From a virus, in IMG/VR virus record IMGVR_UViG_3300042397_002774, positions 32,001 to 96,000 of that record: 64,000 bases of DNA. The stretch is one strand, 5' to 3'. This document shows positions 1-64,000 of the stretch, piece by piece. The stretch's first letter is position 1. The number at the start of each line of letters is the position of its first letter. The position numbers and the translations under genes were made by a program. Below the pieces are notes generated by a model, which was given only the letters and a program-made list of their open reading frames with translations, made no database searches and was not told where the DNA came from.

Positions 1-66
1 AAGATTATACTCATGTACACCTTCTGTAAATCCCTTTAACCAAATTACAAATTCTTTACTTGTCAT
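1..66 (-). CDS. Hypothetical protein, N-terminal part only (runs off the window start)
   Basis: ATG at 66 gives MTSKEFVIWLKGFTEGVHEYNL, open to base 1. It overlaps the stop of the upstream gene. Confidence 0.55.
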   Translation of the reverse strand, partial: MTSKEFVIWLKGFTEGVHEYNL

Positions 67-1360
67 CTTCAGCTTTATTTAAGGTTGGTAATGTTGTTTT
101 GCTTAGCTTAGGAAGAGGAATTTCTTTAGTAAAATTAGCATCTAATATTTCAACTAATTTTTCACCCATTTTTTCTAAACTAAAATCATTTCGACAAATG
201 TACGACTGTCTCTTTGCTTTTTCAACATATTCATCATAATCTGCATAAACTGCTTTCAATGCTAATGAGGCTTGGTTATAGTCTGGAGTAAACCATTTTG
301 ATTCTGCTATCAACATGTTTTCAACAACAGCACTCTTATCTATTGGTTTTATTTCACCACCAACAAACACACTAAATTCTTTACTTAAGAAATCAGTATG
401 TCCACTCCATCCACTAACAACAATTGGTTTTTGTGCTTGGGTGAATTCAATTAATGGTCTACCATATCCTTCACCTTTAGTTAAGCTTAACATTGCTTTT
501 ACTTTAGAATGATTATACAAACCATTCATTTCATCGTCTGTTAATTCTCCATGAAGTAAATAAATGTTTGGTAAATCACCATCAACCATTGATTTAACTT
601 CTTCTATCTTAGCAATCATTTGGTCTCTATCCATAATTGAATAATTACCACCATTTACTTTTAAAATAAGTCCCGGTTTGATTTTTCTATTTTTAAAGGT
701 TTCAAGAAATGCTTTAATGGTTCCACCCATGTTTTTTCTATCTTCTCCAAAACTACCTTGTAACCAATGACCAACAACTAAAAAATTGAAATGCTCAGGA
801 ATACTTTTTAATATATCATCTAAAGTTTCATCAACTTTATTTGTTTTTTTATAAATTTGAGTATCAACTCCTTCAAACAATACTTCTACTGGTGCTGTTG
901 TTTCAATTATCCCAACCACTTCTTCAGGATTATCTTTTTTACGTTGTTCATATTTTGAATTTAAGAATACCTTTTTAGAATGATTACATGAAGTTAATAC
1001 TAAATCCATTCTATTACACCCTTCAATCCAAGTAGTAGCACATAAATCTGTTTCAATACCAGCAGTAATACCAATATTATATTTACCTACTTTTTGAAAT
1101 TCATTAGGTACTGTAATTTGGATCCAAATATCAGGAACATTTTCTAATTTATTATTACTTAGTTGGATACAATCAATAATTTTTTTATGATCAGGATTTG
1201 ATGGTTTTAGAAATCCAAATGGAGTACTACCCCATCTTTGTGATAGGATTTTAACTTCATATTTTTCTGAGTTGATAAGTGCTTTAACTACATCTCTCGA
1301 TCTTGCTCCATATCCACTAAATGTATCTATTGGGCAACTAATTGCTATAACTGGTTTCAT
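56..1360 (-). CDS. Glycosyltransferase, GT-B fold (GT4-like)
   Basis: N-terminal SGYG, RKN motif, C-terminal EGYGRPLIE (E-x7-E nucleotide-sugar binding motif). Confidence 0.85.
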   Translation of the reverse strand: MKPVIAISCPIDTFSGYGARSRDVVKALINSEKYEVKILSQRWGSTPFGFLKPSNPDHKKIIDCIQLSNNKLENVPDIWIQITVPNEFQKVGKYNIGITAGIETDLCATTWIEGCNRMDLVLTSCNHSKKVFLNSKYEQRKKDNPEEVVGIIETTAPVEVLFEGVDTQIYKKTNKVDETLDDILKSIPEHFNFLVVGHWLQGSFGEDRKNMGGTIKAFLETFKNRKIKPGLILKVNGGNYSIMDRDQMIAKIEEVKSMVDGDLPNIYLLHGELTDDEMNGLYNHSKVKAMLSLTKGEGYGRPLIEFTQAQKPIVVSGWSGHTDFLSKEFSVFVGGEIKPIDKSAVVENMLIAESKWFTPDYNQASLALKAVYADYDEYVEKAKRQSYICRNDFSLEKMGEKLVEILDANFTKEIPLPKLSKTTLPTLNKAEDDK

Positions 1361-1362
1361 AA

Positions 1363-2817
1363 CTATTCTGCTATTAAATAAGGATTATAATGTTGTGGTT
1401 GATCAGGGGTTTCAATAGGAATCAATTCATATGTGTATCTTGGAGTCCATTTTTTAAATGTTTCTTCAATACCATCTATAACATTTTTAGACATCAATCT
1501 AGCTGACATCATTGATTCATCTGATGTTACCCATTTGTAAGCTGCTTGGCCTCTTTCTTTAAAGTTTTGAGGTGTTATTGTTTTAAGACCATATACTACT
1601 GAAATTTGTTTAGCAATATCAAATGGTTCAGCTCTATCATCAAATATGTAAGGTGTTGGTTGAGAACCTACTAAACTTAAATTGTTTGGAAATACGGGGA
1701 ATGCCCACCCACCACAGTTTTTATATTTACCTCTATGGTTGGAACCAAACTCTTCAGTGAATTTAATCCACTCACCTTTTTCATCTTCAAATCTCATTTG
1801 GTCTTGCATTCCACCTGTTACTGTAGCTATAATAGGTTTACCACACATCATAGATTCAGTTAAACTTAAACCCCATCCTTCATTACTACTAGGTAACACA
1901 GTTGCATCACAAGCATTGTAAAGTAAATTCATTACTTGTGCTGGTTGTTTGCCTTGAGAGAAGATAATGTTTCCACCTTCTTTTCCAAAGATCATATCTC
2001 GCACTGCTTCTAAATCAGTACCATGCTCATCTTTTACATGAGTATGCATTACCAAACAAGTTTTACTTGCTTGTTCTTTGGTTAATTGAGAACGAAATTT
2101 ATTCCATGCTAACATTAAATCAGGTACTGATTTGCGTCTTATGTTTCTAGCATTATATAATAATGTAAAATCATATTTTTTATCACCAAACAATTGTTTT
2201 TTAAACTCTTGTAAAGCTAAATATTCAGGTTTATCTTCAGTGATAGGGAAGAAAATATTTTCATTTATTCCATGAGGAACATATTTAATTACTTTTTCTT
2301 CAGCTGCCTCCCCTAATACAACCCTATTAATGTTTTCTGTTTGTTTACTAATTGCTAGTAAAGCATCACATGACTCGTAGTATGATTTATTATACATTGG
2401 GTAAGGAATACTATCCCAAATGTTTAAATAAATAAGAGGCATTTGTTTTCTTATCTCATGCTCATTTTGAAATAACCAAATCCAATAACGAGGATCTGTA
2501 AAGATCATCATTGCATCTGGTTTTTCATTTTTGATGATTTGGCGTACAAATTCTATAGTGCCGTATCCTTTTACAGGATAAATAAATACACTAGAATCTT
2601 CAATACCAGCGTGTTCGTTAGTACTAGCACAGATATCTAATTTTTTACCTTCTTCAGGGTGATTTACACCACCTCCTAAATTGATCCAATTAAAATGATG
2701 AGCGGTACCCACTACTATTTCTCTAGCCATAGTGGATATACCGCTCGTCATTCTAATATCATCACAAAGTAATAGGATTTTCTTTCTATCCTCTTGTTTA
2801 ATATAACCTTCTTTCAT
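1363..2817 (-). CDS. Glycosyltransferase, GT-B fold (GT4-like)
   Basis: VPHGI, RNIRRK, EGWGLSLTESMMCGKPIIATVTGG GT4 signature. Confidence 0.88.
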   Translation of the reverse strand: MKEGYIKQEDRKKILLLCDDIRMTSGISTMAREIVVGTAHHFNWINLGGGVNHPEEGKKLDICASTNEHAGIEDSSVFIYPVKGYGTIEFVRQIIKNEKPDAMMIFTDPRYWIWLFQNEHEIRKQMPLIYLNIWDSIPYPMYNKSYYESCDALLAISKQTENINRVVLGEAAEEKVIKYVPHGINENIFFPITEDKPEYLALQEFKKQLFGDKKYDFTLLYNARNIRRKSVPDLMLAWNKFRSQLTKEQASKTCLVMHTHVKDEHGTDLEAVRDMIFGKEGGNIIFSQGKQPAQVMNLLYNACDATVLPSSNEGWGLSLTESMMCGKPIIATVTGGMQDQMRFEDEKGEWIKFTEEFGSNHRGKYKNCGGWAFPVFPNNLSLVGSQPTPYIFDDRAEPFDIAKQISVVYGLKTITPQNFKERGQAAYKWVTSDESMMSARLMSKNVIDGIEETFKKWTPRYTYELIPIETPDQPQHYNPYLIAE

Positions 2818-2824
2818 AACGTAG

Positions 2825-3019
2825 TTAGTCTTCTTTTTTCAGTTGTGTATTTAATTGGTTGTGTACCGTTTTACGGAAGTCTTCATCAGTTAAATATAAA
2901 TACATTGCACGCTCTGTTAATTTTTGAATGCTGAATTTATGTTTAACGCAGGCTATTTTGAATTCTTCAAATAACGATTCAGGCACCTTTACACTTGTTA
3001 ATTGCATTTTTTCTGCCAT
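2825..3019 (-). CDS. Ribbon-helix-helix DNA-binding protein
   Basis: 64 aa. LTSVKV beta strand followed by two helices, the CopG/Arc-like pattern. Confidence 0.6.
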   Translation of the reverse strand: MAEKMQLTSVKVPESLFEEFKIACVKHKFSIQKLTERAMYLYLTDEDFRKTVHNQLNTQLKKED

Positions 3020-3044
3020 AGTTTGTAGTTTTTATATATTCGGA

Positions 3045-3052
3045 TATAAATA
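3045..3052 (-). promoter_or_regulatory. Putative phage late-type promoter (TATTTATA on coding strand)
   Basis: Motif recurs upstream of about 15 genes in this window. Confidence 0.55.
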
Positions 3053-3061
3053 TATAAATTT

Positions 3062-4003
3062 TTAAGAGGCTGCAACTTTGTCGCAAAGTTCTGGTTTATC
3101 GTTGTAAGGGCACCATTTGCATGCGCTTTCGCCTACATTTTTAAGATACGACTTTATTTGGGGTTTACCAAATTCATCAAAACAATCTTTAAGAAAACTA
3201 TTAAAATTATCTGTTGCTTGTTTTCGTTTTATTTTACCACTAGCTGGTTTAAATGATTGGACTCTTGGGGTTGGGTATTCTGATTGTTCCCAAATTTTTC
3301 GTTTGACAATGAAGTATTCGACTTCAATTTTCTCAATATCGACCCCAAATTGTTTTGAAAAGTACTCCTTGTATAATAACACTTGAGCAATTTTACTATC
3401 GTCTTTCTTTTCTCTGTCTCCCCATCCTCGTGTTGATGTTTTGATATCATATATATAAATTTTATCTAAATCTTCATCATACAGTACAAAGTCAATAAAT
3501 CCTTTTAAAAATACATTATTAGCAACATTTGTTAATATTGGTATTTCAATACCTAATAATTTTACTCGACGAATACTAAATAATATATTTCTGTTTTTCT
3601 TGATCCATTTCATTATAGCAACAGCATCCTCATAAAATTCTCCCATTTCTTGAGGTGTAGTAAAATGAGATCCCATTTTCTTATATTCCTTAGAATATAC
3701 TTCTGAAAATTTGGCTTGGAATAATTCTTCCAGATCCATTCTATCTGCTGCAGCTCCACTTACATTATACATCGTTTCAAGATACGATTGTATAGTTTCA
3801 TGAAATGCTGTTCCAAACACAGTATGAATACTAGCTTGATAGGGTTGTTTGTTTTCTACGTAAGTTAAATACCACTTATAAGGGCAAGATGCCCACATTG
3901 TGTATTGAGAATAAGATACAGTTTTGTGAAATGCAGGATTAACCTCAGGTTGTTGGTAGTTTTTTATCTTAAGTTCAACCTCAGTTAATTTTTTCTTTCC
4001 CAC
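3062..4003 (-). CDS. PD-(D/E)XK nuclease (RecB/Cas4-like exonuclease)
   Basis: SYSQ..CP, GTAFH, GFID...IYDIKT, QxxxY, C-terminal CKWCPY...C cysteine cluster. Confidence 0.85.
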   Translation of the reverse strand: MGKKKLTEVELKIKNYQQPEVNPAFHKTVSYSQYTMWASCPYKWYLTYVENKQPYQASIHTVFGTAFHETIQSYLETMYNVSGAAADRMDLEELFQAKFSEVYSKEYKKMGSHFTTPQEMGEFYEDAVAIMKWIKKNRNILFSIRRVKLLGIEIPILTNVANNVFLKGFIDFVLYDEDLDKIYIYDIKTSTRGWGDREKKDDSKIAQVLLYKEYFSKQFGVDIEKIEVEYFIVKRKIWEQSEYPTPRVQSFKPASGKIKRKQATDNFNSFLKDCFDEFGKPQIKSYLKNVGESACKWCPYNDKPELCDKVAAS

Positions 4004-4235
4004 TAATTTCTTGTTTAATTTTTTCTAAATACAAGATAGCATCCATATGCTCTTGTTTAGCGTGCTCAATCCACTCAAGTAAAGATAAATCAGTACGGTC
4101 TAAAGTAACACCATATTTTTTCTTCCCCATAATAGCTCTTGTTGTAAACTGAGTAATAATTGAACTTACAACTGAGTCTATTTGGTGTAATTCTCCATTC
4201 TCATCTTCGGTATAATAGTATTCTTTACTTTCCAT
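3981..4235 (-). CDS. Conserved phage protein, possible all-alpha NTP pyrophosphohydrolase (MazG-like) fold
   Basis: KKYGVTLDR...AKQEHMDAILY resembles the acidic helix of MazG-like proteins. Confidence 0.4.
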   Translation of the reverse strand: MESKEYYYTEDENGELHQIDSVVSSIITQFTTRAIMGKKKYGVTLDRTDLSLLEWIEHAKQEHMDAILYLEKIKQEISGKEKIN

Positions 4236-4599
4236 TGATTTGTGATATTATATTATTTAATTCGTCTTTAGGAAGCATTGAAATATATTCTTTAGCTTCC
4301 TTTTTACTTACTTCGAAATACAATGATACTGCTTCTACTTCGCCAGCATCATAATCTTTCTTATTTTTAGGCTTAATATATTTAAGATACTTGTATTGTT
4401 TGGGAATAAGATCCTTATACAAATTGTATAGGTGTTCGCCCTTCATTTGCCAAGTATTCTTTTGAACAACATTAACTACTTCACAATAATCAGGATCCAT
4501 ACTGAGGAAACGATTAATCATCCAGTTGTTCCAACCTTCATCTCCTAAGTATGCTCCTTTATTAGTTGTAATATTTTTAATATGGTCAAATATATTCAT
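4225..4599 (-). CDS. Clamp loader small subunit (T4 gp62-like)
   Basis: WMINRFLSM, YLKYIK and YFEVSKKEAKEY motifs, close to the gp44-like gene. Confidence 0.7.
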   Translation of the reverse strand: MNIFDHIKNITTNKGAYLGDEGWNNWMINRFLSMDPDYCEVVNVVQKNTWQMKGEHLYNLYKDLIPKQYKYLKYIKPKNKKDYDAGEVEAVSLYFEVSKKEAKEYISMLPKDELNNIISQINGK

Positions 4600-4868
4600 T
4601 AGTATTGTCTTGTATTTTGTAATACGTCATTCTTCAATTTATCCATACGACTTGTAAAATGGCTATATTGAGATTTGATTTGTTTATCTAAATTATCATT
4701 AATTGCTCTTTGAAGATTTTCTGATCGTTCAAGTAGGGAATTAGTGTCATAGATTTGTTGACCTAAATCATTTATCTGGTCTTGGAGTTTATCCATTCTT
4801 TTAGTACTATAGTATACTGTAACTGCATTGGCAATTGCTACTATAAGTAATGCTATTGATGTTATCAT
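4599..4868 (-). CDS. Hypothetical membrane-anchored coiled-coil protein
   Basis: N-terminal hydrophobic helix followed by heptads. Coupled to neighbouring genes. Confidence 0.55.
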   Translation of the reverse strand: MITSIALLIVAIANAVTVYYSTKRMDKLQDQINDLGQQIYDTNSLLERSENLQRAINDNLDKQIKSQYSHFTSRMDKLKNDVLQNTRQY

Positions 4869-4871
4869 AAT

Positions 4872-5153
4872 TTAAAATTTAATAATTCTACCACCTTTTT
4901 CTTCTTCAGGTTCAGTGGGTTGTGATTGTGGTTGCTGTCTCATTTGTATTGGTAAGAATTCTTCATTCACACTTCCACAACTCATACAGGCAAACACTTG
5001 AATAGGAATCAAAGCATCTTGTGCTGTTCCTGTTAATAATCGAGATGCTTTTCTAAGCAATACTCCTTCTTGGAAAACTTGACTACCACACTTATCGCAG
5101 GATACTGGTGATGTCTTGTCTAAACCAATGTTTAGGTTCATTTGTTGATCCAT
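4872..5153 (-). CDS. Zn-ribbon hypothetical protein
   Basis: CDKC...CMSC. Start placed at MDQQ (5153), overlapping the gp44-like stop (TAATG). Confidence 0.6.
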   Translation of the reverse strand: MDQQMNLNIGLDKTSPVSCDKCGSQVFQEGVLLRKASRLLTGTAQDALIPIQVFACMSCGSVNEEFLPIQMRQQPQSQPTEPEEEKGGRIIKF

Positions 5154-6073
5154 TATAATACTTGTTTTTTGATTGTTTCTAATACTTTGGCTATACAAGC
5201 AGCAAAGTTAATTTCTTTATCAGGCACTACGCCTGCTCTCCAGATAAAATCATCTAATATAACTGATAGTTGAGCATCATTTCCATAACTAAATTCGGCT
5301 AAATGCTCAAACATATAGCGATAAGCGGTTTGAAAGTCGTCTACTTGAGCATCAGCTACAAGTTGGCGTACTTGATACCAAGCATTTTTCTCGCGTTTAG
5401 ATAGTATTTGAACCAATTGTTTAGTCCAGTTATCATCTAAAGCGGTAACAACTAATTTACTTTCTTTAATATTAGATTGTAATACTTTAATTACAGAACG
5501 AATATCAGGATAAAACTCATTAATGACTTTAGCTACATCAACCATTTCATATATAATACCTTCAACATCTAAAATATTGATGCAGATATGTTTTGCAACA
5601 GCACCTTTAGTTGGTGGTTTGAGCATATGTAATTCACAACGTGATTGAAGTGGTTCAATTAAACGCTCAACATAGTTACAAGTCAATATAAAACGAGTAT
5701 ATGCTGAATATTCCTCAATTAGATTACGTAATGCTGCTTGAGCGGGTTGAGTTAGGAAATCTGCTTCATCCAATATTACAACCTTAATAGGTTGGAATGA
5801 TGCTGTTGAGGCAAATCCCTTAACTTTATCTCTAATTGTATCAATTCCATTCTCATCGCTAGCGTTGAGGTAAAGATAGTCGCATTGAATGTTTCCCACA
5901 ATTAGTTTAGCTAATGTAGTTTTACCTGTACCTGCGCTGCCAGCGAATATAAAATGGGGTATATCATTCTTAGCAATACAATCAGCAATACGATCTTTAA
6001 CAGCATCGTTACCAATGTATTGTTCTAAGGTCTGTGATCTGTATTTTTCTATCCAGAGTGTGTGTTGTTTCAT
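5153..6073 (-). CDS. Clamp loader AAA+ subunit (T4 gp44/RFC small subunit-like)
   Basis: WIEKYR, Walker A GSAGTGKT, NASD, Walker B ILDEAD, LQSRC motif. Confidence 0.93.
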   Translation of the reverse strand: MKQHTLWIEKYRSQTLEQYIGNDAVKDRIADCIAKNDIPHFIFAGSAGTGKTTLAKLIVGNIQCDYLYLNASDENGIDTIRDKVKGFASTASFQPIKVVILDEADFLTQPAQAALRNLIEEYSAYTRFILTCNYVERLIEPLQSRCELHMLKPPTKGAVAKHICINILDVEGIIYEMVDVAKVINEFYPDIRSVIKVLQSNIKESKLVVTALDDNWTKQLVQILSKREKNAWYQVRQLVADAQVDDFQTAYRYMFEHLAEFSYGNDAQLSVILDDFIWRAGVVPDKEINFAACIAKVLETIKKQVL

Positions 6074-6435
6074 AACTGATTTTGATGTTTAATTACATTG
6101 TTAATGTATGCTTCTATATTTGCCTTACCAACAGGATTTGCAGAATGACAATTCCATTTTGGATAAGGAGTATCGGTTAATAGACAATGTCGTCCTAACC
6201 ATACTGCCGCGTCATAACCACTTTTAGTTTCCTTCTTTTGCTCTCTTGCTTTACGTTTAGACATTCCTGCCTCTACTTTTTCTTTAGCAACATCTTCTCC
6301 CAAATCATGGTCGAATGATACTTCATCAGGAACACCATTTAATCTAATCCACGCTACGAAATCATCGTAGTTACGAACGATAACCCACCCCTCTGTTTGA
6401 GGGGTGCGGATATCGTCTAAGTATAACTTTTTCAT
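6070..6435 (-). CDS. Standalone receiver-like domain (cyclic-phosphate-processing REC type)
   Basis: LYLDDIR, SFDHDLG, KSGYD, HSANPVG motifs. Confidence 0.7.
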   Translation of the reverse strand: MKKLYLDDIRTPQTEGWVIVRNYDDFVAWIRLNGVPDEVSFDHDLGEDVAKEKVEAGMSKRKAREQKKETKSGYDAAVWLGRHCLLTDTPYPKWNCHSANPVGKANIEAYINNVIKHQNQL

Positions 6436-6444
6436 GCATTGAAT

Positions 6445-8064
6445 TTACATACCAAATCCTGACATTCCACCCATGTCATCTGCCTTCTTTTCATTAGGTT
6501 TTTCATGGATAACACATTCAGTCATTAGTAATGTAACCGCAGCGGATGCTGCATTTTCTAAGGCGCAACGTACCACCTTAGTAGGATCAATGATACCTGA
6601 TTCAAATGCATCTACTACTGTTTCACCAGTAATGTTTGGAACCATGGTTTTGGTGTTTATTAAGCGGTTATACCACACATTAACTTCTTCACCTGCATTT
6701 TTAAGAATTTGGGTAAATGGAGATTCACAAGCTTTAAATACAATAGAACCACCCATACCAAAATCATTAACACCACGTTTACTAATAGAATTTCTAGCAG
6801 TTAATAATGCTACTCCAGCTCCAGGTAAAATACCTTCTTCAAGTGCTGCCTTAGTTGCTTGAAGGGCATCATCAATACGATCTTTTTTCTCTTCAATCTC
6901 AATTTCATTACCACCACCAACATTGATAATAGCAACTCCACCAACCATTTTACCTAAACGCTCTTGATATTTTTCAATTTCATAAGGTGTAGTATCTGGT
7001 TTATCCATTTGAGTTTTAATACTTAAGATACGCTCTTCAATCTTATCAACATTACCTTTACCATCAACGATTGTAGTAGTATCTTTACCAATAGTAGCAA
7101 CTCTAGATTTACCTAACCAGTTGATATCTAGTTTAGCTAAAGTCATACCTTTTTCAGATGAAACTACTTGTCCACCAGTTAATGTAGCAATATCTTCCAA
7201 AATTGCTGTTCTACGATCCCCAAATTCAGGAGCTTTAACAGCACATACTTGCAATACACCTCTTGCTTTGTTCATTACTAGTGTAGCTAATGCTTCACCA
7301 TCAATGTCTTCAGCAATAATTAAAAGAGACTTACTTTCAGTAGAAACACGTTCAAGTAATGGAAGTAAATCCTTAACTGCACTAATACGCTTATCATAAA
7401 TTAAAATATAAGGGTCATTTAATGTAACTTGCATTGAATTGTTATCGGTTACAAAATAAGGTGATTTATAACCTCTATCAAATTGCAAACCTTCAACAAC
7501 TTCCAATGTTGTTTCACCTGTACGAGATTTCTCTACAGTTACTACTCCATCTCTACCTACTTTATCAATAGCTGTAGCTACAATATTACCAATTTCTTCA
7601 TCACCATTAGCTGATAATGTAGCAATTTGTTTAATTTGTGCTTCATCTGTAATATCTACAGACATTGCTTTTAATTCAACAACTACTTCCTTAACAGCCT
7701 GTTCAATACCACGTTTTACCTGAGTAGCATTAGTTGAAGAGTAAGCTGTTGCTTGCAACGCTTGAGTTGCAATTGAGCGAGCCAATACTGTTGATGTGGT
7801 TGTACCATCACCTGCTTGATCAACTGTCTTTGATGCTGCTTGTTTAATAACAGTTGCAGCCATGTTTTCAATTGGATCTTCCAATGTAATTGATTTAGCT
7901 ACAGTAACACCATCTTTAGTAGATGATACTTGACCATATTCTTTTTCAATTAACACATTACGTCCAAAGGGACCCATTGTTGTTGCTACAGCTTTGTAGA
8001 CCTTGTCTACACCTTCCTGTAGTTTTTCTTTTGCTTCGCGTTCGAAACTGATTATTTTACTCAT
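6445..8064 (-). CDS. groEL: Chaperonin GroEL
   Basis: TMGPFGRNV, KDGVTVAK, AGDGTTT, EGLQFDRGY, GIIDPTKV, GGM tail. Confidence 0.97.
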   Translation of the reverse strand: MSKIISFEREAKEKLQEGVDKVYKAVATTMGPFGRNVLIEKEYGQVSSTKDGVTVAKSITLEDPIENMAATVIKQAASKTVDQAGDGTTTSTVLARSIATQALQATAYSSTNATQVKRGIEQAVKEVVVELKAMSVDITDEAQIKQIATLSANGDEEIGNIVATAIDKVGRDGVVTVEKSRTGETTLEVVEGLQFDRGYKSPYFVTDNNSMQVTLNDPYILIYDKRISAVKDLLPLLERVSTESKSLLIIAEDIDGEALATLVMNKARGVLQVCAVKAPEFGDRRTAILEDIATLTGGQVVSSEKGMTLAKLDINWLGKSRVATIGKDTTTIVDGKGNVDKIEERILSIKTQMDKPDTTPYEIEKYQERLGKMVGGVAIINVGGGNEIEIEEKKDRIDDALQATKAALEEGILPGAGVALLTARNSISKRGVNDFGMGGSIVFKACESPFTQILKNAGEEVNVWYNRLINTKTMVPNITGETVVDAFESGIIDPTKVVRCALENAASAAVTLLMTECVIHEKPNEKKADDMGGMSGFGM

Positions 8065-8067
8065 AGT

Positions 8068-8358
8068 TTATTTTTCTAATACAATTAACAAATCTGTTTC
8101 CTTCATAATAATATATTCCACATCATCAATAGTAACCTTGTTACCCCCAAATGAAGGAAATACCACAACGTCTCCTACTTTAAGTGTTGTTGGAACAAAA
8201 GCCCCTGTTTCTGTTGATCTACCAGGACCAATCTCTACAATTTCTCCTTGTAGTGGTTTTTCTTTACCTAAATCAGCAACAACAATGTTACCATACTTTT
8301 GTTCTTGATTTTCATCTTGTTTAATCACAACGTGATTATGTAATGCTTTTATTTTCAT
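8068..8358 (-). CDS. groES: Co-chaperonin GroES
   Basis: MKIKALHNHVV, KEKPLQGEIVEIGPG, LKVGDVV. Adjacent to groEL. Confidence 0.93.
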   Translation of the reverse strand: MKIKALHNHVVIKQDENQEQKYGNIVVADLGKEKPLQGEIVEIGPGRSTETGAFVPTTLKVGDVVVFPSFGGNKVTIDDVEYIIMKETDLLIVLEK

Positions 8359-8383
8359 TATTTTATTTATTTTATAACTAAAG

Positions 8384-8414
8384 TGAAGATACGACAGGCC
8401 TTTAAGGCTTCAAA
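8384..8414 (-). promoter_or_regulatory. Bacteroidota-type -33/-7 promoter upstream of groES
   Basis: TTTG-N19-TATCTTCA on the minus strand. Confidence 0.55.
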
Positions 8415-8416
8415 AC

Positions 8417-8860
8417 TTATTTTTTCTTACTTGGTTTTTCTTCAAGTGGAGCATTAATCGAAATTTTCTTTGGTGCTCTTTCTTCTGATAAAGGAATATC
8501 AATAATTAACAAACCTTTATCCATAGAAGCAGTTAATTGAGCCAAGTCAAATTTCATTGCTACTTTGTAAGCTAAGTCAAAGGAACGGCGTGCTATACCT
8601 CTTTGGATATAGTTGCGTTCTACTTCTGTTGCTTTTCTGTCGTGTGTGATTCTAAGGGTATCTCCCTCTACTAGGATATCTAGGTCTTCTTGATTGAGAC
8701 CTACTACTGCTAATTCGAAACGTAAACCATTTTCTGTTTCGTAAATATCAACTGGGTAGTTGATTTTGTTTTCAATTGAACTGAAAGTTGAATTTGCATC
8801 TAGAAAATTTTTCCAAACGATGTCGAATGGGTCCATTGCCCAACGTTGTAATTGTGTCAT
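8417..8860 (-). CDS. Small heat-shock protein (Hsp20/alpha-crystallin)
   Basis: YPVDIYE, ELAVVG, RGIARRSF, MDKGLLII. Confidence 0.9.
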   Translation of the reverse strand: MTQLQRWAMDPFDIVWKNFLDANSTFSSIENKINYPVDIYETENGLRFELAVVGLNQEDLDILVEGDTLRITHDRKATEVERNYIQRGIARRSFDLAYKVAMKFDLAQLTASMDKGLLIIDIPLSEERAPKKISINAPLEEKPSKKK

Positions 8861-8942
8861 TTTTTTACATTTTATGCTTCCCTAAGGTAAGCGGTTAAAC
8901 ATTAATTTAATATTTCATAACTGAGACCTGTCGTATCTCAAG

Positions 8943-8950
8943 TATAAATA
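8943..8950 (-). promoter_or_regulatory. Putative late-type promoter (TATTTATA) upstream of hsp20
   Basis: Recurrent motif. Confidence 0.5.
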
Positions 8951-8958
8951 TGATGTTT

Positions 8959-9681
8959 TTAGATTTTTGCTAAAATTATATAAGAGGATTTTTGTCCATC
9001 TTCACTTTCAAAATCCAATTTCATAGCACCCTCATTACTTACCCACATAGTACCTGCTGCTCCATAATTAGCATCAAATATTGATTTTAAATATTCGGCA
9101 TTGAATTGTAATGCGGTATGAATTGTGTTTTTTGATTCTAATGGCACTTCCTCAAATTCAATTTTGTTTGAATGACCTTCGGGCTCACCTAAAGTAAAAT
9201 TAATCACATTACCTGTGTCTTTAGTTGTTAAATCAATAGTACAAAATTCACTACCTAATGCTTTTTTAGCTTTAATCCACTTACCAATAAATTCATTTGT
9301 AATACTAAATGAATAATCGCTTTCAAATTCCTCAACTGTAAAGTTTACTTGTGGTGCTAACATCAAATTAGCAAGCGCATACTCTAAGTTGTATTCATTG
9401 TCGGCTACTAATAGTTTAGTGGCGATGTTGCCTTGAAATTGTATATCCGTAGTAAGGAATTGGTTACATATACCAACAAGCTTTAGAAATTTACTTGTAT
9501 CAAATATAACAAACTCACTATCGACTAATTCAACAGCGCCTGTTACTACTCCTACCATATCTTTAGTAGCAGAGAATGTTTTGATAGTAGCTACACCATC
9601 TTTAACACTCCACCTTACTTTCTCACCTACCCCATTTAGGTAGTATTTGTCTATCAACGAAACGAATGATTGTTTTTCCAT
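8959..9681 (-). CDS. Probable DNA sliding clamp (T4 gp45-like)
   Basis: 240 aa, acidic, two-domain beta/alpha pattern (IFDTSKFLKL; FNAEYLKSI...GAMKLDF...YIIL). Lies between PolB and the clamp loaders. Confidence 0.65.
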   Translation of the reverse strand: MEKQSFVSLIDKYYLNGVGEKVRWSVKDGVATIKTFSATKDMVGVVTGAVELVDSEFVIFDTSKFLKLVGICNQFLTTDIQFQGNIATKLLVADNEYNLEYALANLMLAPQVNFTVEEFESDYSFSITNEFIGKWIKAKKALGSEFCTIDLTTKDTGNVINFTLGEPEGHSNKIEFEEVPLESKNTIHTALQFNAEYLKSIFDANYGAAGTMWVSNEGAMKLDFESEDGQKSSYIILAKI

Positions 9682-9682
9682 A

Positions 9683-10021
9683 TTATTTCCAAAGTATTTG
9701 AATTGCTATAATTGTTAATCCTAATCCTATACACACTATTGTTTTTGGTGTAAATGGTTCTTTAAATAAGTAATGACTCATTATACTAAATACAACTATA
9801 CCTAAGCCAAATCCAATTAAACGGCTAGGCCATAATTGACCATTGAATGCTGCTATAAAATATTCTACTGATTTGATATAGAACCAACTTAAAGGTATGC
9901 TTATTAATAATACTAGCCAGAGGTATTTTTGGTACCATCCAAATTTCATTGCGCCTTGAAGCTGCATAAATGATCCTATTTGACCTAATAGGCCATATAT
10001 AATACCGTAAACTATTTTCAT
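9683..10021 (-). CDS. Small four-TM membrane protein (DMT/SMR-like)
   Basis: 112 aa, four hydrophobic segments, LFKEPFT..TI.C.GL DMT-like C-terminus. Confidence 0.55.
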   Translation of the reverse strand: MKIVYGIIYGLLGQIGSFMQLQGAMKFGWYQKYLWLVLLISIPLSWFYIKSVEYFIAAFNGQLWPSRLIGFGLGIVVFSIMSHYLFKEPFTPKTIVCIGLGLTIIAIQILWK

Positions 10022-10025
10022 AACG

Positions 10026-10057
10026 TGAATATACGATTAGTGTTTGGACTATCCAAA
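10026..10057 (-). promoter_or_regulatory. Bacteroidota-type promoter with palindromic -33 region
   Basis: TTTG-N20-TATATTCA, with GTTTGGA-TAG-TCCAAAC dyad. Confidence 0.6.
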
Positions 10058-12622
10058 CTTAAAGAATTTGCTTGCTTTCTCATGCATCGATGGAAAGTCC
10101 CAACCTAGATCCTCATAGATACCCACTAGTTTATTCATCAATGTTGCTTCAAATCCTTCATCTCTGTCGGCATACTGATCAATAAACTGCTCAATAAAAT
10201 CAGGGTCTTTACCTGTGAAACCAATTACATCAATTCTATATGGGTTATCCTTTAATTGGATATATTTCATTTTATCACCTTCAGTGAAACATGGATATTG
10301 CTTATCTAGTTTCTTGAATCGCAATAAATCATTGTACCATATTGCTGCTTTAGTATTGATGGGACATTTTAATTTTAATGTACTAAATATTTCACCAACA
10401 CCTGGTTTGCGATCAATATATGATGATACTTGCTTTACTCCTGTAGGTTTAGCTAACTCAGCAATAGGGATTGTTTTAACGTGTTTTTTAAAATCAATTA
10501 TTTGTTGGTCGATTTCTGCTTTAGGTTTACCAAACATAATATCTTGAATTAGTTTCTCACCAAATTTAGAATACATTGGAGTCATATTTGATTTCATCAA
10601 ATCAAGACCTTTCATATCTAATTCATCAACAGTAACACCTTCCTTATTTACAATATACATTGCATAACGACGTTTGCCTGCAAAGTAACCCCTTTCAATA
10701 ATCACTTCCTGTTTTAATTCGAAGTAATGTGGACGTTCTTTAACATTGAAATATTCTCTAGTTACTTTATCAATATTATCATTTGCTGCTTTTTGTATTT
10801 CGGTAGCAATCTCTAATACTGCTTTAATATATTCGTCCTTTGTTTTGGTTTCAGGGTAACGTTGCAATACTAAGTCCTTACACTCAATAAACAATGAATC
10901 AGTATCAGAAGTAACTACATAATCTTTATCTGTAGTACCTAATTCATTATTCATCCATTTATTTACAAACTTAATTGATTCTTGTGTTACACGCTGACCA
11001 GTTAATGTAATTGCTTTAGATATTAATTTATGGCCATCGGTATATCTCCAACCATTAATAGCATAACAACCATAAACGTCATTCAATTTAATTTTATAGG
11101 CGTGTTGGCGTCTATTATAAAATTCACCTTTAACAGCATCACCTGCTTTGTATGCTGTTTTCATTAGGTTTTTATATTCAACACGTTTATTAAACCAATC
11201 AGTTAATACATCACATACAACTGATGAGCGATCTGTTCTAAACATAGCACCTGATGCTGCAACTAATATATCTCCATCCTCAATAAATTTAATAATTTGA
11301 CCTACTGTAGCTTGAGATTGATTAGTTGTTTTATCATCTTTTAATCGCTCAATAGTAATCAATTGTTCAGGATTCATTCGCTTTAAATCACCTAATGTCC
11401 ATTGATTATCGTACTTATCATTATTAACTATTCGGCCAACATATGTTTCAATACCAATATTTAACGAGCGTATAATTGACGGATACAACGATGTAAAGTC
11501 AAGATCAATAACCCATTCATATAATCCAGGTACTGGATCTTTTAGGTATCCACCTGCATATTCTTCTTTAATGTCATATAATGAAGGACGAGTGGTAGTT
11601 GGTTTATTTGGTGAAACTATACCTTGACGTTTTAGGTATGTTAATATAGCTCCATCATTTAATGCTGTAGATAGATAAATCTGTTCATAAGGTACATGAC
11701 ACAAATGACAAATAGCAATTGTTAATTCAATAAATTTGAATTTCTTTTCTAATTCAATTAGAATCTCAACGTCACGAATATTGTACTCAATAAACTTATT
11801 TATATCCTCAGCAAATAATCTATCAAGATTACCTTCATATTCTATTTTAGATAATTTAGCATACTTTTCTCCAATATCACCTAATCTGTAAGATGGTTCT
11901 TGTTTAGCATTATATTTTTTAAATAACAACATATAATCTAAATGATTAACACCTGCTAATTCTACAGGAGAATCATTCACATATTGTCCAAATTTAACTT
12001 TCTTAAGTGGAGATAAACGATTTGCTTCATTAGTACCTAATTGATTTTCTATTCTGTAGTATAAGAATGGAACGTCAAAATATTCACTATTCCAACCAGT
12101 AATGATAGTTGGGTCTAATTGCTCCCATAAATTAAGGAATGCATGTAATAAATCATGCTCGTGAGAGAATGGAATAACAGCTCTATTTTCTTCATTAATA
12201 GTTTGGAGTTGCTTCTTCTCATCTAAGATTAAACAGTAATACTTTTTAGTAGTATTATCATAAACAGCAATAGAGGTAATTTTAGTTGGAGCACGTTTAA
12301 TAAGATCAGGTGTTAATGCACCTGCGATCTCACACTCAATATCAAAATAAACTATGTTTTGCCATTCAGGAGCATCATCACTATCTCTGTATTTATCAAT
12401 TAATACTGCTGTGTTAGCATCTAAATCAGATTCATATAATGAATTATCTTTCCAATCATACTTAGTAATTGGATTAGCTCGTTTACCATCTAAAGTAGGA
12501 AATTGACCATTTGGGTCAATAATAAAACGGGGGCGAGTGTATTTAAATTCACTCCACCCCTTTTTATCATCACGTAAGTGAAATGTGTAGGTTGACCTAT
12601 CGTAATAAATTGCTTGATACAT
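10049..12622 (-). CDS. Family B DNA polymerase (T4 gp43-like) with 3'-5' exonuclease
   Basis: ExoI DIE, ExoII GWNSEYFD, ExoIII YNIRD; DFTSLYPS, KIKLNDVYG, SDTDS. Confidence 0.96.
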   Translation of the reverse strand: MYQAIYYDRSTYTFHLRDDKKGWSEFKYTRPRFIIDPNGQFPTLDGKRANPITKYDWKDNSLYESDLDANTAVLIDKYRDSDDAPEWQNIVYFDIECEIAGALTPDLIKRAPTKITSIAVYDNTTKKYYCLILDEKKQLQTINEENRAVIPFSHEHDLLHAFLNLWEQLDPTIITGWNSEYFDVPFLYYRIENQLGTNEANRLSPLKKVKFGQYVNDSPVELAGVNHLDYMLLFKKYNAKQEPSYRLGDIGEKYAKLSKIEYEGNLDRLFAEDINKFIEYNIRDVEILIELEKKFKFIELTIAICHLCHVPYEQIYLSTALNDGAILTYLKRQGIVSPNKPTTTRPSLYDIKEEYAGGYLKDPVPGLYEWVIDLDFTSLYPSIIRSLNIGIETYVGRIVNNDKYDNQWTLGDLKRMNPEQLITIERLKDDKTTNQSQATVGQIIKFIEDGDILVAASGAMFRTDRSSVVCDVLTDWFNKRVEYKNLMKTAYKAGDAVKGEFYNRRQHAYKIKLNDVYGCYAINGWRYTDGHKLISKAITLTGQRVTQESIKFVNKWMNNELGTTDKDYVVTSDTDSLFIECKDLVLQRYPETKTKDEYIKAVLEIATEIQKAANDNIDKVTREYFNVKERPHYFELKQEVIIERGYFAGKRRYAMYIVNKEGVTVDELDMKGLDLMKSNMTPMYSKFGEKLIQDIMFGKPKAEIDQQIIDFKKHVKTIPIAELAKPTGVKQVSSYIDRKPGVGEIFSTLKLKCPINTKAAIWYNDLLRFKKLDKQYPCFTEGDKMKYIQLKDNPYRIDVIGFTGKDPDFIEQFIDQYADRDEGFEATLMNKLVGIYEDLGWDFPSMHEKASKFFKFG

Positions 12623-12626
12623 AACT

Positions 12627-12658
12627 TAAATGTAAGATGGGGGTTTTGACACCCCCAA
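12627..12658 (-). promoter_or_regulatory. Probable promoter for polB, overlapping a GGGGGT/ACCCCC hairpin
   Basis: TTG-N21-TACATTTA. Stem-loop at about 12639-12656. Confidence 0.45.
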
Positions 12659-12662
12659 TTAC

Positions 12663-13190
12663 TTATAATGAATTTCTTTGCTTATCGCCTTGCCACTGCC
12701 CATTATATTCTTCAGCAGCATCACATTCATGGAAATAAATTTGTGCTACACGAGCATCTTTTTCAATGAATATGGTTTCATGAACATATAACAATGTACC
12801 CATATTTTCAGTTTCAAATCCTGGATCAAATACAGGGCTATTAATAATTGCTCCGTTACGATATAATGATGATCGTTGTTTGATAAATGCTACTCTATTG
12901 TTAGGGATTTTACAACCTTCATTAAATGTAATGTCGTATACACCCTCATATAACAACCAACCTTCAGCACCATCTAATTTGATAGATTCAAATGGAGTAT
13001 ATGTGGTTAATTCAGTTTTGTCTTTTAGTACTTTACCAATTTTACCATCCGCTATAAAATTACCACCAATTTTATTACCAACTTTCTGTACTGCTTTAAG
13101 TGATAAGTCATAACCTACTTGAGCAGGTTTACCTTTAGTGTTTTCTAACTTAAGTAATCCTTGTTCAAGGATTTGTTCTGCGTTTAACAT
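12663..13190 (-). CDS. dCTP deaminase/dUTPase family protein
   Basis: GYDLSL, RSSLYRNG, SPVFDPGF, RVAQIYF, YNGQWQ. Confidence 0.85.
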   Translation of the reverse strand: MLNAEQILEQGLLKLENTKGKPAQVGYDLSLKAVQKVGNKIGGNFIADGKIGKVLKDKTELTTYTPFESIKLDGAEGWLLYEGVYDITFNEGCKIPNNRVAFIKQRSSLYRNGAIINSPVFDPGFETENMGTLLYVHETIFIEKDARVAQIYFHECDAAEEYNGQWQGDKQRNSL

Positions 13191-13200
13191 AATTTATATT

Positions 13201-13362
13201 TTATAATTCTTCAATAATACCTAACATTTCAGCAAATGCAAAAGCAAAAGCTGCTTGTTGGATAAAACTGTATCCTAAAAGGACACAAGCTCCTAATCTA
13301 ATAACACTTTTAATCATACTAAGAATAAAGTGTGTGTTTGTTTTACTTTCCTTTGGCTGCAT
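13201..13362 (-). CDS. Small membrane protein
   Basis: HFILSMIKSVIRL...AEMLGIIEEL. Start placed at MQPK. Confidence 0.55.
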   Translation of the reverse strand: MQPKESKTNTHFILSMIKSVIRLGACVLLGYSFIQQAAFAFAFAEMLGIIEEL

Positions 13363-13756
13363 AATCTTGAATTGGTTTTGAATCTGCTCTTTCCCATGGA
13401 TATACAATCCAATCATCTCCCACTACTTCATAAAAAAATGTTGGTTGAACAGATGCTGTTAGTTTAGTATGAATTGTTGTAAATGGAATGCCATATTTCC
13501 AATAATTGTACATTGTTGTTCCTGAATCACAAATATCATCTACTACCAATGTTGTACTACTTATCACCATTCCTGGTGTAAATAAAGGAATATTTAATTT
13601 ATGAGATAGCATTACTGTAGGGATTAATCCTCCCCTAGGCATACCATAAACATGTTTAATCTGATGATCACTGGATAATATTTGAGCTGCTATATTTTCT
13701 ATAGCAGCATCAATATATTCCCAGGTAATAAATCTTTTATTAGAATTTTGCTCCAT
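13343..13756 (-). CDS. Purine phosphoribosyltransferase (Gpt/HPRT-like, type I PRTase)
   Basis: GMPRGG, PRPP-binding LVVDDICDSGTT, WIVYPWE. Confidence 0.88.
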   Translation of the reverse strand: MEQNSNKRFITWEYIDAAIENIAAQILSSDHQIKHVYGMPRGGLIPTVMLSHKLNIPLFTPGMVISSTTLVVDDICDSGTTMYNYWKYGIPFTTIHTKLTASVQPTFFYEVVGDDWIVYPWERADSKPIQDYAAKGK

Positions 13757-14372
13757 TTACTTCAATTGCGTGTAAGAATTCTTCTCTAATTAAATTATCT
13801 TTTTCCATAAACACACCACTAAATTTGTTTGTAGTCATCACAGAACCATGTTTAATACCTCTATGTGAGCAACAAGTGTGTTTACAAGCAATACTAACTG
13901 CTACTGACCCACATTCCATCTTATCAGCAACATAATCATGGATTTGTGTTGTTAATGACTCTTGCATTTGTGGTCTACGTCCAAACCATTCAACAATACG
14001 ATTTAATTTACTTAAACCAATAACGTTTTCTGCTGGTACATAAGCTACTGTAGCATAACCTGTAAATGCTAAATTGTGGTGAGCACACATACTAACAATA
14101 GGAATACCTGATTGAATTACCAACCCATCATATCCTTCATCGTTAGGGAATACTGTAATGTTAGGTTCATCAGTAACAGAACCTACAATTAAATCCTTCA
14201 ACCATGCTTTAGCAACACGACGAGGTGTATCTACTGTTTGACGATCTGCTTTATAATCAAATCCAACTGCTGTGAGGAATTGGGCATATGCTTCAGAAGC
14301 ATTTTCGATCATTTGCTCAATTTCTTCTGGTGTGCGAGCTAGATTACCATTTGATTTTTCTAATAATTTCAT
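13740..14372 (-). CDS. folE: GTP cyclohydrolase I
   Basis: DTPRRVAK, SMCAHH, GLSKLNR, RPQMQE, HTCCSHRG. Confidence 0.95.
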   Translation of the reverse strand: MKLLEKSNGNLARTPEEIEQMIENASEAYAQFLTAVGFDYKADRQTVDTPRRVAKAWLKDLIVGSVTDEPNITVFPNDEGYDGLVIQSGIPIVSMCAHHNLAFTGYATVAYVPAENVIGLSKLNRIVEWFGRRPQMQESLTTQIHDYVADKMECGSVAVSIACKHTCCSHRGIKHGSVMTTNKFSGVFMEKDNLIREEFLHAIEVNGAKF

Positions 14373-14397
14373 ATTTTTATTTTTATTTTGAATATAA

Positions 14398-14634
14398 TTA
14401 AAGAGATTTGACATCCCAATATAATTGTCTTACTTTTGCTCCTAACTCATTATTATTTGGAGTACCATTAATAATATATTCTGGTACTAATATGGATCTA
14501 TGAACACTGCCTCTATCATAACAACTAGGACATAATTGTCCAAACCCTTCAATATAACCCATTCTCATATCAATATGAGTATCTTTATCGTAAGCGGTCT
14601 CTACCTTACAAATCATGCAATGATCTTTTTCCAT
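14398..14634 (-). CDS. Hypothetical Zn-binding protein
   Basis: CIMC...GYIEGFGQLCPSC. Confidence 0.6.
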   Translation of the reverse strand: MEKDHCMICKVETAYDKDTHIDMRMGYIEGFGQLCPSCYDRGSVHRSILVPEYIINGTPNNNELGAKVRQLYWDVKSL

Positions 14635-14635
14635 A

Positions 14636-14731
14636 TTATTTTAGTTTATTAATTTGTCTAATCATATTTACAGCACCGAATGCTGATAGTATAGCTATAA
14701 TGACATAACCCCAAATAATTAACTCTTCCAT
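14636..14731 (-). CDS. Small single-TM protein (31 aa, absent from the ORF track)
   Basis: MEELIIWGYVIIAILSAFGAVNMIRQINKLK fills the gap with 1-nt spacing on both sides. Confidence 0.6.
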   Translation of the reverse strand: MEELIIWGYVIIAILSAFGAVNMIRQINKLK

Positions 14732-14732
14732 A

Positions 14733-15563
14733 TTATACATTTAGTGTTTTATTCCAAGCAGCAATATGCAATCTTGTTAAACCACGGAAACGATATTTTT
14801 TAGCCATTTCAAGACAGAATTGAGTACGTTCTTCAAATTCAGCAGCATCATCTAAACCAGGCATACAAACAACGTTTTTAAGTGGAATATTAAATGGTAC
14901 TACAAAGTCACGGAATAATTCTTGCACATCTTCTTCTGTGCTGATAACGAATTTAAATTGATAGTTCTTATGTTCCATAATACGCTTAATAGCAGCAGGA
15001 ACAATACGTTGCTTTTCAGTCATACCTGAATTAGCTAATTTAGGAGAGCAGTTAATTTGATCTAGTTGATTGAATAATTCGTCTCCAATATAGATTGTAC
15101 CATTTGTTTCAATCTCACTATATGGAGTAACTGAAGTATCTAATTTATACCAGTAATATAGAAAATTACAAATAGCTTCTTGATGCCCCTTAATTGTAGG
15201 TTCACCTCCAGTCCAAATAATATGAATATTACCATCTTTGATATCATCATAAATGTCCTGTTCTTTCCATCGATCGATTAGATATTGGAAATCTTTATCT
15301 TCACCTCTCCATAACCACTGGCTTGTAGAATCACAAGTCCAGGTTGCTTTACCTTCAGCATGAAGGTCACCAACGAATATTTCTCCATCTTCTAATGTTT
15401 GTTCTTTCATTAACTTGTTGGTAAACATTCTACTCATACCACAGGTAAGATTACAAACACCAAAACGTACGAAGTACGAAGGAACACCAGATGAAATACC
15501 TTCACCCTGCACACTGTAAAAATCACTACTGATTAGTAGTTTATTTGGATCAATTTTGCTCAT
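14733..15563 (-). CDS. queE: 7-carboxy-7-deazaguanine synthase (radical SAM)
   Basis: FYSVQGEG, FVRFGVCNLTC...CDS, WTGGEP, IETNG, CSPK, FKFV, RLH. Confidence 0.92.
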   Translation of the reverse strand: MSKIDPNKLLISSDFYSVQGEGISSGVPSYFVRFGVCNLTCGMSRMFTNKLMKEQTLEDGEIFVGDLHAEGKATWTCDSTSQWLWRGEDKDFQYLIDRWKEQDIYDDIKDGNIHIIWTGGEPTIKGHQEAICNFLYYWYKLDTSVTPYSEIETNGTIYIGDELFNQLDQINCSPKLANSGMTEKQRIVPAAIKRIMEHKNYQFKFVISTEEDVQELFRDFVVPFNIPLKNVVCMPGLDDAAEFEERTQFCLEMAKKYRFRGLTRLHIAAWNKTLNV

Positions 15564-15682
15564 TTAAATATTGTTTTTATATAATTGAATATAGGACTAA
15601 AATTATGCCATTCCAAAATAATGAACATAATGCTTGGATGTTTATCTCCGCAAAATCCTAATACGTGGATTATTTCATGCAT
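15560..15682 (-). CDS. Small hypothetical protein (40 aa, absent from the ORF track)
   Basis: MHEIIHVLGFCGDKHPSIMFIILEWHNFSPIFNYIKTIFK. Its stop overlaps the queE start (ATGA). Confidence 0.5.
   Translation of the reverse strand: MHEIIHVLGFCGDKHPSIMFIILEWHNFSPIFNYIKTIFK
15586..15617 (-). promoter_or_regulatory. Bacteroidota-type promoter upstream of queE
   Basis: TTTG-N20-TATATTCA. Confidence 0.55.
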
Positions 15683-15684
15683 GT

Positions 15685-16530
15685 TTAAAGTGAATTTATA
15701 TATTCTTGTAATCTATCTTTTGGTTCCCATACTAGCTTTTCTAATGCGGAATCGTTTTCACGTAAAGTTTCTCTGTAGTTTCCTTTTTGATCTGACATGT
15801 ATACTTTTACACAGTTAAATCTTTTAATAAACATATCTGCTACTTCGTTTATAGAATAGTTTTTACCTGTTCCCAATTCCCAAGCATCATTTTGTTTATG
15901 GTATGTTAAACCTATTTTATAAAGACCTTCTACTATATCATCTACATGAGTAAAATCTCTTTTCTGCTTACCATCACCAACAATTGTAATTGGATGATTT
16001 TTCTTAATCTGTCCTCTCCATCTACCTATAACTGCTGCCCAATCTCCTTCAGTAATTTCTTTAGGACCATAAACATTATAAAATCTAACTATTTCAACAT
16101 TTAATTCATAAACCTCTTTATACATTTTACAAATTTCTTCTCCGATGTATTTGTAACATGCATATGGGGATCTATGTGGGTTGTGCCATCGAGAAGATGA
16201 ACCAGCATATATTAATTTAGCACCTATCTGTTTTGCAAAATCACAAACAGCCTGAGTGCCCATTGTATTTACTCTAAAAGTTTCTGATGGATTCTCAAAT
16301 GAGGGTTGTATTCTACTAAGTGCTGCTAAATGGTAGATTATTTTAAAATCTTTATCCATTAATGATATTTGTTCAATATCACCTGAATGGTAATTACAAC
16401 CATTAATTTCGTTCTCTTTTGAGCCGCTATCGTAGTTATCTAAAGATACTACTGTGTGTCCTTCTTTAAGCAATCTTGCTATAAGATTTGAACCAATAAA
16501 TCCTGCTCCTCCAGTTACTAATATTTTCAT
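15685..16530 (-). CDS. NAD-dependent nucleotide-sugar epimerase/dehydratase (extended SDR)
   Basis: VTGGAGFIG, HLAA, YACYK (YxxxK), RFYNVYGP, RDFTHVDD. Confidence 0.92.
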   Translation of the reverse strand: MKILVTGGAGFIGSNLIARLLKEGHTVVSLDNYDSGSKENEINGCNYHSGDIEQISLMDKDFKIIYHLAALSRIQPSFENPSETFRVNTMGTQAVCDFAKQIGAKLIYAGSSSRWHNPHRSPYACYKYIGEEICKMYKEVYELNVEIVRFYNVYGPKEITEGDWAAVIGRWRGQIKKNHPITIVGDGKQKRDFTHVDDIVEGLYKIGLTYHKQNDAWELGTGKNYSINEVADMFIKRFNCVKVYMSDQKGNYRETLRENDSALEKLVWEPKDRLQEYINSL

Positions 16531-16541
16531 AGTTTTAAAAT

Positions 16542-16579
16542 AAAAAACATCTCCCCCATCCATAGACGAGGGAGATGTT
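16542..16579 (-). terminator. Rho-independent terminator
   Basis: AACATCTCCC...GGGAGATGTT stem followed by a T-run on the minus strand. Confidence 0.7.
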
Positions 16580-16590
16580 GGGGTGGTGAA

Positions 16591-16827
16591 TTAAGCAGTT
16601 GCTAATTCTGTGTTTTTAACACGACGACGAGTTAAATTATACATTGCATTTGCAATTGGATTATTTACTCTACGTCTGAAGGCTGTAATGTTAGATAAAT
16701 GACTAACAGAATAACCTGTTTCTTCAGATAATCTTGTCAAATCACCAATACGTTGACGGTGAGTGAAGAATGACAATTTTGCTGTGCGGTTTAAGTAGTT
16801 CGCACGTACTTTAGTTTGATAACTCAT
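16591..16827 (-). CDS. Small basic HTH-like DNA-binding protein
   Basis: Arg-rich. LTRLSEETGYSVSHLSNI helix-turn-helix pattern. Confidence 0.55.
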   Translation of the reverse strand: MSYQTKVRANYLNRTAKLSFFTHRQRIGDLTRLSEETGYSVSHLSNITAFRRRVNNPIANAMYNLTRRRVKNTELATA

Positions 16828-16847
16828 AACTATATTTGATTTATTGT

Positions 16848-17735
16848 TTACGAATTGTGTTCAGCTAATACTTTTTCTACATGAGCCTTAGCTACTTCCC
16901 ATGTTACAGGACCTGTTTCGTCAGCATATGCTACAGGATCAGGACGTCCTAATCTAATGAATGCTTCAATACGCTCTACTGATGCTGCTGATTTATAATC
17001 AGAATACCATTCACCATATTCATCTCCTTGACAGTAGTAAATTGGTTTATAAGATGTATTAGTACGTCTATACACTTCATCAAAATCGAGATTCAAGATA
17101 CCACAAGATCTTTGCCCATCCTCTAAAATGTCAAATTTATTTAACTCAAGATATGGAGTATAATGGTATACTAATTCAGAATCCCAGTTACCAATTTTAA
17201 ACGCTTCAAAATCAACATCGCGGAACTCTTGTCTACAATCAGGATAAATTGCATGATCACCAGCATGAATCCCCATTGCGATTGCTACTGAATCTCCTAT
17301 AGCACAATCATCACCAATATTTTTAGTTGCAACTGATAATGCTACAGCTTGAATCAATGAAGCAAATATTTTATTACGATTAGGTACAACTGTTTCTTTC
17401 ATGTTGTCCTGCTCATAGTGCCCTTCTGGTACATCGGAACCACCAGTTACTAAAGCTGAGTTTAATAATTGCGATAAACCATCTAATTTAATAATTTGAA
17501 AGTTTACTTTTGGATAGAATTCTTCAAACCCGTTTGGAGCGTGATCATGATGAAATACTCTTAATGGATTAGAGTTAATGTACTCTACTAATGATGTAGC
17601 ACGCTCTAATTCTACTTTGTGTTTTTGACCATAATCAAAACCTAATGCTGTTACTTCATAGCCGCTAGCTAATAGGTGTAACAATAATGAACTACTGTCC
17701 ATACCACCTGATAATGATAAAACTGCTTTTTTCAT
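16848..17735 (-). CDS. queC: 7-cyano-7-deazaguanine synthase (variant lacking the Zn cysteines)
   Basis: SGGMDS PP-loop, FDYGQKH, VVPNRN, HAGDHAIYPDCR. Confidence 0.92.
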   Translation of the reverse strand: MKKAVLSLSGGMDSSSLLLHLLASGYEVTALGFDYGQKHKVELERATSLVEYINSNPLRVFHHDHAPNGFEEFYPKVNFQIIKLDGLSQLLNSALVTGGSDVPEGHYEQDNMKETVVPNRNKIFASLIQAVALSVATKNIGDDCAIGDSVAIAMGIHAGDHAIYPDCRQEFRDVDFEAFKIGNWDSELVYHYTPYLELNKFDILEDGQRSCGILNLDFDEVYRRTNTSYKPIYYCQGDEYGEWYSDYKSAASVERIEAFIRLGRPDPVAYADETGPVTWEVAKAHVEKVLAEHNS

Positions 17736-17787
17736 TCTAAATGAATTTATTTGGGATCGTATTTATTTATTAAACGCTTACTCCCGT

Positions 17788-18000
17788 TTAAGCGTTGTTG
17801 AATAATGCTTTAATCTTGAAAAACTGATCTAAAAACGGTTTTTCATAGGTAATAATAATGCCATTCTTAAATGGAGAATGAGCAACAATCTTAGTACCAC
17901 GTCTCGCGTTTACAATCTTAGAGAAGTCATGTACTTGTTTGCCCAAAGCAGAACCTGCTGGTTTGCCTAAATAATCATAAAGTGAAATCATTGTTATCAT
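17788..18000 (-). CDS. Hypothetical protein
   Basis: 70 aa ORF in operon (SLYDYLGKPAG). Confidence 0.55.
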   Translation of the reverse strand: MITMISLYDYLGKPAGSALGKQVHDFSKIVNARRGTKIVAHSPFKNGIIITYEKPFLDQFFKIKALFNNA

Positions 18001-18006
18001 AACTTT

Positions 18007-18792
18007 TTATTTTATAAATTTTCTGAATTGTTGTACGTTGAATGTAATATCTTCTATCTGCCCACTCAAGTCTTTCTCAAAGTAATGCTCTAGTTTTTCC
18101 TTTGGTTTCCATGTTAAACCACTATCAGTGTATCTTTGTCCTTCAGCACCAACTAAAATAGGATTGGACGTATCTACTGATTTAACAAATGTCCAATCTT
18201 TATATGACATAAACTCTTGTGGTAATGAACATCCTAACAAATGGTGGTAATGTGACTTTCTGATAGTATTAGATGCAACTAAACGTCTAATAAACTCCAT
18301 TCTACCATACATTGCTGCTTTTAAATGATCCATTCCTTCATATTCATATTGGTATGCAATGCTTGAATGATTAAATGCAATATGAGTATAACCTAAATCA
18401 ACTAATGTTTGATATGTTGTAATTAATTCACCCATGTCTTTACCTTGACATACAGCCATTAAATTAACTCCTTCAGGTAGATTTGGTTTATGATTAATCA
18501 TCCAACTTTTAGCATTAACTAATGTTGTTGTTGAATCGTTCCAGGCATCAGGTACAATGAATATATCAGGACGAACTAAATTAATCTTTTCTAATAAATC
18601 TTCTGTTGTATGCAATACACCTTCAAATAAACCATTATCCATGATAATGAAACGTTTATCTAAACGTGATTTTTGAAAGAATATTCTATATTGATCGTAC
18701 TGATCAATCAAGTGAGGTAAACAATAATCATAATCATTCCATTTATATGCATGATGCATTAATGCTAAAGGTAATTCATGACTAATCTTCAT
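18007..18792 (-). CDS. TGT-fold transglycosylase-like protein (DpdA-like candidate)
   Basis: IMDNG-FE, IVPD, AVCQG, HHLLG and SVDTS in TGT order, located between queD and queC. Confidence 0.7.
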   Translation of the reverse strand: MKISHELPLALMHHAYKWNDYDYCLPHLIDQYDQYRIFFQKSRLDKRFIIMDNGLFEGVLHTTEDLLEKINLVRPDIFIVPDAWNDSTTTLVNAKSWMINHKPNLPEGVNLMAVCQGKDMGELITTYQTLVDLGYTHIAFNHSSIAYQYEYEGMDHLKAAMYGRMEFIRRLVASNTIRKSHYHHLLGCSLPQEFMSYKDWTFVKSVDTSNPILVGAEGQRYTDSGLTWKPKEKLEHYFEKDLSGQIEDITFNVQQFRKFIK

Positions 18793-19069
18793 AGTGTTTT
18801 AATTTTTTCTTTAATCTATTAATTCTAATTTGACAATACCATTTACCCATATTACCAGATGCATTTTTATATCTTTCTTCCCAATACTTAATACCTTTGT
18901 TAGTTTTAGCATTTGCTTTTTCAAGATAATCAATGTCCCAATAACTGTTATTTTCCAACATAGCTTCTTCCCAATATCCTTCAGTATAATGGGGAGCTTG
19001 TTGTTCATACTCTTCGCGAAGAGCTTTGCGTCGTGCTTTTTCTAGATTTTTACCTAGTTTCTTATTCAT
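18782..19069 (-). CDS. Hypothetical basic protein
   Basis: 95 aa, overlaps both neighbouring genes. Confidence 0.5.
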   Translation of the reverse strand: MNKKLGKNLEKARRKALREEYEQQAPHYTEGYWEEAMLENNSYWDIDYLEKANAKTNKGIKYWEERYKNASGNMGKWYCQIRINRLKKKLKHYED

Positions 19070-19523
19070 ATATGGCGGTATTTTTGTTGTTTTCCATGAA
19101 TTCTACTCTTACAACACTAACCCTACCATTAGTTTCTTCTTGAACAAATGTATTTAATTTTTCAAAAACATATTTTGCGAACTGTTCTGCGCCAACAGCT
19201 GGTAATATTCTAAGTTGAATAATACCAAGTTCACCCATTGTTTTGAACCCACCCAATGCTGGGTCATCTTCAGTTATGATTGTGGTATGGTCAAACATAT
19301 AGTCCATCCATTCTTTAGGATTTTTACCATCAATATTCCCTTTAGCACGTTTCATACCACCAAAATCCCAAACCCAATTACGTTCATCTAATTCACCTTC
19401 AAACCATACTCTAAATGATACTCCATACCCATGGAGGAACCTGCAGTGAGTACCTTCTGCTTTCCATTGACGAAATACTGTACTGAAACCGTCAAACAAC
19501 TTTGTTGATTGAAACTTTGCCAT
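19062..19523 (-). CDS. queD: 6-carboxy-5,6,7,8-tetrahydropterin synthase (PTPS family)
   Basis: HCRFLHGY, WVWDFG, FDHT, GAE, EFMENNKN. Confidence 0.85.
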   Translation of the reverse strand: MAKFQSTKLFDGFSTVFRQWKAEGTHCRFLHGYGVSFRVWFEGELDERNWVWDFGGMKRAKGNIDGKNPKEWMDYMFDHTTIITEDDPALGGFKTMGELGIIQLRILPAVGAEQFAKYVFEKLNTFVQEETNGRVSVVRVEFMENNKNTAIYE

Positions 19524-19524
19524 T

Positions 19525-19743
19525 TTATTTATCTTTTTTTATTGTAATATTTGATCTGAATAAGATTCCTGCTATTAAATTTAATCCACATGCTTCCCAA
19601 AAATTAATATATCTTAACCCAAAAATATTTGGCATTAGTTGGTTCCATAAAAATTGTAGAGGTAGACCAAATAGCAAAGCAGCTAAGGCTAATAATCCTA
19701 CAAGGTACAAGGCTTGTTCAATTGGTTTCATGTTGTTATTCAT
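19525..19743 (-). CDS. Small membrane protein
   Basis: Two hydrophobic segments, LWNQLMPNIFGL..INFWEA. Confidence 0.6.
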   Translation of the reverse strand: MNNNMKPIEQALYLVGLLALAALLFGLPLQFLWNQLMPNIFGLRYINFWEACGLNLIAGILFRSNITIKKDK

Positions 19744-19939
19744 TTTCTATTTCGTCGTTATTTAATTCGTCTAACTCTGTTTGATTTACTATTTTCCAGT
19801 TTTTATCATCATCAATAATACTGTAAACTTGATCCATAATTTCTTCCAACTCTTTAGTTAATGAAGTAACGTCAACATCGTCTTCTGTTAATTTGGTTTG
19901 GATTTGTTCTGCTTTATTTAGTAATTCTATTAAGTTCAT
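19736..19939 (-). CDS. Acidic hypothetical protein
   Basis: 67 aa, translationally coupled to neighbours. Confidence 0.5.
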   Translation of the reverse strand: MNLIELLNKAEQIQTKLTEDDVDVTSLTKELEEIMDQVYSIIDDDKNWKIVNQTELDELNNDEIENE

Positions 19940-20145
19940 TTTTTCTTATTTGGAGTGAATTTAAGTATTTCCTCTGACAATACCACCCTTCCTTTAGTAT
20001 CTCTTGGTTCATAAGGGCAATGTCTGCAATGATCACCACAGCAACTACCTCTATTAATATGAGTGAGCGCAGTAAAAATCACGCGCTCACCCTCTATATA
20101 GTAATCAACTCCGTTTCTTAATTGCTTATCCTTCACAAGATACAC
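19936..20145 (-). CDS. Cys-rich small protein (DUF5522-like)
   Basis: DYYIE...RGSCCGDHCRHCPY. Start codon uncertain. Confidence 0.65.
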   Translation of the reverse strand: MYLVKDKQLRNGVDYYIEGERVIFTALTHINRGSCCGDHCRHCPYEPRDTKGRVVLSEEILKFTPNKKK

Positions 20146-21850
20146 ATTCAGATAAACGTTGTAAATTGTCTCCTCTCAATACTGATTCGGTACGTAAGTA
20201 GTATAATGTTTTAATACCTGCTTTATGTGCCTCTTTATGTACTTGAGATATCCATTTTGGAGTGTCATTTGGATCAAAACATAAATTTAATGAAATTGCT
20301 TGATCAATATATTGTTGTCTAATAGCGTTTTGTTTTACTATTTCTAATTGATTAATTTCTTTAAATGTTAAGAACACTGATTTTTCTTCATCAGTTAAAA
20401 TATAACTAGGAACATTAATTACTGATCCTTGATCTTTTAGAATTTGATCCCAAACACTATCAATATTATATCCTTTTTTATCTAGTAATTCTTCTAGAAT
20501 TTTATTTCGTTTAATGAATACGCCTTTTGCTGTTTTAAGGTTATATACATTCGCTGGAATTGGTTCAATAGATGGTGACACACCTCCCGAAATATGAGCA
20601 TTTGATACCGTTGGTGCAATTGCTAAATGATGGGAATGTCTTAATCCAGTACCTTTACACCATTCTGGCTCACCGTATAGTTCTGCTTGGTCGCGTGATG
20701 CTTTTAAAGTTTCTGTCTGAATAAATTCAGATATAACTCTAGTCAATGCTGATGATTGAATACTAGCAAATGGTATTCCTTTTGATTGTAGTAATGTATG
20801 CCATCCTAAAACACCAATTCCAATTGCTCTACCTTTAGTAGCAGAACGAACTGTGTTTTCCATGAATTTGATGTTCTTAGCTCTATCAATAAATTCTTGT
20901 AATACACCTTCTAAGAACCAACATGCTACTTCTGGTAATGTCATACCATTTTCGAATTTATAGTCTTTCCATTCATCCCAACGTGCTAAATTCAATGATG
21001 ATAAACAACAAATGAATGAATGTAATTCGTCTGTGTATAATGAAATCTCACTACAAATGTTTGTCATTGATACATGAAGATTTAACTTCTTATATCCTTC
21101 AGGATTTGCATTGTTAACATTATCTTCAAACATGATATAAGGTTCACCAGTTTCAAGACGTGTTTTTAATATATCACCCCACAAACGCATAGAACGTTCA
21201 TCTTTGTTTTCTAACTTATCCATAAATGTGTCATCAATAACAACACATTGGTGTAAGTTCAAACATTGACGATTAACATCACCTTTTGGTCTACGAATTT
21301 GCAAAAATTCTTCAATATCTGGGTGGTTGATGCTTAAGTTAACAGATGCTGCTCCTCTTCTAACTGATCCTTGATTTGTAGCAAGAATAGTTGAATCATA
21401 AATTTTACACCAAGGCACTACACCTTCAGACACACCATTATCTCTAATGGCTTTACCTCTACCTCTAATACGAGATACTCCAATACCAACTCCACCACCT
21501 TGAGATGATAATCTCATTAATTCAGAGTTTGCATCAGCAATACCTTCAATAGAATCACCAACATCAATACCAAAACATGAAATAGGCATTCCACGCTCAG
21601 TACCTAAATTTGATAATACTGGGGATGCTAAACATAGCCAGTTTTTTACTATTGCTTCATAGAATATTGGTTGTAAGTCTTTACGTCTTAATCTACGTGA
21701 AGAAGCTTTACTAACTCTTTTAAATGCACCAAATACATCTTCATCAGGCATTAAATATCCTTTAGAAATCATACTTAATGCTATTTCATCCATCCAAGAA
21801 GGAAAATCTTTACCTTTAACCCAGGTACTGGTGTCTACTTGTATACTCAT
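20126..21850 (-). CDS. nrdA: Class I ribonucleotide reductase alpha subunit (short, no ATP cone)
   Basis: PISCF, GGGVG, RRGA, TNICSEI, CCLSSLNL, AIAPT, KTLYY, C-terminal CVSCEG. Confidence 0.95.
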   Translation of the reverse strand: MSIQVDTSTWVKGKDFPSWMDEIALSMISKGYLMPDEDVFGAFKRVSKASSRRLRRKDLQPIFYEAIVKNWLCLASPVLSNLGTERGMPISCFGIDVGDSIEGIADANSELMRLSSQGGGVGIGVSRIRGRGKAIRDNGVSEGVVPWCKIYDSTILATNQGSVRRGAASVNLSINHPDIEEFLQIRRPKGDVNRQCLNLHQCVVIDDTFMDKLENKDERSMRLWGDILKTRLETGEPYIMFEDNVNNANPEGYKKLNLHVSMTNICSEISLYTDELHSFICCLSSLNLARWDEWKDYKFENGMTLPEVACWFLEGVLQEFIDRAKNIKFMENTVRSATKGRAIGIGVLGWHTLLQSKGIPFASIQSSALTRVISEFIQTETLKASRDQAELYGEPEWCKGTGLRHSHHLAIAPTVSNAHISGGVSPSIEPIPANVYNLKTAKGVFIKRNKILEELLDKKGYNIDSVWDQILKDQGSVINVPSYILTDEEKSVFLTFKEINQLEIVKQNAIRQQYIDQAISLNLCFDPNDTPKWISQVHKEAHKAGIKTLYYLRTESVLRGDNLQRLSECVSCEG

Positions 21851-21864
21851 CTTATAATTTAATT

Positions 21865-22815
21865 TTAAAGGTCTGACCAATCTGCGTTTGACTTTGAATA
21901 ACTAGTCACGCGTCCTGCAAAGAAATCTTGGTGTGTTTTTCCACTTGTTAAATGTCCAAACCATTCCATTTGTTTTAATAGGTTAGGATCAATATCATTG
22001 AAAATACCATTATAACCTAATTCAACCATTTTCTCATTTGCTCTTGCTTTGATAAATGTTTTTAGTTGAGGGATGTTTAAACCTTCAATATCTCCCATTT
22101 CAAATGCTTTATCAATAAAATCAAATTCTAACTGAACTGATAATCGACAAGCTTCTGCTACACCTGATCTCATTTCTGCTGTATTTAATTCAGGTTGTTC
22201 TTCTAACAATTTTTTAAATAACCAACATCCTGCTTTTGAGTGTAATGACTCATCTCTGACACTCCACTCTACAATCTGACCAGTTCCTTTCATTAAGTTT
22301 CTTAATTGAAAAGACATCAATATAGCAAATGAAGAAAATAAATTAACACCTTCAGTAAATGCTGAGAATATAGCTAATGATAATGCTTTTTCTTCAATGT
22401 TATCACCAGGTACTTCAATTAAGCGATCAATTTTTGCTTTTGATGCTTCGTCTTCTAAAAATGCTTGGAAGTTATCTAATCCTAATTCTTCATTTAATCG
22501 AGCATAAGCTTCAGCATGGATGCTTTCAAAATCAGCAAACACACGAGCCATAGCTTGAATTTCTGGTTTTGGGAACCATAATGATACTTTAGTAGACCAA
22601 TAATCATTAACGTGTACTTCTGTTTGAGCGAATGATTTTAGAATATTTCCTATCAAATTCTTTTCTGAATCGGTTAATTTTAATTTCCAATCGTTTAGAT
22701 CAGAAGCCAAAGGTACTTCATCAGCCAACCAATGTACTCTATGTTGGTCTTTATAAAAGTTGAATGCTTCTTGGTATTCAAATGGTTTGTAGAAAATACG
22801 TGGTTCAGTTATCAT
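21865..22815 (-). CDS. nrdB: Class I ribonucleotide reductase beta subunit
   Basis: HWLADEV, ESIHAEAY, EGVNLFSSF, RDESLH, DFFAGRVTSY. Confidence 0.95.
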   Translation of the reverse strand: MITEPRIFYKPFEYQEAFNFYKDQHRVHWLADEVPLASDLNDWKLKLTDSEKNLIGNILKSFAQTEVHVNDYWSTKVSLWFPKPEIQAMARVFADFESIHAEAYARLNEELGLDNFQAFLEDEASKAKIDRLIEVPGDNIEEKALSLAIFSAFTEGVNLFSSFAILMSFQLRNLMKGTGQIVEWSVRDESLHSKAGCWLFKKLLEEQPELNTAEMRSGVAEACRLSVQLEFDFIDKAFEMGDIEGLNIPQLKTFIKARANEKMVELGYNGIFNDIDPNLLKQMEWFGHLTSGKTHQDFFAGRVTSYSKSNADWSDL

Positions 22816-23072
22816 TTTAATGAATTTAATAAGTTAATTAATGTTGGTTTTGATTGCATACCCAAGGTACGCTTTACTTCTTGCCCATCAACTTCTATTA
22901 CTAAAGTAGGAACTGAACGAATGTTATATTTTAATGTTAAATCTGGATTGCTGTCTACATCTATTGTTTCAAAATTAACATCTGTTAATTCTGATTGAAC
23001 TTGCGCTACTAAAGGAGCAAGTTGCTTACATGGGCCGCACCAAGCAGCCGTGAACCTTTTTACCGTTACCAT
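22812..23072 (-). CDS. trxA: Thioredoxin
   Basis: WCGPC active site, SVPT. Confidence 0.93.
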   Translation of the reverse strand: MVTVKRFTAAWCGPCKQLAPLVAQVQSELTDVNFETIDVDSNPDLTLKYNIRSVPTLVIEVDGQEVKRTLGMQSKPTLINLLNSLK

Positions 23073-23107
23073 AATTTTTATTGTTGTAGTTATAAATATA
23101 GTATATA

Positions 23108-24490
23108 CTATTGGTTTTTACTAAGCTCAAAAAACTTCTGTTGAAGATAATCTCTGTCGTCATTATTAACGCTACTGTATTGATTTACAGGTTTAGAGTC
23201 ATCTTCATCATCATCGTCTAATGGTGTTTCGTATATATCTATTTTTCCGTTTGATGTATCTATTTTGGAACCAAATGTTAATCCGTCAGCACCATATCTA
23301 TTTTTCATGACGTGCCAACGTCCTGTTCCGTTTACTTTATCTTTTCTTCCTCTAGCTAGAGATAAAATAATATCTCCAATCATAATCTTTTCATACGATC
23401 CTGCTGCATTATCACCTTCAATAATACTACTTTTAGCAGCACCTCTATTTGCTTGTGAAGGGGATATAACTGGTATTCCTAGTTCCTTAGCTAATGCTTT
23501 AGCTCCAACATAAACATCATCAATTTCTTCCTTACGTTCTCCATTTCTAGAACGAGATGAACTCTTAACATAATCAAGATAATCAATAATGATTAAATCT
23601 GGTTTGAAACCATGTTGCATTTCTAATTGTTGGAGATGAGCCTGAATTGTATCGAATGATGCTCTTTTAGGTGGGTATTCTTTAATAACAACTTTACCTC
23701 TAACTTTACTAATAGTTTCTTCAACTTTAGCTCTATTTTTATCCAAAGTATCAACAGGAATACCTGTAAATACAGCATCATATCTTTTACCTACGTAACC
23801 TTCAGCTAATTCAAGTGAATAGTGTACTACATTATACCCCATAGCAGCAGCATAAGCTCCCATATCAATAACAGCCCATGATTTACCACCCCCAGGATTA
23901 CCAAATACTAGTACTAAATCACCTTTACCCATTCCCCCCTGAGTTAGACTATTGAATACAGGCCAAGGGAAAGGTATTGCATTTCTATCATCTATTCTGT
24001 ATCTTGATTCAATATCTTTATCATATTCATGACCAATATTTTTATCTTCACCTGCTTTTAGAGCATTATTCATTAGTGTTTTAATACTATCATAATCACC
24101 CATTCCAAGCAAGTCAACAGAAGTCATGATTGCTTTCTTTACTTGTTGGTTTTTACAAAAATTAGTAAATTCATTTTCTACCCACTCTAAATCATTGGCT
24201 TGGGATTCTTTATAAGCCTCTCTTAGCCCCTCAGTAATAGCAATTTTTAAAACATCATTATCAACTTTTTTTACTTCAGTAGATAGTACCTCCATTGTTG
24301 GTACTGTATGATACTTAGAAAAATATGATTGTATTTCTTTAATAACCCATTGATTGGCTTGATTTTCGAAATATTCTTTTTCTAAAGAATCAGACACATT
24401 TACTAAGAAATTTTTCTGTGTTAATAGTGCTCCAATTACTTTCGTTTGAAACTGAGGTCCGTATGCTTGTAATTTTTGTAATGTTGTCAT
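23108..24490 (-). CDS. Replicative DnaB/gp41-like helicase
   Basis: GNPGGGKS, YSLE, IIIDYLD, SQANR, KNRYG. Confidence 0.92.
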   Translation of the reverse strand: MTTLQKLQAYGPQFQTKVIGALLTQKNFLVNVSDSLEKEYFENQANQWVIKEIQSYFSKYHTVPTMEVLSTEVKKVDNDVLKIAITEGLREAYKESQANDLEWVENEFTNFCKNQQVKKAIMTSVDLLGMGDYDSIKTLMNNALKAGEDKNIGHEYDKDIESRYRIDDRNAIPFPWPVFNSLTQGGMGKGDLVLVFGNPGGGKSWAVIDMGAYAAAMGYNVVHYSLELAEGYVGKRYDAVFTGIPVDTLDKNRAKVEETISKVRGKVVIKEYPPKRASFDTIQAHLQQLEMQHGFKPDLIIIDYLDYVKSSSRSRNGERKEEIDDVYVGAKALAKELGIPVISPSQANRGAAKSSIIEGDNAAGSYEKIMIGDIILSLARGRKDKVNGTGRWHVMKNRYGADGLTFGSKIDTSNGKIDIYETPLDDDDEDDSKPVNQYSSVNNDDRDYLQQKFFELSKNQ

Positions 24491-24502
24491 AACTTTTTAA
24501 AT

Positions 24503-25531
24503 TTAATTAAGAGAATTTAAGTAACCAAAAACTTCTGTAAGCCAATTATCTACATTCGGTATTGATTCTCCCAATTTATCATTTACATATATTTGGTGAA
24601 ATAGATACTTATTTAATTCATATGAATCGTTAAAAGCATCTTTTACCAATTGTTTATTTTCAGGTGATAAGAAACTTCCATCTAGAGACATTAATTTTCT
24701 ATTAATTTCTAGTTGATGTCTTCTTTCTACTACTGATAGATATAATTTGTTTTCATCTATTTTATTAGCAGATGACTCAATAATATCATTTAATTCAATT
24801 TTATTCTCACTGATTAATTCAGGGAATAATTTAAGTAACTTAACAGGCCCTAAACCAGTAATCCCAGGAATATTATCAGATTGATCACCCATCAATATCT
24901 TGTAGTTAAGAAAATTATAACTACTAACACCGAATTCTTCTAATACATCTTTTGGTTTGTATACTTTCTTTTTAACTGGAGAATATACTTGTACTTTGTT
25001 TGAGATTAATTGTAAGAAATCTTTGTCCGCAGACATGATTGTTACACTTGTTGTCTCATTATACGCCTGGAATTTATTTGATAAATAACCAATAATATCA
25101 TCTGCTTCCAAACCATCAATACTAATAACAGTAACTGGAAGGCATTTAAGATACTGAATCAATCTTGCCATCTGATTGTTTATACTCTCTGTTTCTTCTT
25201 CTTTTGAAGAGAAAATAGAATAATTTGTCATGCGATTAACATGACGATTTGCTTTATACTCAGGGTATAAGTTTCTTCTAGCATTCGAACCACCAACACC
25301 ATCAAATACAATTATCACTTTGGTTGGATTAAGCATTTTGATTGCATAACCAATTGATTTTAAAAACCCAGTTAGACCACCAATGTGGTGGCCATTTGGG
25401 TTAATGTGATTAATCATAGTAAACGACCTCAAGAATGTATTGAGGCCGTCTATGATTAAAATTGAGTCTAATTGTGTCCTAGTGTCTGGTTGAATACTTG
25501 AGATTAGATCAAAGTATTTATTCTTGGACAT
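24503..25531 (-). CDS. 5'-3' exonuclease / T4 RNase H-like flap nuclease
   Basis: IIDGLN, VFDG, YKANR, EADDII, SADKDFLQL, GDQSDNIPG. Confidence 0.93.
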   Translation of the reverse strand: MSKNKYFDLISSIQPDTRTQLDSILIIDGLNTFLRSFTMINHINPNGHHIGGLTGFLKSIGYAIKMLNPTKVIIVFDGVGGSNARRNLYPEYKANRHVNRMTNYSIFSSKEEETESINNQMARLIQYLKCLPVTVISIDGLEADDIIGYLSNKFQAYNETTSVTIMSADKDFLQLISNKVQVYSPVKKKVYKPKDVLEEFGVSSYNFLNYKILMGDQSDNIPGITGLGPVKLLKLFPELISENKIELNDIIESSANKIDENKLYLSVVERRHQLEINRKLMSLDGSFLSPENKQLVKDAFNDSYELNKYLFHQIYVNDKLGESIPNVDNWLTEVFGYLNSLN

Positions 25532-26609
25532 CTACTAAGTTTATTTCTTTAAAATTTTCTTCCATTTCATCCTCTTCAACAATATCAAAATCAGCTGATC
25601 CTAGAATTTGGAGCCATTCATTTGAATGTTCTTTTTTATAGTTATCAATTGCTTTTTTATCATCAGGGATGAAACCATGAACTGTCATTGTAACAGTACC
25701 CTTTGTTTGCACTCCAGTAACGTGATTTTTATCAGCAGATATCTTAGTACGTTTAGCAAATTCAACGTCTTTACCATCTTTAGTTGCTTTAATTTTGCTA
25801 GTACCACTGTTTGATACATTACCAAAAGTAATTACAAAAGATGAATCAAAGAACATTGTATCACCACCTTTATTTTTCAACTTAGGTTGTTCCATAGGTG
25901 AATTTGGTTTTGCAACCCACACCTTATTAACTGCTACAAATGTATTTGTATACGGTTGATTTTCTTTACGAGATAAGATAATCTTTTGGTTGATAAAGTT
26001 ACCAAATGTTTGAGACATTGCTCCAGCATTCCACTCATTGTTATTTTTATTTGATTCAACAGATAATCTACAAGGAATTGATCCTACTGAGTCCCACAGG
26101 AATAGTAGATCAAATGGTAATTTTCCTGCTGCTTGTTCACTTAACAAATCAGCTACGAAAGCACCTACATCTTCAATTGTGTTTAATGAACCTCTATCTA
26201 CATAAAGGAAAAAACCTTTATAATCAATAACTTCACCTGTTTCAGGATCAGCTACAGATGTTAGTTCAAAACCCATTTGTACAGCATGTTCCCAATTCCA
26301 TTTCATCTCTGTGATGATGAAAACTGGTAGTACGCCCATTTTTTGTGCAGATACTGCTGCTTCAAGCATTGCCGTTGTTTTACCTGTATCTGAATGGCCA
26401 CGTAACAGGGTTATATGGCCCATTGGAATACCAGGAATAGATAATACGTCTTGGAATGCTTTTGAAAGCGGGATCCACCTTTGTGGTTTAAATTTAACAG
26501 ATTGATCTAAGAATTTAGATTTCTTAAACGCATCAATGTTAAATGATTTCTTTAACGATTCGGATACAACCGTCGTTAAACTGTCTTTACTTTTAGCCAT
26601 TTTAGCCAT
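25518..26609 (-). CDS. RecA/UvsX-like recombinase
   Basis: GIPMG, GHSDTGKT, LWDSVG, KGGDTMFF. Confidence 0.85.
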   Translation of the reverse strand: MAKMAKSKDSLTTVVSESLKKSFNIDAFKKSKFLDQSVKFKPQRWIPLSKAFQDVLSIPGIPMGHITLLRGHSDTGKTTAMLEAAVSAQKMGVLPVFIITEMKWNWEHAVQMGFELTSVADPETGEVIDYKGFFLYVDRGSLNTIEDVGAFVADLLSEQAAGKLPFDLLFLWDSVGSIPCRLSVESNKNNNEWNAGAMSQTFGNFINQKIILSRKENQPYTNTFVAVNKVWVAKPNSPMEQPKLKNKGGDTMFFDSSFVITFGNVSNSGTSKIKATKDGKDVEFAKRTKISADKNHVTGVQTKGTVTMTVHGFIPDDKKAIDNYKKEHSNEWLQILGSADFDIVEEDEMEENFKEINLVDVQE

Positions 26610-26615
26610 TATTTA

Positions 26616-27434
26616 TTAATCATTAAATAGTGAATCAAACTTATCAGTTGCTGTTGCTCTTGGTTTTACATCCAAAGAGTAAGGTTGGATTGGAGAATTG
26701 AGTTCTTTCAAGAAATCATCTTCCTCATCCACAATTGATGTTGGAGTTGCTTCCGGAGTTGATTCATCTTCAGGAGATAGCCACTTCTGCAATATATCTT
26801 TTAATGCATCATAAGTGTACTTTCGATTAATAGATAAGATGTCGGGTTGTTCTTCTAATGATTTAGTTACAAGTGCAGCATCATCAGAAATCGGGGTGGA
26901 TTTTGGTTTTGGTCTTAAAGTACATTTAATACCTTTTCTACCAGCAATTACATCTTCAATTGCTTCAACTGTAAAATCACGACCATCTGTAATGTCTGTA
27001 AAATCACCGTAATCTTCATCACTAGCAATACCCATTAATTGGTCATTAACTAATTTACCAACTTCCCATAGACGTACACCTTGACTCTCTTCACCGCGAA
27101 CGATTACTGGAGCAAAATAGCGTGTTTTAGGAGAAATTTTGTTGGCTAGAGTCCAATCATCTTTATCAGATGATTTACGTAGTTTCTTAGCAAAATCTGT
27201 GATTGGGTCTTCTTCACCCCAGTTACTTAGTGCTAAGATTGGTCCTTTTGAAAAACCATAGTGCATTTGAACTTCGCGCAATGGCCACTCTTTTCTAAAA
27301 GTGTTTGGGACGATTCTGATCTGGTGTTTACCTGCTTTTGGTTTCCAGAAAATTTTAGTGTAGTCGATTTTTTCACGACCTGCGCCTTTGTTGGCGTTCG
27401 CTTCAAGCTTTTGCTTGACAAAACTTAAATCCAT
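26616..27434 (-). CDS. Single-stranded DNA-binding protein (T4 gp32-like)
   Basis: FWKP, IRIVP, VRLWEVG, DITDGRDF, acidic C-terminal tail. Confidence 0.8.
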   Translation of the reverse strand: MDLSFVKQKLEANANKGAGREKIDYTKIFWKPKAGKHQIRIVPNTFRKEWPLREVQMHYGFSKGPILALSNWGEEDPITDFAKKLRKSSDKDDWTLANKISPKTRYFAPVIVRGEESQGVRLWEVGKLVNDQLMGIASDEDYGDFTDITDGRDFTVEAIEDVIAGRKGIKCTLRPKPKSTPISDDAALVTKSLEEQPDILSINRKYTYDALKDILQKWLSPEDESTPEATPTSIVDEEDDFLKELNSPIQPYSLDVKPRATATDKFDSLFND

Positions 27435-27481
27435 ATTGTTTTTGTTTTAATTGTAAGTCGTTCTATGAACGGAATATATTG

Positions 27482-27513
27482 TGAATCTATGATTCTAAAT
27501 TTGGCCCTCCAAA
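27482..27513 (-). promoter_or_regulatory. Bacteroidota-type promoter upstream of the SSB gene
   Basis: TTTG-N20-TAGATTCA, with TTTGG-N4-CCAAA dyad. Confidence 0.6.
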
Positions 27514-27930
27514 CTATTTGTTGAAGTCTATTATCCTATGGATTGCTGTATCTAATCTACGTAGGTCAGGACCATCCGTTAATAAAATACAATTTTTATA
27601 GTCATTCCAATTTACGATAAAGTTCTTGTCCATCACACCATTATTTAAAGTTCTTATTAAAGTATTAAGAGCATTAATGGTGTATAATGTATTTGATTCT
27701 TTTTTACGATGTAATAAGATAGTATTGGCCATCGGTGCATCTTGTACGTTGCCCGAGTCAATATTATAAGTACACATCAATTCTTCGCTTTGTGGAGATT
27801 CAAGAATGAATATCTTATTGAAAAGAATAGCGTAACGACGATTGATTGTGTTAACTGTATTTTCCAAATCCAATGGAGTTGTAAATGTACAGAATAATTT
27901 GTTCAAGTCTAATTCGTTTAATTGTTCCAT
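27514..27930 (-). CDS. Conserved hypothetical phage protein
   Basis: LFCTF, LHRKKESNTLYTINALN. TATTTATT lies directly before the ATG. Confidence 0.65.
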   Translation of the reverse strand: MEQLNELDLNKLFCTFTTPLDLENTVNTINRRYAILFNKIFILESPQSEELMCTYNIDSGNVQDAPMANTILLHRKKESNTLYTINALNTLIRTLNNGVMDKNFIVNWNDYKNCILLTDGPDLRRLDTAIHRIIDFNK

Positions 27931-27939
27931 AATAAATAT

Positions 27940-29229
27940 TTATATTTTCCCCAAACCGTGGTACGATTGGCCTTGTTTAATGGTTACCGGATATTTTAAT
28001 GTATTTATTATATCCGAAATTAATTCTTTATCTTCTTCACTATAATCAAATAAGAAAGCATCATAAGTATACAATACTAATTTTGTTTTTTTACCTTCTA
28101 ATTTACTTAATACTAATCTTAGTAATTCAACATTAGTTGATGTTTCTTTACTTTGAACTATGTAATTAAATAACTTTGATCGAGTCATATCAGCGTCAGG
28201 CATAAATATCTTATTATCTGTCGCTAAGTATTTTCCATATTGGTAAGTATCCCACATACCATCTATGTAAGATAATACTTTTTCAAAAAATGGTTTTGAT
28301 TGATATTCAGACCAAACACCACCATATAATTGCTTAAATGTTAGTTCTTTAGCTTCTTGTTGTGTTACACCTAATATTTCACCTAGATATTCATATGTGT
28401 TTCTATCTTTAGGAAAATTAAATCCAACTAATTCACCAATTAATCGTGGATGATAACCCTGGAAATCAATTTCAATGAATTTATCATTTTCTGATTTAAA
28501 ACAGGCGCGTTCACCATCATCTTTATTTAATGCTGCGAAATTAATGCTATTAAATGTATTAGATGGGCGTGAAGTTGTGGTATATAGATTATATTGAGTG
28601 TATATTCTACTGCGATTTAAATTAAATTGTGGGTTGGTTAATTTCCCATTGTAATAATCAATAAAGCAGTTTTTATCGACCATTATGCCGTTTTTTTCAA
28701 TATGATAAAATACATCTGATGTGTAGAAATTTTGGAATTGGAATGGTGTATCACCTAGTGTGGGTTGTTTAATGATAGGTAATACCATATCAAATATAGT
28801 TTCACACATTTCATAATGTTTACTAATTGGTATTAGGCAGTTAACATTAGGTAATGAATAGTATTTACTATAATAATAATTAATACAGGTATTGTCCAAT
28901 GACTTGATATCAACTTGTTCAATAAAGTTTACATCATATAATTTATCAGACAATGGATATAAGTAATGTAATGCTTTTTTCTTATCTAATGTCCATAACT
29001 TATCAGTGTTGTTTAATAACCAATCAGTTAGTTCTGGTTTGTCTATACCAAATGATTCATTGTGATTTAAACAAAATATGTATCCCTTTTTATCCTTAAG
29101 TGGCCTAAGATATATTAAACTTAACTCAGTAAGAGATGGATGGAAATTGTCATTGAATGGGATGAACCGAATGAAGCAATCTCCAAATGCGCGAGGCAAT
29201 TGCGATGATTTTTCAACAATATAAAACAT
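27940..29229 (-). CDS. Truncated family A DNA polymerase-like protein
   Basis: TTTSRPS, motif A IEIDFQGYHPRL, motif B AKELTFKQLYG, NYIVQS, motif C YTYDAFLF. Confidence 0.78.
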   Translation of the reverse strand: MFYIVEKSSQLPRAFGDCFIRFIPFNDNFHPSLTELSLIYLRPLKDKKGYIFCLNHNESFGIDKPELTDWLLNNTDKLWTLDKKKALHYLYPLSDKLYDVNFIEQVDIKSLDNTCINYYYSKYYSLPNVNCLIPISKHYEMCETIFDMVLPIIKQPTLGDTPFQFQNFYTSDVFYHIEKNGIMVDKNCFIDYYNGKLTNPQFNLNRSRIYTQYNLYTTTSRPSNTFNSINFAALNKDDGERACFKSENDKFIEIDFQGYHPRLIGELVGFNFPKDRNTYEYLGEILGVTQQEAKELTFKQLYGGVWSEYQSKPFFEKVLSYIDGMWDTYQYGKYLATDNKIFMPDADMTRSKLFNYIVQSKETSTNVELLRLVLSKLEGKKTKLVLYTYDAFLFDYSEEDKELISDIINTLKYPVTIKQGQSYHGLGKI

Positions 29230-29272
29230 AACCTTTTTTTTGTAGACTTAAATGTAATATAAAAACTTTGAC

Positions 29273-29767
29273 TTAAAAAGTTTCTTCTTGAAGATAAAGT
29301 TTTATTCCAGGCATTTTTTTATCGGCCTGTTCTACTTCATCTATGTTAAAAGTTCCCCCTTTTCTAAAACCTCCTGTTACATCACAATTTAATACTACTG
29401 TTTGGTATAAAGGATTATTTTTAACAGAATTATAAGTATCAATATTTATTTCTTTTATATAAACAGGAATAGTATGGATGTATTTAATAAAATATCTTAA
29501 CACAAACTTTTCATCAGTTGATATATTCCCTTCTTCATTTTCTTCAGAAATAACATCATTTAAATTAAAATAATATCCATTTATTTTATTATTTTCAACT
29601 AAACTAGATGCTAGTATTAACTGTTTTGATCTTCCTGTATATACTTTTCCAGGATATGCTTTGCCCTTCACTTCACAATAATATCCTGTATAGGGATTAT
29701 AATTAGAATCTAAATATTTTTCCCCTGATGTATAATTTACTTTTGCTATATTTTTAGGTGCTCTCAT
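29273..29767 (-). CDS. Hypothetical (probably virion) protein
   Basis: YTSGE..YTGYY. End of the tail operon. Confidence 0.55.
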   Translation of the reverse strand: MRAPKNIAKVNYTSGEKYLDSNYNPYTGYYCEVKGKAYPGKVYTGRSKQLILASSLVENNKINGYYFNLNDVISEENEEGNISTDEKFVLRYFIKYIHTIPVYIKEINIDTYNSVKNNPLYQTVVLNCDVTGGFRKGGTFNIDEVEQADKKMPGIKLYLQEETF

Positions 29768-32700
29768 TATAAATTTTTAAGTATATAATCTTTAATTGTT
29801 TTACCTTCATTAGCAGCTTTATCAGTTGAAAGTTCACCATGTCCGAAAATTTGGTTCTTTTTAAATCCTAAAAATTGTATAAGACGAGCGGCTGCTATTA
29901 CTTGAACAGGTAGTACATCTGCATCATTCTTTGCTACTACCTCTACTCCTATTGATTTACCGTTATAGTTTCCAGCATGCCATCCTTTAGCTCCATCTGG
30001 CATAAATCTATAAATTCCTCCATTCCTTCCAATTACATATTGTGCTGGTAAGCCTCTGTCATAGAAAGTTCTATATGTGTGTATTGAGCCTTCACGTCCG
30101 TCTCTTCCATCACCACCTGCTGTATGGTGAACAACAAATATTGTTGGAGGAGAGGAAATAGTACCTAAATTAAATCTATTTAATTTTGTATCATCAATAA
30201 TTCCCGCTTCTGTCAATATTGGGATTTTTTGTTTTGATAAATCTATATCTGATGTTCCTTTTGTAAAGGTGTATTTTGGATAGTATTTAGAGAAATTTTG
30301 AGTTGATACTGCTTCTCCTACTTTAACTAAAGTCCCTCCTTCTGCATTTTTTACATTTTCTTTCCATGTTCCAGTACCATCTGTGTAGTTAGAACTTCTT
30401 AATCCCCCACCACCATTTCTAACTTTAGCAGTAGCACTAGTAACTCTACTTCCTTGTAAAGTAACATCAAATAAATCTACTTCTTCACCATCTGGGTCTT
30501 CTAGAATAATTGTTTGTCCCTCTAATTTAGTTGTCCAACCACTGTCATTAATTGTATGTCCTATACCTGTTAAAATATATCCTAATCTTCTACCAACTTC
30601 ACCATCAGTTTTATATCCTTTAGGAAGTAAATCTGGGTGGATATTAAACATATGTCCTATAATTAGATTTGATATACCATCTATTTCTAATGATAGTTTT
30701 GTTGGGATAATTGCTTTAAATTTAATTGGATTTGCAGACAATGCTCTAAAAATTGCTATAACATCTCTAAGAGCACCTTCATATTTAGATGCTTCAGTTA
30801 CTTCAAAATCTGCTTCAAAATCACCAATCCAGCTTTTACCCATCCAACTAATAAATTCATATATAGGTAATAAATTAGTTAATAAATTTTCTAATTGAAT
30901 AGCAGTGCTATCATCAGCACTTGTTGTATTCATAGCATTTATTTTTTTCTTTAAACGGTCTTTTACACCTTGGTTAAAACCAACCATAGTATCATTTTCT
31001 AAGCCTAATTGACCACCCCCTGTTTGGGCTCCTATTGCTACGATAGAAGATTGTTCAGAAAATATTTGTGATTCTAATGAATAATTTCTTACAGTAGACC
31101 ACAAACCATTATATTTTCCTGTTGGTTTACCATCTTCTGAATAGAATGTAAATGCATTATTATAAGCATCTGCTTTATTTTGTGTATCTACAAAGTTGAT
31201 GTCTATAATTCTAGCTATATTATCTACAGGATCAACGTGTATATCAAAATTATTTACATTTCCTGTCGCAGTAGATATATCTGCTAGCATTTTCTTTAGA
31301 AAATCATACAGATTAATAGTATTTTTTTCAGTTTTATCTCCTCCTTCTAATCCAGGGTCTTTACTTATTTTTAACAAATAACGTAAACTAACATATATAT
31401 TTCCTATTTGACCTAAACCTGCTTTACAAGCGGCATCGGGAGTGCCACTATCATCAGCTACAGAAAATGGTTTTAAATTATCCATAAATGCAAGAGCATT
31501 TGCGGCACCTTTTTGAGCATCTTTTACTTCTTTTGTTTTTCGCTCTAATTCAATTTGAGCTGTAATTGTTGCTTTTTTAGTTTTAATTATACCTAAATCT
31601 GTTCCTTTTAAATTCTTTAAACCTAAAGAAATACCTTCTATCTCTGATTCTAGAAAAGATGCATCTAGAAAATCATAAAATTGTTCAAATTGATAATAAC
31701 CTTTTCCACCTGTAGATACTTGTGGGGTAATAAACCCATCCTTTTTTTCAACCTTTACTGCTAATTCATATTGTCTTTGCAATTCACGAGCAGCCGAATC
31801 TACATCAATGCCTGCTTTATTACAAGCATCAAAATATCTTGTAAGAGAATCTGCAATAGTTTTTTCATCACTATTATCCTTCACACCCTCAGGTATTACT
31901 GTGTTATTTATTACTATACTAGCAGCAACTTCTACTGTAATTTTGGAGCCTAAAAAATCCATAGTTTTACTTGTACCATCACTATTCTTAACTTGAGGTC
32001 CTGGGTCCCCTACAACAGTTGTAGTTGCTGCTGATCCTGTAGGGGTTGAAGCTAAATCTTCAGGTAATTTAAAAGCTCCCCAAATATCATTTTTAATTAA
32101 ACATACTGTAGGATTTACAGATATTTGTAAAGGATGGCATAAGCCTAATAAATAAGGGGCTTCTGGTTTTTTTAAATTTCCAGAAGACATTTTTACTCCA
32201 TTTTGGTAAGGTCTATCACTTGTTGTTACACCAACAATTGGTTTATTTCCATCTTCTGCTACAATACCTACTGTTATATGGTTATTTATTAACTTACATA
32301 AAGATTCTAGTGTAATATATTTTTGACGATCAGAATCATCAAATTCTTCATCTTCTTCACCTTCTCCGTGTAATTCAATATCCATGGTAAACATATCATA
32401 TGTAACACCATATTTATCAGTTACTTCATACTTAGCACTTTGGTTTTCTGATTCAATAGAACACCACAATTCGTATATTAATCCTGAAATAAAGTTTCTA
32501 GAATAGAATTTTTTTAGATCTTCTGGTTTTGGAGTCTTTGCTGAGGGTGTTATTTTTAAGTACCCATTAGCTTCTAATGATATTAATGATAAATTAGCTG
32601 CTGAGTAGTTTATTTTTAATGATTCTATCATTTCACCGATAGAAATCAGAGTTGTTGAGCAATCATATCCTCCATCTGGTCTTGCAGACCATTTATAATT

Positions 32701-33327
32701 TTTTACTATACCTAAGAATCCACCATAATTTCCCTGTGCTCTTTCCTCTTTTTCAAATAATTGTTGAAATACATTTTGATAATCTTTATCAATGAGACTG
32801 CTATCAAATATATTAAATGGAGTTTCTGGGGTTGTTACTAAATCTCCATTATTATTAATATAAGCAGTCCAACCCCATTCTAATAATACAGAATAACCTG
32901 GTCTCATGTAAAGTAATTCTAAATCTTCTAATTGAGTTATATCCCAACAATTAAAATTTATTGTTACTTCTCTTAATGAACCATAAGCACCTTTTGATTT
33001 AACCTCAGCACTTGTAATACCAGGCATTGGTCTAATACCATACAAATGTGTTTTACCGCTTGGTGTTTGCAATGAATATGCATTTTCAGGACCTTTTCCT
33101 ACACCACTTCTTAATTTATCATTGTGTAAAGCACCACCTAATAAAACATAATTTTTAGCTAAGGCTCCACTATCTCCATTCACATCAACAGATGAAGACA
33201 TTCTTAACCATGCCTTTGCACCGTTGTGGATTGATATGTCTGTTAAATTACGTCTATTAAGAGCCTCTCCTCTTTTTAAGAGTTGCTGTTTGATATGAGA
33301 CGGGAATGATTCTTTAAATATAGACAT
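29767..33327 (-). CDS. Large baseplate hub-like protein with C-terminal N-acetylmuramoyl-L-alanine amidase domain
   Basis: N-terminal RPMPGITS, LYMRPGYSVLLEWGW. C-terminal VVHHTAG, QYVIGRNG, WHAG..N..SIGVE, GHGE (Amidase_2). Confidence 0.72.
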   Translation of the reverse strand: MSIFKESFPSHIKQQLLKRGEALNRRNLTDISIHNGAKAWLRMSSSVDVNGDSGALAKNYVLLGGALHNDKLRSGVGKGPENAYSLQTPSGKTHLYGIRPMPGITSAEVKSKGAYGSLREVTINFNCWDITQLEDLELLYMRPGYSVLLEWGWTAYINNNGDLVTTPETPFNIFDSSLIDKDYQNVFQQLFEKEERAQGNYGGFLGIVKNYKWSARPDGGYDCSTTLISIGEMIESLKINYSAANLSLISLEANGYLKITPSAKTPKPEDLKKFYSRNFISGLIYELWCSIESENQSAKYEVTDKYGVTYDMFTMDIELHGEGEEDEEFDDSDRQKYITLESLCKLINNHITVGIVAEDGNKPIVGVTTSDRPYQNGVKMSSGNLKKPEAPYLLGLCHPLQISVNPTVCLIKNDIWGAFKLPEDLASTPTGSAATTTVVGDPGPQVKNSDGTSKTMDFLGSKITVEVAASIVINNTVIPEGVKDNSDEKTIADSLTRYFDACNKAGIDVDSAARELQRQYELAVKVEKKDGFITPQVSTGGKGYYQFEQFYDFLDASFLESEIEGISLGLKNLKGTDLGIIKTKKATITAQIELERKTKEVKDAQKGAANALAFMDNLKPFSVADDSGTPDAACKAGLGQIGNIYVSLRYLLKISKDPGLEGGDKTEKNTINLYDFLKKMLADISTATGNVNNFDIHVDPVDNIARIIDINFVDTQNKADAYNNAFTFYSEDGKPTGKYNGLWSTVRNYSLESQIFSEQSSIVAIGAQTGGGQLGLENDTMVGFNQGVKDRLKKKINAMNTTSADDSTAIQLENLLTNLLPIYEFISWMGKSWIGDFEADFEVTEASKYEGALRDVIAIFRALSANPIKFKAIIPTKLSLEIDGISNLIIGHMFNIHPDLLPKGYKTDGEVGRRLGYILTGIGHTINDSGWTTKLEGQTIILEDPDGEEVDLFDVTLQGSRVTSATAKVRNGGGGLRSSNYTDGTGTWKENVKNAEGGTLVKVGEAVSTQNFSKYYPKYTFTKGTSDIDLSKQKIPILTEAGIIDDTKLNRFNLGTISSPPTIFVVHHTAGGDGRDGREGSIHTYRTFYDRGLPAQYVIGRNGGIYRFMPDGAKGWHAGNYNGKSIGVEVVAKNDADVLPVQVIAAARLIQFLGFKKNQIFGHGELSTDKAANEGKTIKDYILKNL

Positions 33328-33331
33328 AACA

Positions 33332-33631
33332 TTATTTGTAATTTAAATCGTCAAACATTTTTAATATAGCACCTAAATCTGTTGGTATTCTTAATTGAGT
33401 ACCTGGTGTTAAGAACATAGATCCTTTGTTTATATTATTGTTTGCTGATGATATGATCCACCAATATTCTGGGTTTTTGTAGTATGAATAGGCTAATAGA
33501 TCTAATCTATCTCCTATTGTTGTGATAACATAGATATCATCCTCGGTTAAAGGAATGTTTGGGTATTTCTTTAACTTAAGGTATTTAGTACCTGTTGGTG
33601 TTTGTATAATATCTCTTGTTGTGTATCTCAT
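33332..33631 (-). CDS. LysM-like baseplate wedge / tail X-like protein
   Basis: GDRLDLLAYSYY...WWII..AN...PGTQLRIP. Confidence 0.75.
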   Translation of the reverse strand: MRYTTRDIIQTPTGTKYLKLKKYPNIPLTEDDIYVITTIGDRLDLLAYSYYKNPEYWWIISSANNNINKGSMFLTPGTQLRIPTDLGAILKMFDDLNYK

Positions 33632-35922
33632 TATCTAGCTTGTGATCCTGTTAAAAATCCTGTTCCACTCATTGGGTTATCTAAATAAGATAAAAATCCA
33701 CCTTCTTTATATGTAGATAATTCTTTTCCAATAATAGTAAAACTAAATTGTGCATTTATATACATTGCTAATTTTTCATCTATATCCCAAGATGAAACAT
33801 CAGGTATATCAAAAGAAACTGATGTTAATATTCCTGGTTCTGCAACTAAGTAATTCCCTAATGTTACTTTTGTAATTATTCCTCCTAATCTATTATTACC
33901 ATCATATTTTCCAGCACCTGCTGATTGTAATTGACTTAATGCTCTATGTTTTTCAAGTAAATGAATTCTATTAAAACATGGGACTTGTATGTTAAAACTT
34001 ACATCTCTTTTATGCTCAGTGAAGGTATAAAAACTCTCTGACCTTCCCACATATTTTACTGGGTTCCAAGTTGAGTTTGAATTATATTTAAAACCTGATA
34101 AATATGCTGAGAATACTACTGTTCCTAGGTCAGTAGTGTCAAATGGATTTATTGGATCGAAAGTTACTAGCATTATGTTTCGATCAATTCTATCAAAGTT
34201 GGGAATCGTATCTCGTCCACTAAAATATTTAAAAGAAGGTTTACCACTACCCTTAATCTTTGGATCTCTATCTATGGTAATTTCTTCTGTTTTAAAATTT
34301 GTTTGATTTATTTCAGTTTTTGGAGAATCAGCCATTTCTCCATTTTCATATATTGTTTTTAATTTATTTTCTTCAGGAATGTTCTTTACATTTACAATAG
34401 ATGCTTTAACTAAATTCTTCTTTGCACGTTTACCACTAGCAACAATAACTTCATCTAATTTACTAGATATATTTTCCCAGTCAGATAATTGTTTTTCAGC
34501 ATCTGCTTGAGATATTTTACTAGTAAATGTTTGAGTGCCTGTAGGATCATCTCCTTTTTCCCCTATAAAAGAATCTCCTGATGTTCCAACAAAAGTTGTA
34601 ATCTCTCTACTTCCACCTATATACTCTGTATTTTCTTTAGTATATTTTAATGCAACAAATTTATCAAAAGAGGCAACTGTAAGTGGATTTATTGAAGGGA
34701 TAAAATCTGTCGCTTTGACATCTACAAAAATCTTTCCATTCCCAATATCATCTTGTAATTTACTTGTTGAAACTTCTGTACTATAAAAGAAATCATTTCC
34801 TTGTCTTTTTCTACCTAAGGCCTTAAATTGATCAGTTTCTACAACTTTATTTAATGGGAAGAGGGGTGATAATGGAGATGAAATAGATCCAGTAGTCCAA
34901 ATTTCTTCAGATGTTTCAAATCTGCTTTGTTCGGTTAATGGATTAACAGATATACTTCCAATTATAGTTTGGAATTGTGATTCAACAAGAGCGTCATTTA
35001 TTTTTCTTTTATCTTCAGTAAAAGTATGTCTATTGATAGTAGTTCTTCCTATACCATATAATGAATTAGGACCTCCATTGTAACTATCAATAGTAAATTG
35101 ACTAAGTAATGCTTTTACATCTAGTTTATTTCTTTTAAAATTAGTACGATCAAAATCAGTACGGATAAATTTTTCTCGAAAAAAATCACCACCAAATTCC
35201 TTAGAATATTGTCTTAAAAGTTGATTAGTAGCTCTATTAGCTTGTCTTCCTTCTCTGTTAGTAGCTCTGTTAGCTCGTCTTCCTTCTCTGTTAGTAGCTC
35301 TGTTAGCTCGTCTTCCTTCTCTGTTAGCAATTCTATTTTCTCTTCTTTCTTCTTGTAAATCAAAATCCTCACCAACACCTCCTATATTATCTCCTAAATT
35401 GAATTTATCTGTTAAAGCAACTAATCTATTATTATCAGAATTTTTATTATTTTCAGCAACTACCTTAATGTATTTAATACTATCATCCGTTACTGGGAAA
35501 AGACCATGTCTTGTTAAGTGTCCACCGAATGCTGTAAGAGGGATTTGACGAAGGGTGTTAATACCTAAATTATATAAACGAGTTGAACCAAGCAACCCAC
35601 CAAGACTTTTTTTAGTTTCAAGTTTAGGATTAGATAATTGCAATCCAACTTGTTTAGCTAAAAATAAAGGTCCTTTAGGTAAGTCTTTAAAAAATTTACC
35701 TATACGAATCGTATCAACTATTGAGGCATTTAAAGCTCCTATATGTCCCCCTCTAATTAAACCATCATCAAATTTAGTAAGTCTAAATCTAGTAAGGGGT
35801 TTATCTAAATCTTTTAATTCGGTTTTTACATAAGGTTGCCCACTGTTACCCCCGTCTGAAGTATCATTACCGTACTTCAAACTACGTAGTTTGGTAGCAT
35901 TTAACTGTGTTATTATAGGCAT
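33631..35922 (-). CDS. Baseplate / tail-tube initiator-like structural protein
   Basis: C-terminal FSAYL...WNPVKYVGRSE.FY...R.VSF...PGIL...WDI. Follows the tape measure gene. Confidence 0.55.
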   Translation of the reverse strand: MPIITQLNATKLRSLKYGNDTSDGGNSGQPYVKTELKDLDKPLTRFRLTKFDDGLIRGGHIGALNASIVDTIRIGKFFKDLPKGPLFLAKQVGLQLSNPKLETKKSLGGLLGSTRLYNLGINTLRQIPLTAFGGHLTRHGLFPVTDDSIKYIKVVAENNKNSDNNRLVALTDKFNLGDNIGGVGEDFDLQEERRENRIANREGRRANRATNREGRRANRATNREGRQANRATNQLLRQYSKEFGGDFFREKFIRTDFDRTNFKRNKLDVKALLSQFTIDSYNGGPNSLYGIGRTTINRHTFTEDKRKINDALVESQFQTIIGSISVNPLTEQSRFETSEEIWTTGSISSPLSPLFPLNKVVETDQFKALGRKRQGNDFFYSTEVSTSKLQDDIGNGKIFVDVKATDFIPSINPLTVASFDKFVALKYTKENTEYIGGSREITTFVGTSGDSFIGEKGDDPTGTQTFTSKISQADAEKQLSDWENISSKLDEVIVASGKRAKKNLVKASIVNVKNIPEENKLKTIYENGEMADSPKTEINQTNFKTEEITIDRDPKIKGSGKPSFKYFSGRDTIPNFDRIDRNIMLVTFDPINPFDTTDLGTVVFSAYLSGFKYNSNSTWNPVKYVGRSESFYTFTEHKRDVSFNIQVPCFNRIHLLEKHRALSQLQSAGAGKYDGNNRLGGIITKVTLGNYLVAEPGILTSVSFDIPDVSSWDIDEKLAMYINAQFSFTIIGKELSTYKEGGFLSYLDNPMSGTGFLTGSQAR
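35225..35327. repeat. 33-bp in-frame tandem repeat (x3) encoding REGRRANRATN
   Basis: Units start at 35225, 35258 and 35291. Confidence 0.9.
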
Positions 35923-35937
35923 TCCTTGATTTGTTTA

Positions 35938-36234
35938 TTAATAACGACCGTCAGTTGGACCTAAATCGCTATATTTACGACCTGATTTTGATTTGTATTG
36001 TTTTGCACGTGGGTTGCGTGGTGCCTTAGGATCTAATTCATTTAATGTAGATTCTGGTCTAACTTTAGAAGAACCATTAAAGTCAACTAATTTAACTTTA
36101 GGATCTGTGTGAATTGAATACTGATTGTGTAATTTATCAGTTGCGGTACCAGCAAAATATCCAAATTTTCTAGCTTCTAATCTATTAGCTGTCAAACCCA
36201 ATTTGCTTTTGTCTTTTTGATTAATGATTGCCAT
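35938..36234 (-). CDS. Small basic hypothetical virion protein
   Basis: LHNQYSI, preceded by the late motif at 36260-36267. Confidence 0.55.
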   Translation of the reverse strand: MAIINQKDKSKLGLTANRLEARKFGYFAGTATDKLHNQYSIHTDPKVKLVDFNGSSKVRPESTLNELDPKAPRNPRAKQYKSKSGRKYSDLGPTDGRY

Positions 36235-36272
36235 TTTATTTAATTTAAAATTGTCTATGTATAAATATTAAA

Positions 36273-38930
36273 TTAGGCCGTTTTGTAACGTCCGTTCATA
36301 TTTTGTGTTGTACCTACTTTCACACTATCCATTATCACTACACCTTCTTTATTGATTAATTGACCAATAGCCGCTCTAACTTCATTAAGGGCGGATACTA
36401 CTGGTGATAAATCAATAGATACTCCCCCACCACCACTCTCCCCACCTGTTAAATTTGTACCTACTTTAATTTTACCATCAGCACCATACATTGCTTTATC
36501 ATTTGGATCTAATTGTACAGAACCAAACTCTCCAGTCATTACAGGACCTTTGCTTGGATCAACTATACCATCTTTCATAGCCATATAAGTACCTAAAGAA
36601 GCCATAACAGCTGCTAAACCTGCTATAATCCATACTGTGGCGGCACCAAATGAAACGGCTTCTGCGGCTGTAACTGTAGCTGCTGCTGTCCCTGCGGCAA
36701 GTGTTGCTTCTGTGGCTCTTAAACCTAATAATATTGGTATTTTAGCTATTTGTGCTAATATTCCAGCTTTACTAAGTCCTTCCATTAGGGCTTTTCCTCT
36801 GGCTACAATTAAATCTTTAAGAGCCCAACCATATGCTACTACCTTGGTGGCTAATGATTCTTTTTCTAGAGCTAAGCTTAGTGTTTTAAAAGATAATTTA
36901 CTTCCTTCTGTAGCTAATCCTATTGCTGCTTGAGCATTACCAAAGGTAGTAGCAACATTTTCTGATATTTTACTTGTTAAAGATGCTGCTTGATATCCTG
37001 CTTTTCTACCCATTAATGTTGCTGATAGTCCTTCAGTAACTGCTATTGCTTTACCTATTCCATTTATGGCTAACATTGTTCCATAAATGCCTAAAAATAA
37101 CCCTCCTATTATTTTGATAGGAGTAGCCATATAATTGATTATATTCAAAGCTCCACTTAATAAATCTAAAAAGGAACCTAAAGGGCCTGCTAACAAATCT
37201 CCTACAATTCTTTGTAATTTCTCCATAGCAGCATTAAACTTATCTTGAACATTTTGTCTTTCAAGAGCTTGTGCTGCTTCTTCTTCATTTATTTGAGCTA
37301 AAGATTTACCAGATTTAACCGCTTCTTCTCTTTTTCTTAATTGTTCTGCTAATTTATCAGATGTAGTTCCTAAAGATTGAGCATAAGCATTCTGTGCTAA
37401 TACATTCATATTAGAAAACTTAGCAGCTGTTAAACCTTGGTTTGCTAATTCTTGAGCAACACCAGCCATATCACCTTGTAAAGCTAATGCTCTAGCTCTT
37501 TCTAAATTTAAAGCCTGACCTGTTAGTAGTTCAGCTTTTAATTCATTTTCAATTGATGATTCAAAATTTAATAAAGATTCTGCTTGTGATTTAGTGTCTT
37601 CTAATGTAGTACCTAATGCTTTCATAGTTACTACAGCTCTAGCTATACGTTCAGGGTTATATCCTAAATTAGCAGCTAATTGGCCTGATACTTTAACAGC
37701 TTCAGCTAATGCTGATTTGAAATCAATACCAACTTTAAGTTGGTTTCTCGCTGTTGCTAAACCTCTAACAAATGATCTATATGTTTCTTCAGATGATTTA
37801 CCAGACAATGCAGCATATCTTTGAACTTGAGCTGCTTCATCTGCTTGTAATCCAACCTGTTTAGTTAATTTAATTTGAGTTTCAAGCTGGTCTGCTGTAA
37901 ATTCATAAGCAAATCCAGTTGCCTTTACTAATTCACCAAATGCTTGAGTTAATGTAGCTGTATTTACATTTAGATTTTTAGATGCATTTTGTATATCCAC
38001 CATCTTTTCCCTAAATGCATCTGCTCTTTGAGTTCCATATCCTAATTGCTTTCCTAATTCAACTGCTTGTGCGTTTGCATTTAGAGCTGCTTTGAAGAAG
38101 AAATTAGCAATTTTTAACAATATAGTTAATTGAGTAACAGGATCTTTTAAGGCTTGTCCTATTCCAGAAACAGTTCCTTTTACCCCAGTCATTAACACAT
38201 CCCATTTAGACCCGGTTTTAGCAACTTCCCTCATATCTTCTTTTAGGTTTTCAAAGAAGGTACTACTAATACCTAATTTACCTAAAGCACCAACTATACC
38301 ATCTACTATTTTTCCAGATATTCCTAGCTTTTCAATAATTTTATTTTCCTCATCTAATCTTTGTTGAGTAAGTGTTTGAGCTCTATGTAAATAATTGTTG
38401 TTTTGATCTAGAAATTTACCTTCCTTATCAAACAATCCATTTAATTCTCTATATTGACTTATTTCTTCTAAAACATTTTTAAGACCTCTTTCTTTAGCGT
38501 TTGCTTCAATTCTATCTAAATTCTGACCTTTATATTTAGTATCTAAAAATTCTTTACTTTTATATAACTTTTGAGTTTCTATTTGAAGTTTTTTCTGATT
38601 GCTTATTAAGTCTTGTTTAGATAATCTACTAATATCTTGAGAGTCATATTTTAATTTATCTGCAAGACCACTTATTTTTTTAAAGCTTGAATTAATATCT
38701 CTAGAAGTAACATTAGTTTTAGATAAATCTCTTACAACGTTTTTTAATTGATCTGCTAGATCCGTAAACTCATTAGATAAAGAATCAAAGTGACGTTGAG
38801 AATTGATTAATTCTCTATTAAATTCAGCAGTACTAGCCTTAACTTCATCCATTCGCTTTCTAAGAGCATCAGCGTTTAGACCTGAGTCTTTAAGGTACTG
38901 TTCAATCTGTTTTAATAGTTTCTCATCCAT
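36273..38930 (-). CDS. Tail tape measure protein
   Basis: Long helical Ala/Leu/Gln-rich protein (LLNFESSIENELKAELLTG..LNLERAR) downstream of the tube and chaperone genes. Confidence 0.82.
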   Translation of the reverse strand: MDEKLLKQIEQYLKDSGLNADALRKRMDEVKASTAEFNRELINSQRHFDSLSNEFTDLADQLKNVVRDLSKTNVTSRDINSSFKKISGLADKLKYDSQDISRLSKQDLISNQKKLQIETQKLYKSKEFLDTKYKGQNLDRIEANAKERGLKNVLEEISQYRELNGLFDKEGKFLDQNNNYLHRAQTLTQQRLDEENKIIEKLGISGKIVDGIVGALGKLGISSTFFENLKEDMREVAKTGSKWDVLMTGVKGTVSGIGQALKDPVTQLTILLKIANFFFKAALNANAQAVELGKQLGYGTQRADAFREKMVDIQNASKNLNVNTATLTQAFGELVKATGFAYEFTADQLETQIKLTKQVGLQADEAAQVQRYAALSGKSSEETYRSFVRGLATARNQLKVGIDFKSALAEAVKVSGQLAANLGYNPERIARAVVTMKALGTTLEDTKSQAESLLNFESSIENELKAELLTGQALNLERARALALQGDMAGVAQELANQGLTAAKFSNMNVLAQNAYAQSLGTTSDKLAEQLRKREEAVKSGKSLAQINEEEAAQALERQNVQDKFNAAMEKLQRIVGDLLAGPLGSFLDLLSGALNIINYMATPIKIIGGLFLGIYGTMLAINGIGKAIAVTEGLSATLMGRKAGYQAASLTSKISENVATTFGNAQAAIGLATEGSKLSFKTLSLALEKESLATKVVAYGWALKDLIVARGKALMEGLSKAGILAQIAKIPILLGLRATEATLAAGTAAATVTAAEAVSFGAATVWIIAGLAAVMASLGTYMAMKDGIVDPSKGPVMTGEFGSVQLDPNDKAMYGADGKIKVGTNLTGGESGGGGVSIDLSPVVSALNEVRAAIGQLINKEGVVIMDSVKVGTTQNMNGRYKTA

Positions 38931-38956
38931 AAGTAGTAAATTACCTATATAAATAT

Positions 38957-38981
38957 AAAAAGCGCCTATTTCTTAGGCGCT
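38957..38981 (-). terminator. Rho-independent terminator
   Basis: AGCGCCTA-loop-TAGGCGCT followed by a T-run. Confidence 0.65.
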
Positions 38982-39214
38982 CTTGTTGAATATGTGGGTT
39001 TGGATACGTTTGGTGTTAATGGTTTAGATGATGTTTTTGTTTTATTTTCAAGCTGTTTATTTTGTTTTTCTATAGCCTCATTTTCATCATCGTAAAACTT
39101 TTTCATTTTATGGAACGTAAATCGACGCAACCATATCGGCATATTATACACTGTATTCCAATCATATCCACCTTTTCCATGAAATACTATTTCGTGGATT
39201 TGGTCAAATACCAT
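38966..39214 (-). CDS. Tail assembly chaperone, gpT-like part (probably made by frameshift)
   Basis: Frame stays open upstream to 39253, across a T7 run. Position is directly before the tape measure gene. Confidence 0.62.
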   Translation of the reverse strand: MVFDQIHEIVFHGKGGYDWNTVYNMPIWLRRFTFHKMKKFYDDENEAIEKQNKQLENKTKTSSKPLTPNVSKPTYSTRAPKK

Positions 39215-39218
39215 AGGT

Positions 39219-39971
39219 CTATCTTCCTGAGTCAGGCCAAAAAAAGTTAATTCCTACTGGAATAGAAATGCCCTCCTCTGCACCTTCAGGGTAGTGAGTC
39301 ATATCAATATCTGGTTGGATTTGTGCATAGTATTCACGTAATGCTCTAGCATCTTTTGCTGTTAAACCATTATCAACAAAATCACGAATAGTTGCTAATT
39401 CTCTATCACCATTGACTGATGTGATTATATATTTTAAACGAGTTGTAATTTCAAATGAACCTTGTGGGTTAATTTTCTTTAAACCTTTAATTTCAGCATC
39501 AATTTTTTGTTCATCACCATGTGTTAACAATTTAAATGTTACTGTATTTCCAGATAAAGGCATTTTAAATGTAAATTCATTATTACCTTCTTCAAATAAT
39601 GATAAATCAACTTCTTTTTCTTTTAATGCTGATAAATCAACACTTACTATTTCTTCAACACCTGTCTCGTAATTATAATTTTTAAATTGATATTCAGCAC
39701 CATATCCTAAAATACGAGCACCTAACAGTATAGCGTTTTTATCGCACACTAATATATCATTAAAACTAACTGGTGTTACTATTAAGGATTGCATTACTCT
39801 ATTGAGTACTGATCCATCTTTAATATAATTAGCATTAGTAAGAATATCTTCTTCTTTAGCTGTCATATATTTCATTTCAATTTCACCTTTAGAAAGTGGT
39901 GAGTCTTTCGGATATAATAATCCTTTTGAAGGCAACGAAACCGTTTCGGTTGGCATTTTAAAATCGCTCAT
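39219..39971 (-). CDS. Tail assembly chaperone / T4 gp26-like hub assembly protein
   Basis: LPSKGLLYP, MTAKEEDIL, FKLLTHGDE, ending FFWP. Confidence 0.7.
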   Translation of the reverse strand: MSDFKMPTETVSLPSKGLLYPKDSPLSKGEIEMKYMTAKEEDILTNANYIKDGSVLNRVMQSLIVTPVSFNDILVCDKNAILLGARILGYGAEYQFKNYNYETGVEEIVSVDLSALKEKEVDLSLFEEGNNEFTFKMPLSGNTVTFKLLTHGDEQKIDAEIKGLKKINPQGSFEITTRLKYIITSVNGDRELATIRDFVDNGLTAKDARALREYYAQIQPDIDMTHYPEGAEEGISIPVGINFFWPDSGR

Positions 39972-39994
39972 ATAACATTTTTATTTTGTTCGTA

Positions 39995-40002
39995 TATAAA
40001 TA
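39995..40002 (-). promoter_or_regulatory. Putative late-type promoter (TATTTATA)
   Basis: Part of a 23-bp sequence also found at about 43684-43706. Confidence 0.6.
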
Positions 40003-40007
40003 TATAG

Positions 40008-40035
40008 AAAAAGAAAGCGTCTGCAAAGCAGACGC
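40008..40035 (-). terminator. Rho-independent terminator after the tail tube gene
   Basis: GCGTCTGC-TTT-GCAGACGC followed by TTTCTTTTT. Confidence 0.8.
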
Positions 40036-40064
40036 CTCTAGGAAAAGAAATATGAAAGGGGAAA

Positions 40065-40550
40065 TTAAAAATTCAATACACAGTAATCCATAGCAATAGT
40101 AAGGGAAATGTTAACTGCTGATTCACTAGCCCAATCGTATTCACCAAAGTTTGCTGATTTTACATAAGCACCTTTGATTATCCATTCGCTAACGATGTCA
40201 CCTACTGGACCTAATACGTTCAATACTAAATCTTTTTTATAAAAATCAGAATAACCATCACGGCCTGTTACTGATTCGTGAGCCAAACGAGCCCATTCCA
40301 TTACAGCTTGAGCACCACTTGGAGTGATTGGATCATAAAGTTCTAAGTTCATATCTTGCCACTTAACTTTACCTTTTACTTTACGGTAAACGTTGATGTG
40401 GTCTAATACGATTTCACCTGCATCAAATTGAGGTGACGCTGCCTTCTTAATCAAGTATGCTGGAATACCGTCTACATACATGATGAAACGATTCTGCACC
40501 TTTGGTTCGAAAGCGGTGAACATTATTTGGTTTGCGTCTAATACAGCCAT
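40065..40550 (-). CDS. Tail tube protein (T4 gp19-like)
   Basis: FEPK..NRF, KVKWQD..L.LYDPI, DFYKKD, W.IKGA. Follows the sheath gene. Confidence 0.88.
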   Translation of the reverse strand: MAVLDANQIMFTAFEPKVQNRFIMYVDGIPAYLIKKAASPQFDAGEIVLDHINVYRKVKGKVKWQDMNLELYDPITPSGAQAVMEWARLAHESVTGRDGYSDFYKKDLVLNVLGPVGDIVSEWIIKGAYVKSANFGEYDWASESAVNISLTIAMDYCVLNF

Positions 40551-40596
40551 TTTATGTTAAATTTTGTCTATTAATAAATATTATTGTTTATAACTC

Positions 40597-42309
40597 TTAC
40601 GCTGGGAATGTTGCCCCAGTTGGTAATACTGTGAAATCTAACACAATGAATTCTGCTGTTTTACTTGGTTGTAAATAGATTTGACCAACTAATTGGTTTC
40701 TATCGATTACATCAGGTGTGTTATTAGAATCATCCATTACCACTTTATAAGCATATAAACCTTGACGTTGTACTACTGATTCTAAGTAAGGGTTTGCAAT
40801 GCTCATAAATCTGTTTCTTGTAGCTGCTGTATTTTGTTCAAATACTAATGAACGACCTACTTGACCTAAGAAACCTTTCAAGGTAATCAACAAACGACGA
40901 ACGTTAATTCTGTCTAATGAAGTTGATTTTTTCTGTAATGTCTTTTGACCAAACGCTACAACACCTTCTCCAGGGAATGAAGCTAATGGGTTGATGTTTG
41001 TATCATATAAAGTATCACGATCTTCTTGAGATAATCTTCTTTCAGCTCTTAATACTGATCCAATTCCACCACGGTTTAAACCTGCTGGAGCGAACCATTC
41101 AGCACCTACTTGGTCGTTGAATGCGAATACACCACCCATTACTACAGATGGAGGACACCATACAGCCTTACCTAAGTTATTGCTAAACAATTGTACCCAT
41201 GGATAATATGCAGCACCATAACTTGAACCATTAGCAGCAGCCGCTGTAACAGCAGCAGCTACGTTAGCTCCATATGCTGTAGTATCGATAATTGCCATTG
41301 AATCACCTCTACCTTCACATACTGCAATTACATCATCTGAGATTGAACTTAAAGCACCAGTACCTAATGTTACACCAGGAACTAATAATAAGTTAAAGCT
41401 ATAATCATCTTTATTTGATAATAAAGTTAAAGCAGATGTGTAATCAGCAGCAGCAAATCCTTGACAGTTTGTAGCTGCCGTGTCATTTGCTTCAAAAAAT
41501 ACAGCTGTTCTGTTAGTTGCAGCTACACCACCACTAAATGAACCACTACCTGCTGCTGGTAAATAACCACCAAAAGTTGAAGTTTTATAATTACCTAAGT
41601 TATCAATTGAATCGATAGTGTTGTTTACTGTTTTAACACGTACATATGAAGAACCACCTTGGAAACTACCTGAAATTTCTACTAAGCCTTTTGAAGCATT
41701 GTAAACAGGTTTTGCATCACCTACTACACGAGAGATGAAGTTTGGTTGAGCTGGGTCTAAAGATAAGTTTGAGAATGTTTCTAGAACATTTTTGTTATTT
41801 GTGTTGTCATCACCACGACGAACTACTAATGTAAATGTACCTTTTGTACTGTTAACATTAGTTACTTCCCAACGTACGTTCTCTATTGTACCATTTGCTA
41901 AAGCACCTGATGTTTCAGAACCACTGTTGTTTGCAATATCACCCCATTGAGTAGCTTCTAAAACAAAAGAAGCAGTTGAGTTTGATGTTGCTGCTGCTGA
42001 TGAGCTAGCGTAAGTGTCGTAAGAAGAGCCACTAATAATTTTAGTTACTAACAATGAATTTCCACCATTGTTGAAATATTCTTTAGCAGCAAGTGATGTA
42101 AAATATTCATAGTAGTTACTTCCACTTTTGAATATATCACCAAAAACTGATAAATATTCACTATAAGAAGTTACAACTGTTGGGGCCATTGGGTTACCTT
42201 TAACTGTAGGACCAACAATAGCAGCTCCAACCTCTTGAATACCTCTTTGTACTAAACTCTTGTCGTTTTCGCGAGTAAAAACGCCTGGAGAGATAATTTT
42301 TTCTGCCAT
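40597..42309 (-). CDS. Contractile tail sheath protein (T4 gp18-like)
   Basis: SPGVFTRE, YYPW, WFAPAG.NRG, GQKTL, RINVRRL, FEQN. Confidence 0.95.
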   Translation of the reverse strand: MAEKIISPGVFTRENDKSLVQRGIQEVGAAIVGPTVKGNPMAPTVVTSYSEYLSVFGDIFKSGSNYYEYFTSLAAKEYFNNGGNSLLVTKIISGSSYDTYASSSAAATSNSTASFVLEATQWGDIANNSGSETSGALANGTIENVRWEVTNVNSTKGTFTLVVRRGDDNTNNKNVLETFSNLSLDPAQPNFISRVVGDAKPVYNASKGLVEISGSFQGGSSYVRVKTVNNTIDSIDNLGNYKTSTFGGYLPAAGSGSFSGGVAATNRTAVFFEANDTAATNCQGFAAADYTSALTLLSNKDDYSFNLLLVPGVTLGTGALSSISDDVIAVCEGRGDSMAIIDTTAYGANVAAAVTAAAANGSSYGAAYYPWVQLFSNNLGKAVWCPPSVVMGGVFAFNDQVGAEWFAPAGLNRGGIGSVLRAERRLSQEDRDTLYDTNINPLASFPGEGVVAFGQKTLQKKSTSLDRINVRRLLITLKGFLGQVGRSLVFEQNTAATRNRFMSIANPYLESVVQRQGLYAYKVVMDDSNNTPDVIDRNQLVGQIYLQPSKTAEFIVLDFTVLPTGATFPA

Positions 42310-42381
42310 AGTATTTTTTAATTAATTTGATTTAAATTATTCTGATAATAAATATTCGGAAAAATACGTAACCGATTGGGG

Positions 42382-42642
42382 TTACGGTAAGATCTCACCT
42401 GTCTGGATGTCTAGATTTCCTTCTCCATATTTTTCACGGATCTTAGTAAGATAATCATCTTGACGTTGATAGTTAGATGTTATATCCCCGTATAATCCTG
42501 TTAATTCATTATCAATTGTTTTTAATTGATTTTCTAATTCGTGTTTTTCATACTGCAATTGACCAATTTCAAATATTGTTTTTGAATATTGTTCACGGAG
42601 CTGAGTAAGCTCAGTCATTTCTTGTTCTGTAATTTTATTCAT
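42382..42642 (-). CDS. Coiled-coil hypothetical protein
   Basis: Heptads ending KYGEGNLDIQTGEI. Confidence 0.6.
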   Translation of the reverse strand: MNKITEQEMTELTQLREQYSKTIFEIGQLQYEKHELENQLKTIDNELTGLYGDITSNYQRQDDYLTKIREKYGEGNLDIQTGEILP

Positions 42643-42643
42643 A

Positions 42644-42871
42644 TTATTTTTCCCATTTATTTTTTGGACAACTTTTTTCTACAGGGCTAAATACCTTTTT
42701 ATTTAAAGGACACCCACAAGCATTACAATACCAGAAATTCATTACTTCTTGATGAGTTTTGTGTTCACAACCATCACATATTGATAGTCTATGTTCTGCT
42801 ATTAATTTTTGTTCAGGGGTTGGATTAGCTGCTGCTATCCATGCTTTTCCTATTTCTACTAGTTTGTTCAT
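42644..42871 (-). CDS. Small Cys-rich metal-binding protein
   Basis: RLSICDGC...CNACGC...CPKNKW. Confidence 0.65.
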   Translation of the reverse strand: MNKLVEIGKAWIAAANPTPEQKLIAEHRLSICDGCEHKTHQEVMNFWYCNACGCPLNKKVFSPVEKSCPKNKWEK

Positions 42872-42886
42872 ATAACTTAATTTAAT

Positions 42887-42913
42887 AAAGAAAAGCCCCT
42901 AAATTAGAGGCTA
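42887..42913 (-). terminator. Probable terminator
   Basis: AGCCTCTAA-T-TTAGGGGCT followed by TTTCTTT. Confidence 0.55.
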
Positions 42914-42937
42914 TTTCTTCACTTTATATAGGGGGGA

Positions 42938-43408
42938 TTAGTCTTCAACTTTGATCAATTGGAAGAATGTTTGATAATTACCTTCTGTTTCTACATGAGC
43001 GAAATCGCTAATATTGAAAGGTTTATATTCTAATTCTCTTTCTTGATTCAACAAATCATTGTATTCCTTTTGGAATTCAAAGAAATCTTGGTTTGGTTCT
43101 GTTTTGAATTTTGGGTTACCTTCTTCGTCGACACCATCTTCTTTTCTGATAGATGGAGATAGTTGGTATCCACCACTTTCGTCGGTTGAACCATACTTCA
43201 TAATTAATTCATCACGAAGTTTGTTAATTGATTCTTTTTCAGAAGTCAATCTTTTATTTAAATCAGTGATCCAATACTTAGTAATCATATTAAGTTTTTC
43301 ACTTAATAGACCTTTAGAAATTGTTTCACCTGTTTGTTGGTTTACTAAACCATTAATTTCAGCTTCGAGATTTAAAAACTCGAATAATTTTAGACTAATT
43401 TTTTCCAT
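42938..43408 (-). CDS. Hypothetical helical protein
   Basis: 156 aa ORF in the late operon. Confidence 0.6.
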   Translation of the reverse strand: MEKISLKLFEFLNLEAEINGLVNQQTGETISKGLLSEKLNMITKYWITDLNKRLTSEKESINKLRDELIMKYGSTDESGGYQLSPSIRKEDGVDEEGNPKFKTEPNQDFFEFQKEYNDLLNQERELEYKPFNISDFAHVETEGNYQTFFQLIKVED

Positions 43409-43423
43409 AACTGTAGTTGTTTC

Positions 43424-43672
43424 TTATTTTGTTTTCTTTGGTGCTTTTGTTTTTGGAGCTGCTTCAGGTTTTGTTTTAGGAGCTTTAGAAGTTTTAGCTT
43501 TAGCTTCTTTTACTACTTCTTTAACTTCTTCAACCACTTCTTTTACTGCTTCAATTTTTGATTCAATTGCATCAGGAATGTTGTTGTTGTTTGCATCGGC
43601 TATTTTACCCTTTCTCATTAGAACAAAGGTAACAGCGGCCACGAGTACTAATACGATAATAAGTGTTAACAT
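43424..43672 (-). CDS. Membrane-anchored protein with Lys/Ala/Pro-rich tail
   Basis: N-terminal TM, DANNNNIPD loop, KAPKTK repeats. Confidence 0.6.
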   Translation of the reverse strand: MLTLIIVLVLVAAVTFVLMRKGKIADANNNNIPDAIESKIEAVKEVVEEVKEVVKEAKAKTSKAPKTKPEAAPKTKAPKKTK

Positions 43673-43694
43673 GTTTTATATTTTTTTGTTCGTA

Positions 43695-43702
43695 TATAAA
43701 TA
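43695..43702 (-). promoter_or_regulatory. Putative late-type promoter (TATTTATA)
   Basis: Recurrent motif. Confidence 0.6.
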
Positions 43703-43727
43703 TATAAGAAGGTCCAAAAACGCAATC

Positions 43728-43958
43728 TTATAAAGAAGAAAGACGAGTTTCTATTTCCTGTCTAGCAGCAATGAATGCTTCTTCTGTTGATTCTTCAATA
43801 ACATTATTAGCTAAATCCTCAGCTATTTTATTATAAAAAGAAGCTGGAGCTGTAACACGGATTGAACAGTCATTAGGTTCGTTCATTAAAACGATAATTT
43901 TTTGAGTATCGGTATCTACCGATAAATGCATTTGATTTCTTTTGTAATAATTTATCAT
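43728..43958 (-). CDS. Hypothetical protein
   Basis: 76 aa ORF in operon. Confidence 0.5.
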   Translation of the reverse strand: MINYYKRNQMHLSVDTDTQKIIVLMNEPNDCSIRVTAPASFYNKIAEDLANNVIEESTEEAFIAARQEIETRLSSL

Positions 43959-43971
43959 AAATTTTTATTTA

Positions 43972-44373
43972 TTAAGGTTGGGGAGGTAAACATGTATTAC
44001 AACTATAATAATAACATGGATTTGGATATGGATCACAATCATACTCATAACAACTACAATAATAACTACTACCACATCCACAAGAAGCACTATTAGACTC
44101 TATAAAAGTACTATAAGTACCACAATTTCCATTAGCATATACATAATATAGATCACAACCACTACAACTAGTATTGAGAAATGTTCCGTCTGGTTGGCAG
44201 CTACTACAAGCTGTTATAGCTGTAATCATACCTGATGAGTTGATTGAATATACGTTAGTTCCATTAGAAACCCAACCAGCGCTTACAATAGTTGTTCTTT
44301 TCTCATCCGTGTATAAATAACACCCCACTGATAAAGAAGAGCAATAAGTATAAAAATATAAACATTGAGCCAT
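43972..44373 (-). CDS. Cys/Tyr-rich protein (16 Cys in 133 aa)
   Basis: Direct count from the translation. Confidence 0.65.
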   Translation of the reverse strand: MAQCLYFYTYCSSLSVGCYLYTDEKRTTIVSAGWVSNGTNVYSINSSGMITAITACSSCQPDGTFLNTSCSGCDLYYVYANGNCGTYSTFIESNSASCGCGSSYYCSCYEYDCDPYPNPCYYYSCNTCLPPQP

Positions 44374-44389
44374 AATTTAATTTTTTATT

Positions 44390-45181
44390 TTAACAAGTTC
44401 CTTCTCCTCCTGAATAACAACACACACAATCACCTGTCCCAGTAGCTGCTAAGGTACAAGCCTCACTAGCTGAAACTGAGCTATAGCATTGGAAATTTGG
44501 ATGAGCTACTAATGAATAAGCTTTAATATAATAATTAGTATTAGCTTGAACAGTAAATGTATAAGATAATGATTGAAGAGTTGATGATGTATTGTTAAAT
44601 GGTTTAAATATTTGTTGATTGCTAATTAAAGTTCCATTAGCAGATACTTCTAAAAAACCAAATCCAGGAGCATCCCACCCATAACTAGCCCCATCAGGAT
44701 TTATTAGTCCAAAATTTGCTTGAACATAAACACTATTTCCTACCCTAACAACTGCATTCATTTGAGGTGAATATTGTGGATTTCCAAAGAACATCCCATC
44801 TAAATTATTAGCAGGATCTAATCTAAGAGCAGATCCATTAACAAAACCAAATAAATCCACATTTTGATAAGGATTTGTCTCTTGACTCATCTCAAATAAT
44901 ACTGAAGATGCTCTTAAAGGATTTAAATAATTCCAATTACAGGTTAGATTAGGAGAAGGTCCAGTAGAAAAATTAACTCCATCTTGAAAACTACTATTAG
45001 GTATAAAAGACCCATCAGGAGAATCTCCAGTGTAAACATGAACTCTATTAGCTACTTCTTGTCGAGTTAAACAACGATTTGTAGCAGGAATAGATTGACC
45101 AGCCTTTAAGCCAAGTAAATTTTCATTTACCATAGCTTGGAGTTCATTTCCTGTTATTTGAAAATTGCTGCTTCTAGCCAT
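44390..45181 (-). CDS. Putative fibre-associated beta-sandwich protein with Cys-rich C-terminus
   Basis: Coupled (TAATG) to the collagen fibre gene. Ends CYSS..AC...CVCCY...C. Confidence 0.55.
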   Translation of the reverse strand: MARSSNFQITGNELQAMVNENLLGLKAGQSIPATNRCLTRQEVANRVHVYTGDSPDGSFIPNSSFQDGVNFSTGPSPNLTCNWNYLNPLRASSVLFEMSQETNPYQNVDLFGFVNGSALRLDPANNLDGMFFGNPQYSPQMNAVVRVGNSVYVQANFGLINPDGASYGWDAPGFGFLEVSANGTLISNQQIFKPFNNTSSTLQSLSYTFTVQANTNYYIKAYSLVAHPNFQCYSSVSASEACTLAATGTGDCVCCYSGGEGTC

Positions 45182-47619
45182 TATTTAGATTCTAATTCTT
45201 TTATTCTAGCTTCTAATTGTTGAATTGCTTTTATTAACACACCTACTGTTGATGGAACATCCATCGTATTTTTCTTTGGAGTAGATAGATCTGATGGAGT
45301 ATCTTCAGCTATAAAACCAATGTGAGGTCTATTGTCTTTATCATCCTTATAATTAAATGACACTACATTAACTTTATTTAATATATCTAAAGCATCACTT
45401 TCATAAGGAATAATATTATACTTTAAATAGCGAGAAGAAATTTGGTAGAATCCTTCAGCTTCAATAGTATTCCCACTTACTCTAATTTGTGAGTTAGTTG
45501 TGGCTCCAGTTGAGGTACCATTGCTAATTAATAAAGCATTATTTGTTGCTGGTGAAATTGCATTAAACCCAGGGCCTGTTGAACCTTGGTCGCCTTTGTC
45601 GCCTTTGAATCCTTGAAAACCTCTATCGCCTTGATCACCTTTAGTTCCTTTATCACCTTGGTCGCCTTTAGTTCCTTTATCACCTTGGTCGCCTTTAGTT
45701 CCTTTATCACCTTGGTCGCCTTTGTCGCCTTTAGTTCCTTTATCACCTTGGTCGCCTTTGTCGCCTTTAGTTCCTTTATCACCTTGGTCGCCTTTATCAC
45801 CCTTATCACCTTTTAAACCTTTATCACCTTGGTCGCCTTTATCACCCTTATCACCTTTTAAACCTATATCACCTTGGTCTCCCTTATCACCCTTATCTCC
45901 TTTAAATCCTTGATCTCCCTTGTCGCCTTTATCGCCTTTAAATCCTTGATCTCCCTTGTCGCCTTTATCACCTTTTAAACCTATATCGCCTTTGAATCCT
46001 TGAAAGCCTCTATCACCTTGGTCGCCTTTATCACCTTTTAAACCTCTATCACCTTGAGGACCAGCTACTGTTGAATTTGCACCTTGAAAGCCTTGGTCGC
46101 CTTTGTCGCCTTTGTCGCCTTTGAATCCTTGGAAGCCTCTATCGCCTTGGTCGCCTTTGTCGCCTTTGAATCCTTGGAAGCCTCTATCGCCTTGGTCGCC
46201 TTTGTCACCTTTGAATCCTTGGAAGCCTTGATCACCCTTATCTCCCTTATCACCTTTAAAGCCTTGGTCGCCTTGATCGCCTTTTAATCCTGTAGCTCCT
46301 TGAAAACCTTGAACTCCATTAGTTCCATTTGTACCTGCAATACCTTGAGGACCTGTAGCTCCTTGCGGTCCTGTATCTCCTCTATCTCCAGTTCTTGCAA
46401 ATGTAACAATTATATCTAAATCATTTGTGAATGAACTTACTCCTGATAACCATGTAATAGGTACTCCAAAATAGTTTGTATTATGGGTGTGGGCTCCAGT
46501 TATTGCAAATAAAGCAAAATTTGTTGTGCTACCTTTTTCAGTTACAGTAAAGTGTCCTTTAATTGCTGATGTTGAGTCATCAACTGTTTGTAAATAATTG
46601 TATACAGAAACACTAGCATCATCTACTTCACTTATATATAATTCTGAAGCTGATGATAATACTAAGTTATTAAATTTTAATTTTCCATTTCCAGGAATTG
46701 TGTTTGAGGTGTTTGTACTAAATGTATAATCAAAAGCAGCACCGCCAAAATTACCTGTTAAACCTTGATGGCCTTGAGGACCTTGTACTCCTTGAATACC
46801 TTGAGCTCCTGTACCTACAGCTCCTTGAATACCTTGTGGGCCTTGGTTACCTTGAGGACCAGGAATTATAGAATCATTACCTACATGACCTTGAATACCT
46901 TGAACACCAACAGGGCCTTGGATACCTTGATCACCTATAGGACCTTGATGACCTTGATCACCTTTAGCTCCTTGGTCGCCTTTTATACCTATACTACCTT
47001 GTATACCAACAGGACCTTGATCTCCTTGATCACCTTTAAACCCTTGGTCACCTTTAGTACCTTGCACACCTATACTTCCTTGCACACCAACGGGACCTTG
47101 TACACCTTGATCGCCTTTAAATCCTTGATCGCCTTTTGATCCTTGAACACCTATGCTTCCTTGTACACCGATTGGACCTTGAATACCTTGATCACCTATA
47201 CTTCCTTGATCACCTTTTACTCCTATACTTCCTTGTGCACCAATACTTCCTTGTGCACCAACCCCACCTTGAAATCCTACTGGGCCTTGAAGACCTGTAG
47301 GGCCTTGATGACCTTGGTCGCCTTTTGACCCTTGAACTCCATTTGAACCTTGTACACCTTGAGCCCCATGATCACCTTGATCACCTTTAGTACCTTGTAT
47401 ACCAATACTACCTTGAACACCAACAGGGCCTTGAAGACCTTGAGATCCTGTTGTTCCTTGAGGTCCTTGTGCACCTACAGTTCCTTGGATACCTTGAGCT
47501 CCTTGAGCACCATTTGATATTGTAATTTGATTTATACTACCACTCAATTCGGTCCAGTTATCATCCATTTCCTGCCAAGTAAGTGGACGTAAGAGGTTTG
47601 ATCTTAAAGATAAAGCCAT
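45181..47619 (-). CDS. Collagen-like tail fibre with C-terminal S74 intramolecular chaperone
   Basis: Two long Gly-X-Y tracts, then SSRYLK...GFIAED...LIKAIQQL. Confidence 0.88.
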   Translation of the reverse strand: MALSLRSNLLRPLTWQEMDDNWTELSGSINQITISNGAQGAQGIQGTVGAQGPQGTTGSQGLQGPVGVQGSIGIQGTKGDQGDHGAQGVQGSNGVQGSKGDQGHQGPTGLQGPVGFQGGVGAQGSIGAQGSIGVKGDQGSIGDQGIQGPIGVQGSIGVQGSKGDQGFKGDQGVQGPVGVQGSIGVQGTKGDQGFKGDQGDQGPVGIQGSIGIKGDQGAKGDQGHQGPIGDQGIQGPVGVQGIQGHVGNDSIIPGPQGNQGPQGIQGAVGTGAQGIQGVQGPQGHQGLTGNFGGAAFDYTFSTNTSNTIPGNGKLKFNNLVLSSASELYISEVDDASVSVYNYLQTVDDSTSAIKGHFTVTEKGSTTNFALFAITGAHTHNTNYFGVPITWLSGVSSFTNDLDIIVTFARTGDRGDTGPQGATGPQGIAGTNGTNGVQGFQGATGLKGDQGDQGFKGDKGDKGDQGFQGFKGDKGDQGDRGFQGFKGDKGDQGDRGFQGFKGDKGDKGDQGFQGANSTVAGPQGDRGLKGDKGDQGDRGFQGFKGDIGLKGDKGDKGDQGFKGDKGDKGDQGFKGDKGDKGDQGDIGLKGDKGDKGDQGDKGLKGDKGDKGDQGDKGTKGDKGDQGDKGTKGDKGDQGDKGTKGDQGDKGTKGDQGDKGTKGDQGDRGFQGFKGDKGDQGSTGPGFNAISPATNNALLISNGTSTGATTNSQIRVSGNTIEAEGFYQISSRYLKYNIIPYESDALDILNKVNVVSFNYKDDKDNRPHIGFIAEDTPSDLSTPKKNTMDVPSTVGVLIKAIQQLEARIKELESK
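45570..46390. repeat. Collagen Gly-X-Y 9-bp periodic repeat (GDK/GDQ/GFK-rich), approximate bounds
   Basis: ccttggtcg/cctttatca-type units. Confidence 0.85.
46760..47511. repeat. Collagen Gly-X-Y repeat (GxQ/GPx-rich), approximate bounds
   Basis: Translation GAQGIQGPVG... Confidence 0.85.
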
Positions 47620-47650
47620 AATTATTTTTTAATTTGTCACGTATAAATAT

Positions 47651-47677
47651 GAAAGGGGATGATTGCTCACCCCCTTC
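47651..47677 (-). terminator. Probable terminator
   Basis: GAAGGGGGTGA-GCAA-TCATCCCCTTTC hairpin, just before the late motif at 47642-47649. Confidence 0.6.
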
Positions 47678-47701
47678 TAAAAATATATATTAATATTTTA
47701 A

Positions 47702-48166
47702 TTAACAGTCTTCGTAGCTACCAGTACCGAATACTTCAGCAACTTTTTCTTTCAATTTAGCATAACCAAATTCAAAGATATTTGCTTCTTCTACTTCAGT
47801 AAAATCTGGAATCATTACAGTAACGCTTTCAGAAACTGTAGTTTCTACGTTAGTATAAGTAATACTTCCTGATGCATCTACACTTTGAGAAGGTACATTT
47901 ACTGTTCTGTAAACAACACTTTCAGATGGAACTCTTAAATCAACATATAAGTTATCACCAATTTGTTGGTTACGAGCTATTGTTCCCATTCCTCCAGGAC
48001 CTGGGTACAAATTAGATGCTGATGTTGCTGATTCTGCGTCTAAAAATAATTGAGTTTGAAAATTAGCAAATCCACCTTTCTGAATTTGGTAATTTGTAAT
48101 ACGAAGGTATGCTTCGCTTGTGATACCTAAATCAGTACCAATTTGAGTTGTAATTCTAATTGCCAT
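47702..48166 (-). CDS. Hypothetical fibre-associated protein
   Basis: MAIRITTQIGTDLG...AYLRI...FGYAKLK. Late motif at 48190-48197. Confidence 0.55.
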   Translation of the reverse strand: MAIRITTQIGTDLGITSEAYLRITNYQIQKGGFANFQTQLFLDAESATSASNLYPGPGGMGTIARNQQIGDNLYVDLRVPSESVVYRTVNVPSQSVDASGSITYTNVETTVSESVTVMIPDFTEVEEANIFEFGYAKLKEKVAEVFGTGSYEDC

Positions 48167-48197
48167 TGTTGTATAGTTGTTTTTACGTGAATAAATA

Positions 48198-48788
48198 TTA
48201 GCGATAATGTTCTCCCCCAAGCCATAATACAAAAGATCTACGAGTTCCTACAGTTACTGGTGAAACGCGGTGCATCATATATGAAGGAAATATAACTACT
48301 GTGCCTCTGCCACGAGGAGCTGTGATATGCCCTTTACCTCCTTGCCAAATATCTAAATCTCCACCCTCATATTCGCTAGGATCGGATAATTGGACCGTAA
48401 TAGACACTTTACGGAGCGATAACATCCCAGGCCCAATGTCTTGATGCCAGATGTAATGCCCTCCTTCTGAAGCGTAGTATTCAGTGTATTGTATTTGTTC
48501 TGGGGCTGAATGTAGGTCAAAATCCCATAAAGATTTATTAGCTTCAGCAGCCATATCCATTAATTTACCATATAGCCAATTCCATTTCATATTTTGTGGA
48601 ATCCATTTAATAGATGATGAGCGAGCTTCTTTATTATCACCACCAATTGTGGTAGCTTGAACAAAGTCAATCTCAGCAACATCTTTGTAAATTTTGTCTA
48701 GTTCTTCATTATTAAAACCTTTATCAAAATAATAATAATTTTGAAGATCAACGTGTTTTTTAGAAAATAAATAGCCTGTTTGTACCAT
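48198..48788 (-). CDS. 2OG-Fe(II) oxygenase (prolyl-hydroxylase/PKHD type)
   Basis: WHQD, RKVS, YEGGDL, FPSY..HRV.PV..GTR.S (HxD...H...R). Confidence 0.92.
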   Translation of the reverse strand: MVQTGYLFSKKHVDLQNYYYFDKGFNNEELDKIYKDVAEIDFVQATTIGGDNKEARSSSIKWIPQNMKWNWLYGKLMDMAAEANKSLWDFDLHSAPEQIQYTEYYASEGGHYIWHQDIGPGMLSLRKVSITVQLSDPSEYEGGDLDIWQGGKGHITAPRGRGTVVIFPSYMMHRVSPVTVGTRRSFVLWLGGEHYR

Positions 48789-48797
48789 TTTTATATT

Positions 48798-49370
48798 TTA
48801 TTCTGTTTCGAAAATATTCATTTTACTTGAGTATGGCTCTTCAGCCCATAAATTTATAGCAATTGCTCTTCTAGTTCCTGTTAAAACAGTATCAACTCTA
48901 TGAGGCACTTTTCCAGCATCGAAAATAATTAAACGATTTGGCCTACACAATATAATATCAGGAGAGTTAGATTCACCATCAGTATAAACATTTAATGCAC
49001 CTCCAGTAAATTCTGATCCTATTGGATAGTATACACATCCAATTGTAGGTGTCATTCTATCTCCTGTAGCTTTTCTATATGCAACATCATCATCATAATG
49101 CATTTCTAGATAATTTCTAAATCTCCCATTAGGATCTGCTTCTTGAACACCTGTCCAATATTCAAATCCATCAATTGTATATAGTTTATTAAGTGGGCAA
49201 TTATTTCGCCAAATATATTCTATTAACTTCTTTTTAACAGTGTTTACTTCATCATTCCACCACCCTTTCCAATAATAATACACACCAGGATCTTGAAAGA
49301 AAGTGGTATCATTTGTAATCTCATCTAATAATGTTTGATCTGTTATAAAATCATCAAATACTGTTATCAT
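48798..49370 (-). CDS. 2OG-Fe(II) oxygenase
   Basis: MHYD, GCVYY, TGGAL, NRLIIFD..PHRV...GTR. Confidence 0.88.
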   Translation of the reverse strand: MITVFDDFITDQTLLDEITNDTTFFQDPGVYYYWKGWWNDEVNTVKKKLIEYIWRNNCPLNKLYTIDGFEYWTGVQEADPNGRFRNYLEMHYDDDVAYRKATGDRMTPTIGCVYYPIGSEFTGGALNVYTDGESNSPDIILCRPNRLIIFDAGKVPHRVDTVLTGTRRAIAINLWAEEPYSSKMNIFETE

Positions 49371-49374
49371 TTTG

Positions 49375-51198
49375 TTATTGTTGTGGGTTATAAATATAAT
49401 TTACATATCCTTCATCTTTACCAAATCTACTTTCAACCCATAGTGGATGTGATGGATTTTCTTTGTAAGCCCAATCTTCTTTTCCTAATTCTTCAAAACG
49501 TTTAGCTATTCTTTCGTTGTAATGATACATAATTGTTCTTACTCTACGTTGAATATCTGCACGAGATAAATCATGGGTATTTTGACCTGTATGGTTGTTG
49601 TAAATGAATTGGATGTAACCAATTTTATTTATTTTACAAATTTTGGTGTGTAAAAATGTTCTAACTATTAATTCATAATCATCAGCAATCGCTAAATCTC
49701 TATTATGTCCACCAACAGCAAAATATGTATCTCTTCTCCAAGCACGAACGTGATTTGGAACACCAACAATATGTCTGATTGTTTTAGGGTTAATGTTTTG
49801 TGTAATTACAACATCCCATTCAAATCCTCTATATTTTTCTTTTCTATATTTACCATATCCAAAAGCAAATCCATCATCATATGTTAACGATTCCCAATTT
49901 TCATCTATTTCTACACTATCATTAAAGAAGAAACCAGCATCTGGGTGTGCTATTGAAGCATTGATTAGATCCATTGTACAATTGTCTGTTAATAAATCAT
50001 CATGATCTAATTCTGCTAATAAGAATCCTCTTGTTAAACAAGCGGCTCTGTATTTTGATTCTCCAATAATACCTCCTGTTTTTTCTCTAAAATCATATAC
50101 TTTTACTCTTGGATCTCGTTTAGCAATTTCTTCTGCTATTTTAAGTGTTTTACCACCATCAGATGAATCGTTAACCATTACCCATTCCCAATCTTGATAA
50201 GTTTGTTCAAGCAGTGAACGATAAGTATTCCATAATTTATTTCCAGTATTATATATTGGTGTAAAATATGATACTAAATGTTCATTTGATGCTGTTAGCA
50301 TTTGATTCATAGCTACATTGTAAGCTATATCTCCATTTTCAACATCATCTTTTTCAACATTTAACCATTTTTTTCTTACCTCTAAAGGTTGATTAGTTAA
50401 ATTAGTAAATTCTGAAAAATGTTTTCCAATAGTGATAATTGAATCTGGTTTAAAAGATGTTAATAGTTCTTCTATATTGTAATCATTTGAAATATTTAAT
50501 ACATCTAAACTTACGTCTTCATATCCTAAATGTTTAGTACTTTCTAATTTTGCTGTACCACCTACATAAAGTACTTTAGGTACTCTTGCTTTTTTCTCTT
50601 TTGTTAAGTAATTGTAATAACAAAGTTCTGAATGAATAAAATGAAATTTATCTGAAAATTGTTTATATAGATTTTCAATAAATACACCATCACCACAATA
50701 TCCACCTTCATATCTACCTTGTGTATATAAACTTTGTTTGATAACATATTGAGCGGAGTCTATGTGTCTTAGCTTCATATGTTCAGGGCCTACTTTTCTA
50801 ACATCTAGGCCTGTAAAATCCTTCTTATTAACAAACTGCTCATAAACAAAAGCATCTTTATCAGGATTAGATTCAATTTCTGATTTGATAGTATTATAGA
50901 AGTCAGGATGGACAATATTATCATCATCCAATATTACTATATAAGTGTCTTTATGTAATTTATCAATAATATCACTTAATTGAGGATACAAATAATCAGA
51001 TCCATCTCCTTTTATAAAGTGAAATCTAGTATTTGGACTTTGTAACTCATTCAACATTTCAGCATCAATGTCTTTTAATGTTGTTGTATCAAAGATAATA
51101 TGCCAAACTACATTTATCGGACTTGGAAATACCGATTTTTTTATTGTCAATAAGTTTTGCTGACGCGTACAACGCGTTAATATATGTAATGTTACCAT
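49375..51198 (-). CDS. Glycosyltransferase with two GT2 (GT-A) domains
   Basis: N-terminal domain ILTRCTR...LDDDN. C-terminal domain FTPIYNT, WEWVMVND, ELDHDD, ADDYEL. Confidence 0.88.
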   Translation of the reverse strand: MVTLHILTRCTRQQNLLTIKKSVFPSPINVVWHIIFDTTTLKDIDAEMLNELQSPNTRFHFIKGDGSDYLYPQLSDIIDKLHKDTYIVILDDDNIVHPDFYNTIKSEIESNPDKDAFVYEQFVNKKDFTGLDVRKVGPEHMKLRHIDSAQYVIKQSLYTQGRYEGGYCGDGVFIENLYKQFSDKFHFIHSELCYYNYLTKEKKARVPKVLYVGGTAKLESTKHLGYEDVSLDVLNISNDYNIEELLTSFKPDSIITIGKHFSEFTNLTNQPLEVRKKWLNVEKDDVENGDIAYNVAMNQMLTASNEHLVSYFTPIYNTGNKLWNTYRSLLEQTYQDWEWVMVNDSSDGGKTLKIAEEIAKRDPRVKVYDFREKTGGIIGESKYRAACLTRGFLLAELDHDDLLTDNCTMDLINASIAHPDAGFFFNDSVEIDENWESLTYDDGFAFGYGKYRKEKYRGFEWDVVITQNINPKTIRHIVGVPNHVRAWRRDTYFAVGGHNRDLAIADDYELIVRTFLHTKICKINKIGYIQFIYNNHTGQNTHDLSRADIQRRVRTIMYHYNERIAKRFEELGKEDWAYKENPSHPLWVESRFGKDEGYVNYIYNPQQ

Positions 51199-52127
51199 TC
51201 TACGTCAAAGAAAAATAGGTGAAAGAATCTTGCATTTTCGATTGCATCTCCAAAATAACCTGTTGCTGCGTGGATTGTTTTTGAATCAAACATAACCAAT
51301 CTATTATAAACGTTTGCAACAGTATCTACTACTTCATATGTTGTTGAATCATAAAAATTCATATTGTTACTTAGCCCTTTGAAGGTATTAAAATAATCAT
51401 CACCTCTTGTTTCATCAAACCTAGTAGCACCTGTAATTTTGCTTTTATATGTGGCTGTACCTGTTTGAAGTGGGGCATCTGGTGTTAAGTACACCATTGC
51501 TGCATATGTTTGAGAATCAACATGGTAAACGATTGGATCTTGAGAAGTACAATATTGGAAAACACCATTTGCATATGATTCATAATTCCAATTTGTAATT
51601 TTTTTACCTAAAATTTCTTCAAATTTTTCTTTAGTACCATTTAAGATAAATCTGTCGTAACTACGTTTTCCTTTATGATAACCTGATTCTTTAAATTCTA
51701 AATTATTCATAGCATAATTTCTAACCCAATCAGGGTCACTATAGAAATTATCTACTACAACAATACCTTTTTTAGATACAGGGTCAAACCCTGAATGGTA
51801 AACTACCCATTTTTCAAATGTGTCTATGTTATTTACAACAGAGTTGTCTTGTAAGATAAGACTAACAGGTTTATTTAATTCCTGTTTTGTAAGAAGGATT
51901 TTAAATCCAATTTCTTCTGTTGGAATTTGAGGATAAAATTCCTTCACATCTGGTCTTGATTCAAATCCAGGAGAAATAATTTCCTCACCAATTAGAAATG
52001 CTTTAATAGGTTGTATTGGGTGAGATATCCACCCACTAATAGTACAAACATCGTTATTAATGACAACTTTGTCAATGTACCACAATACACCATCAACGTT
52101 GGTTAAATGATTAATATGATCGGCCAT
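51192..52127 (-). CDS. 2OG-Fe(II) oxygenase (DUF6445-like) with N-terminal beta-sandwich domain
   Basis: VVDNFYSDP, YHVD, AAMVYL, GT, NRLVMFD..IHA...R. N-terminal ISGW...RPDV...GF domain. Confidence 0.82.
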   Translation of the reverse strand: MADHINHLTNVDGVLWYIDKVVINNDVCTISGWISHPIQPIKAFLIGEEIISPGFESRPDVKEFYPQIPTEEIGFKILLTKQELNKPVSLILQDNSVVNNIDTFEKWVVYHSGFDPVSKKGIVVVDNFYSDPDWVRNYAMNNLEFKESGYHKGKRSYDRFILNGTKEKFEEILGKKITNWNYESYANGVFQYCTSQDPIVYHVDSQTYAAMVYLTPDAPLQTGTATYKSKITGATRFDETRGDDYFNTFKGLSNNMNFYDSTTYEVVDTVANVYNRLVMFDSKTIHAATGYFGDAIENARFFHLFFFDVEW

Positions 52128-52144
52128 AAAAGTAATTATTTTAT

Positions 52145-52176
52145 GGAATATACGATGAAACTATTTGATATCCAAA
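52145..52176 (-). promoter_or_regulatory. Bacteroidota-type promoter heading the oxygenase/GT operon
   Basis: TTTG-N20-TATATTCC, with ATTTG-GATAT-CAAAT dyad. Confidence 0.62.
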
Positions 52177-52177
52177 T

Positions 52178-55100
52178 TTATTTATTATCTACTAGATAAT
52201 TTATTTGATTTTTTAGATCTTCGATTTGTTGTTGTTGTTCTTTCATACCCTCTACTAACAAAGCTACAAGTTTTTCATACTTAATAGTCTTGTATGTTTC
52301 AGACATTTCTGGTATAAAATCTTTAGCTTCATCTGGGTCATTACTCGGAGTATTTAATTGTGATTGATACTCAGTAATAAATAAAGGTTCTACAGCTTCA
52401 ACTTCTTGTGCAATAAGACCAATATCTTTAGTACCTGCTCTTTCTTTTACAATGTTTACTTTTTCATCATTCCATGTATAAGTAACACCTCTAAGTTGTT
52501 TAATTTTATTTATTGCATTATCAATTGTAATAATATCTTTCTTAAGTCTAGCATCTGAGTAATAGGCAATAACATCACCTGTTGCATATAAAGTACCTGT
52601 TATAACTACACCATCACTAGCTGTTCTAAATTTTTCATTACCGTTATTGTATAGGTATTGAGCAGCATCTACATATGTAAGTATTGACCAGTTATTTAAC
52701 CAAAATCCTGTAGGCCCAGACGCACCATTTGTATGCATCATTAGACACATACCACCATCTACTCTCCAACCAGAATATCCGTTATTACTACCACCCATAT
52801 ACCATGAAGTATATGAACTTGTATTTCTATGTAAGTATTTATTATTATCATTATAATCATAAAAGGTTCCAGCATACATTCCAGCACCTGTTAACCAGTT
52901 ACCAGAATCATCACACCAAGATCCCCAACTACTTGATTGATTTAAGAAACCAATTCGATTTGAGTTACAATGAAGTTCTCTAGTACCTTCATCACTATCA
53001 GTCATATAAATTGATGATGCATTTGTACCTAATCCTACAGTTAGATTACCATACATGTATGAATGTCTAGATGAATCTAATCTAATACCCCAAGAACCAG
53101 CATTATTTAGTATTCCAACATTATTACCTGTATCAGCATAAAAGCATCCTCTAACAGCACTACCATAACCACCAGGTCTCATATTAAGCTGTATCCAAGA
53201 ACCATTAGATGTAGCAAAATTCCACTCACCAGTAGATGATGCATAAAAATGGGTATCAAGGGCGGTGTTATATAAACCTGAGCCAGAATTCTGATTTCTA
53301 AACCAACCATTATTGTATACGTTTGCAAATGTTGGACCACTATCGGTTCTAACTTCTTGGTTCATATTTGCAGCATTTGGATCTGACGCTGTGTTTAATA
53401 ATCTTCTCCAAGAAGTCCATGAAGTTCTACCATGGTTTGCTTCAGACCTAACCCAAAGATTTGTTCCAGTTCCACCATCATAATGTCCACCAAGTTGATA
53501 CATATTATAACCATTGTAACCAGACCATGTAATAACATGATTCCAACCACCACTACCTGTATAACTAGGGTGCATAAAATCAACTCTTAATCCTCCACCT
53601 GCTAAACCTTGATCTACTAAATTAACAGGAGTTTCAGAAGTTAAATAACTACCATATTCATAATAAGCTCTAAGATATTGACCGCTTGTGTCTTTTCTTG
53701 AAAAAGAAGATGCGTGTAAACTATCTACTGTATCTGCATTTGATACAGATTGAGATCCTATATTGCCAGAGTCAATTACATCATGCCAAGTACCAGAACC
53801 TCTATATTGCTTAAATCTACCTTCTGCCCAAAAGTTACCACCACCATTAGCATAGTAATCACCGTTTGTAATAATGCGGTAGTTAGTATTAATAGCCTGA
53901 CCAACACTTAAATAATCAGCATGTATGTGGTATACTCTAGAAGTACTATTTGGGTCTACATAATATCCTGTATCTTGTTTATCATAAAATATATTAGCAC
54001 GGATATCATTTGTGTTAATCTGGCTTCCATCATTAACTGTTAATTGAGCATTAAAATAGAAGTTTGATCTATCAGTATATATATGAGCATGACCGCTATT
54101 AGCTGGTCCAAACCAAATATAACCGGAGTCCGTATAAAATCTTACACCCCATGTACCGTCTCCAGTAAATCTTCCACTGTTTGTTGAAGTGCCAAATCTA
54201 ACTGTATGTAATACAGATGTACCATTAGGATCTGCATAATAAGCTGTGTCTTGTGAATCATAAAATATAGGAGCTCTTACAGAATCTACACCTTGCAAAT
54301 AATTTGCATAAGCATAACCTACAATATTACCATTAACCATAAAAGCTAATGGGTGGTTGGAATAAGTACCTATTCTACCAACTCCTTGACCTGTATGAGA
54401 ATACATTGTAGTAATAATTCCATCACTATTACTTTTAACATCAAGTCTAGCATGACTAGAACCTGTTAAATTTAATCTAGCATTCCATCCTCCATCATTA
54501 GATGCATTTACATCACCCACAGAAAGATGTCTTAACCAGGAAGTGCTTGCAAAATCTCCATAATATGTACTATCATTTCCATCATAAATTATATTAGCAT
54601 ATATAGTACCAGCATATGTTGTAGAATCTAAATAAATTGTATTTCCTACAGGATTTAATCTTAATGCTTGTCCTGAATGAGATTGGACATAGGAATATGA
54701 ACCATTATTACCTATTGATATTGTAAAGTTATTTACACTACCTGGGTTTGTAGTGCCTCTTAAAAATCTACTATCAGCATCTGATGTGCTATATGTGTAT
54801 GAAGTATAGTTACCTGAATGTAATAATGTTCTTGATGTTGATCCATCATAAAAAGCTCCTCCACCATATATATATGTACTACCAGTTCCTTTAATATATG
54901 TACCTAACCCACTGTTACCATTGTACCCAAAAGAATCAGACTGGCCAGAAAAGTTAATTGCTGTACCACTAGATACTGTGGTAATAATACCAGACATAGT
55001 ACCTCCAGAAAGAGGCAATGCATATGATGAATAGTTACCTGCGTGTAATACTATATTACCATTGTATGTCATATTCCCAGTATTGGGAATAATAAAATCT

Positions 55101-56569
55101 GTACCACCTGTAGTAGTAATACGCATTCTGTTACCAGATTGCATTCTAAACCAACTATCAGTACCATCAAAATCTATTAATGCACGACCTATTGTAGCAC
55201 TTGTACTAAATGTAACAGCTGTAGATGTACTAGCCCCTCTAGCAGTAACAGTAGCTAATGTATCAACATAAACATTTGGACCTGCTGCACCTTGTGCACC
55301 AGTATTACCTTGAGGACCTGCTACTGATGAAGCAGCACCAGTATTACCTTGTGCACCAGTAGCGCCTTGTGCACCCGTTGCACCTTGGGCTCCATTTGAA
55401 CCATTAGTTCCGTTTGTACCAGCTGTGCCTTGTAAGCCTGTCGCTCCTTGAGCTCCATTAGTACCATTAGTTCCGTTTGTACCAGCTGTGCCTTGGTCGC
55501 CTTTAAAGCCTTGGAAGCCTCTGTCACCTTGGTCTCCTTTGAATCCTCTGTCGCCTTGATCGCCTTTGAAGCCTTGAAAGCCTCTATCGCCTTGAAAACC
55601 TTGAGATCCTTTATCACCTTGAGAACCTTGACGTCCTTGATCGCCTTGAGCGCCTTGTCTTCCTTGATCACCTTGGAAACCTTGGAAACCCCTAACTCCC
55701 TGATCGCCTTGAAAGCCTCTAGGGCCTTGATCGCCTTGATTTCCTTGAGAACCAGTTGCACCTTGTGCACCAGTACTACCTTGAGCACCTGTAGAACCTT
55801 GGATACCTTGAACAGACATATCTGTTGTAAATGACCAAGTTCCTCCACTACGTAAATACAATTTACCATAGTCAGGATCTGATTGTGAAAGTGAGCCTCC
55901 TACTAATCCGAATTGACCTTCGGGGCAAGTATTGTCTGCTAATAATGCAGCTACTGAGTTGTATGTTTGATAGATTGTGAATCCTTGGCCTGTTATGCCT
56001 TGATAACCTTGGTCGCCTTTAGCACCTTGAGGTCCTGTAGAACCTTGTGCACCGACTGTGCCTTGAATGCCTTGTGGGCCTTGATTTCCTTGATCACCTT
56101 TAGCACCTTGGAAACCTTGATCGCCTTGGTCACCCTTAGCGCCCTGAATGCCTTGATCGCCTTGATATCCCTGATCGCCTTGGAAGCCTTGTATTCCTTG
56201 GTCACCTTGGGCTCCTTGAATGCCTTGGTCGCCTTGGAAACCTTGGTCGCCTTGAAAGCCTTGATCACCTTTAGTACCCTGAATGCCTTGAAATCCTTGG
56301 TCACCCTTAGTGCCTTGACGTCCCTGATCACCTTGAGCTCCATCAGCTCCAACATAACCATCTTGTCCTTGAAAACCTTGGATGCCTTGTGGGCCTTGTG
56401 GACCTTGGTTACCCTGTGATCCTCTTGAAGTATAGTATATCTCCTTAGTACTTTCATTAAGTACTAAATATTTGTCTAATGAACCTGATGTGTCTTGGGG
56501 AACTACAGGTAGTCTAAAACTACCTGATACTTCTAATGAACCTGTAACTGACGCGTTGTGTATTCTCAT
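52178..56569 (-). CDS. Long tail fibre with collagen domains, repeated fibre modules and S74 chaperone
   Basis: Gly-X-Y tracts, repeats like IFYDxxDTxYYxDPNxTS, YSDARLK...GLIAQEV...YEKLVALLVEG. Confidence 0.88.
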   Translation of the reverse strand: MRIHNASVTGSLEVSGSFRLPVVPQDTSGSLDKYLVLNESTKEIYYTSRGSQGNQGPQGPQGIQGFQGQDGYVGADGAQGDQGRQGTKGDQGFQGIQGTKGDQGFQGDQGFQGDQGIQGAQGDQGIQGFQGDQGYQGDQGIQGAKGDQGDQGFQGAKGDQGNQGPQGIQGTVGAQGSTGPQGAKGDQGYQGITGQGFTIYQTYNSVAALLADNTCPEGQFGLVGGSLSQSDPDYGKLYLRSGGTWSFTTDMSVQGIQGSTGAQGSTGAQGATGSQGNQGDQGPRGFQGDQGVRGFQGFQGDQGRQGAQGDQGRQGSQGDKGSQGFQGDRGFQGFKGDQGDRGFKGDQGDRGFQGFKGDQGTAGTNGTNGTNGAQGATGLQGTAGTNGTNGSNGAQGATGAQGATGAQGNTGAASSVAGPQGNTGAQGAAGPNVYVDTLATVTARGASTSTAVTFSTSATIGRALIDFDGTDSWFRMQSGNRMRITTTGGTDFIIPNTGNMTYNGNIVLHAGNYSSYALPLSGGTMSGIITTVSSGTAINFSGQSDSFGYNGNSGLGTYIKGTGSTYIYGGGAFYDGSTSRTLLHSGNYTSYTYSTSDADSRFLRGTTNPGSVNNFTISIGNNGSYSYVQSHSGQALRLNPVGNTIYLDSTTYAGTIYANIIYDGNDSTYYGDFASTSWLRHLSVGDVNASNDGGWNARLNLTGSSHARLDVKSNSDGIITTMYSHTGQGVGRIGTYSNHPLAFMVNGNIVGYAYANYLQGVDSVRAPIFYDSQDTAYYADPNGTSVLHTVRFGTSTNSGRFTGDGTWGVRFYTDSGYIWFGPANSGHAHIYTDRSNFYFNAQLTVNDGSQINTNDIRANIFYDKQDTGYYVDPNSTSRVYHIHADYLSVGQAINTNYRIITNGDYYANGGGNFWAEGRFKQYRGSGTWHDVIDSGNIGSQSVSNADTVDSLHASSFSRKDTSGQYLRAYYEYGSYLTSETPVNLVDQGLAGGGLRVDFMHPSYTGSGGWNHVITWSGYNGYNMYQLGGHYDGGTGTNLWVRSEANHGRTSWTSWRRLLNTASDPNAANMNQEVRTDSGPTFANVYNNGWFRNQNSGSGLYNTALDTHFYASSTGEWNFATSNGSWIQLNMRPGGYGSAVRGCFYADTGNNVGILNNAGSWGIRLDSSRHSYMYGNLTVGLGTNASSIYMTDSDEGTRELHCNSNRIGFLNQSSSWGSWCDDSGNWLTGAGMYAGTFYDYNDNNKYLHRNTSSYTSWYMGGSNNGYSGWRVDGGMCLMMHTNGASGPTGFWLNNWSILTYVDAAQYLYNNGNEKFRTASDGVVITGTLYATGDVIAYYSDARLKKDIITIDNAINKIKQLRGVTYTWNDEKVNIVKERAGTKDIGLIAQEVEAVEPLFITEYQSQLNTPSNDPDEAKDFIPEMSETYKTIKYEKLVALLVEGMKEQQQQIEDLKNQINYLVDNK
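55280..56422. repeat. Collagen Gly-X-Y repeats (two tracts split by a ~60 aa domain), approximate bounds
   Basis: GDQGFQ/GAQ/GFK units. Confidence 0.85.
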
Positions 56570-56648
56570 TATATTATATCGGGGTTATTCTGATATAAAT
56601 ATTGAGATATACTTGCTCTTAAATGTTAGTTAACAAATAATATTATTT

Positions 56649-57029
56649 TTAACAGATGTATGAACAATACCCAACAACACTTCCTGGGGTTCCGTTACTA
56701 AAGGAAACAATTTCTGCATTAAGATTAAATGTTCCATTAAGTGGGGTAGAACCAATACTATTACCTCTTAACCACCTACCTGTAGTTGTTTGGTAAACAG
56801 TTATAACCTCATTACAACCACAATACCAATCACCAAATGATTGATATGAATCTAATGCTGTAGCTGTTACACCATTCATAGATTCTGATGAATATCCATA
56901 AAATTCACTCATAGCATCTGGTGTTGAGAAACCAGCAGCCGCGCTTAGTGTTCTAAGACTGTTTGAACTAGATCCTAATTCGGTTTTTATTTGTGATATG
57001 CTTATTGCTCCTGATGATTGTAGTGCCAT
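56649..57029 (-). CDS. Small virion/fibre-associated protein
   Basis: MALQSSGAISISQIKTELG...AMSEFYGY N-terminus typical of phage fibre-tip proteins. TATTTATA lies 3 nt before the ATG. Confidence 0.55.
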   Translation of the reverse strand: MALQSSGAISISQIKTELGSSSNSLRTLSAAAGFSTPDAMSEFYGYSSESMNGVTATALDSYQSFGDWYCGCNEVITVYQTTTGRWLRGNSIGSTPLNGTFNLNAEIVSFSNGTPGSVVGYCSYIC

Positions 57030-57040
57030 GAGTATAAATA

Positions 57041-57307
57041 TTAAGGTTTTGGTATTGAATCTTTTACATTTTTAATAGCATTAAACCAAATACCATCTGT
57101 TGTGATACTACCACTAGTATTCAACTCATGCCATAACATATCTAATTGATTTGATAATTTTGGATAGATTTGTTCTCTATCTCTTTGATACTGAGTGTCA
57201 TAAACTTGTTGTAAGCCTGTAAAAAATCCAAATCTTTGTATTTCTGTATAAGGTGTTCCATCCATTGGATTTATTAATTCTGTTCCATCATCTAAAGGGT
57301 GTGTCAT
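57041..57307 (-). CDS. Putative tail fibre assembly chaperone-like protein
   Basis: YQRDRE..YP....QLDMLWH...W...I..VK...PKP. Confidence 0.55.
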   Translation of the reverse strand: MTHPLDDGTELINPMDGTPYTEIQRFGFFTGLQQVYDTQYQRDREQIYPKLSNQLDMLWHELNTSGSITTDGIWFNAIKNVKDSIPKP

Positions 57308-57315
57308 ATTATTAA

Positions 57316-57762
57316 TTATTTAATTCTTGTTAAAACTGATGAAGTCATAGTTACTGTGTGTTCAACTAATACATTAAAATAAAAGGTACCACTATCTCCT
57401 GATGTGTTATTAAATTGTAAATAATTATGATCTACATTACTAGGATTTTGATAATTGGAGCATGAATATCCTCCCCAATCAGATTCTAATATATTAGAGT
57501 AAGAGGTTCCATATCTAGATGTTGTAAAACTAAATATACCAAAGGTCCAAGATGTAGCTGATCTTACTGCCATAAAATATACAGTACCTATCATTCTAAC
57601 ATATCCTGTTAGGTTACCTATTAAGTTAATAGAAGAGCCATTTGAAATAAATGAATTTCCAGCATATTCAAGCATTGCATAATTACCATTAGTATGTATT
57701 ATATTTGAACTAATAGAATTAGCACTTAATGTTGGTGCAGTTGTTGCTTGTAAATTTGCCAT
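57316..57762 (-). CDS. Fibre-tip/adhesin-like paralog 1
   Basis: MANLQATT...SSVLTRIK, rich in aromatics, Ser and Asn. Confidence 0.6.
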   Translation of the reverse strand: MANLQATTAPTLSANSISSNIIHTNGNYAMLEYAGNSFISNGSSINLIGNLTGYVRMIGTVYFMAVRSATSWTFGIFSFTTSRYGTSYSNILESDWGGYSCSNYQNPSNVDHNYLQFNNTSGDSGTFYFNVLVEHTVTMTSSVLTRIK

Positions 57763-57763
57763 T

Positions 57764-58237
57764 TTATCTTATTCTTTCTGTTAAATATGATGATGAAAAA
57801 GATGCTCCACCTAACCCAGTCCATCTTACATTAAAATAATAATTTCCATTTCCCCATTCAGTATTTACGGTGTTCGTAAATCTAATAAAATTTGTTCCAT
57901 AACTTGGATTATGTCTTGATAATGAAAAATATCCAGACGAATCAGTTAATATAGAAGTACTTAAACCATATTCTGATAATTGAAAATAGAATTGTCCAGT
58001 TTGAAATTGAGATTGATTTACCCACCATCTAACAATCCCATACATCCTTTCATGAGCACCCACATTAGCAAACAAATCAACATAATTGGTTGCACTATTA
58101 ACGGAACTTGGTATAAAAGCAGTACCTACAAATTCTCTTAAAACTTGTGAAGAATTTGTATGTAAAATTTTTGGGGATTGGTAACTTGTTGTAGCAGTTA
58201 ATGTACCATTTACTGTTGTAGCTTGTAAAGTTGCCAT
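57764..58237 (-). CDS. Fibre-tip/adhesin-like paralog 2
   Basis: MATLQATT...SSYLTERIR. Confidence 0.6.
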   Translation of the reverse strand: MATLQATTVNGTLTATTSYQSPKILHTNSSQVLREFVGTAFIPSSVNSATNYVDLFANVGAHERMYGIVRWWVNQSQFQTGQFYFQLSEYGLSTSILTDSSGYFSLSRHNPSYGTNFIRFTNTVNTEWGNGNYYFNVRWTGLGGASFSSSYLTERIR

Positions 58238-58238
58238 A

Positions 58239-58706
58239 TTAGTTAATTCTTGTTAAAACTGATGAAGTTATACTATTCTTAGAGTTTCCAGTAAAGGCAG
58301 TTACATTTACATGATAGTTTCCAAAAGCCCAAGGGGCATTATAGTTATTAGTTATTCTTAAATAAGAATTATTTCCACTTGTCCATGTTGAAACTCCCAT
58401 CAACCCATCCCAAGTTACACCAGTAGCAATTTTTAACCCATATAAGGATAATGCAAACCAAAAATCATGAGCTGTATTATAAGATTGGTTTGCAGGGATA
58501 GATACATATCCATTTATCCATGCATATCCATTTGTATTTACAAGTATATCAGCATAATTATTTACTGGGTCAACATTTGGGGTTTGTATACCTACATATC
58601 CAGCCCATTGTTGAATACTACTTGTAGATTCATTTAATACAGTACTAGCAGAAATAGATGTTGTAGCATTAAATGTTGTTACTGTAGTTGTTTGGAGATT
58701 AGCCAT
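58239..58706 (-). CDS. Fibre-tip/adhesin-like paralog 3
   Basis: MANLQTTT...SSVLTRIN. Confidence 0.6.
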   Translation of the reverse strand: MANLQTTTVTTFNATTSISASTVLNESTSSIQQWAGYVGIQTPNVDPVNNYADILVNTNGYAWINGYVSIPANQSYNTAHDFWFALSLYGLKIATGVTWDGLMGVSTWTSGNNSYLRITNNYNAPWAFGNYHVNVTAFTGNSKNSITSSVLTRIN

Positions 58707-61700
58707 TACTTAGAATTTAAAACATTTATTTGTTGTTGTAAATCTTTTATTGCTTCAATTAATACTGCTGTTATTCTACCATAAGAAACTGAATCTGGTT
58801 CTCCTTCATTGTTTTTAAGAACAACATCAGGTAAAATTTCATATACTTCTTCTGCTATTAAACCTAATTCTTTTAAACCTGTATCTTTTTTAGTATAAGA
58901 TACACCTCTCATTTGAAGTACTTTATCTAAACCATATTCTATAGTTTTAACATTTTCTTTATATCTTATAGATGAATTTTCGGTTAAAGTTCCTAAAACA
59001 GTAACATTTGAATTATTATGAGCTCTTAATGAATTTAAAAACTGTGCATATTTGGCAGTACCCCCACCATTATATATTGCCCTAAAAAATTCAGTACTTT
59101 GACTATCATAAATCACAAAATCATCAAAATCTGCTTTTAAATAGTAATCCCATGCACTTTGAGTTCTATATCGTATATATTGATTTGAAGTACTTCCTAA
59201 TTGTATATTACCAACAACATGAAGTCTTTCTGCGGGGGATGTAGTGTTTATACCAACATTCCCATCATTTGATATAATTCCTAAATATGATCCTGCACTT
59301 CCTCTCCATTGTAATATATTTGAACCTGCGTTTTGTTGTTGTAGTTCTAAAACAGGTTGTCCTGTGCCTGAGGCATTAACAATGTGTAATTCTCCTAATG
59401 GACTTGTAGTGCCTATACCAACATTACCATTTGTTTTAATCATTACAATACCTGAACCAGTTGAAGAATCAAATCTGATATCGTTTGCTACTCCAGTTGA
59501 ACCAATATGTATGACATTTGTACCTGAGTCCTGTCCAATAATCCAATGTTGTGATAATCCTGCTCTAAGTGCAGCATCTTGATTTATTAATATAGATCCA
59601 CGAACGTCAAGTCTTTCTAGAGGAGATGTGGTACCTATACCAACGTTACCGTTTTGTAATAGTGTTAAAACAGAAGTGGATGTATCTGAATTTATAAATC
59701 TAAAGTCATTAGTTCCGTTTTGGTTATAATCATTAAGTAATGTCCATCTTGGAGTTGTACCACTTGCTACACCATTCAAAAAGTCTATTCTTGTAGCTCT
59801 ATTAGTAGCACCAGTACCTGCTAGTAATCTAACACCTGCTTGTCCTGTATCTGTGGTAAGATAAATAACAGAGTTCGCACCACTACTTCTATTAATTGTC
59901 AAAGCTTGAGATGGATCTGTAGTACCTATACCAACATTGCCACCATTTGGTTGCAAAGAAAGATTGTAATTTGTAGAATAATCTGTTGTATTTCTTGATT
60001 GTAACCAACTATAAGGATCACCAAAACCAATATCTAAAACACCATTTCCTGCAGTTTGACCAAATCTAGCTATACCATTTTGAGTACTTCCTGAAGTTGA
60101 AGGTGCACCAAATAATCCCCTAACATGAAGTGTAGAAGATGGTGTAGTTGTACCCATACCAACATTACCACCAAATGGATTCATCCATATGACTGGATTT
60201 TTGTTGTCTGCATTTCGCATATCAATAGCCATTACTTCTGTAAGACCATAATCTGTATCTGCTCCCCAAGTCGTAACACTAAATCCTATTTTACCTGTAG
60301 AATTATAAGATGGAGATGCAGCACCTGTTATTCTACCTGCTATTCTACTTGATCCTCCTGTAAATCCAAGATTTAATGTACCTGTTCCTGAGCTATTAGA
60401 ATTTATAACTCCTGCTACATCTAATCTATACCCAGGTGATGCAGTACCAACACCAACATTACCATTAGTTCCATCTATTGCAATACCTAAATTTGCACCT
60501 CTTAAATGTAAATCTGCATATGTTCCACCTGTTTGTTTATATGAAACTATTTGAGCTGTTGAACTTTGTTCTTGTATAACAATTCCAACAGTAGTCATAT
60601 CAAATGCTGCTTGCCCCATTACATGTAATGTTCTAGCAGGAGATGTAGTACCTATACCAACATTACCATCATTTTGTAATACTAAAACAGATCCACTAGT
60701 AATAGCAGACATATCTGAGTTAGTACTTCTAAATCTTAATTGATTTGGTCCATAATCAATAAATGCATTTTGGGTACCGTGTGATAAAAGATCTAGTTCT
60801 GCTGATCCATTAGATGCTGTAGCATTTAATCTTAAACCAACATTAGTAGAGCGAACTATATGAAGACTAGTAGCTGGAGAAGTAGTACCTATGCCAATAT
60901 CACCTGAAGTGTCTATATAAATTTTATTACTATCCCCACCTGTTGCAAGTGCTAGTGCCCCTGTTGATTGTAGCTGCGTATATACATTCCCACCACCATA
61001 AGAAGGATTTAATGTAAAAGAAAGTGTACCTCTATTAAATTGAGCATACCCACCAACACTTATGTAAGTACTTAAATCTTGTACAATACTATCTCCTATT
61101 GTACTTGAACTTGTAAATTTAGATAAATATCCTTGAGTACCTGATACTCCAGGTCCTGCAGGGCCTTGATTACCTTGAGCACCTGTAGGGCCTTGATTAC
61201 CTTGAGCACCTGTTGTTCCTTGAATACCAGTTGCACCTTGAGGACCAGTTGGTCCTTGGTTACCCTGTTGTCCTGTAGGTCCTTGGTTACCTTGAGCGCC
61301 TGTTGTTCCTTGAGGACCTATAGGGCCTTGATTGCCTTGAGCACCTATAGAACCTTGTATACCAGTTGCACCTTGAAATCCAGTTACACCTTGTACTCCT
61401 TGAGCACCTTGTGCACCTACGGCTCCGCTTAGATTTATATTCCAGGCTGTACCTGAGCCAAGCGTTCCATTGCTTGTTGTTGCAATGCTTAGAGCACCCG
61501 TTCCACTATTATAAGTCCTTACTCTAGCAAAGAAAAAAATTGCGCTATCTGCTTGGCTTGTTAATACTATACTTTGATTCACAACGTAGGACAATCCTGT
61601 ATCAACTGTAATATTTGTTATAGAACCAACGGAAATACCTGAATTCCAACTAAAGGCCGATGTAGTAGTAAACTGAACTGATGCTCCTTGGGCTCCATTT

Positions 61701-62005
61701 GAACCTGCCGCACCTTGAGAACCAGTTGCACCTTGAGGACCAACTGCAGCAACACCATTTACCAAAATTGAACCTGATATATTTACTGAACCAGTAAATT
61801 GATGTGTATCATCAGCACTATCACCAAACTTTGTTGAGCCTGATGTATATAGTATTGATGATGATACTATTTCTGAATGGTATTCTTGTGCAGTTAATCT
61901 ACCTTGTACGGTTAAATCTCCTGTTAATGAACCTGATCCTGAAACTGCAATGTCACCAGCTGCAGTTAATAGAGATGCAAGGATTGTATTTTTACTTTTG
62001 GCCAT
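58706..62005 (-). CDS. Tail fibre with short collagen tract, [10 protein letters not shown] repeats and S74 chaperone
   Basis: [19 protein letters not shown], Gly-X-Y tract, about eight GNVGIGTxxP modules, NSSIRYK...GLIAEEV. Confidence 0.88.
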
Positions 62006-62024
62006 TATATTGTTACCTATTTAA

Positions 62025-62038
62025 TATAAATATAAATA
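62025..62038 (-). promoter_or_regulatory. Tandem late-type motif (two overlapping TATTTATA)
   Basis: + strand reads TATAAATATAAATA. Confidence 0.55.
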
Positions 62039-62067
62039 TTGAAGTTGCTGTATTTTAATCTATCCTA

Positions 62068-63999
62068 TTATCTATTTATAAGTTGTTTTACTAAATCTTT
62101 AAGTTCTTCTATTTCTGTCTTTTGAGATTCGATTTGTGTTTGTTGTTCTTTAATTGCTTCGATTAATAGACCTACCATATTACCATAGGCTACTGAATAC
62201 ATACCTGTGTTGTGATCTTGGTGTACTACTTCTGGTAGTACTTCTAAAACTTCTTGAGCTAATACCCCTGCACGTCTAATATTTCTTTCATCTTCTTCTG
62301 AATCCATTTTTGTGTAGGTAACTCCTCTAATAGCTTGAACTTTTTCTACGGCATTTGTGATAACTTCAACATTATCTTTTACTCTTGCATCTGAAAAGGC
62401 GGTGATATCCCCACCTGCTAAAATTGAACCATTTCCTTGATCAAATCTTATTTTTTCATATGCTGTTCTATTACCACTAGATCTAGAAGGTACAGTAAAA
62501 CTTCTAAGCTGACCAGTACTACTTTCAGAAGTTACACAAAAATAGTTATTTGGATTATCATGATATAATCCCCATCCTGTATAAGGTTCAAAATCTACAA
62601 ATATACCTGTCCATCCTTCACCAGTTACTTGTTGCATACCAAATGCAGCCCCTGCAGATGAGGTTCCAGAAGAATTTAATAACAATCCTGGTTGGTTATA
62701 TGTTGTTGCGTTTAATGAGTAAGGTGTGCTAATACCACTACCTAATGTTACATATCCTGAAATGCTATGATCTCCAGAGGCATTAATTTGCCATCTATAA
62801 CCACTACCACTACCATCATTTTTATATACATAAAAATTACCATCTCTACCAACTACTTCCCATTTATTATTTGCTGAGGCGTCCTGGAATTGTATAATAT
62901 TTCCTGATCCTCTTAAATACATTACTCTTGATGAGCCATCATTTGTAAGTATTAGATTCGGAGCAGCAATATAACTATTTACATTAAAACTTGCTAGGTT
63001 TTCCCAAGTTACATTTCTTGTAAAATCTATTTTAAGAGCACGTGTCCAAGTACCTGCTTGTCCTATTCTTAAATTAAATGCATCGTTGCTTACCCCATCA
63101 TAATATAAATTCCAACCCCACCCACCAGCTGAGCTATTAATTGATGGGTCCCCGGTGCTATTTGCAAAATCTACAGCATATAAATGAGCTTCACCATTAT
63201 TATCACAAGATATTACAGCTCCATGCTTTCTACCTGATGAATAATCATGAACCCATAATGAAGTTCTATCTATTCCTGAACCATATGGTATTAGGTTAGA
63301 ACTATAAGTAGAAGGGTTTTCAGTTGCTAAAATACTTCTTGCTCCTAATAAACCATTATGGTTTAATCTCATCTTAATTGTAGACCAATCAGTACTACCA
63401 TTTCTACTTGTATACCACTCATGTGAATGGTCTTCTGAAGCTGTACCAGATCTCCAATGACCAGAATAGTAACGCATATCGTTACCGTATGTTCTTATTA
63501 CACCAACATAATTATCTTCAATACCTAATTCTAAAGAAGGGTAACCACTAAACCCTCTTACTTGCACCCCAATAACAGTACTTCTTCCAGAAGCTCCACC
63601 ATCACCCGCTGTTAATATAATATTATTAGTTGTGTTAGTAATATATCCAGGACCGTTTGTAAGTTGGTTTAAGTTAGTTAAATTACCTGCATGCCAAACA
63701 GTATTCCCATTTACATTTAAACTTACATATGCACGTATTTCATCAGATTTAAAACCCATTACTTTAGTCCACCCTGATGTGTAAATTCCAAATGCTCTAG
63801 CTGAATCAAAATGTATACCCATTCCATATCTACCAAATACACCTTCTGATGAACTAGCTTTAATAATACCTTCATCCCATCCTGTACTATATGGTCCAAA
63901 TCTAATTCTTGGCCATTCTACAGTATCTGTATTAGTTAGATTAAATGTAACAAGCCCAGTAAATGTACCACCTCCTAGAGGCATTGCGTATGAACTATA
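62068..63999 (-). CDS. Tail fibre with S74 chaperone (N-terminus lies beyond the window end)
   Basis: Frame is open past 63984 to the window edge. FSDARVK...GVLAQEV...[16 protein letters not shown]. Confidence 0.85.
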
Positions 64000-64000
64000 G

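Follow-up and report, generated by a model that had tools for sequence, protein, structure and literature searches.

Does a phage whose fibres carry collagen tracts also encode enzymes dedicated to modifying them? The question is raised by a window of 64,000 nucleotides (positions 32,001 to 96,000 of IMG/VR record IMGVR_UViG_3300042397_002774) from the 161 kb genome of an uncultured, tailed phage, in which a block of oxygenase and glycosyltransferase genes (48198-52127) sits among five collagen/Peptidase_S74 fibre genes. A sequence-only reading had proposed that Lys at the Y position, and perhaps Pro at X, of the Gly-X-Y triplets is hydroxylated and that a disaccharide is then added. Judging from gene content and neighbourhoods, the island appears to be a real and apparently undescribed collagen-linked modification module. 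Dedicated modifying enzymes for prokaryotic collagens thus probably exist, with chemistry other than the Lys-based scheme first proposed.

Organization and transcription of the locus

Every gene of the block and of the fibres is on the minus strand (Table 1). The block consists of a DUF6445-type 2OG oxygenase (P0004), a 607-aa double GT-A glycosyltransferase (P0003) and two P4H-type (PF13640) oxygenases (P0002 and P0001), in this order. Pfam matches and residues invariant among relatives confirmed the earlier description of four genes with intact motifs, and Collagen and Peptidase_S74 domains were found by Pfam in the three fibres claimed (P0005, P0006 and P0007). No membrane segments were predicted in the island proteins, and neither a flippase nor an exporter was found in the island. 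The small protein P0008 has no match in Pfam, PHROG or NCBIfam, but it is a recurrent neighbour of collagen fibre genes: homologues adjoin collagen ORFs both in close relatives and at the loci L063, L084 and L085. The gene at 15685, previously read as the source of the sugar, was verified as an NAD-dependent epimerase/dehydratase, for which donor supply is a possible role. Related islands exchange extra glycosyltransferases, methyltransferases, a sulfotransferase and an APS kinase, in the manner of glycan-tailoring islands.

Table 1. Features of the locus. Positions refer to the window unless marked as genome coordinates.
Feature	Position	Strand	Evidence
P0004, 311-aa 2OG-Fe(II) oxygenase, DUF6445, core of module	51192..52127	-	Pfam 49 bits, cut-off 24
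P0003, 607-aa soluble glycosyltransferase, core of module	49375..51198	-	GT2 over residues 312-440, 73 bits
P0002, 190-aa P4H-type 2OG oxygenase, accessory	48798..49370	-	PF13640 29.5 bits, cut-off 27
P0001, 196-aa P4H/PKHD-type 2OG oxygenase	48198..48788	-	PF13640 51.5 bits; phrog_61
P0008, small protein, 176 aa from TTG or 154 aa from ATG at 48166	47702..48232	-	Open frame
Terminator-like hairpin after P0008	47652..47677	-	11-pair stem, 5 G-C, then T-rich tail; consensus match only
P0005, 812-aa fibre, candidate substrate, 172 Gly-X-Y triplets	45181..47619	-	Collagen E 5e-82; C-terminal Peptidase_S74 chaperone domain
P0006, 1463-aa fibre directly upstream of enzyme block, candidate substrate, 102 triplets	52178..56569	-	Collagen, Peptidase_S74
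P0007, 1099-aa fibre, 38 triplets	58706..62005	-	Collagen, Peptidase_S74
Fourth collagen fibre, C-terminal part, continues beyond window end	62068..64000	-	Peptidase_S74 in 638-aa part
Fourth fibre in full genome, 1622-aa open frame, 134 triplets	94071-98936 (genome coordinates)		
Fifth collagen fibre, 1807-aa open frame, 203 triplets	98995-104415 (genome coordinates)		Whole-genome ORF
NDP-sugar epimerase/dehydratase, possible sugar-donor supply	15685..16563	-	PF01370 E 2e-48; GDP_Man_Dehyd E 2e-39

The motif ATATTTATA is common to five genes and lies about 20 nt upstream of each. These are three fibre genes, in agreement with the late motif already noted on the flanking fibres, a 126-aa gene and the sheath gene. 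The motif is absent upstream of P0004. The block had been assigned its own host-type promoter, and the enzymes were supposed to be made before their fibre substrates. The promoter sequence (52174-52147, TGGATA-16-TATATT) has 9 of 12 consensus matches; promoter-grade matches in the region number 84, versus 90.9 +/- 8.2 in shuffled sequence, so that the match is at chance level. In addition, no terminator-like site was found between the upstream fibre gene and P0004. Thus, production of the enzymes before their substrates is unsupported. The hairpin after P0008 likely ends the transcription unit containing the enzyme block.

The five fibres of the whole genome contain 649 Gly-X-Y triplets. Lys occurs 92 times at Y and never at X, and Pro 60 times at X and once at Y, as the sequence-only reading had described. 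In P0005, Y is Gln in 77 and Lys in 53 triplets (Lys about 30% of Y), and X is Asp in 66 and Pro in 16. P0007 has no Lys, with nine Pro at X and nine Thr at Y. Lys at Y and Pro at X are ordinary collagen propensities of triple helices and do not indicate modification. Furthermore, charge pairing of Asp at X with Lys at Y is the usual means of stabilising bacterial triple helices. Therefore, the Lys residues need no further explanation.

Folds and catalytic motifs of the enzymes

P0004 has an N-terminal beta domain (residues 1-110) and a C-terminal double-stranded beta-helix (115-311), with H202, D204, H286 and R300 invariant in 42 relatives. The nearest folds to its AF2 model (pLDDT 94) were protein prolyl hydroxylases, with OGFOD1 (Z 14.0), PHD (13.2) and the P. 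putida P4H (12.6) in front; the top matches of DUF6445 include enzymes that hydroxylate ribosomal proteins (OGFOD1, Tpa1) or EF-Tu. Oxygenases that modify sugars or small molecules were also near (HalB 12.8, AviO1 11.6, HygX 11.1), as were vCPH (11.5) and PhyA (11.9). The lysyl hydroxylases L230 (10.6) and LH3 (10.1) were further away, and AlkB-type enzymes were distant neighbours (Z about 10). The glycosyltransferase adjoins DUF6445 in 32 of 41 phage clusters. Elsewhere, DUF6445 is fused to GT2, TPR, GT17, GT47-like and FkbM-methyltransferase domains; by analogy, the hydroxylase-glycosyltransferase fusion follows the logic of LH3 and L230. In our phage, the start of P0003 overlaps the stop codon of P0004. 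This 7-nt overlap of the two genes suggests coupled translation.

P0003 is composed of GT-A domains at residues 1-210 and 304-595 with an alpha/beta linker between them (model pLDDT 83.5), the N-terminal one being recognised as a second GT-A fold by model comparison. D91-D92-D93 and D398-H-D400-D401 were invariant in 20 relatives. Thus, both domains look catalytic, and the earlier observation of intact Asp motifs, which is compatible with two sugar transfers, was borne out. The best fold matches were K4CP (Z 23.0, 425 residues aligned over 1-591) and, on the C-domain, PmHS2 (21.9). The N-domain matched GlcAT-P (16.4) and KfiA. Hyaluronan synthases were also among the neighbours, whereas LH3 reached only Z 11.9. 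In its model, P0003 therefore resembles the bifunctional two-domain polymerases K4CP and PmHS2 more closely than LH3, with a sequence identity to two-GT-A polymerases of only 10-20%. The NCBIfam matches were weak and without exception to polysaccharide enzymes.

The smaller oxygenases also have invariant catalytic residues (H91, D93, H157 and R167 in P0002; H115, D117, H173 and R183 in P0001). P0001 matched PKHD hydroxylases in the PDB at E 3e-7.

Collagen genes beside relatives of the enzymes

Relatives of P0003 are encoded on 399 viral contigs. We surveyed 80 IMG/VR loci with relatives at 54-98% identity. Clustering at 90% identity gave 41 clusters, 21 of which have at least 8 kb on both sides. 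Across the 80 loci, a collagen-rich ORF was found near the pair of DUF6445 and glycosyltransferase, usually directly upstream. This proximity persists through no fewer than six different gene arrangements, both where the genes lie in the fibre/sheath module and where they lie at the edge of a DnaJ-PhoH-RNaseHII block. Of the 21 full-flank clusters, 17 have collagen at a distance of 10 kb or less and 11 at 2 kb or less. In the control, 13 clusters of the P0002 family without the glycosyltransferase, the corresponding numbers were two and none (Fisher p 3e-4 and 2e-3). Collagen was nearby in 14/15 full-flank clusters with DUF6445 and in 3/6 without it. The phages L020, L081, L088 and L090 bear the glycosyltransferase without collagen within 10 kb, and one 145-kb record has three weak collagen matches in total. 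Since nearly every large fibre gene of these phages has collagen tracts, only bacterial loci, and not the phage data alone, separate "near collagen" from "near fibres".

DUF6445 relatives were examined at 59 bacterial loci in Gammaproteobacteria, Actinomycetota, Acidobacteriota and Bacteroidota. Within 8 kb, 28 of them hold a GT2 like the P0003 C-domain and 26 hold a collagen-repeat ORF. The trio of oxygenase, GT2 and collagen was detected in chromosomes of Thiothrix/Thiolinea, Acidimicrobiaceae, Mycobacterium, Streptomyces and Vicinamibacterales. The Thiolinea island lies between dnaE and rnhB/lpxB; its GT2 is 31% identical to P0003 residues 310-581 (E 5e-30), with the ELDHDDLLT motif common to both, and the neighbouring protein is 76% Gly-X-Y. 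Since collagen loci number only a handful in each of the five genomes (3-8 Mb) that were checked among these bacteria, chance adjacency would amount to a few per cent at most.

Of 14 clusters of the P0001 family without the glycosyltransferase, 11 had collagen no further than 10 kb away and eight no further than 2 kb. The nearest collagen is often rich in Gly-Pro-Thr/Gln, and many lineages have a P0001 relative directly after a collagen gene. These neighbourhoods indicate that the P0001-type oxygenase is linked to collagen genes independently of the glycosyltransferase. Tracts were richer in Pro where a P0001-like gene is present (median X-Pro 34% versus 10%, p 0.003), a trait with two changes only on the glycosyltransferase tree and thus just one or two independent contrasts.

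P0002 relatives at 53-78% identity are located between UvsX and DnaB or near a portal gene, with no collagen nearby, and the family is mostly found in replication modules. Collagen lay within 2 kb in 0/13 clusters, and a role of P0002 as a collagen enzyme is not supported. The predicted co-occurrence with collagen accordingly held for the core pair and the P0001 type and failed for P0002.

Candidate reactions, alternatives and known systems

In collagens beside the core pair, Lys makes up 0-27% of Y in phages (with no Lys at Y in 13 of the 32 collagen-bearing clusters) and at most 5% in the five bacterial collagens examined. Pro at X ranges over 3-55% in phages and is at most 6% in bacteria. 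Since both residues are missing from many neighbouring collagens, neither is the general target of the core pair that the sequence-only reading had envisaged. When phage and bacterial tracts were compared, no hydroxylation-requiring residue common to all of them was found. The only universal Y residues were Gln and Thr, and Thr, at 4-50% of Y in phage and 18-36% in bacterial tracts, does not depend on a hydroxylase.

We consider the best explanation, and a moderately probable one, to be a fibre-modification island whose target is the collagen-like Gly-X-Y region of the fibres that the phage itself encodes. Gene families, intact catalytic motifs, folds and a collagen neighbourhood conserved in phages and bacteria form its basis; from these we infer collagen as the substrate, as well as the reaction order, the residues and the sugars. 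The core would be the conserved pair of P0004 and a dedicated GT2-type glycosyltransferase, which in this phage has an extra N-terminal GT-A domain. Because all the enzymes are soluble, they would act on the fibre chains in the cytoplasm, probably while these have yet to be zipped into a trimer by the C-terminal S74 chaperone. P0003, which we think somewhat likely to glycosylate the collagen-like fibres, would attach a glycan made by two kinds of sugar transfer, either a disaccharide or a repeating chain like those of two-domain polymerases. P0001 would act as a hydroxylase of the collagen chain, with Pro at X as its most likely target, and we put the chance that it is a collagen prolyl hydroxylase at about even. 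DUF6445 would hydroxylate a tract residue other than Lys and Pro, or the attached glycan. Creation of a glycan attachment site on the protein is a tentative assignment, and tailoring of the glycan is rather less likely. Hydroxylation of Y-Lys in this phage by any of the three oxygenases is unlikely.

An animal- or mimivirus-type pathway, in which Y-Lys is hydroxylated and the two GT domains add a disaccharide to hydroxylysine, is improbable as a whole. Besides the strict placement of Lys at Y, its abundance in P0005 and the Asp motifs kept in both GT domains, the distribution of P0002 speaks for it. Close relatives with an Asp/Lys-rich downstream collagen (Y-Lys 26-35%) have P0002; in those with a Pro/Asn-rich one (Y-Lys 2-6%), a GT2-like gene occupies its slot (L004, L006, L012 and L016). 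P0002, the glycosyltransferase and Lys-rich collagen also occur together in a second lineage (L102 and L103). However, this association is based on two lineages only, the P0002 family mostly resides in replication modules without collagen, and charge pairing with Asp leaves no need for a further explanation of the Lys. Furthermore, the core pair occurs beside collagens devoid of Y-Lys, no PLOD-type domain is present, and L230 and LH3 match P0004 less well than prolyl hydroxylases do (14.0).

It is slightly less probable still that the island serves to remodel the envelope of the host or to produce free polysaccharide (superinfection exclusion, serotype change), and that it lies in the fibre region only because accessory genes have a hotspot there. 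In a study of SAR11 myophages, glycosyltransferases in the host-recognition cluster were read in this way (PMC7029224). The capsule and glycosaminoglycan polymerases nearest to P0003, the weak NCBIfam matches, the sulfotransferase and APS kinase of related islands, and the fusion of DUF6445 to sugar-tailoring domains fit this explanation. On the other hand, no phage hotspot explains the pair beside collagen genes in chromosomes of four phyla, the P0001 family accompanies collagen even where the glycosyltransferase is absent, and the island is devoid of a membrane segment, flippase or exporter.

Equally doubtful is that the glycosyltransferase alone modifies the fibres, on Thr/Ser as in Bacillus BclA, while the oxygenases hydroxylate host proteins (translation factors, ribosomal proteins) or small molecules. 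The ubiquity of Y-Thr, the best folds of DUF6445 and the replication-module relatives of P0002 are compatible with this, and P4HA-type genes are among the commonest accessory genes of aquatic viruses, in a role termed "cryptic" (PMC9301287). However, DUF6445 is as collagen-linked as the glycosyltransferase, also in the bacterial trio; P0001 relatives directly follow collagen genes; and the P0004/P0003 overlap points to coupled translation.

Hypermodification of phage DNA by base hydroxylation and then glycosylation, for which phage TET/JBP-type oxygenases with glycosyltransferases (bioRxiv 10.1101/2023.12.21.572611) and the distant AlkB-type folds could be cited, is extremely improbable, since by Pfam all the oxygenases are P4H-like or DUF6445 and none matches TET/JBP, the genes are inside a fibre operon, bacteria also have the trio with collagen, and the genome already encodes a QueC-containing 7-deazaguanine cluster.

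The proposed fibre-modifying island has counterparts in several known systems. Mycobacteriophages encode glycosyltransferases that decorate their own virion proteins (Freeman et al. 2023, cited in PMC12619734); their targets are C-termini of capsid and tail-tube subunits, and neither a collagen tract nor an oxygenase takes part. In the exosporium of Bacillus, the Gly-X-Thr-rich collagen tract of BclA is O-glycosylated by enzymes encoded nearby. That locus has no oxygenase member. The present pair is found in phages as well as in four bacterial phyla, and its GT2 and DUF6445 families are presumably not those of Bacillus. A prolyl 4-hydroxylase of B. anthracis is active in vitro on Pro-Pro-Gly peptides (PMC8968730).

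The E. coli K4 chondroitin polymerase, Pasteurella heparosan synthase 2 and LARGE1 have the domain order and fold of P0003. P0003, at the low identity given above, belongs to a fibre operon with oxygenases and not to a capsule locus, and polymerising activity is putative. Soluble P4H-type oxygenases, as here, are found in chlorovirus PBCV-1 (vCPH) and in the Skp1 pathway, where PhyA is followed by Gnt1 and the two-domain PgtA, so that a bifunctional glycosyltransferase extends hydroxyproline in the cytoplasm. In place of Gly-X-Y fibres, these oxygenases modify Pro-rich repeats or one particular Pro of Skp1, and the sequences are not closely related.

Animal LH3/PLOD3 and GLT25D1/COLGALT1 likewise hydroxylate Gly-X-Y chains before these fold and then add two sugars in turn, and COLGALT1 has two GT-A-like lobes (PMC12003778, PMC11897130). 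The phage differs in having no GT25 or PLOD domain by Pfam, in the low similarity of LH3 to both enzymes, and in P0003, both of whose domains look catalytic. Mimivirus uses the lysyl hydroxylase-glucosyltransferase fusion L230, which is PLOD-type with Lys as its target, and the glucosyltransferase R699, whereas here DUF6445/P4H-type oxygenases are encoded by separate genes, the host is bacterial and many neighbouring collagens have no Lys. Both viruses encode a 2OG oxygenase and a GT-A glycosyltransferase beside, or for, their own collagen-like fibres, with action outside a secretory pathway (PMC9546862).

Fibre island and its transcription

The window covers bases 32001-96000 of its source record in IMG/VR (160,926 bp, estimated to be 94% complete). 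The record derives from a contractile-tailed phage with a low GC content (about 32%), which encodes GroEL, a family-B polymerase, ribonucleotide reductase and a tail sheath. Every gene of the region is carried on the minus strand.

Features of the fibre region and of related genes (window coordinates)
Feature	Position	Strand	Remark
Collagen fibre P0006	52178-56569	-	first in transcription order
P0004, DUF6445 oxygenase	51192-52127	-	after P0006
P0003, 607-aa double GT-A glycosyltransferase	49375-51198	-	7-nt overlap with P0004
P0002, oxygenase	48798-49370	-	after P0003
P0001, oxygenase	48198-48788	-	after P0002
P0008, small protein	47702-48232	-	after P0001; 154-176 aa, no known family
Terminator-like hairpin	47677-47652	-	between P0008 and P0005
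Collagen fibre P0005	45181-47619	-	after the hairpin
Fourth collagen fibre, C-terminal 638 aa	62068-64000, continues past window end	-	part of a 1622-aa open frame
Motif ATATTTATA	upstream of 47619, 56569, 57029, 62005 and 42309	-	common to fibre and sheath genes
Two GT1-type (GT-B) glycosyltransferase genes	56-2817	-	replication region, well away from the fibre island

The three fibres in the window, P0005 (Collagen, PF01391, E 5e-82, 172 Gly-X-Y triplets), P0006 (E 2e-47, 102 triplets) and P0007 (E 4e-15, 38 triplets), all possess Peptidase_S74 and belong to the class of collagen fibres with a C-terminal S74 chaperone. In the whole genome, five consecutive collagen fibres with 649 triplets in total were found, of which two cross or lie past the end of the window. 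The fifth, a 1807-aa open frame, directly follows the fourth, and the fibre module occupies about 27 kb (genome 77-104 kb). Among these five fibres, Lys occurs 92 times at Y and never at X, and Pro occurs 60 times at X and once at Y. The sequence-only reading had described an enzyme block among collagen fibres with Lys at Y and Pro at X. This observation was correct, and the families, motifs and triplet counts agree with it.

Relatives of P0008 directly adjoin collagen fibre genes, here and in the distant loci L063, L084 and L085, and may stand before or after the enzyme pair; P0008 may act as an accessory protein of the fibres or in their assembly. No similarity was detected between P0008 and the 165-aa gene that separates collagen from GT2 in Thiolinea. 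Another GT2-like ORF is present outside the window (genome 29608-30174).

Five genes (three for fibres, one encoding 126 aa and the sheath gene) have the motif ATATTTATA about 20 nt ahead of the start codon, and the motif is a candidate late-promoter element. It was not found before P0004. The enzyme block had also been credited with its own promoter, and this proposal was not sustained: the site at 52174-52147 has 9 matches out of 12, and 84 such sites occur in the region, as compared with 90.9 +/- 8.2 in shuffled sequences. Since no terminator-like site was found between P0006 and P0004, the block could equally well be transcribed by read-through from the fibre promoter or from an early start of its own.

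Oxygenases and glycosyltransferase

Three proteins of the block belong to the 2OG-Fe(II) superfamily by motif. P0004 matches DUF6445 (PF20043) with 49 bits over residues 202-288 (cut-off 24), and its model (pLDDT 94) has the DSBH fold. P0001 matches PF13640 (2OG-FeII_Oxy_3, P4H type) with 51.5 bits against a gathering cut-off of 27, and the match of P0002 to the same family is marginal (29.5 bits, cut-off 27). Each family keeps its iron- and 2OG-binding residues without exception (H202/D204/H286/R300 in P0004, H91/D93/H157/R167 in P0002 and H115/D117/H173/R183 in P0001). A PDB sequence search with P0002 and P0004 gave no match, an NCBIfam search gave none at a curated cut-off, and no match to PLOD, the collagen lysyl hydroxylase, was obtained by sequence, in Pfam or in the PDB.

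The nearest folds of the P0004 C-domain (residues 115-311) are protein prolyl hydroxylases: OGFOD1 (Z 14.0) and a PHD (13.2), followed by EF-Tu hydroxylase (12.6), Tpa1 (12.6), PhyA (11.9) and PBCV-1 vCPH (11.5), with small-molecule and sugar oxygenases mixed among the prolyl hydroxylases. The lysyl hydroxylases L230 (Z 10.6) and LH3 (Z 10.1) score lower than the prolyl hydroxylases (12-14). Foldseek returned only generic matches (E about 1e-4), and VIA-align was more informative. Residues 1-110 of P0004 form a confidently modelled beta-rich domain, which is kept from phages to Thiothrix and is replaced or missing in many relatives.

A representative library contained 1433 DUF6445 relatives; in the protein atlas, only DUF6445 clusters were found, most of them viral. 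Profile comparison showed no relation of the accessory proteins c3 and c13 to DUF6445. Elsewhere, DUF6445 is fused to GT2, TPR, GT17, GT47-like and FkbM methyltransferase domains.

P0003 belongs to the GT2/GT-A class by Pfam score, DxD-type motif and fold. Its C-domain carries GT2 (PF00535, residues 312-440, 73.2 bits, cut-off 23.3) with an invariant D398-H-D400-D401 motif, and its folds match PmHS2, SpsA (Z 20.3), TarS/TarP and protein GalNAc-transferases. The N-domain has no Pfam match, but it shows a GT-A fold, matching GlcAT-P (Z 16.4) and KfiA, and an invariant DDD at 91-93. Over its whole length, the model (pLDDT 83.5) aligns with the two-domain chondroitin polymerase K4CP (Z 23.0). The modelled two-domain architecture and both Asp motifs would fit polymerases of the K4CP/PmHS2 type. 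No GT25 (COLGALT1) or PLOD glycosyltransferase domain was matched by Pfam in P0003, and LH3 aligned with Z 11.9 over residues 1-541 at an rmsd of 21, with both domains folded as one model. A complex prediction for P0003 and P0004 scored 0.00 and has no bearing either way.

A clustered protein search gave 2392 matches to P0003, and relatives were present in 399 viral contigs. No close relative was found in isolate phages by DNA and protein searches; the best match, from Synechococcus phage S-CRM01 (32% identity), covers only the C-domain. One relative (L006 / L010, 4630-6346) has the double glycosyltransferase as two ORFs that overlap, owing to either a frameshift or an assembly error. The glycosyltransferase of a sister lineage (L102, L103 and L110; 583-588 aa) has P0003 residues 204-605 in common (63-65% identity). 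Since its N-terminal region of about 185 aa is unrelated to that of P0003, the N-domain has been swapped.

Association with collagen genes in phages and bacteria

Among 80 loci compared, a recurrent feature is an ORF rich in collagen repeats near the DUF6445 and glycosyltransferase pair, usually directly upstream, and this arrangement persists through at least six rearranged layouts and two different genome contexts. The glycosyltransferase loci were clustered at 90% identity into 41 clusters, of which 21 had full flanks. Collagen was found within 10 kb in 17 of the 21 and within 2 kb in 11. As a control, 13 clusters of the P0002 family without the glycosyltransferase were analyzed: collagen was within 10 kb in two and within 2 kb in none (Fisher p 3e-4 and 2e-3, respectively; these values are rough because the clusters are related). 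Collagen was nearby in 14 of 15 clusters with DUF6445 as compared with 3 of 6 without it, and somewhere in 17 of 18 whole records bearing the glycosyltransferase.

Relatives of P0001 occur in at least 541 contigs and directly follow collagen genes even where the glycosyltransferase is absent: in such clusters, collagen lies within 10 kb in 11 of 14 and within 2 kb in 8 of 14. Thus the co-occurrence of the operon with collagen fibres, a check proposed in the sequence-only reading, is positive for the pair and for P0001 and largely negative for P0002.

The content of related islands varies by exchange, with further glycosyltransferases, a methyltransferase, a sulfotransferase and APS kinase brought in. 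Together with the DUF6445 fusions, these exchanged tailoring genes would fit a variable glycan-building island. The phage islands L022, L076 and L041 additionally encode two 2OG-FeII_Oxy_5 oxygenases, a 700-aa GT1, APS kinase and a sulfotransferase, which hints at sulfated glycans; they also contain three tandem paralogues of a 320-aa protein of no known kind.

DUF6445 relatives were also found in 59 bacterial genome loci (Thiothrix/Thiolinea, Acidimicrobiaceae, Mycobacterium, Streptomyces, Vicinamibacterales and Balneola), with full-length matches of 38-45% identity in Thiothrix and Thiolinea. In 28 of the 59 loci there is a GT2 (about 430 aa) that resembles the P0003 C-domain, and in 26 a collagen-repeat ORF lies within 8 kb. 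In Thiolinea, they form a small island between dnaE and rnhB/lpxB, in which the collagen protein matches the Collagen family with E 1.5e-58 and the GT2 matches P0003 residues 310-581 (31% identity, E 5e-30). Since the five bacterial genomes checked (3-8 Mb) hold only a handful of collagen loci each, chance adjacency would be a few per cent at most. Therefore, the adjacency in phages is not merely a fibre-region hotspot. These bacterial loci are the strongest evidence for the collagen link.

The trio of DUF6445, GT2 and collagen-like genes occurs in L259 (a Thiolinea MAG), L261 (Thiothrix eikelboomii ATCC 49788), L272, L285 and L299. Their GT2 proteins have a methyltransferase-like region at the C-terminus, and their collagens have up to 605 triplets, without Pro and Lys to speak of. 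The contigs often stop inside the collagen repeat. Streptomyces isolates (L299 and L283) likewise have the trio.

Target residue, alternative readings and known systems

The module is real and more general than the sequence-only reading had supposed. Its function is probably the modification of fibre collagen.

The sequence-only reading had proposed that Y-Lys is hydroxylated and then receives a disaccharide. The Lys-rich Y positions of this phage would suit such a reaction, and the P0002 gene stands beside the glycosyltransferase in only two lineages, both with Lys-rich collagen, a pairing that may serve as a lead on Lys and no more. In phage collagens beside the core pair of P0004 and P0003, X-Pro ranges from 3 to 55% and Y-Lys from 0 to 27%, and Y-Lys is 0% in 13 of the 32 phage clusters with collagen. 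The five bacterial collagens examined have Ala/Ser/Thr at X and Gln/Thr/Asn at Y, with Pro at 6% or less and Lys at 5% or less. On the glycosyltransferase tree, the collagen switches composition repeatedly (6 and 5 changes), and the enzyme pair is kept. Because the composition varies so widely while the pair stays, neither Lys nor Pro is a general substrate of DUF6445 and the glycosyltransferase, and modification of Y-Lys with a disaccharide is unlikely. X-Pro, also raised earlier, likewise fails as a general target of the pair. At Y, only Gln and Thr are present in every neighbouring collagen. Either the specificity of DUF6445 differs from lineage to lineage, or its target is a different residue or the glycan.

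By its gene context, P0001 may be a collagen prolyl 4-hydroxylase. The collagen nearest to P0001 relatives is often rich in Gly-Pro-Thr/Gln. Animal C-P4H uses Pro at Y, whereas Pro in the fibres of this phage is at X. The presence of P0001-like genes was compared with X-Pro (raw p 0.003); this association was not counted, because only one or two independent contrasts remain on the tree.

The island might instead remodel the envelope or make a polysaccharide, as the likeness of P0003 to K4CP would allow; no membrane segment was found in the five non-fibre proteins, and the pair accompanies collagen genes in bacteria as well as phages. We regard such remodelling or polysaccharide synthesis as improbable. 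Equally improbable is that the oxygenases have roles unrelated to fibres. Most P0002 relatives are flanked by UvsX and DnaB or stand close to the portal gene, without collagen, which points to a role other than a collagen-linked one for most members of that family; P0004 and P0001 relatives are found beside collagen. P0002-type genes with 53-78% identity in L119, L107 and L145 occupy the UvsX-DnaB gap of T4-like phages or adjoin the DNA end protector and portal genes. A role in DNA modification was considered and rejected.

For the modification of fibre collagen, we tentatively propose a more specific form, which is possible but far from assured: DUF6445 and GT2 would be an old collagen-maturation system of bacteria and phages, acting on Gly-X-Y repeats free of Pro and Lys by a novel chemistry, and giving proteoglycan-like fibres here. 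For example, Y-Gln or another residue might be hydroxylated and then glycosylated, or a Thr-linked glycan might be oxidatively tailored. The N-terminal GT-A domain gained in this phage lineage would lengthen the glycan to a repeating glycosaminoglycan-like chain, which the sulfotransferase and APS kinase of relatives could sulfate, yielding proteoglycan-like tail fibres.

The pair tied to collagen genes spans phages and four bacterial phyla. In the more specific form, its chemistry would differ from all known collagen modification. If the pair does modify collagen, enzymatic collagen maturation would extend beyond animals and giant viruses, DUF6445 would gain a function and an abundant class of viral P4H-type genes would gain a concrete, testable role. 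A glycan coat on the fibres would then be expected to influence host range, stability or shielding, and the enzymes may be of use for modified recombinant collagens in bacteria.

Our literature search found no described phage example of a collagen-modifying module and no paper on DUF6445. One virome study ranks P4HA-type genes with the most abundant accessory genes that aquatic viruses carry; it mentions collagen tail fibres and calls the role "cryptic" (PMC9301287). Collagen-like proteins of prokaryotes and phages are, as a rule, described as unmodified, and a review says so of most prokaryotic collagens; the known exceptions are the glycosylated BclA of Bacillus and a Bacillus P4H active in vitro (PMC8968730). 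BclA carries Thr-linked glycans on a prokaryotic collagen, but no oxygenase is involved there. Mimivirus L230/R699 follows the same logic, an oxygenase and a glycosyltransferase acting on the virus's own collagen, as does animal LH3/COLGALT1. The enzyme families here differ from both, and the Lys test fails. In the Skp1 pathway, a cytoplasmic P4H is followed by a two-domain glycosyltransferase.
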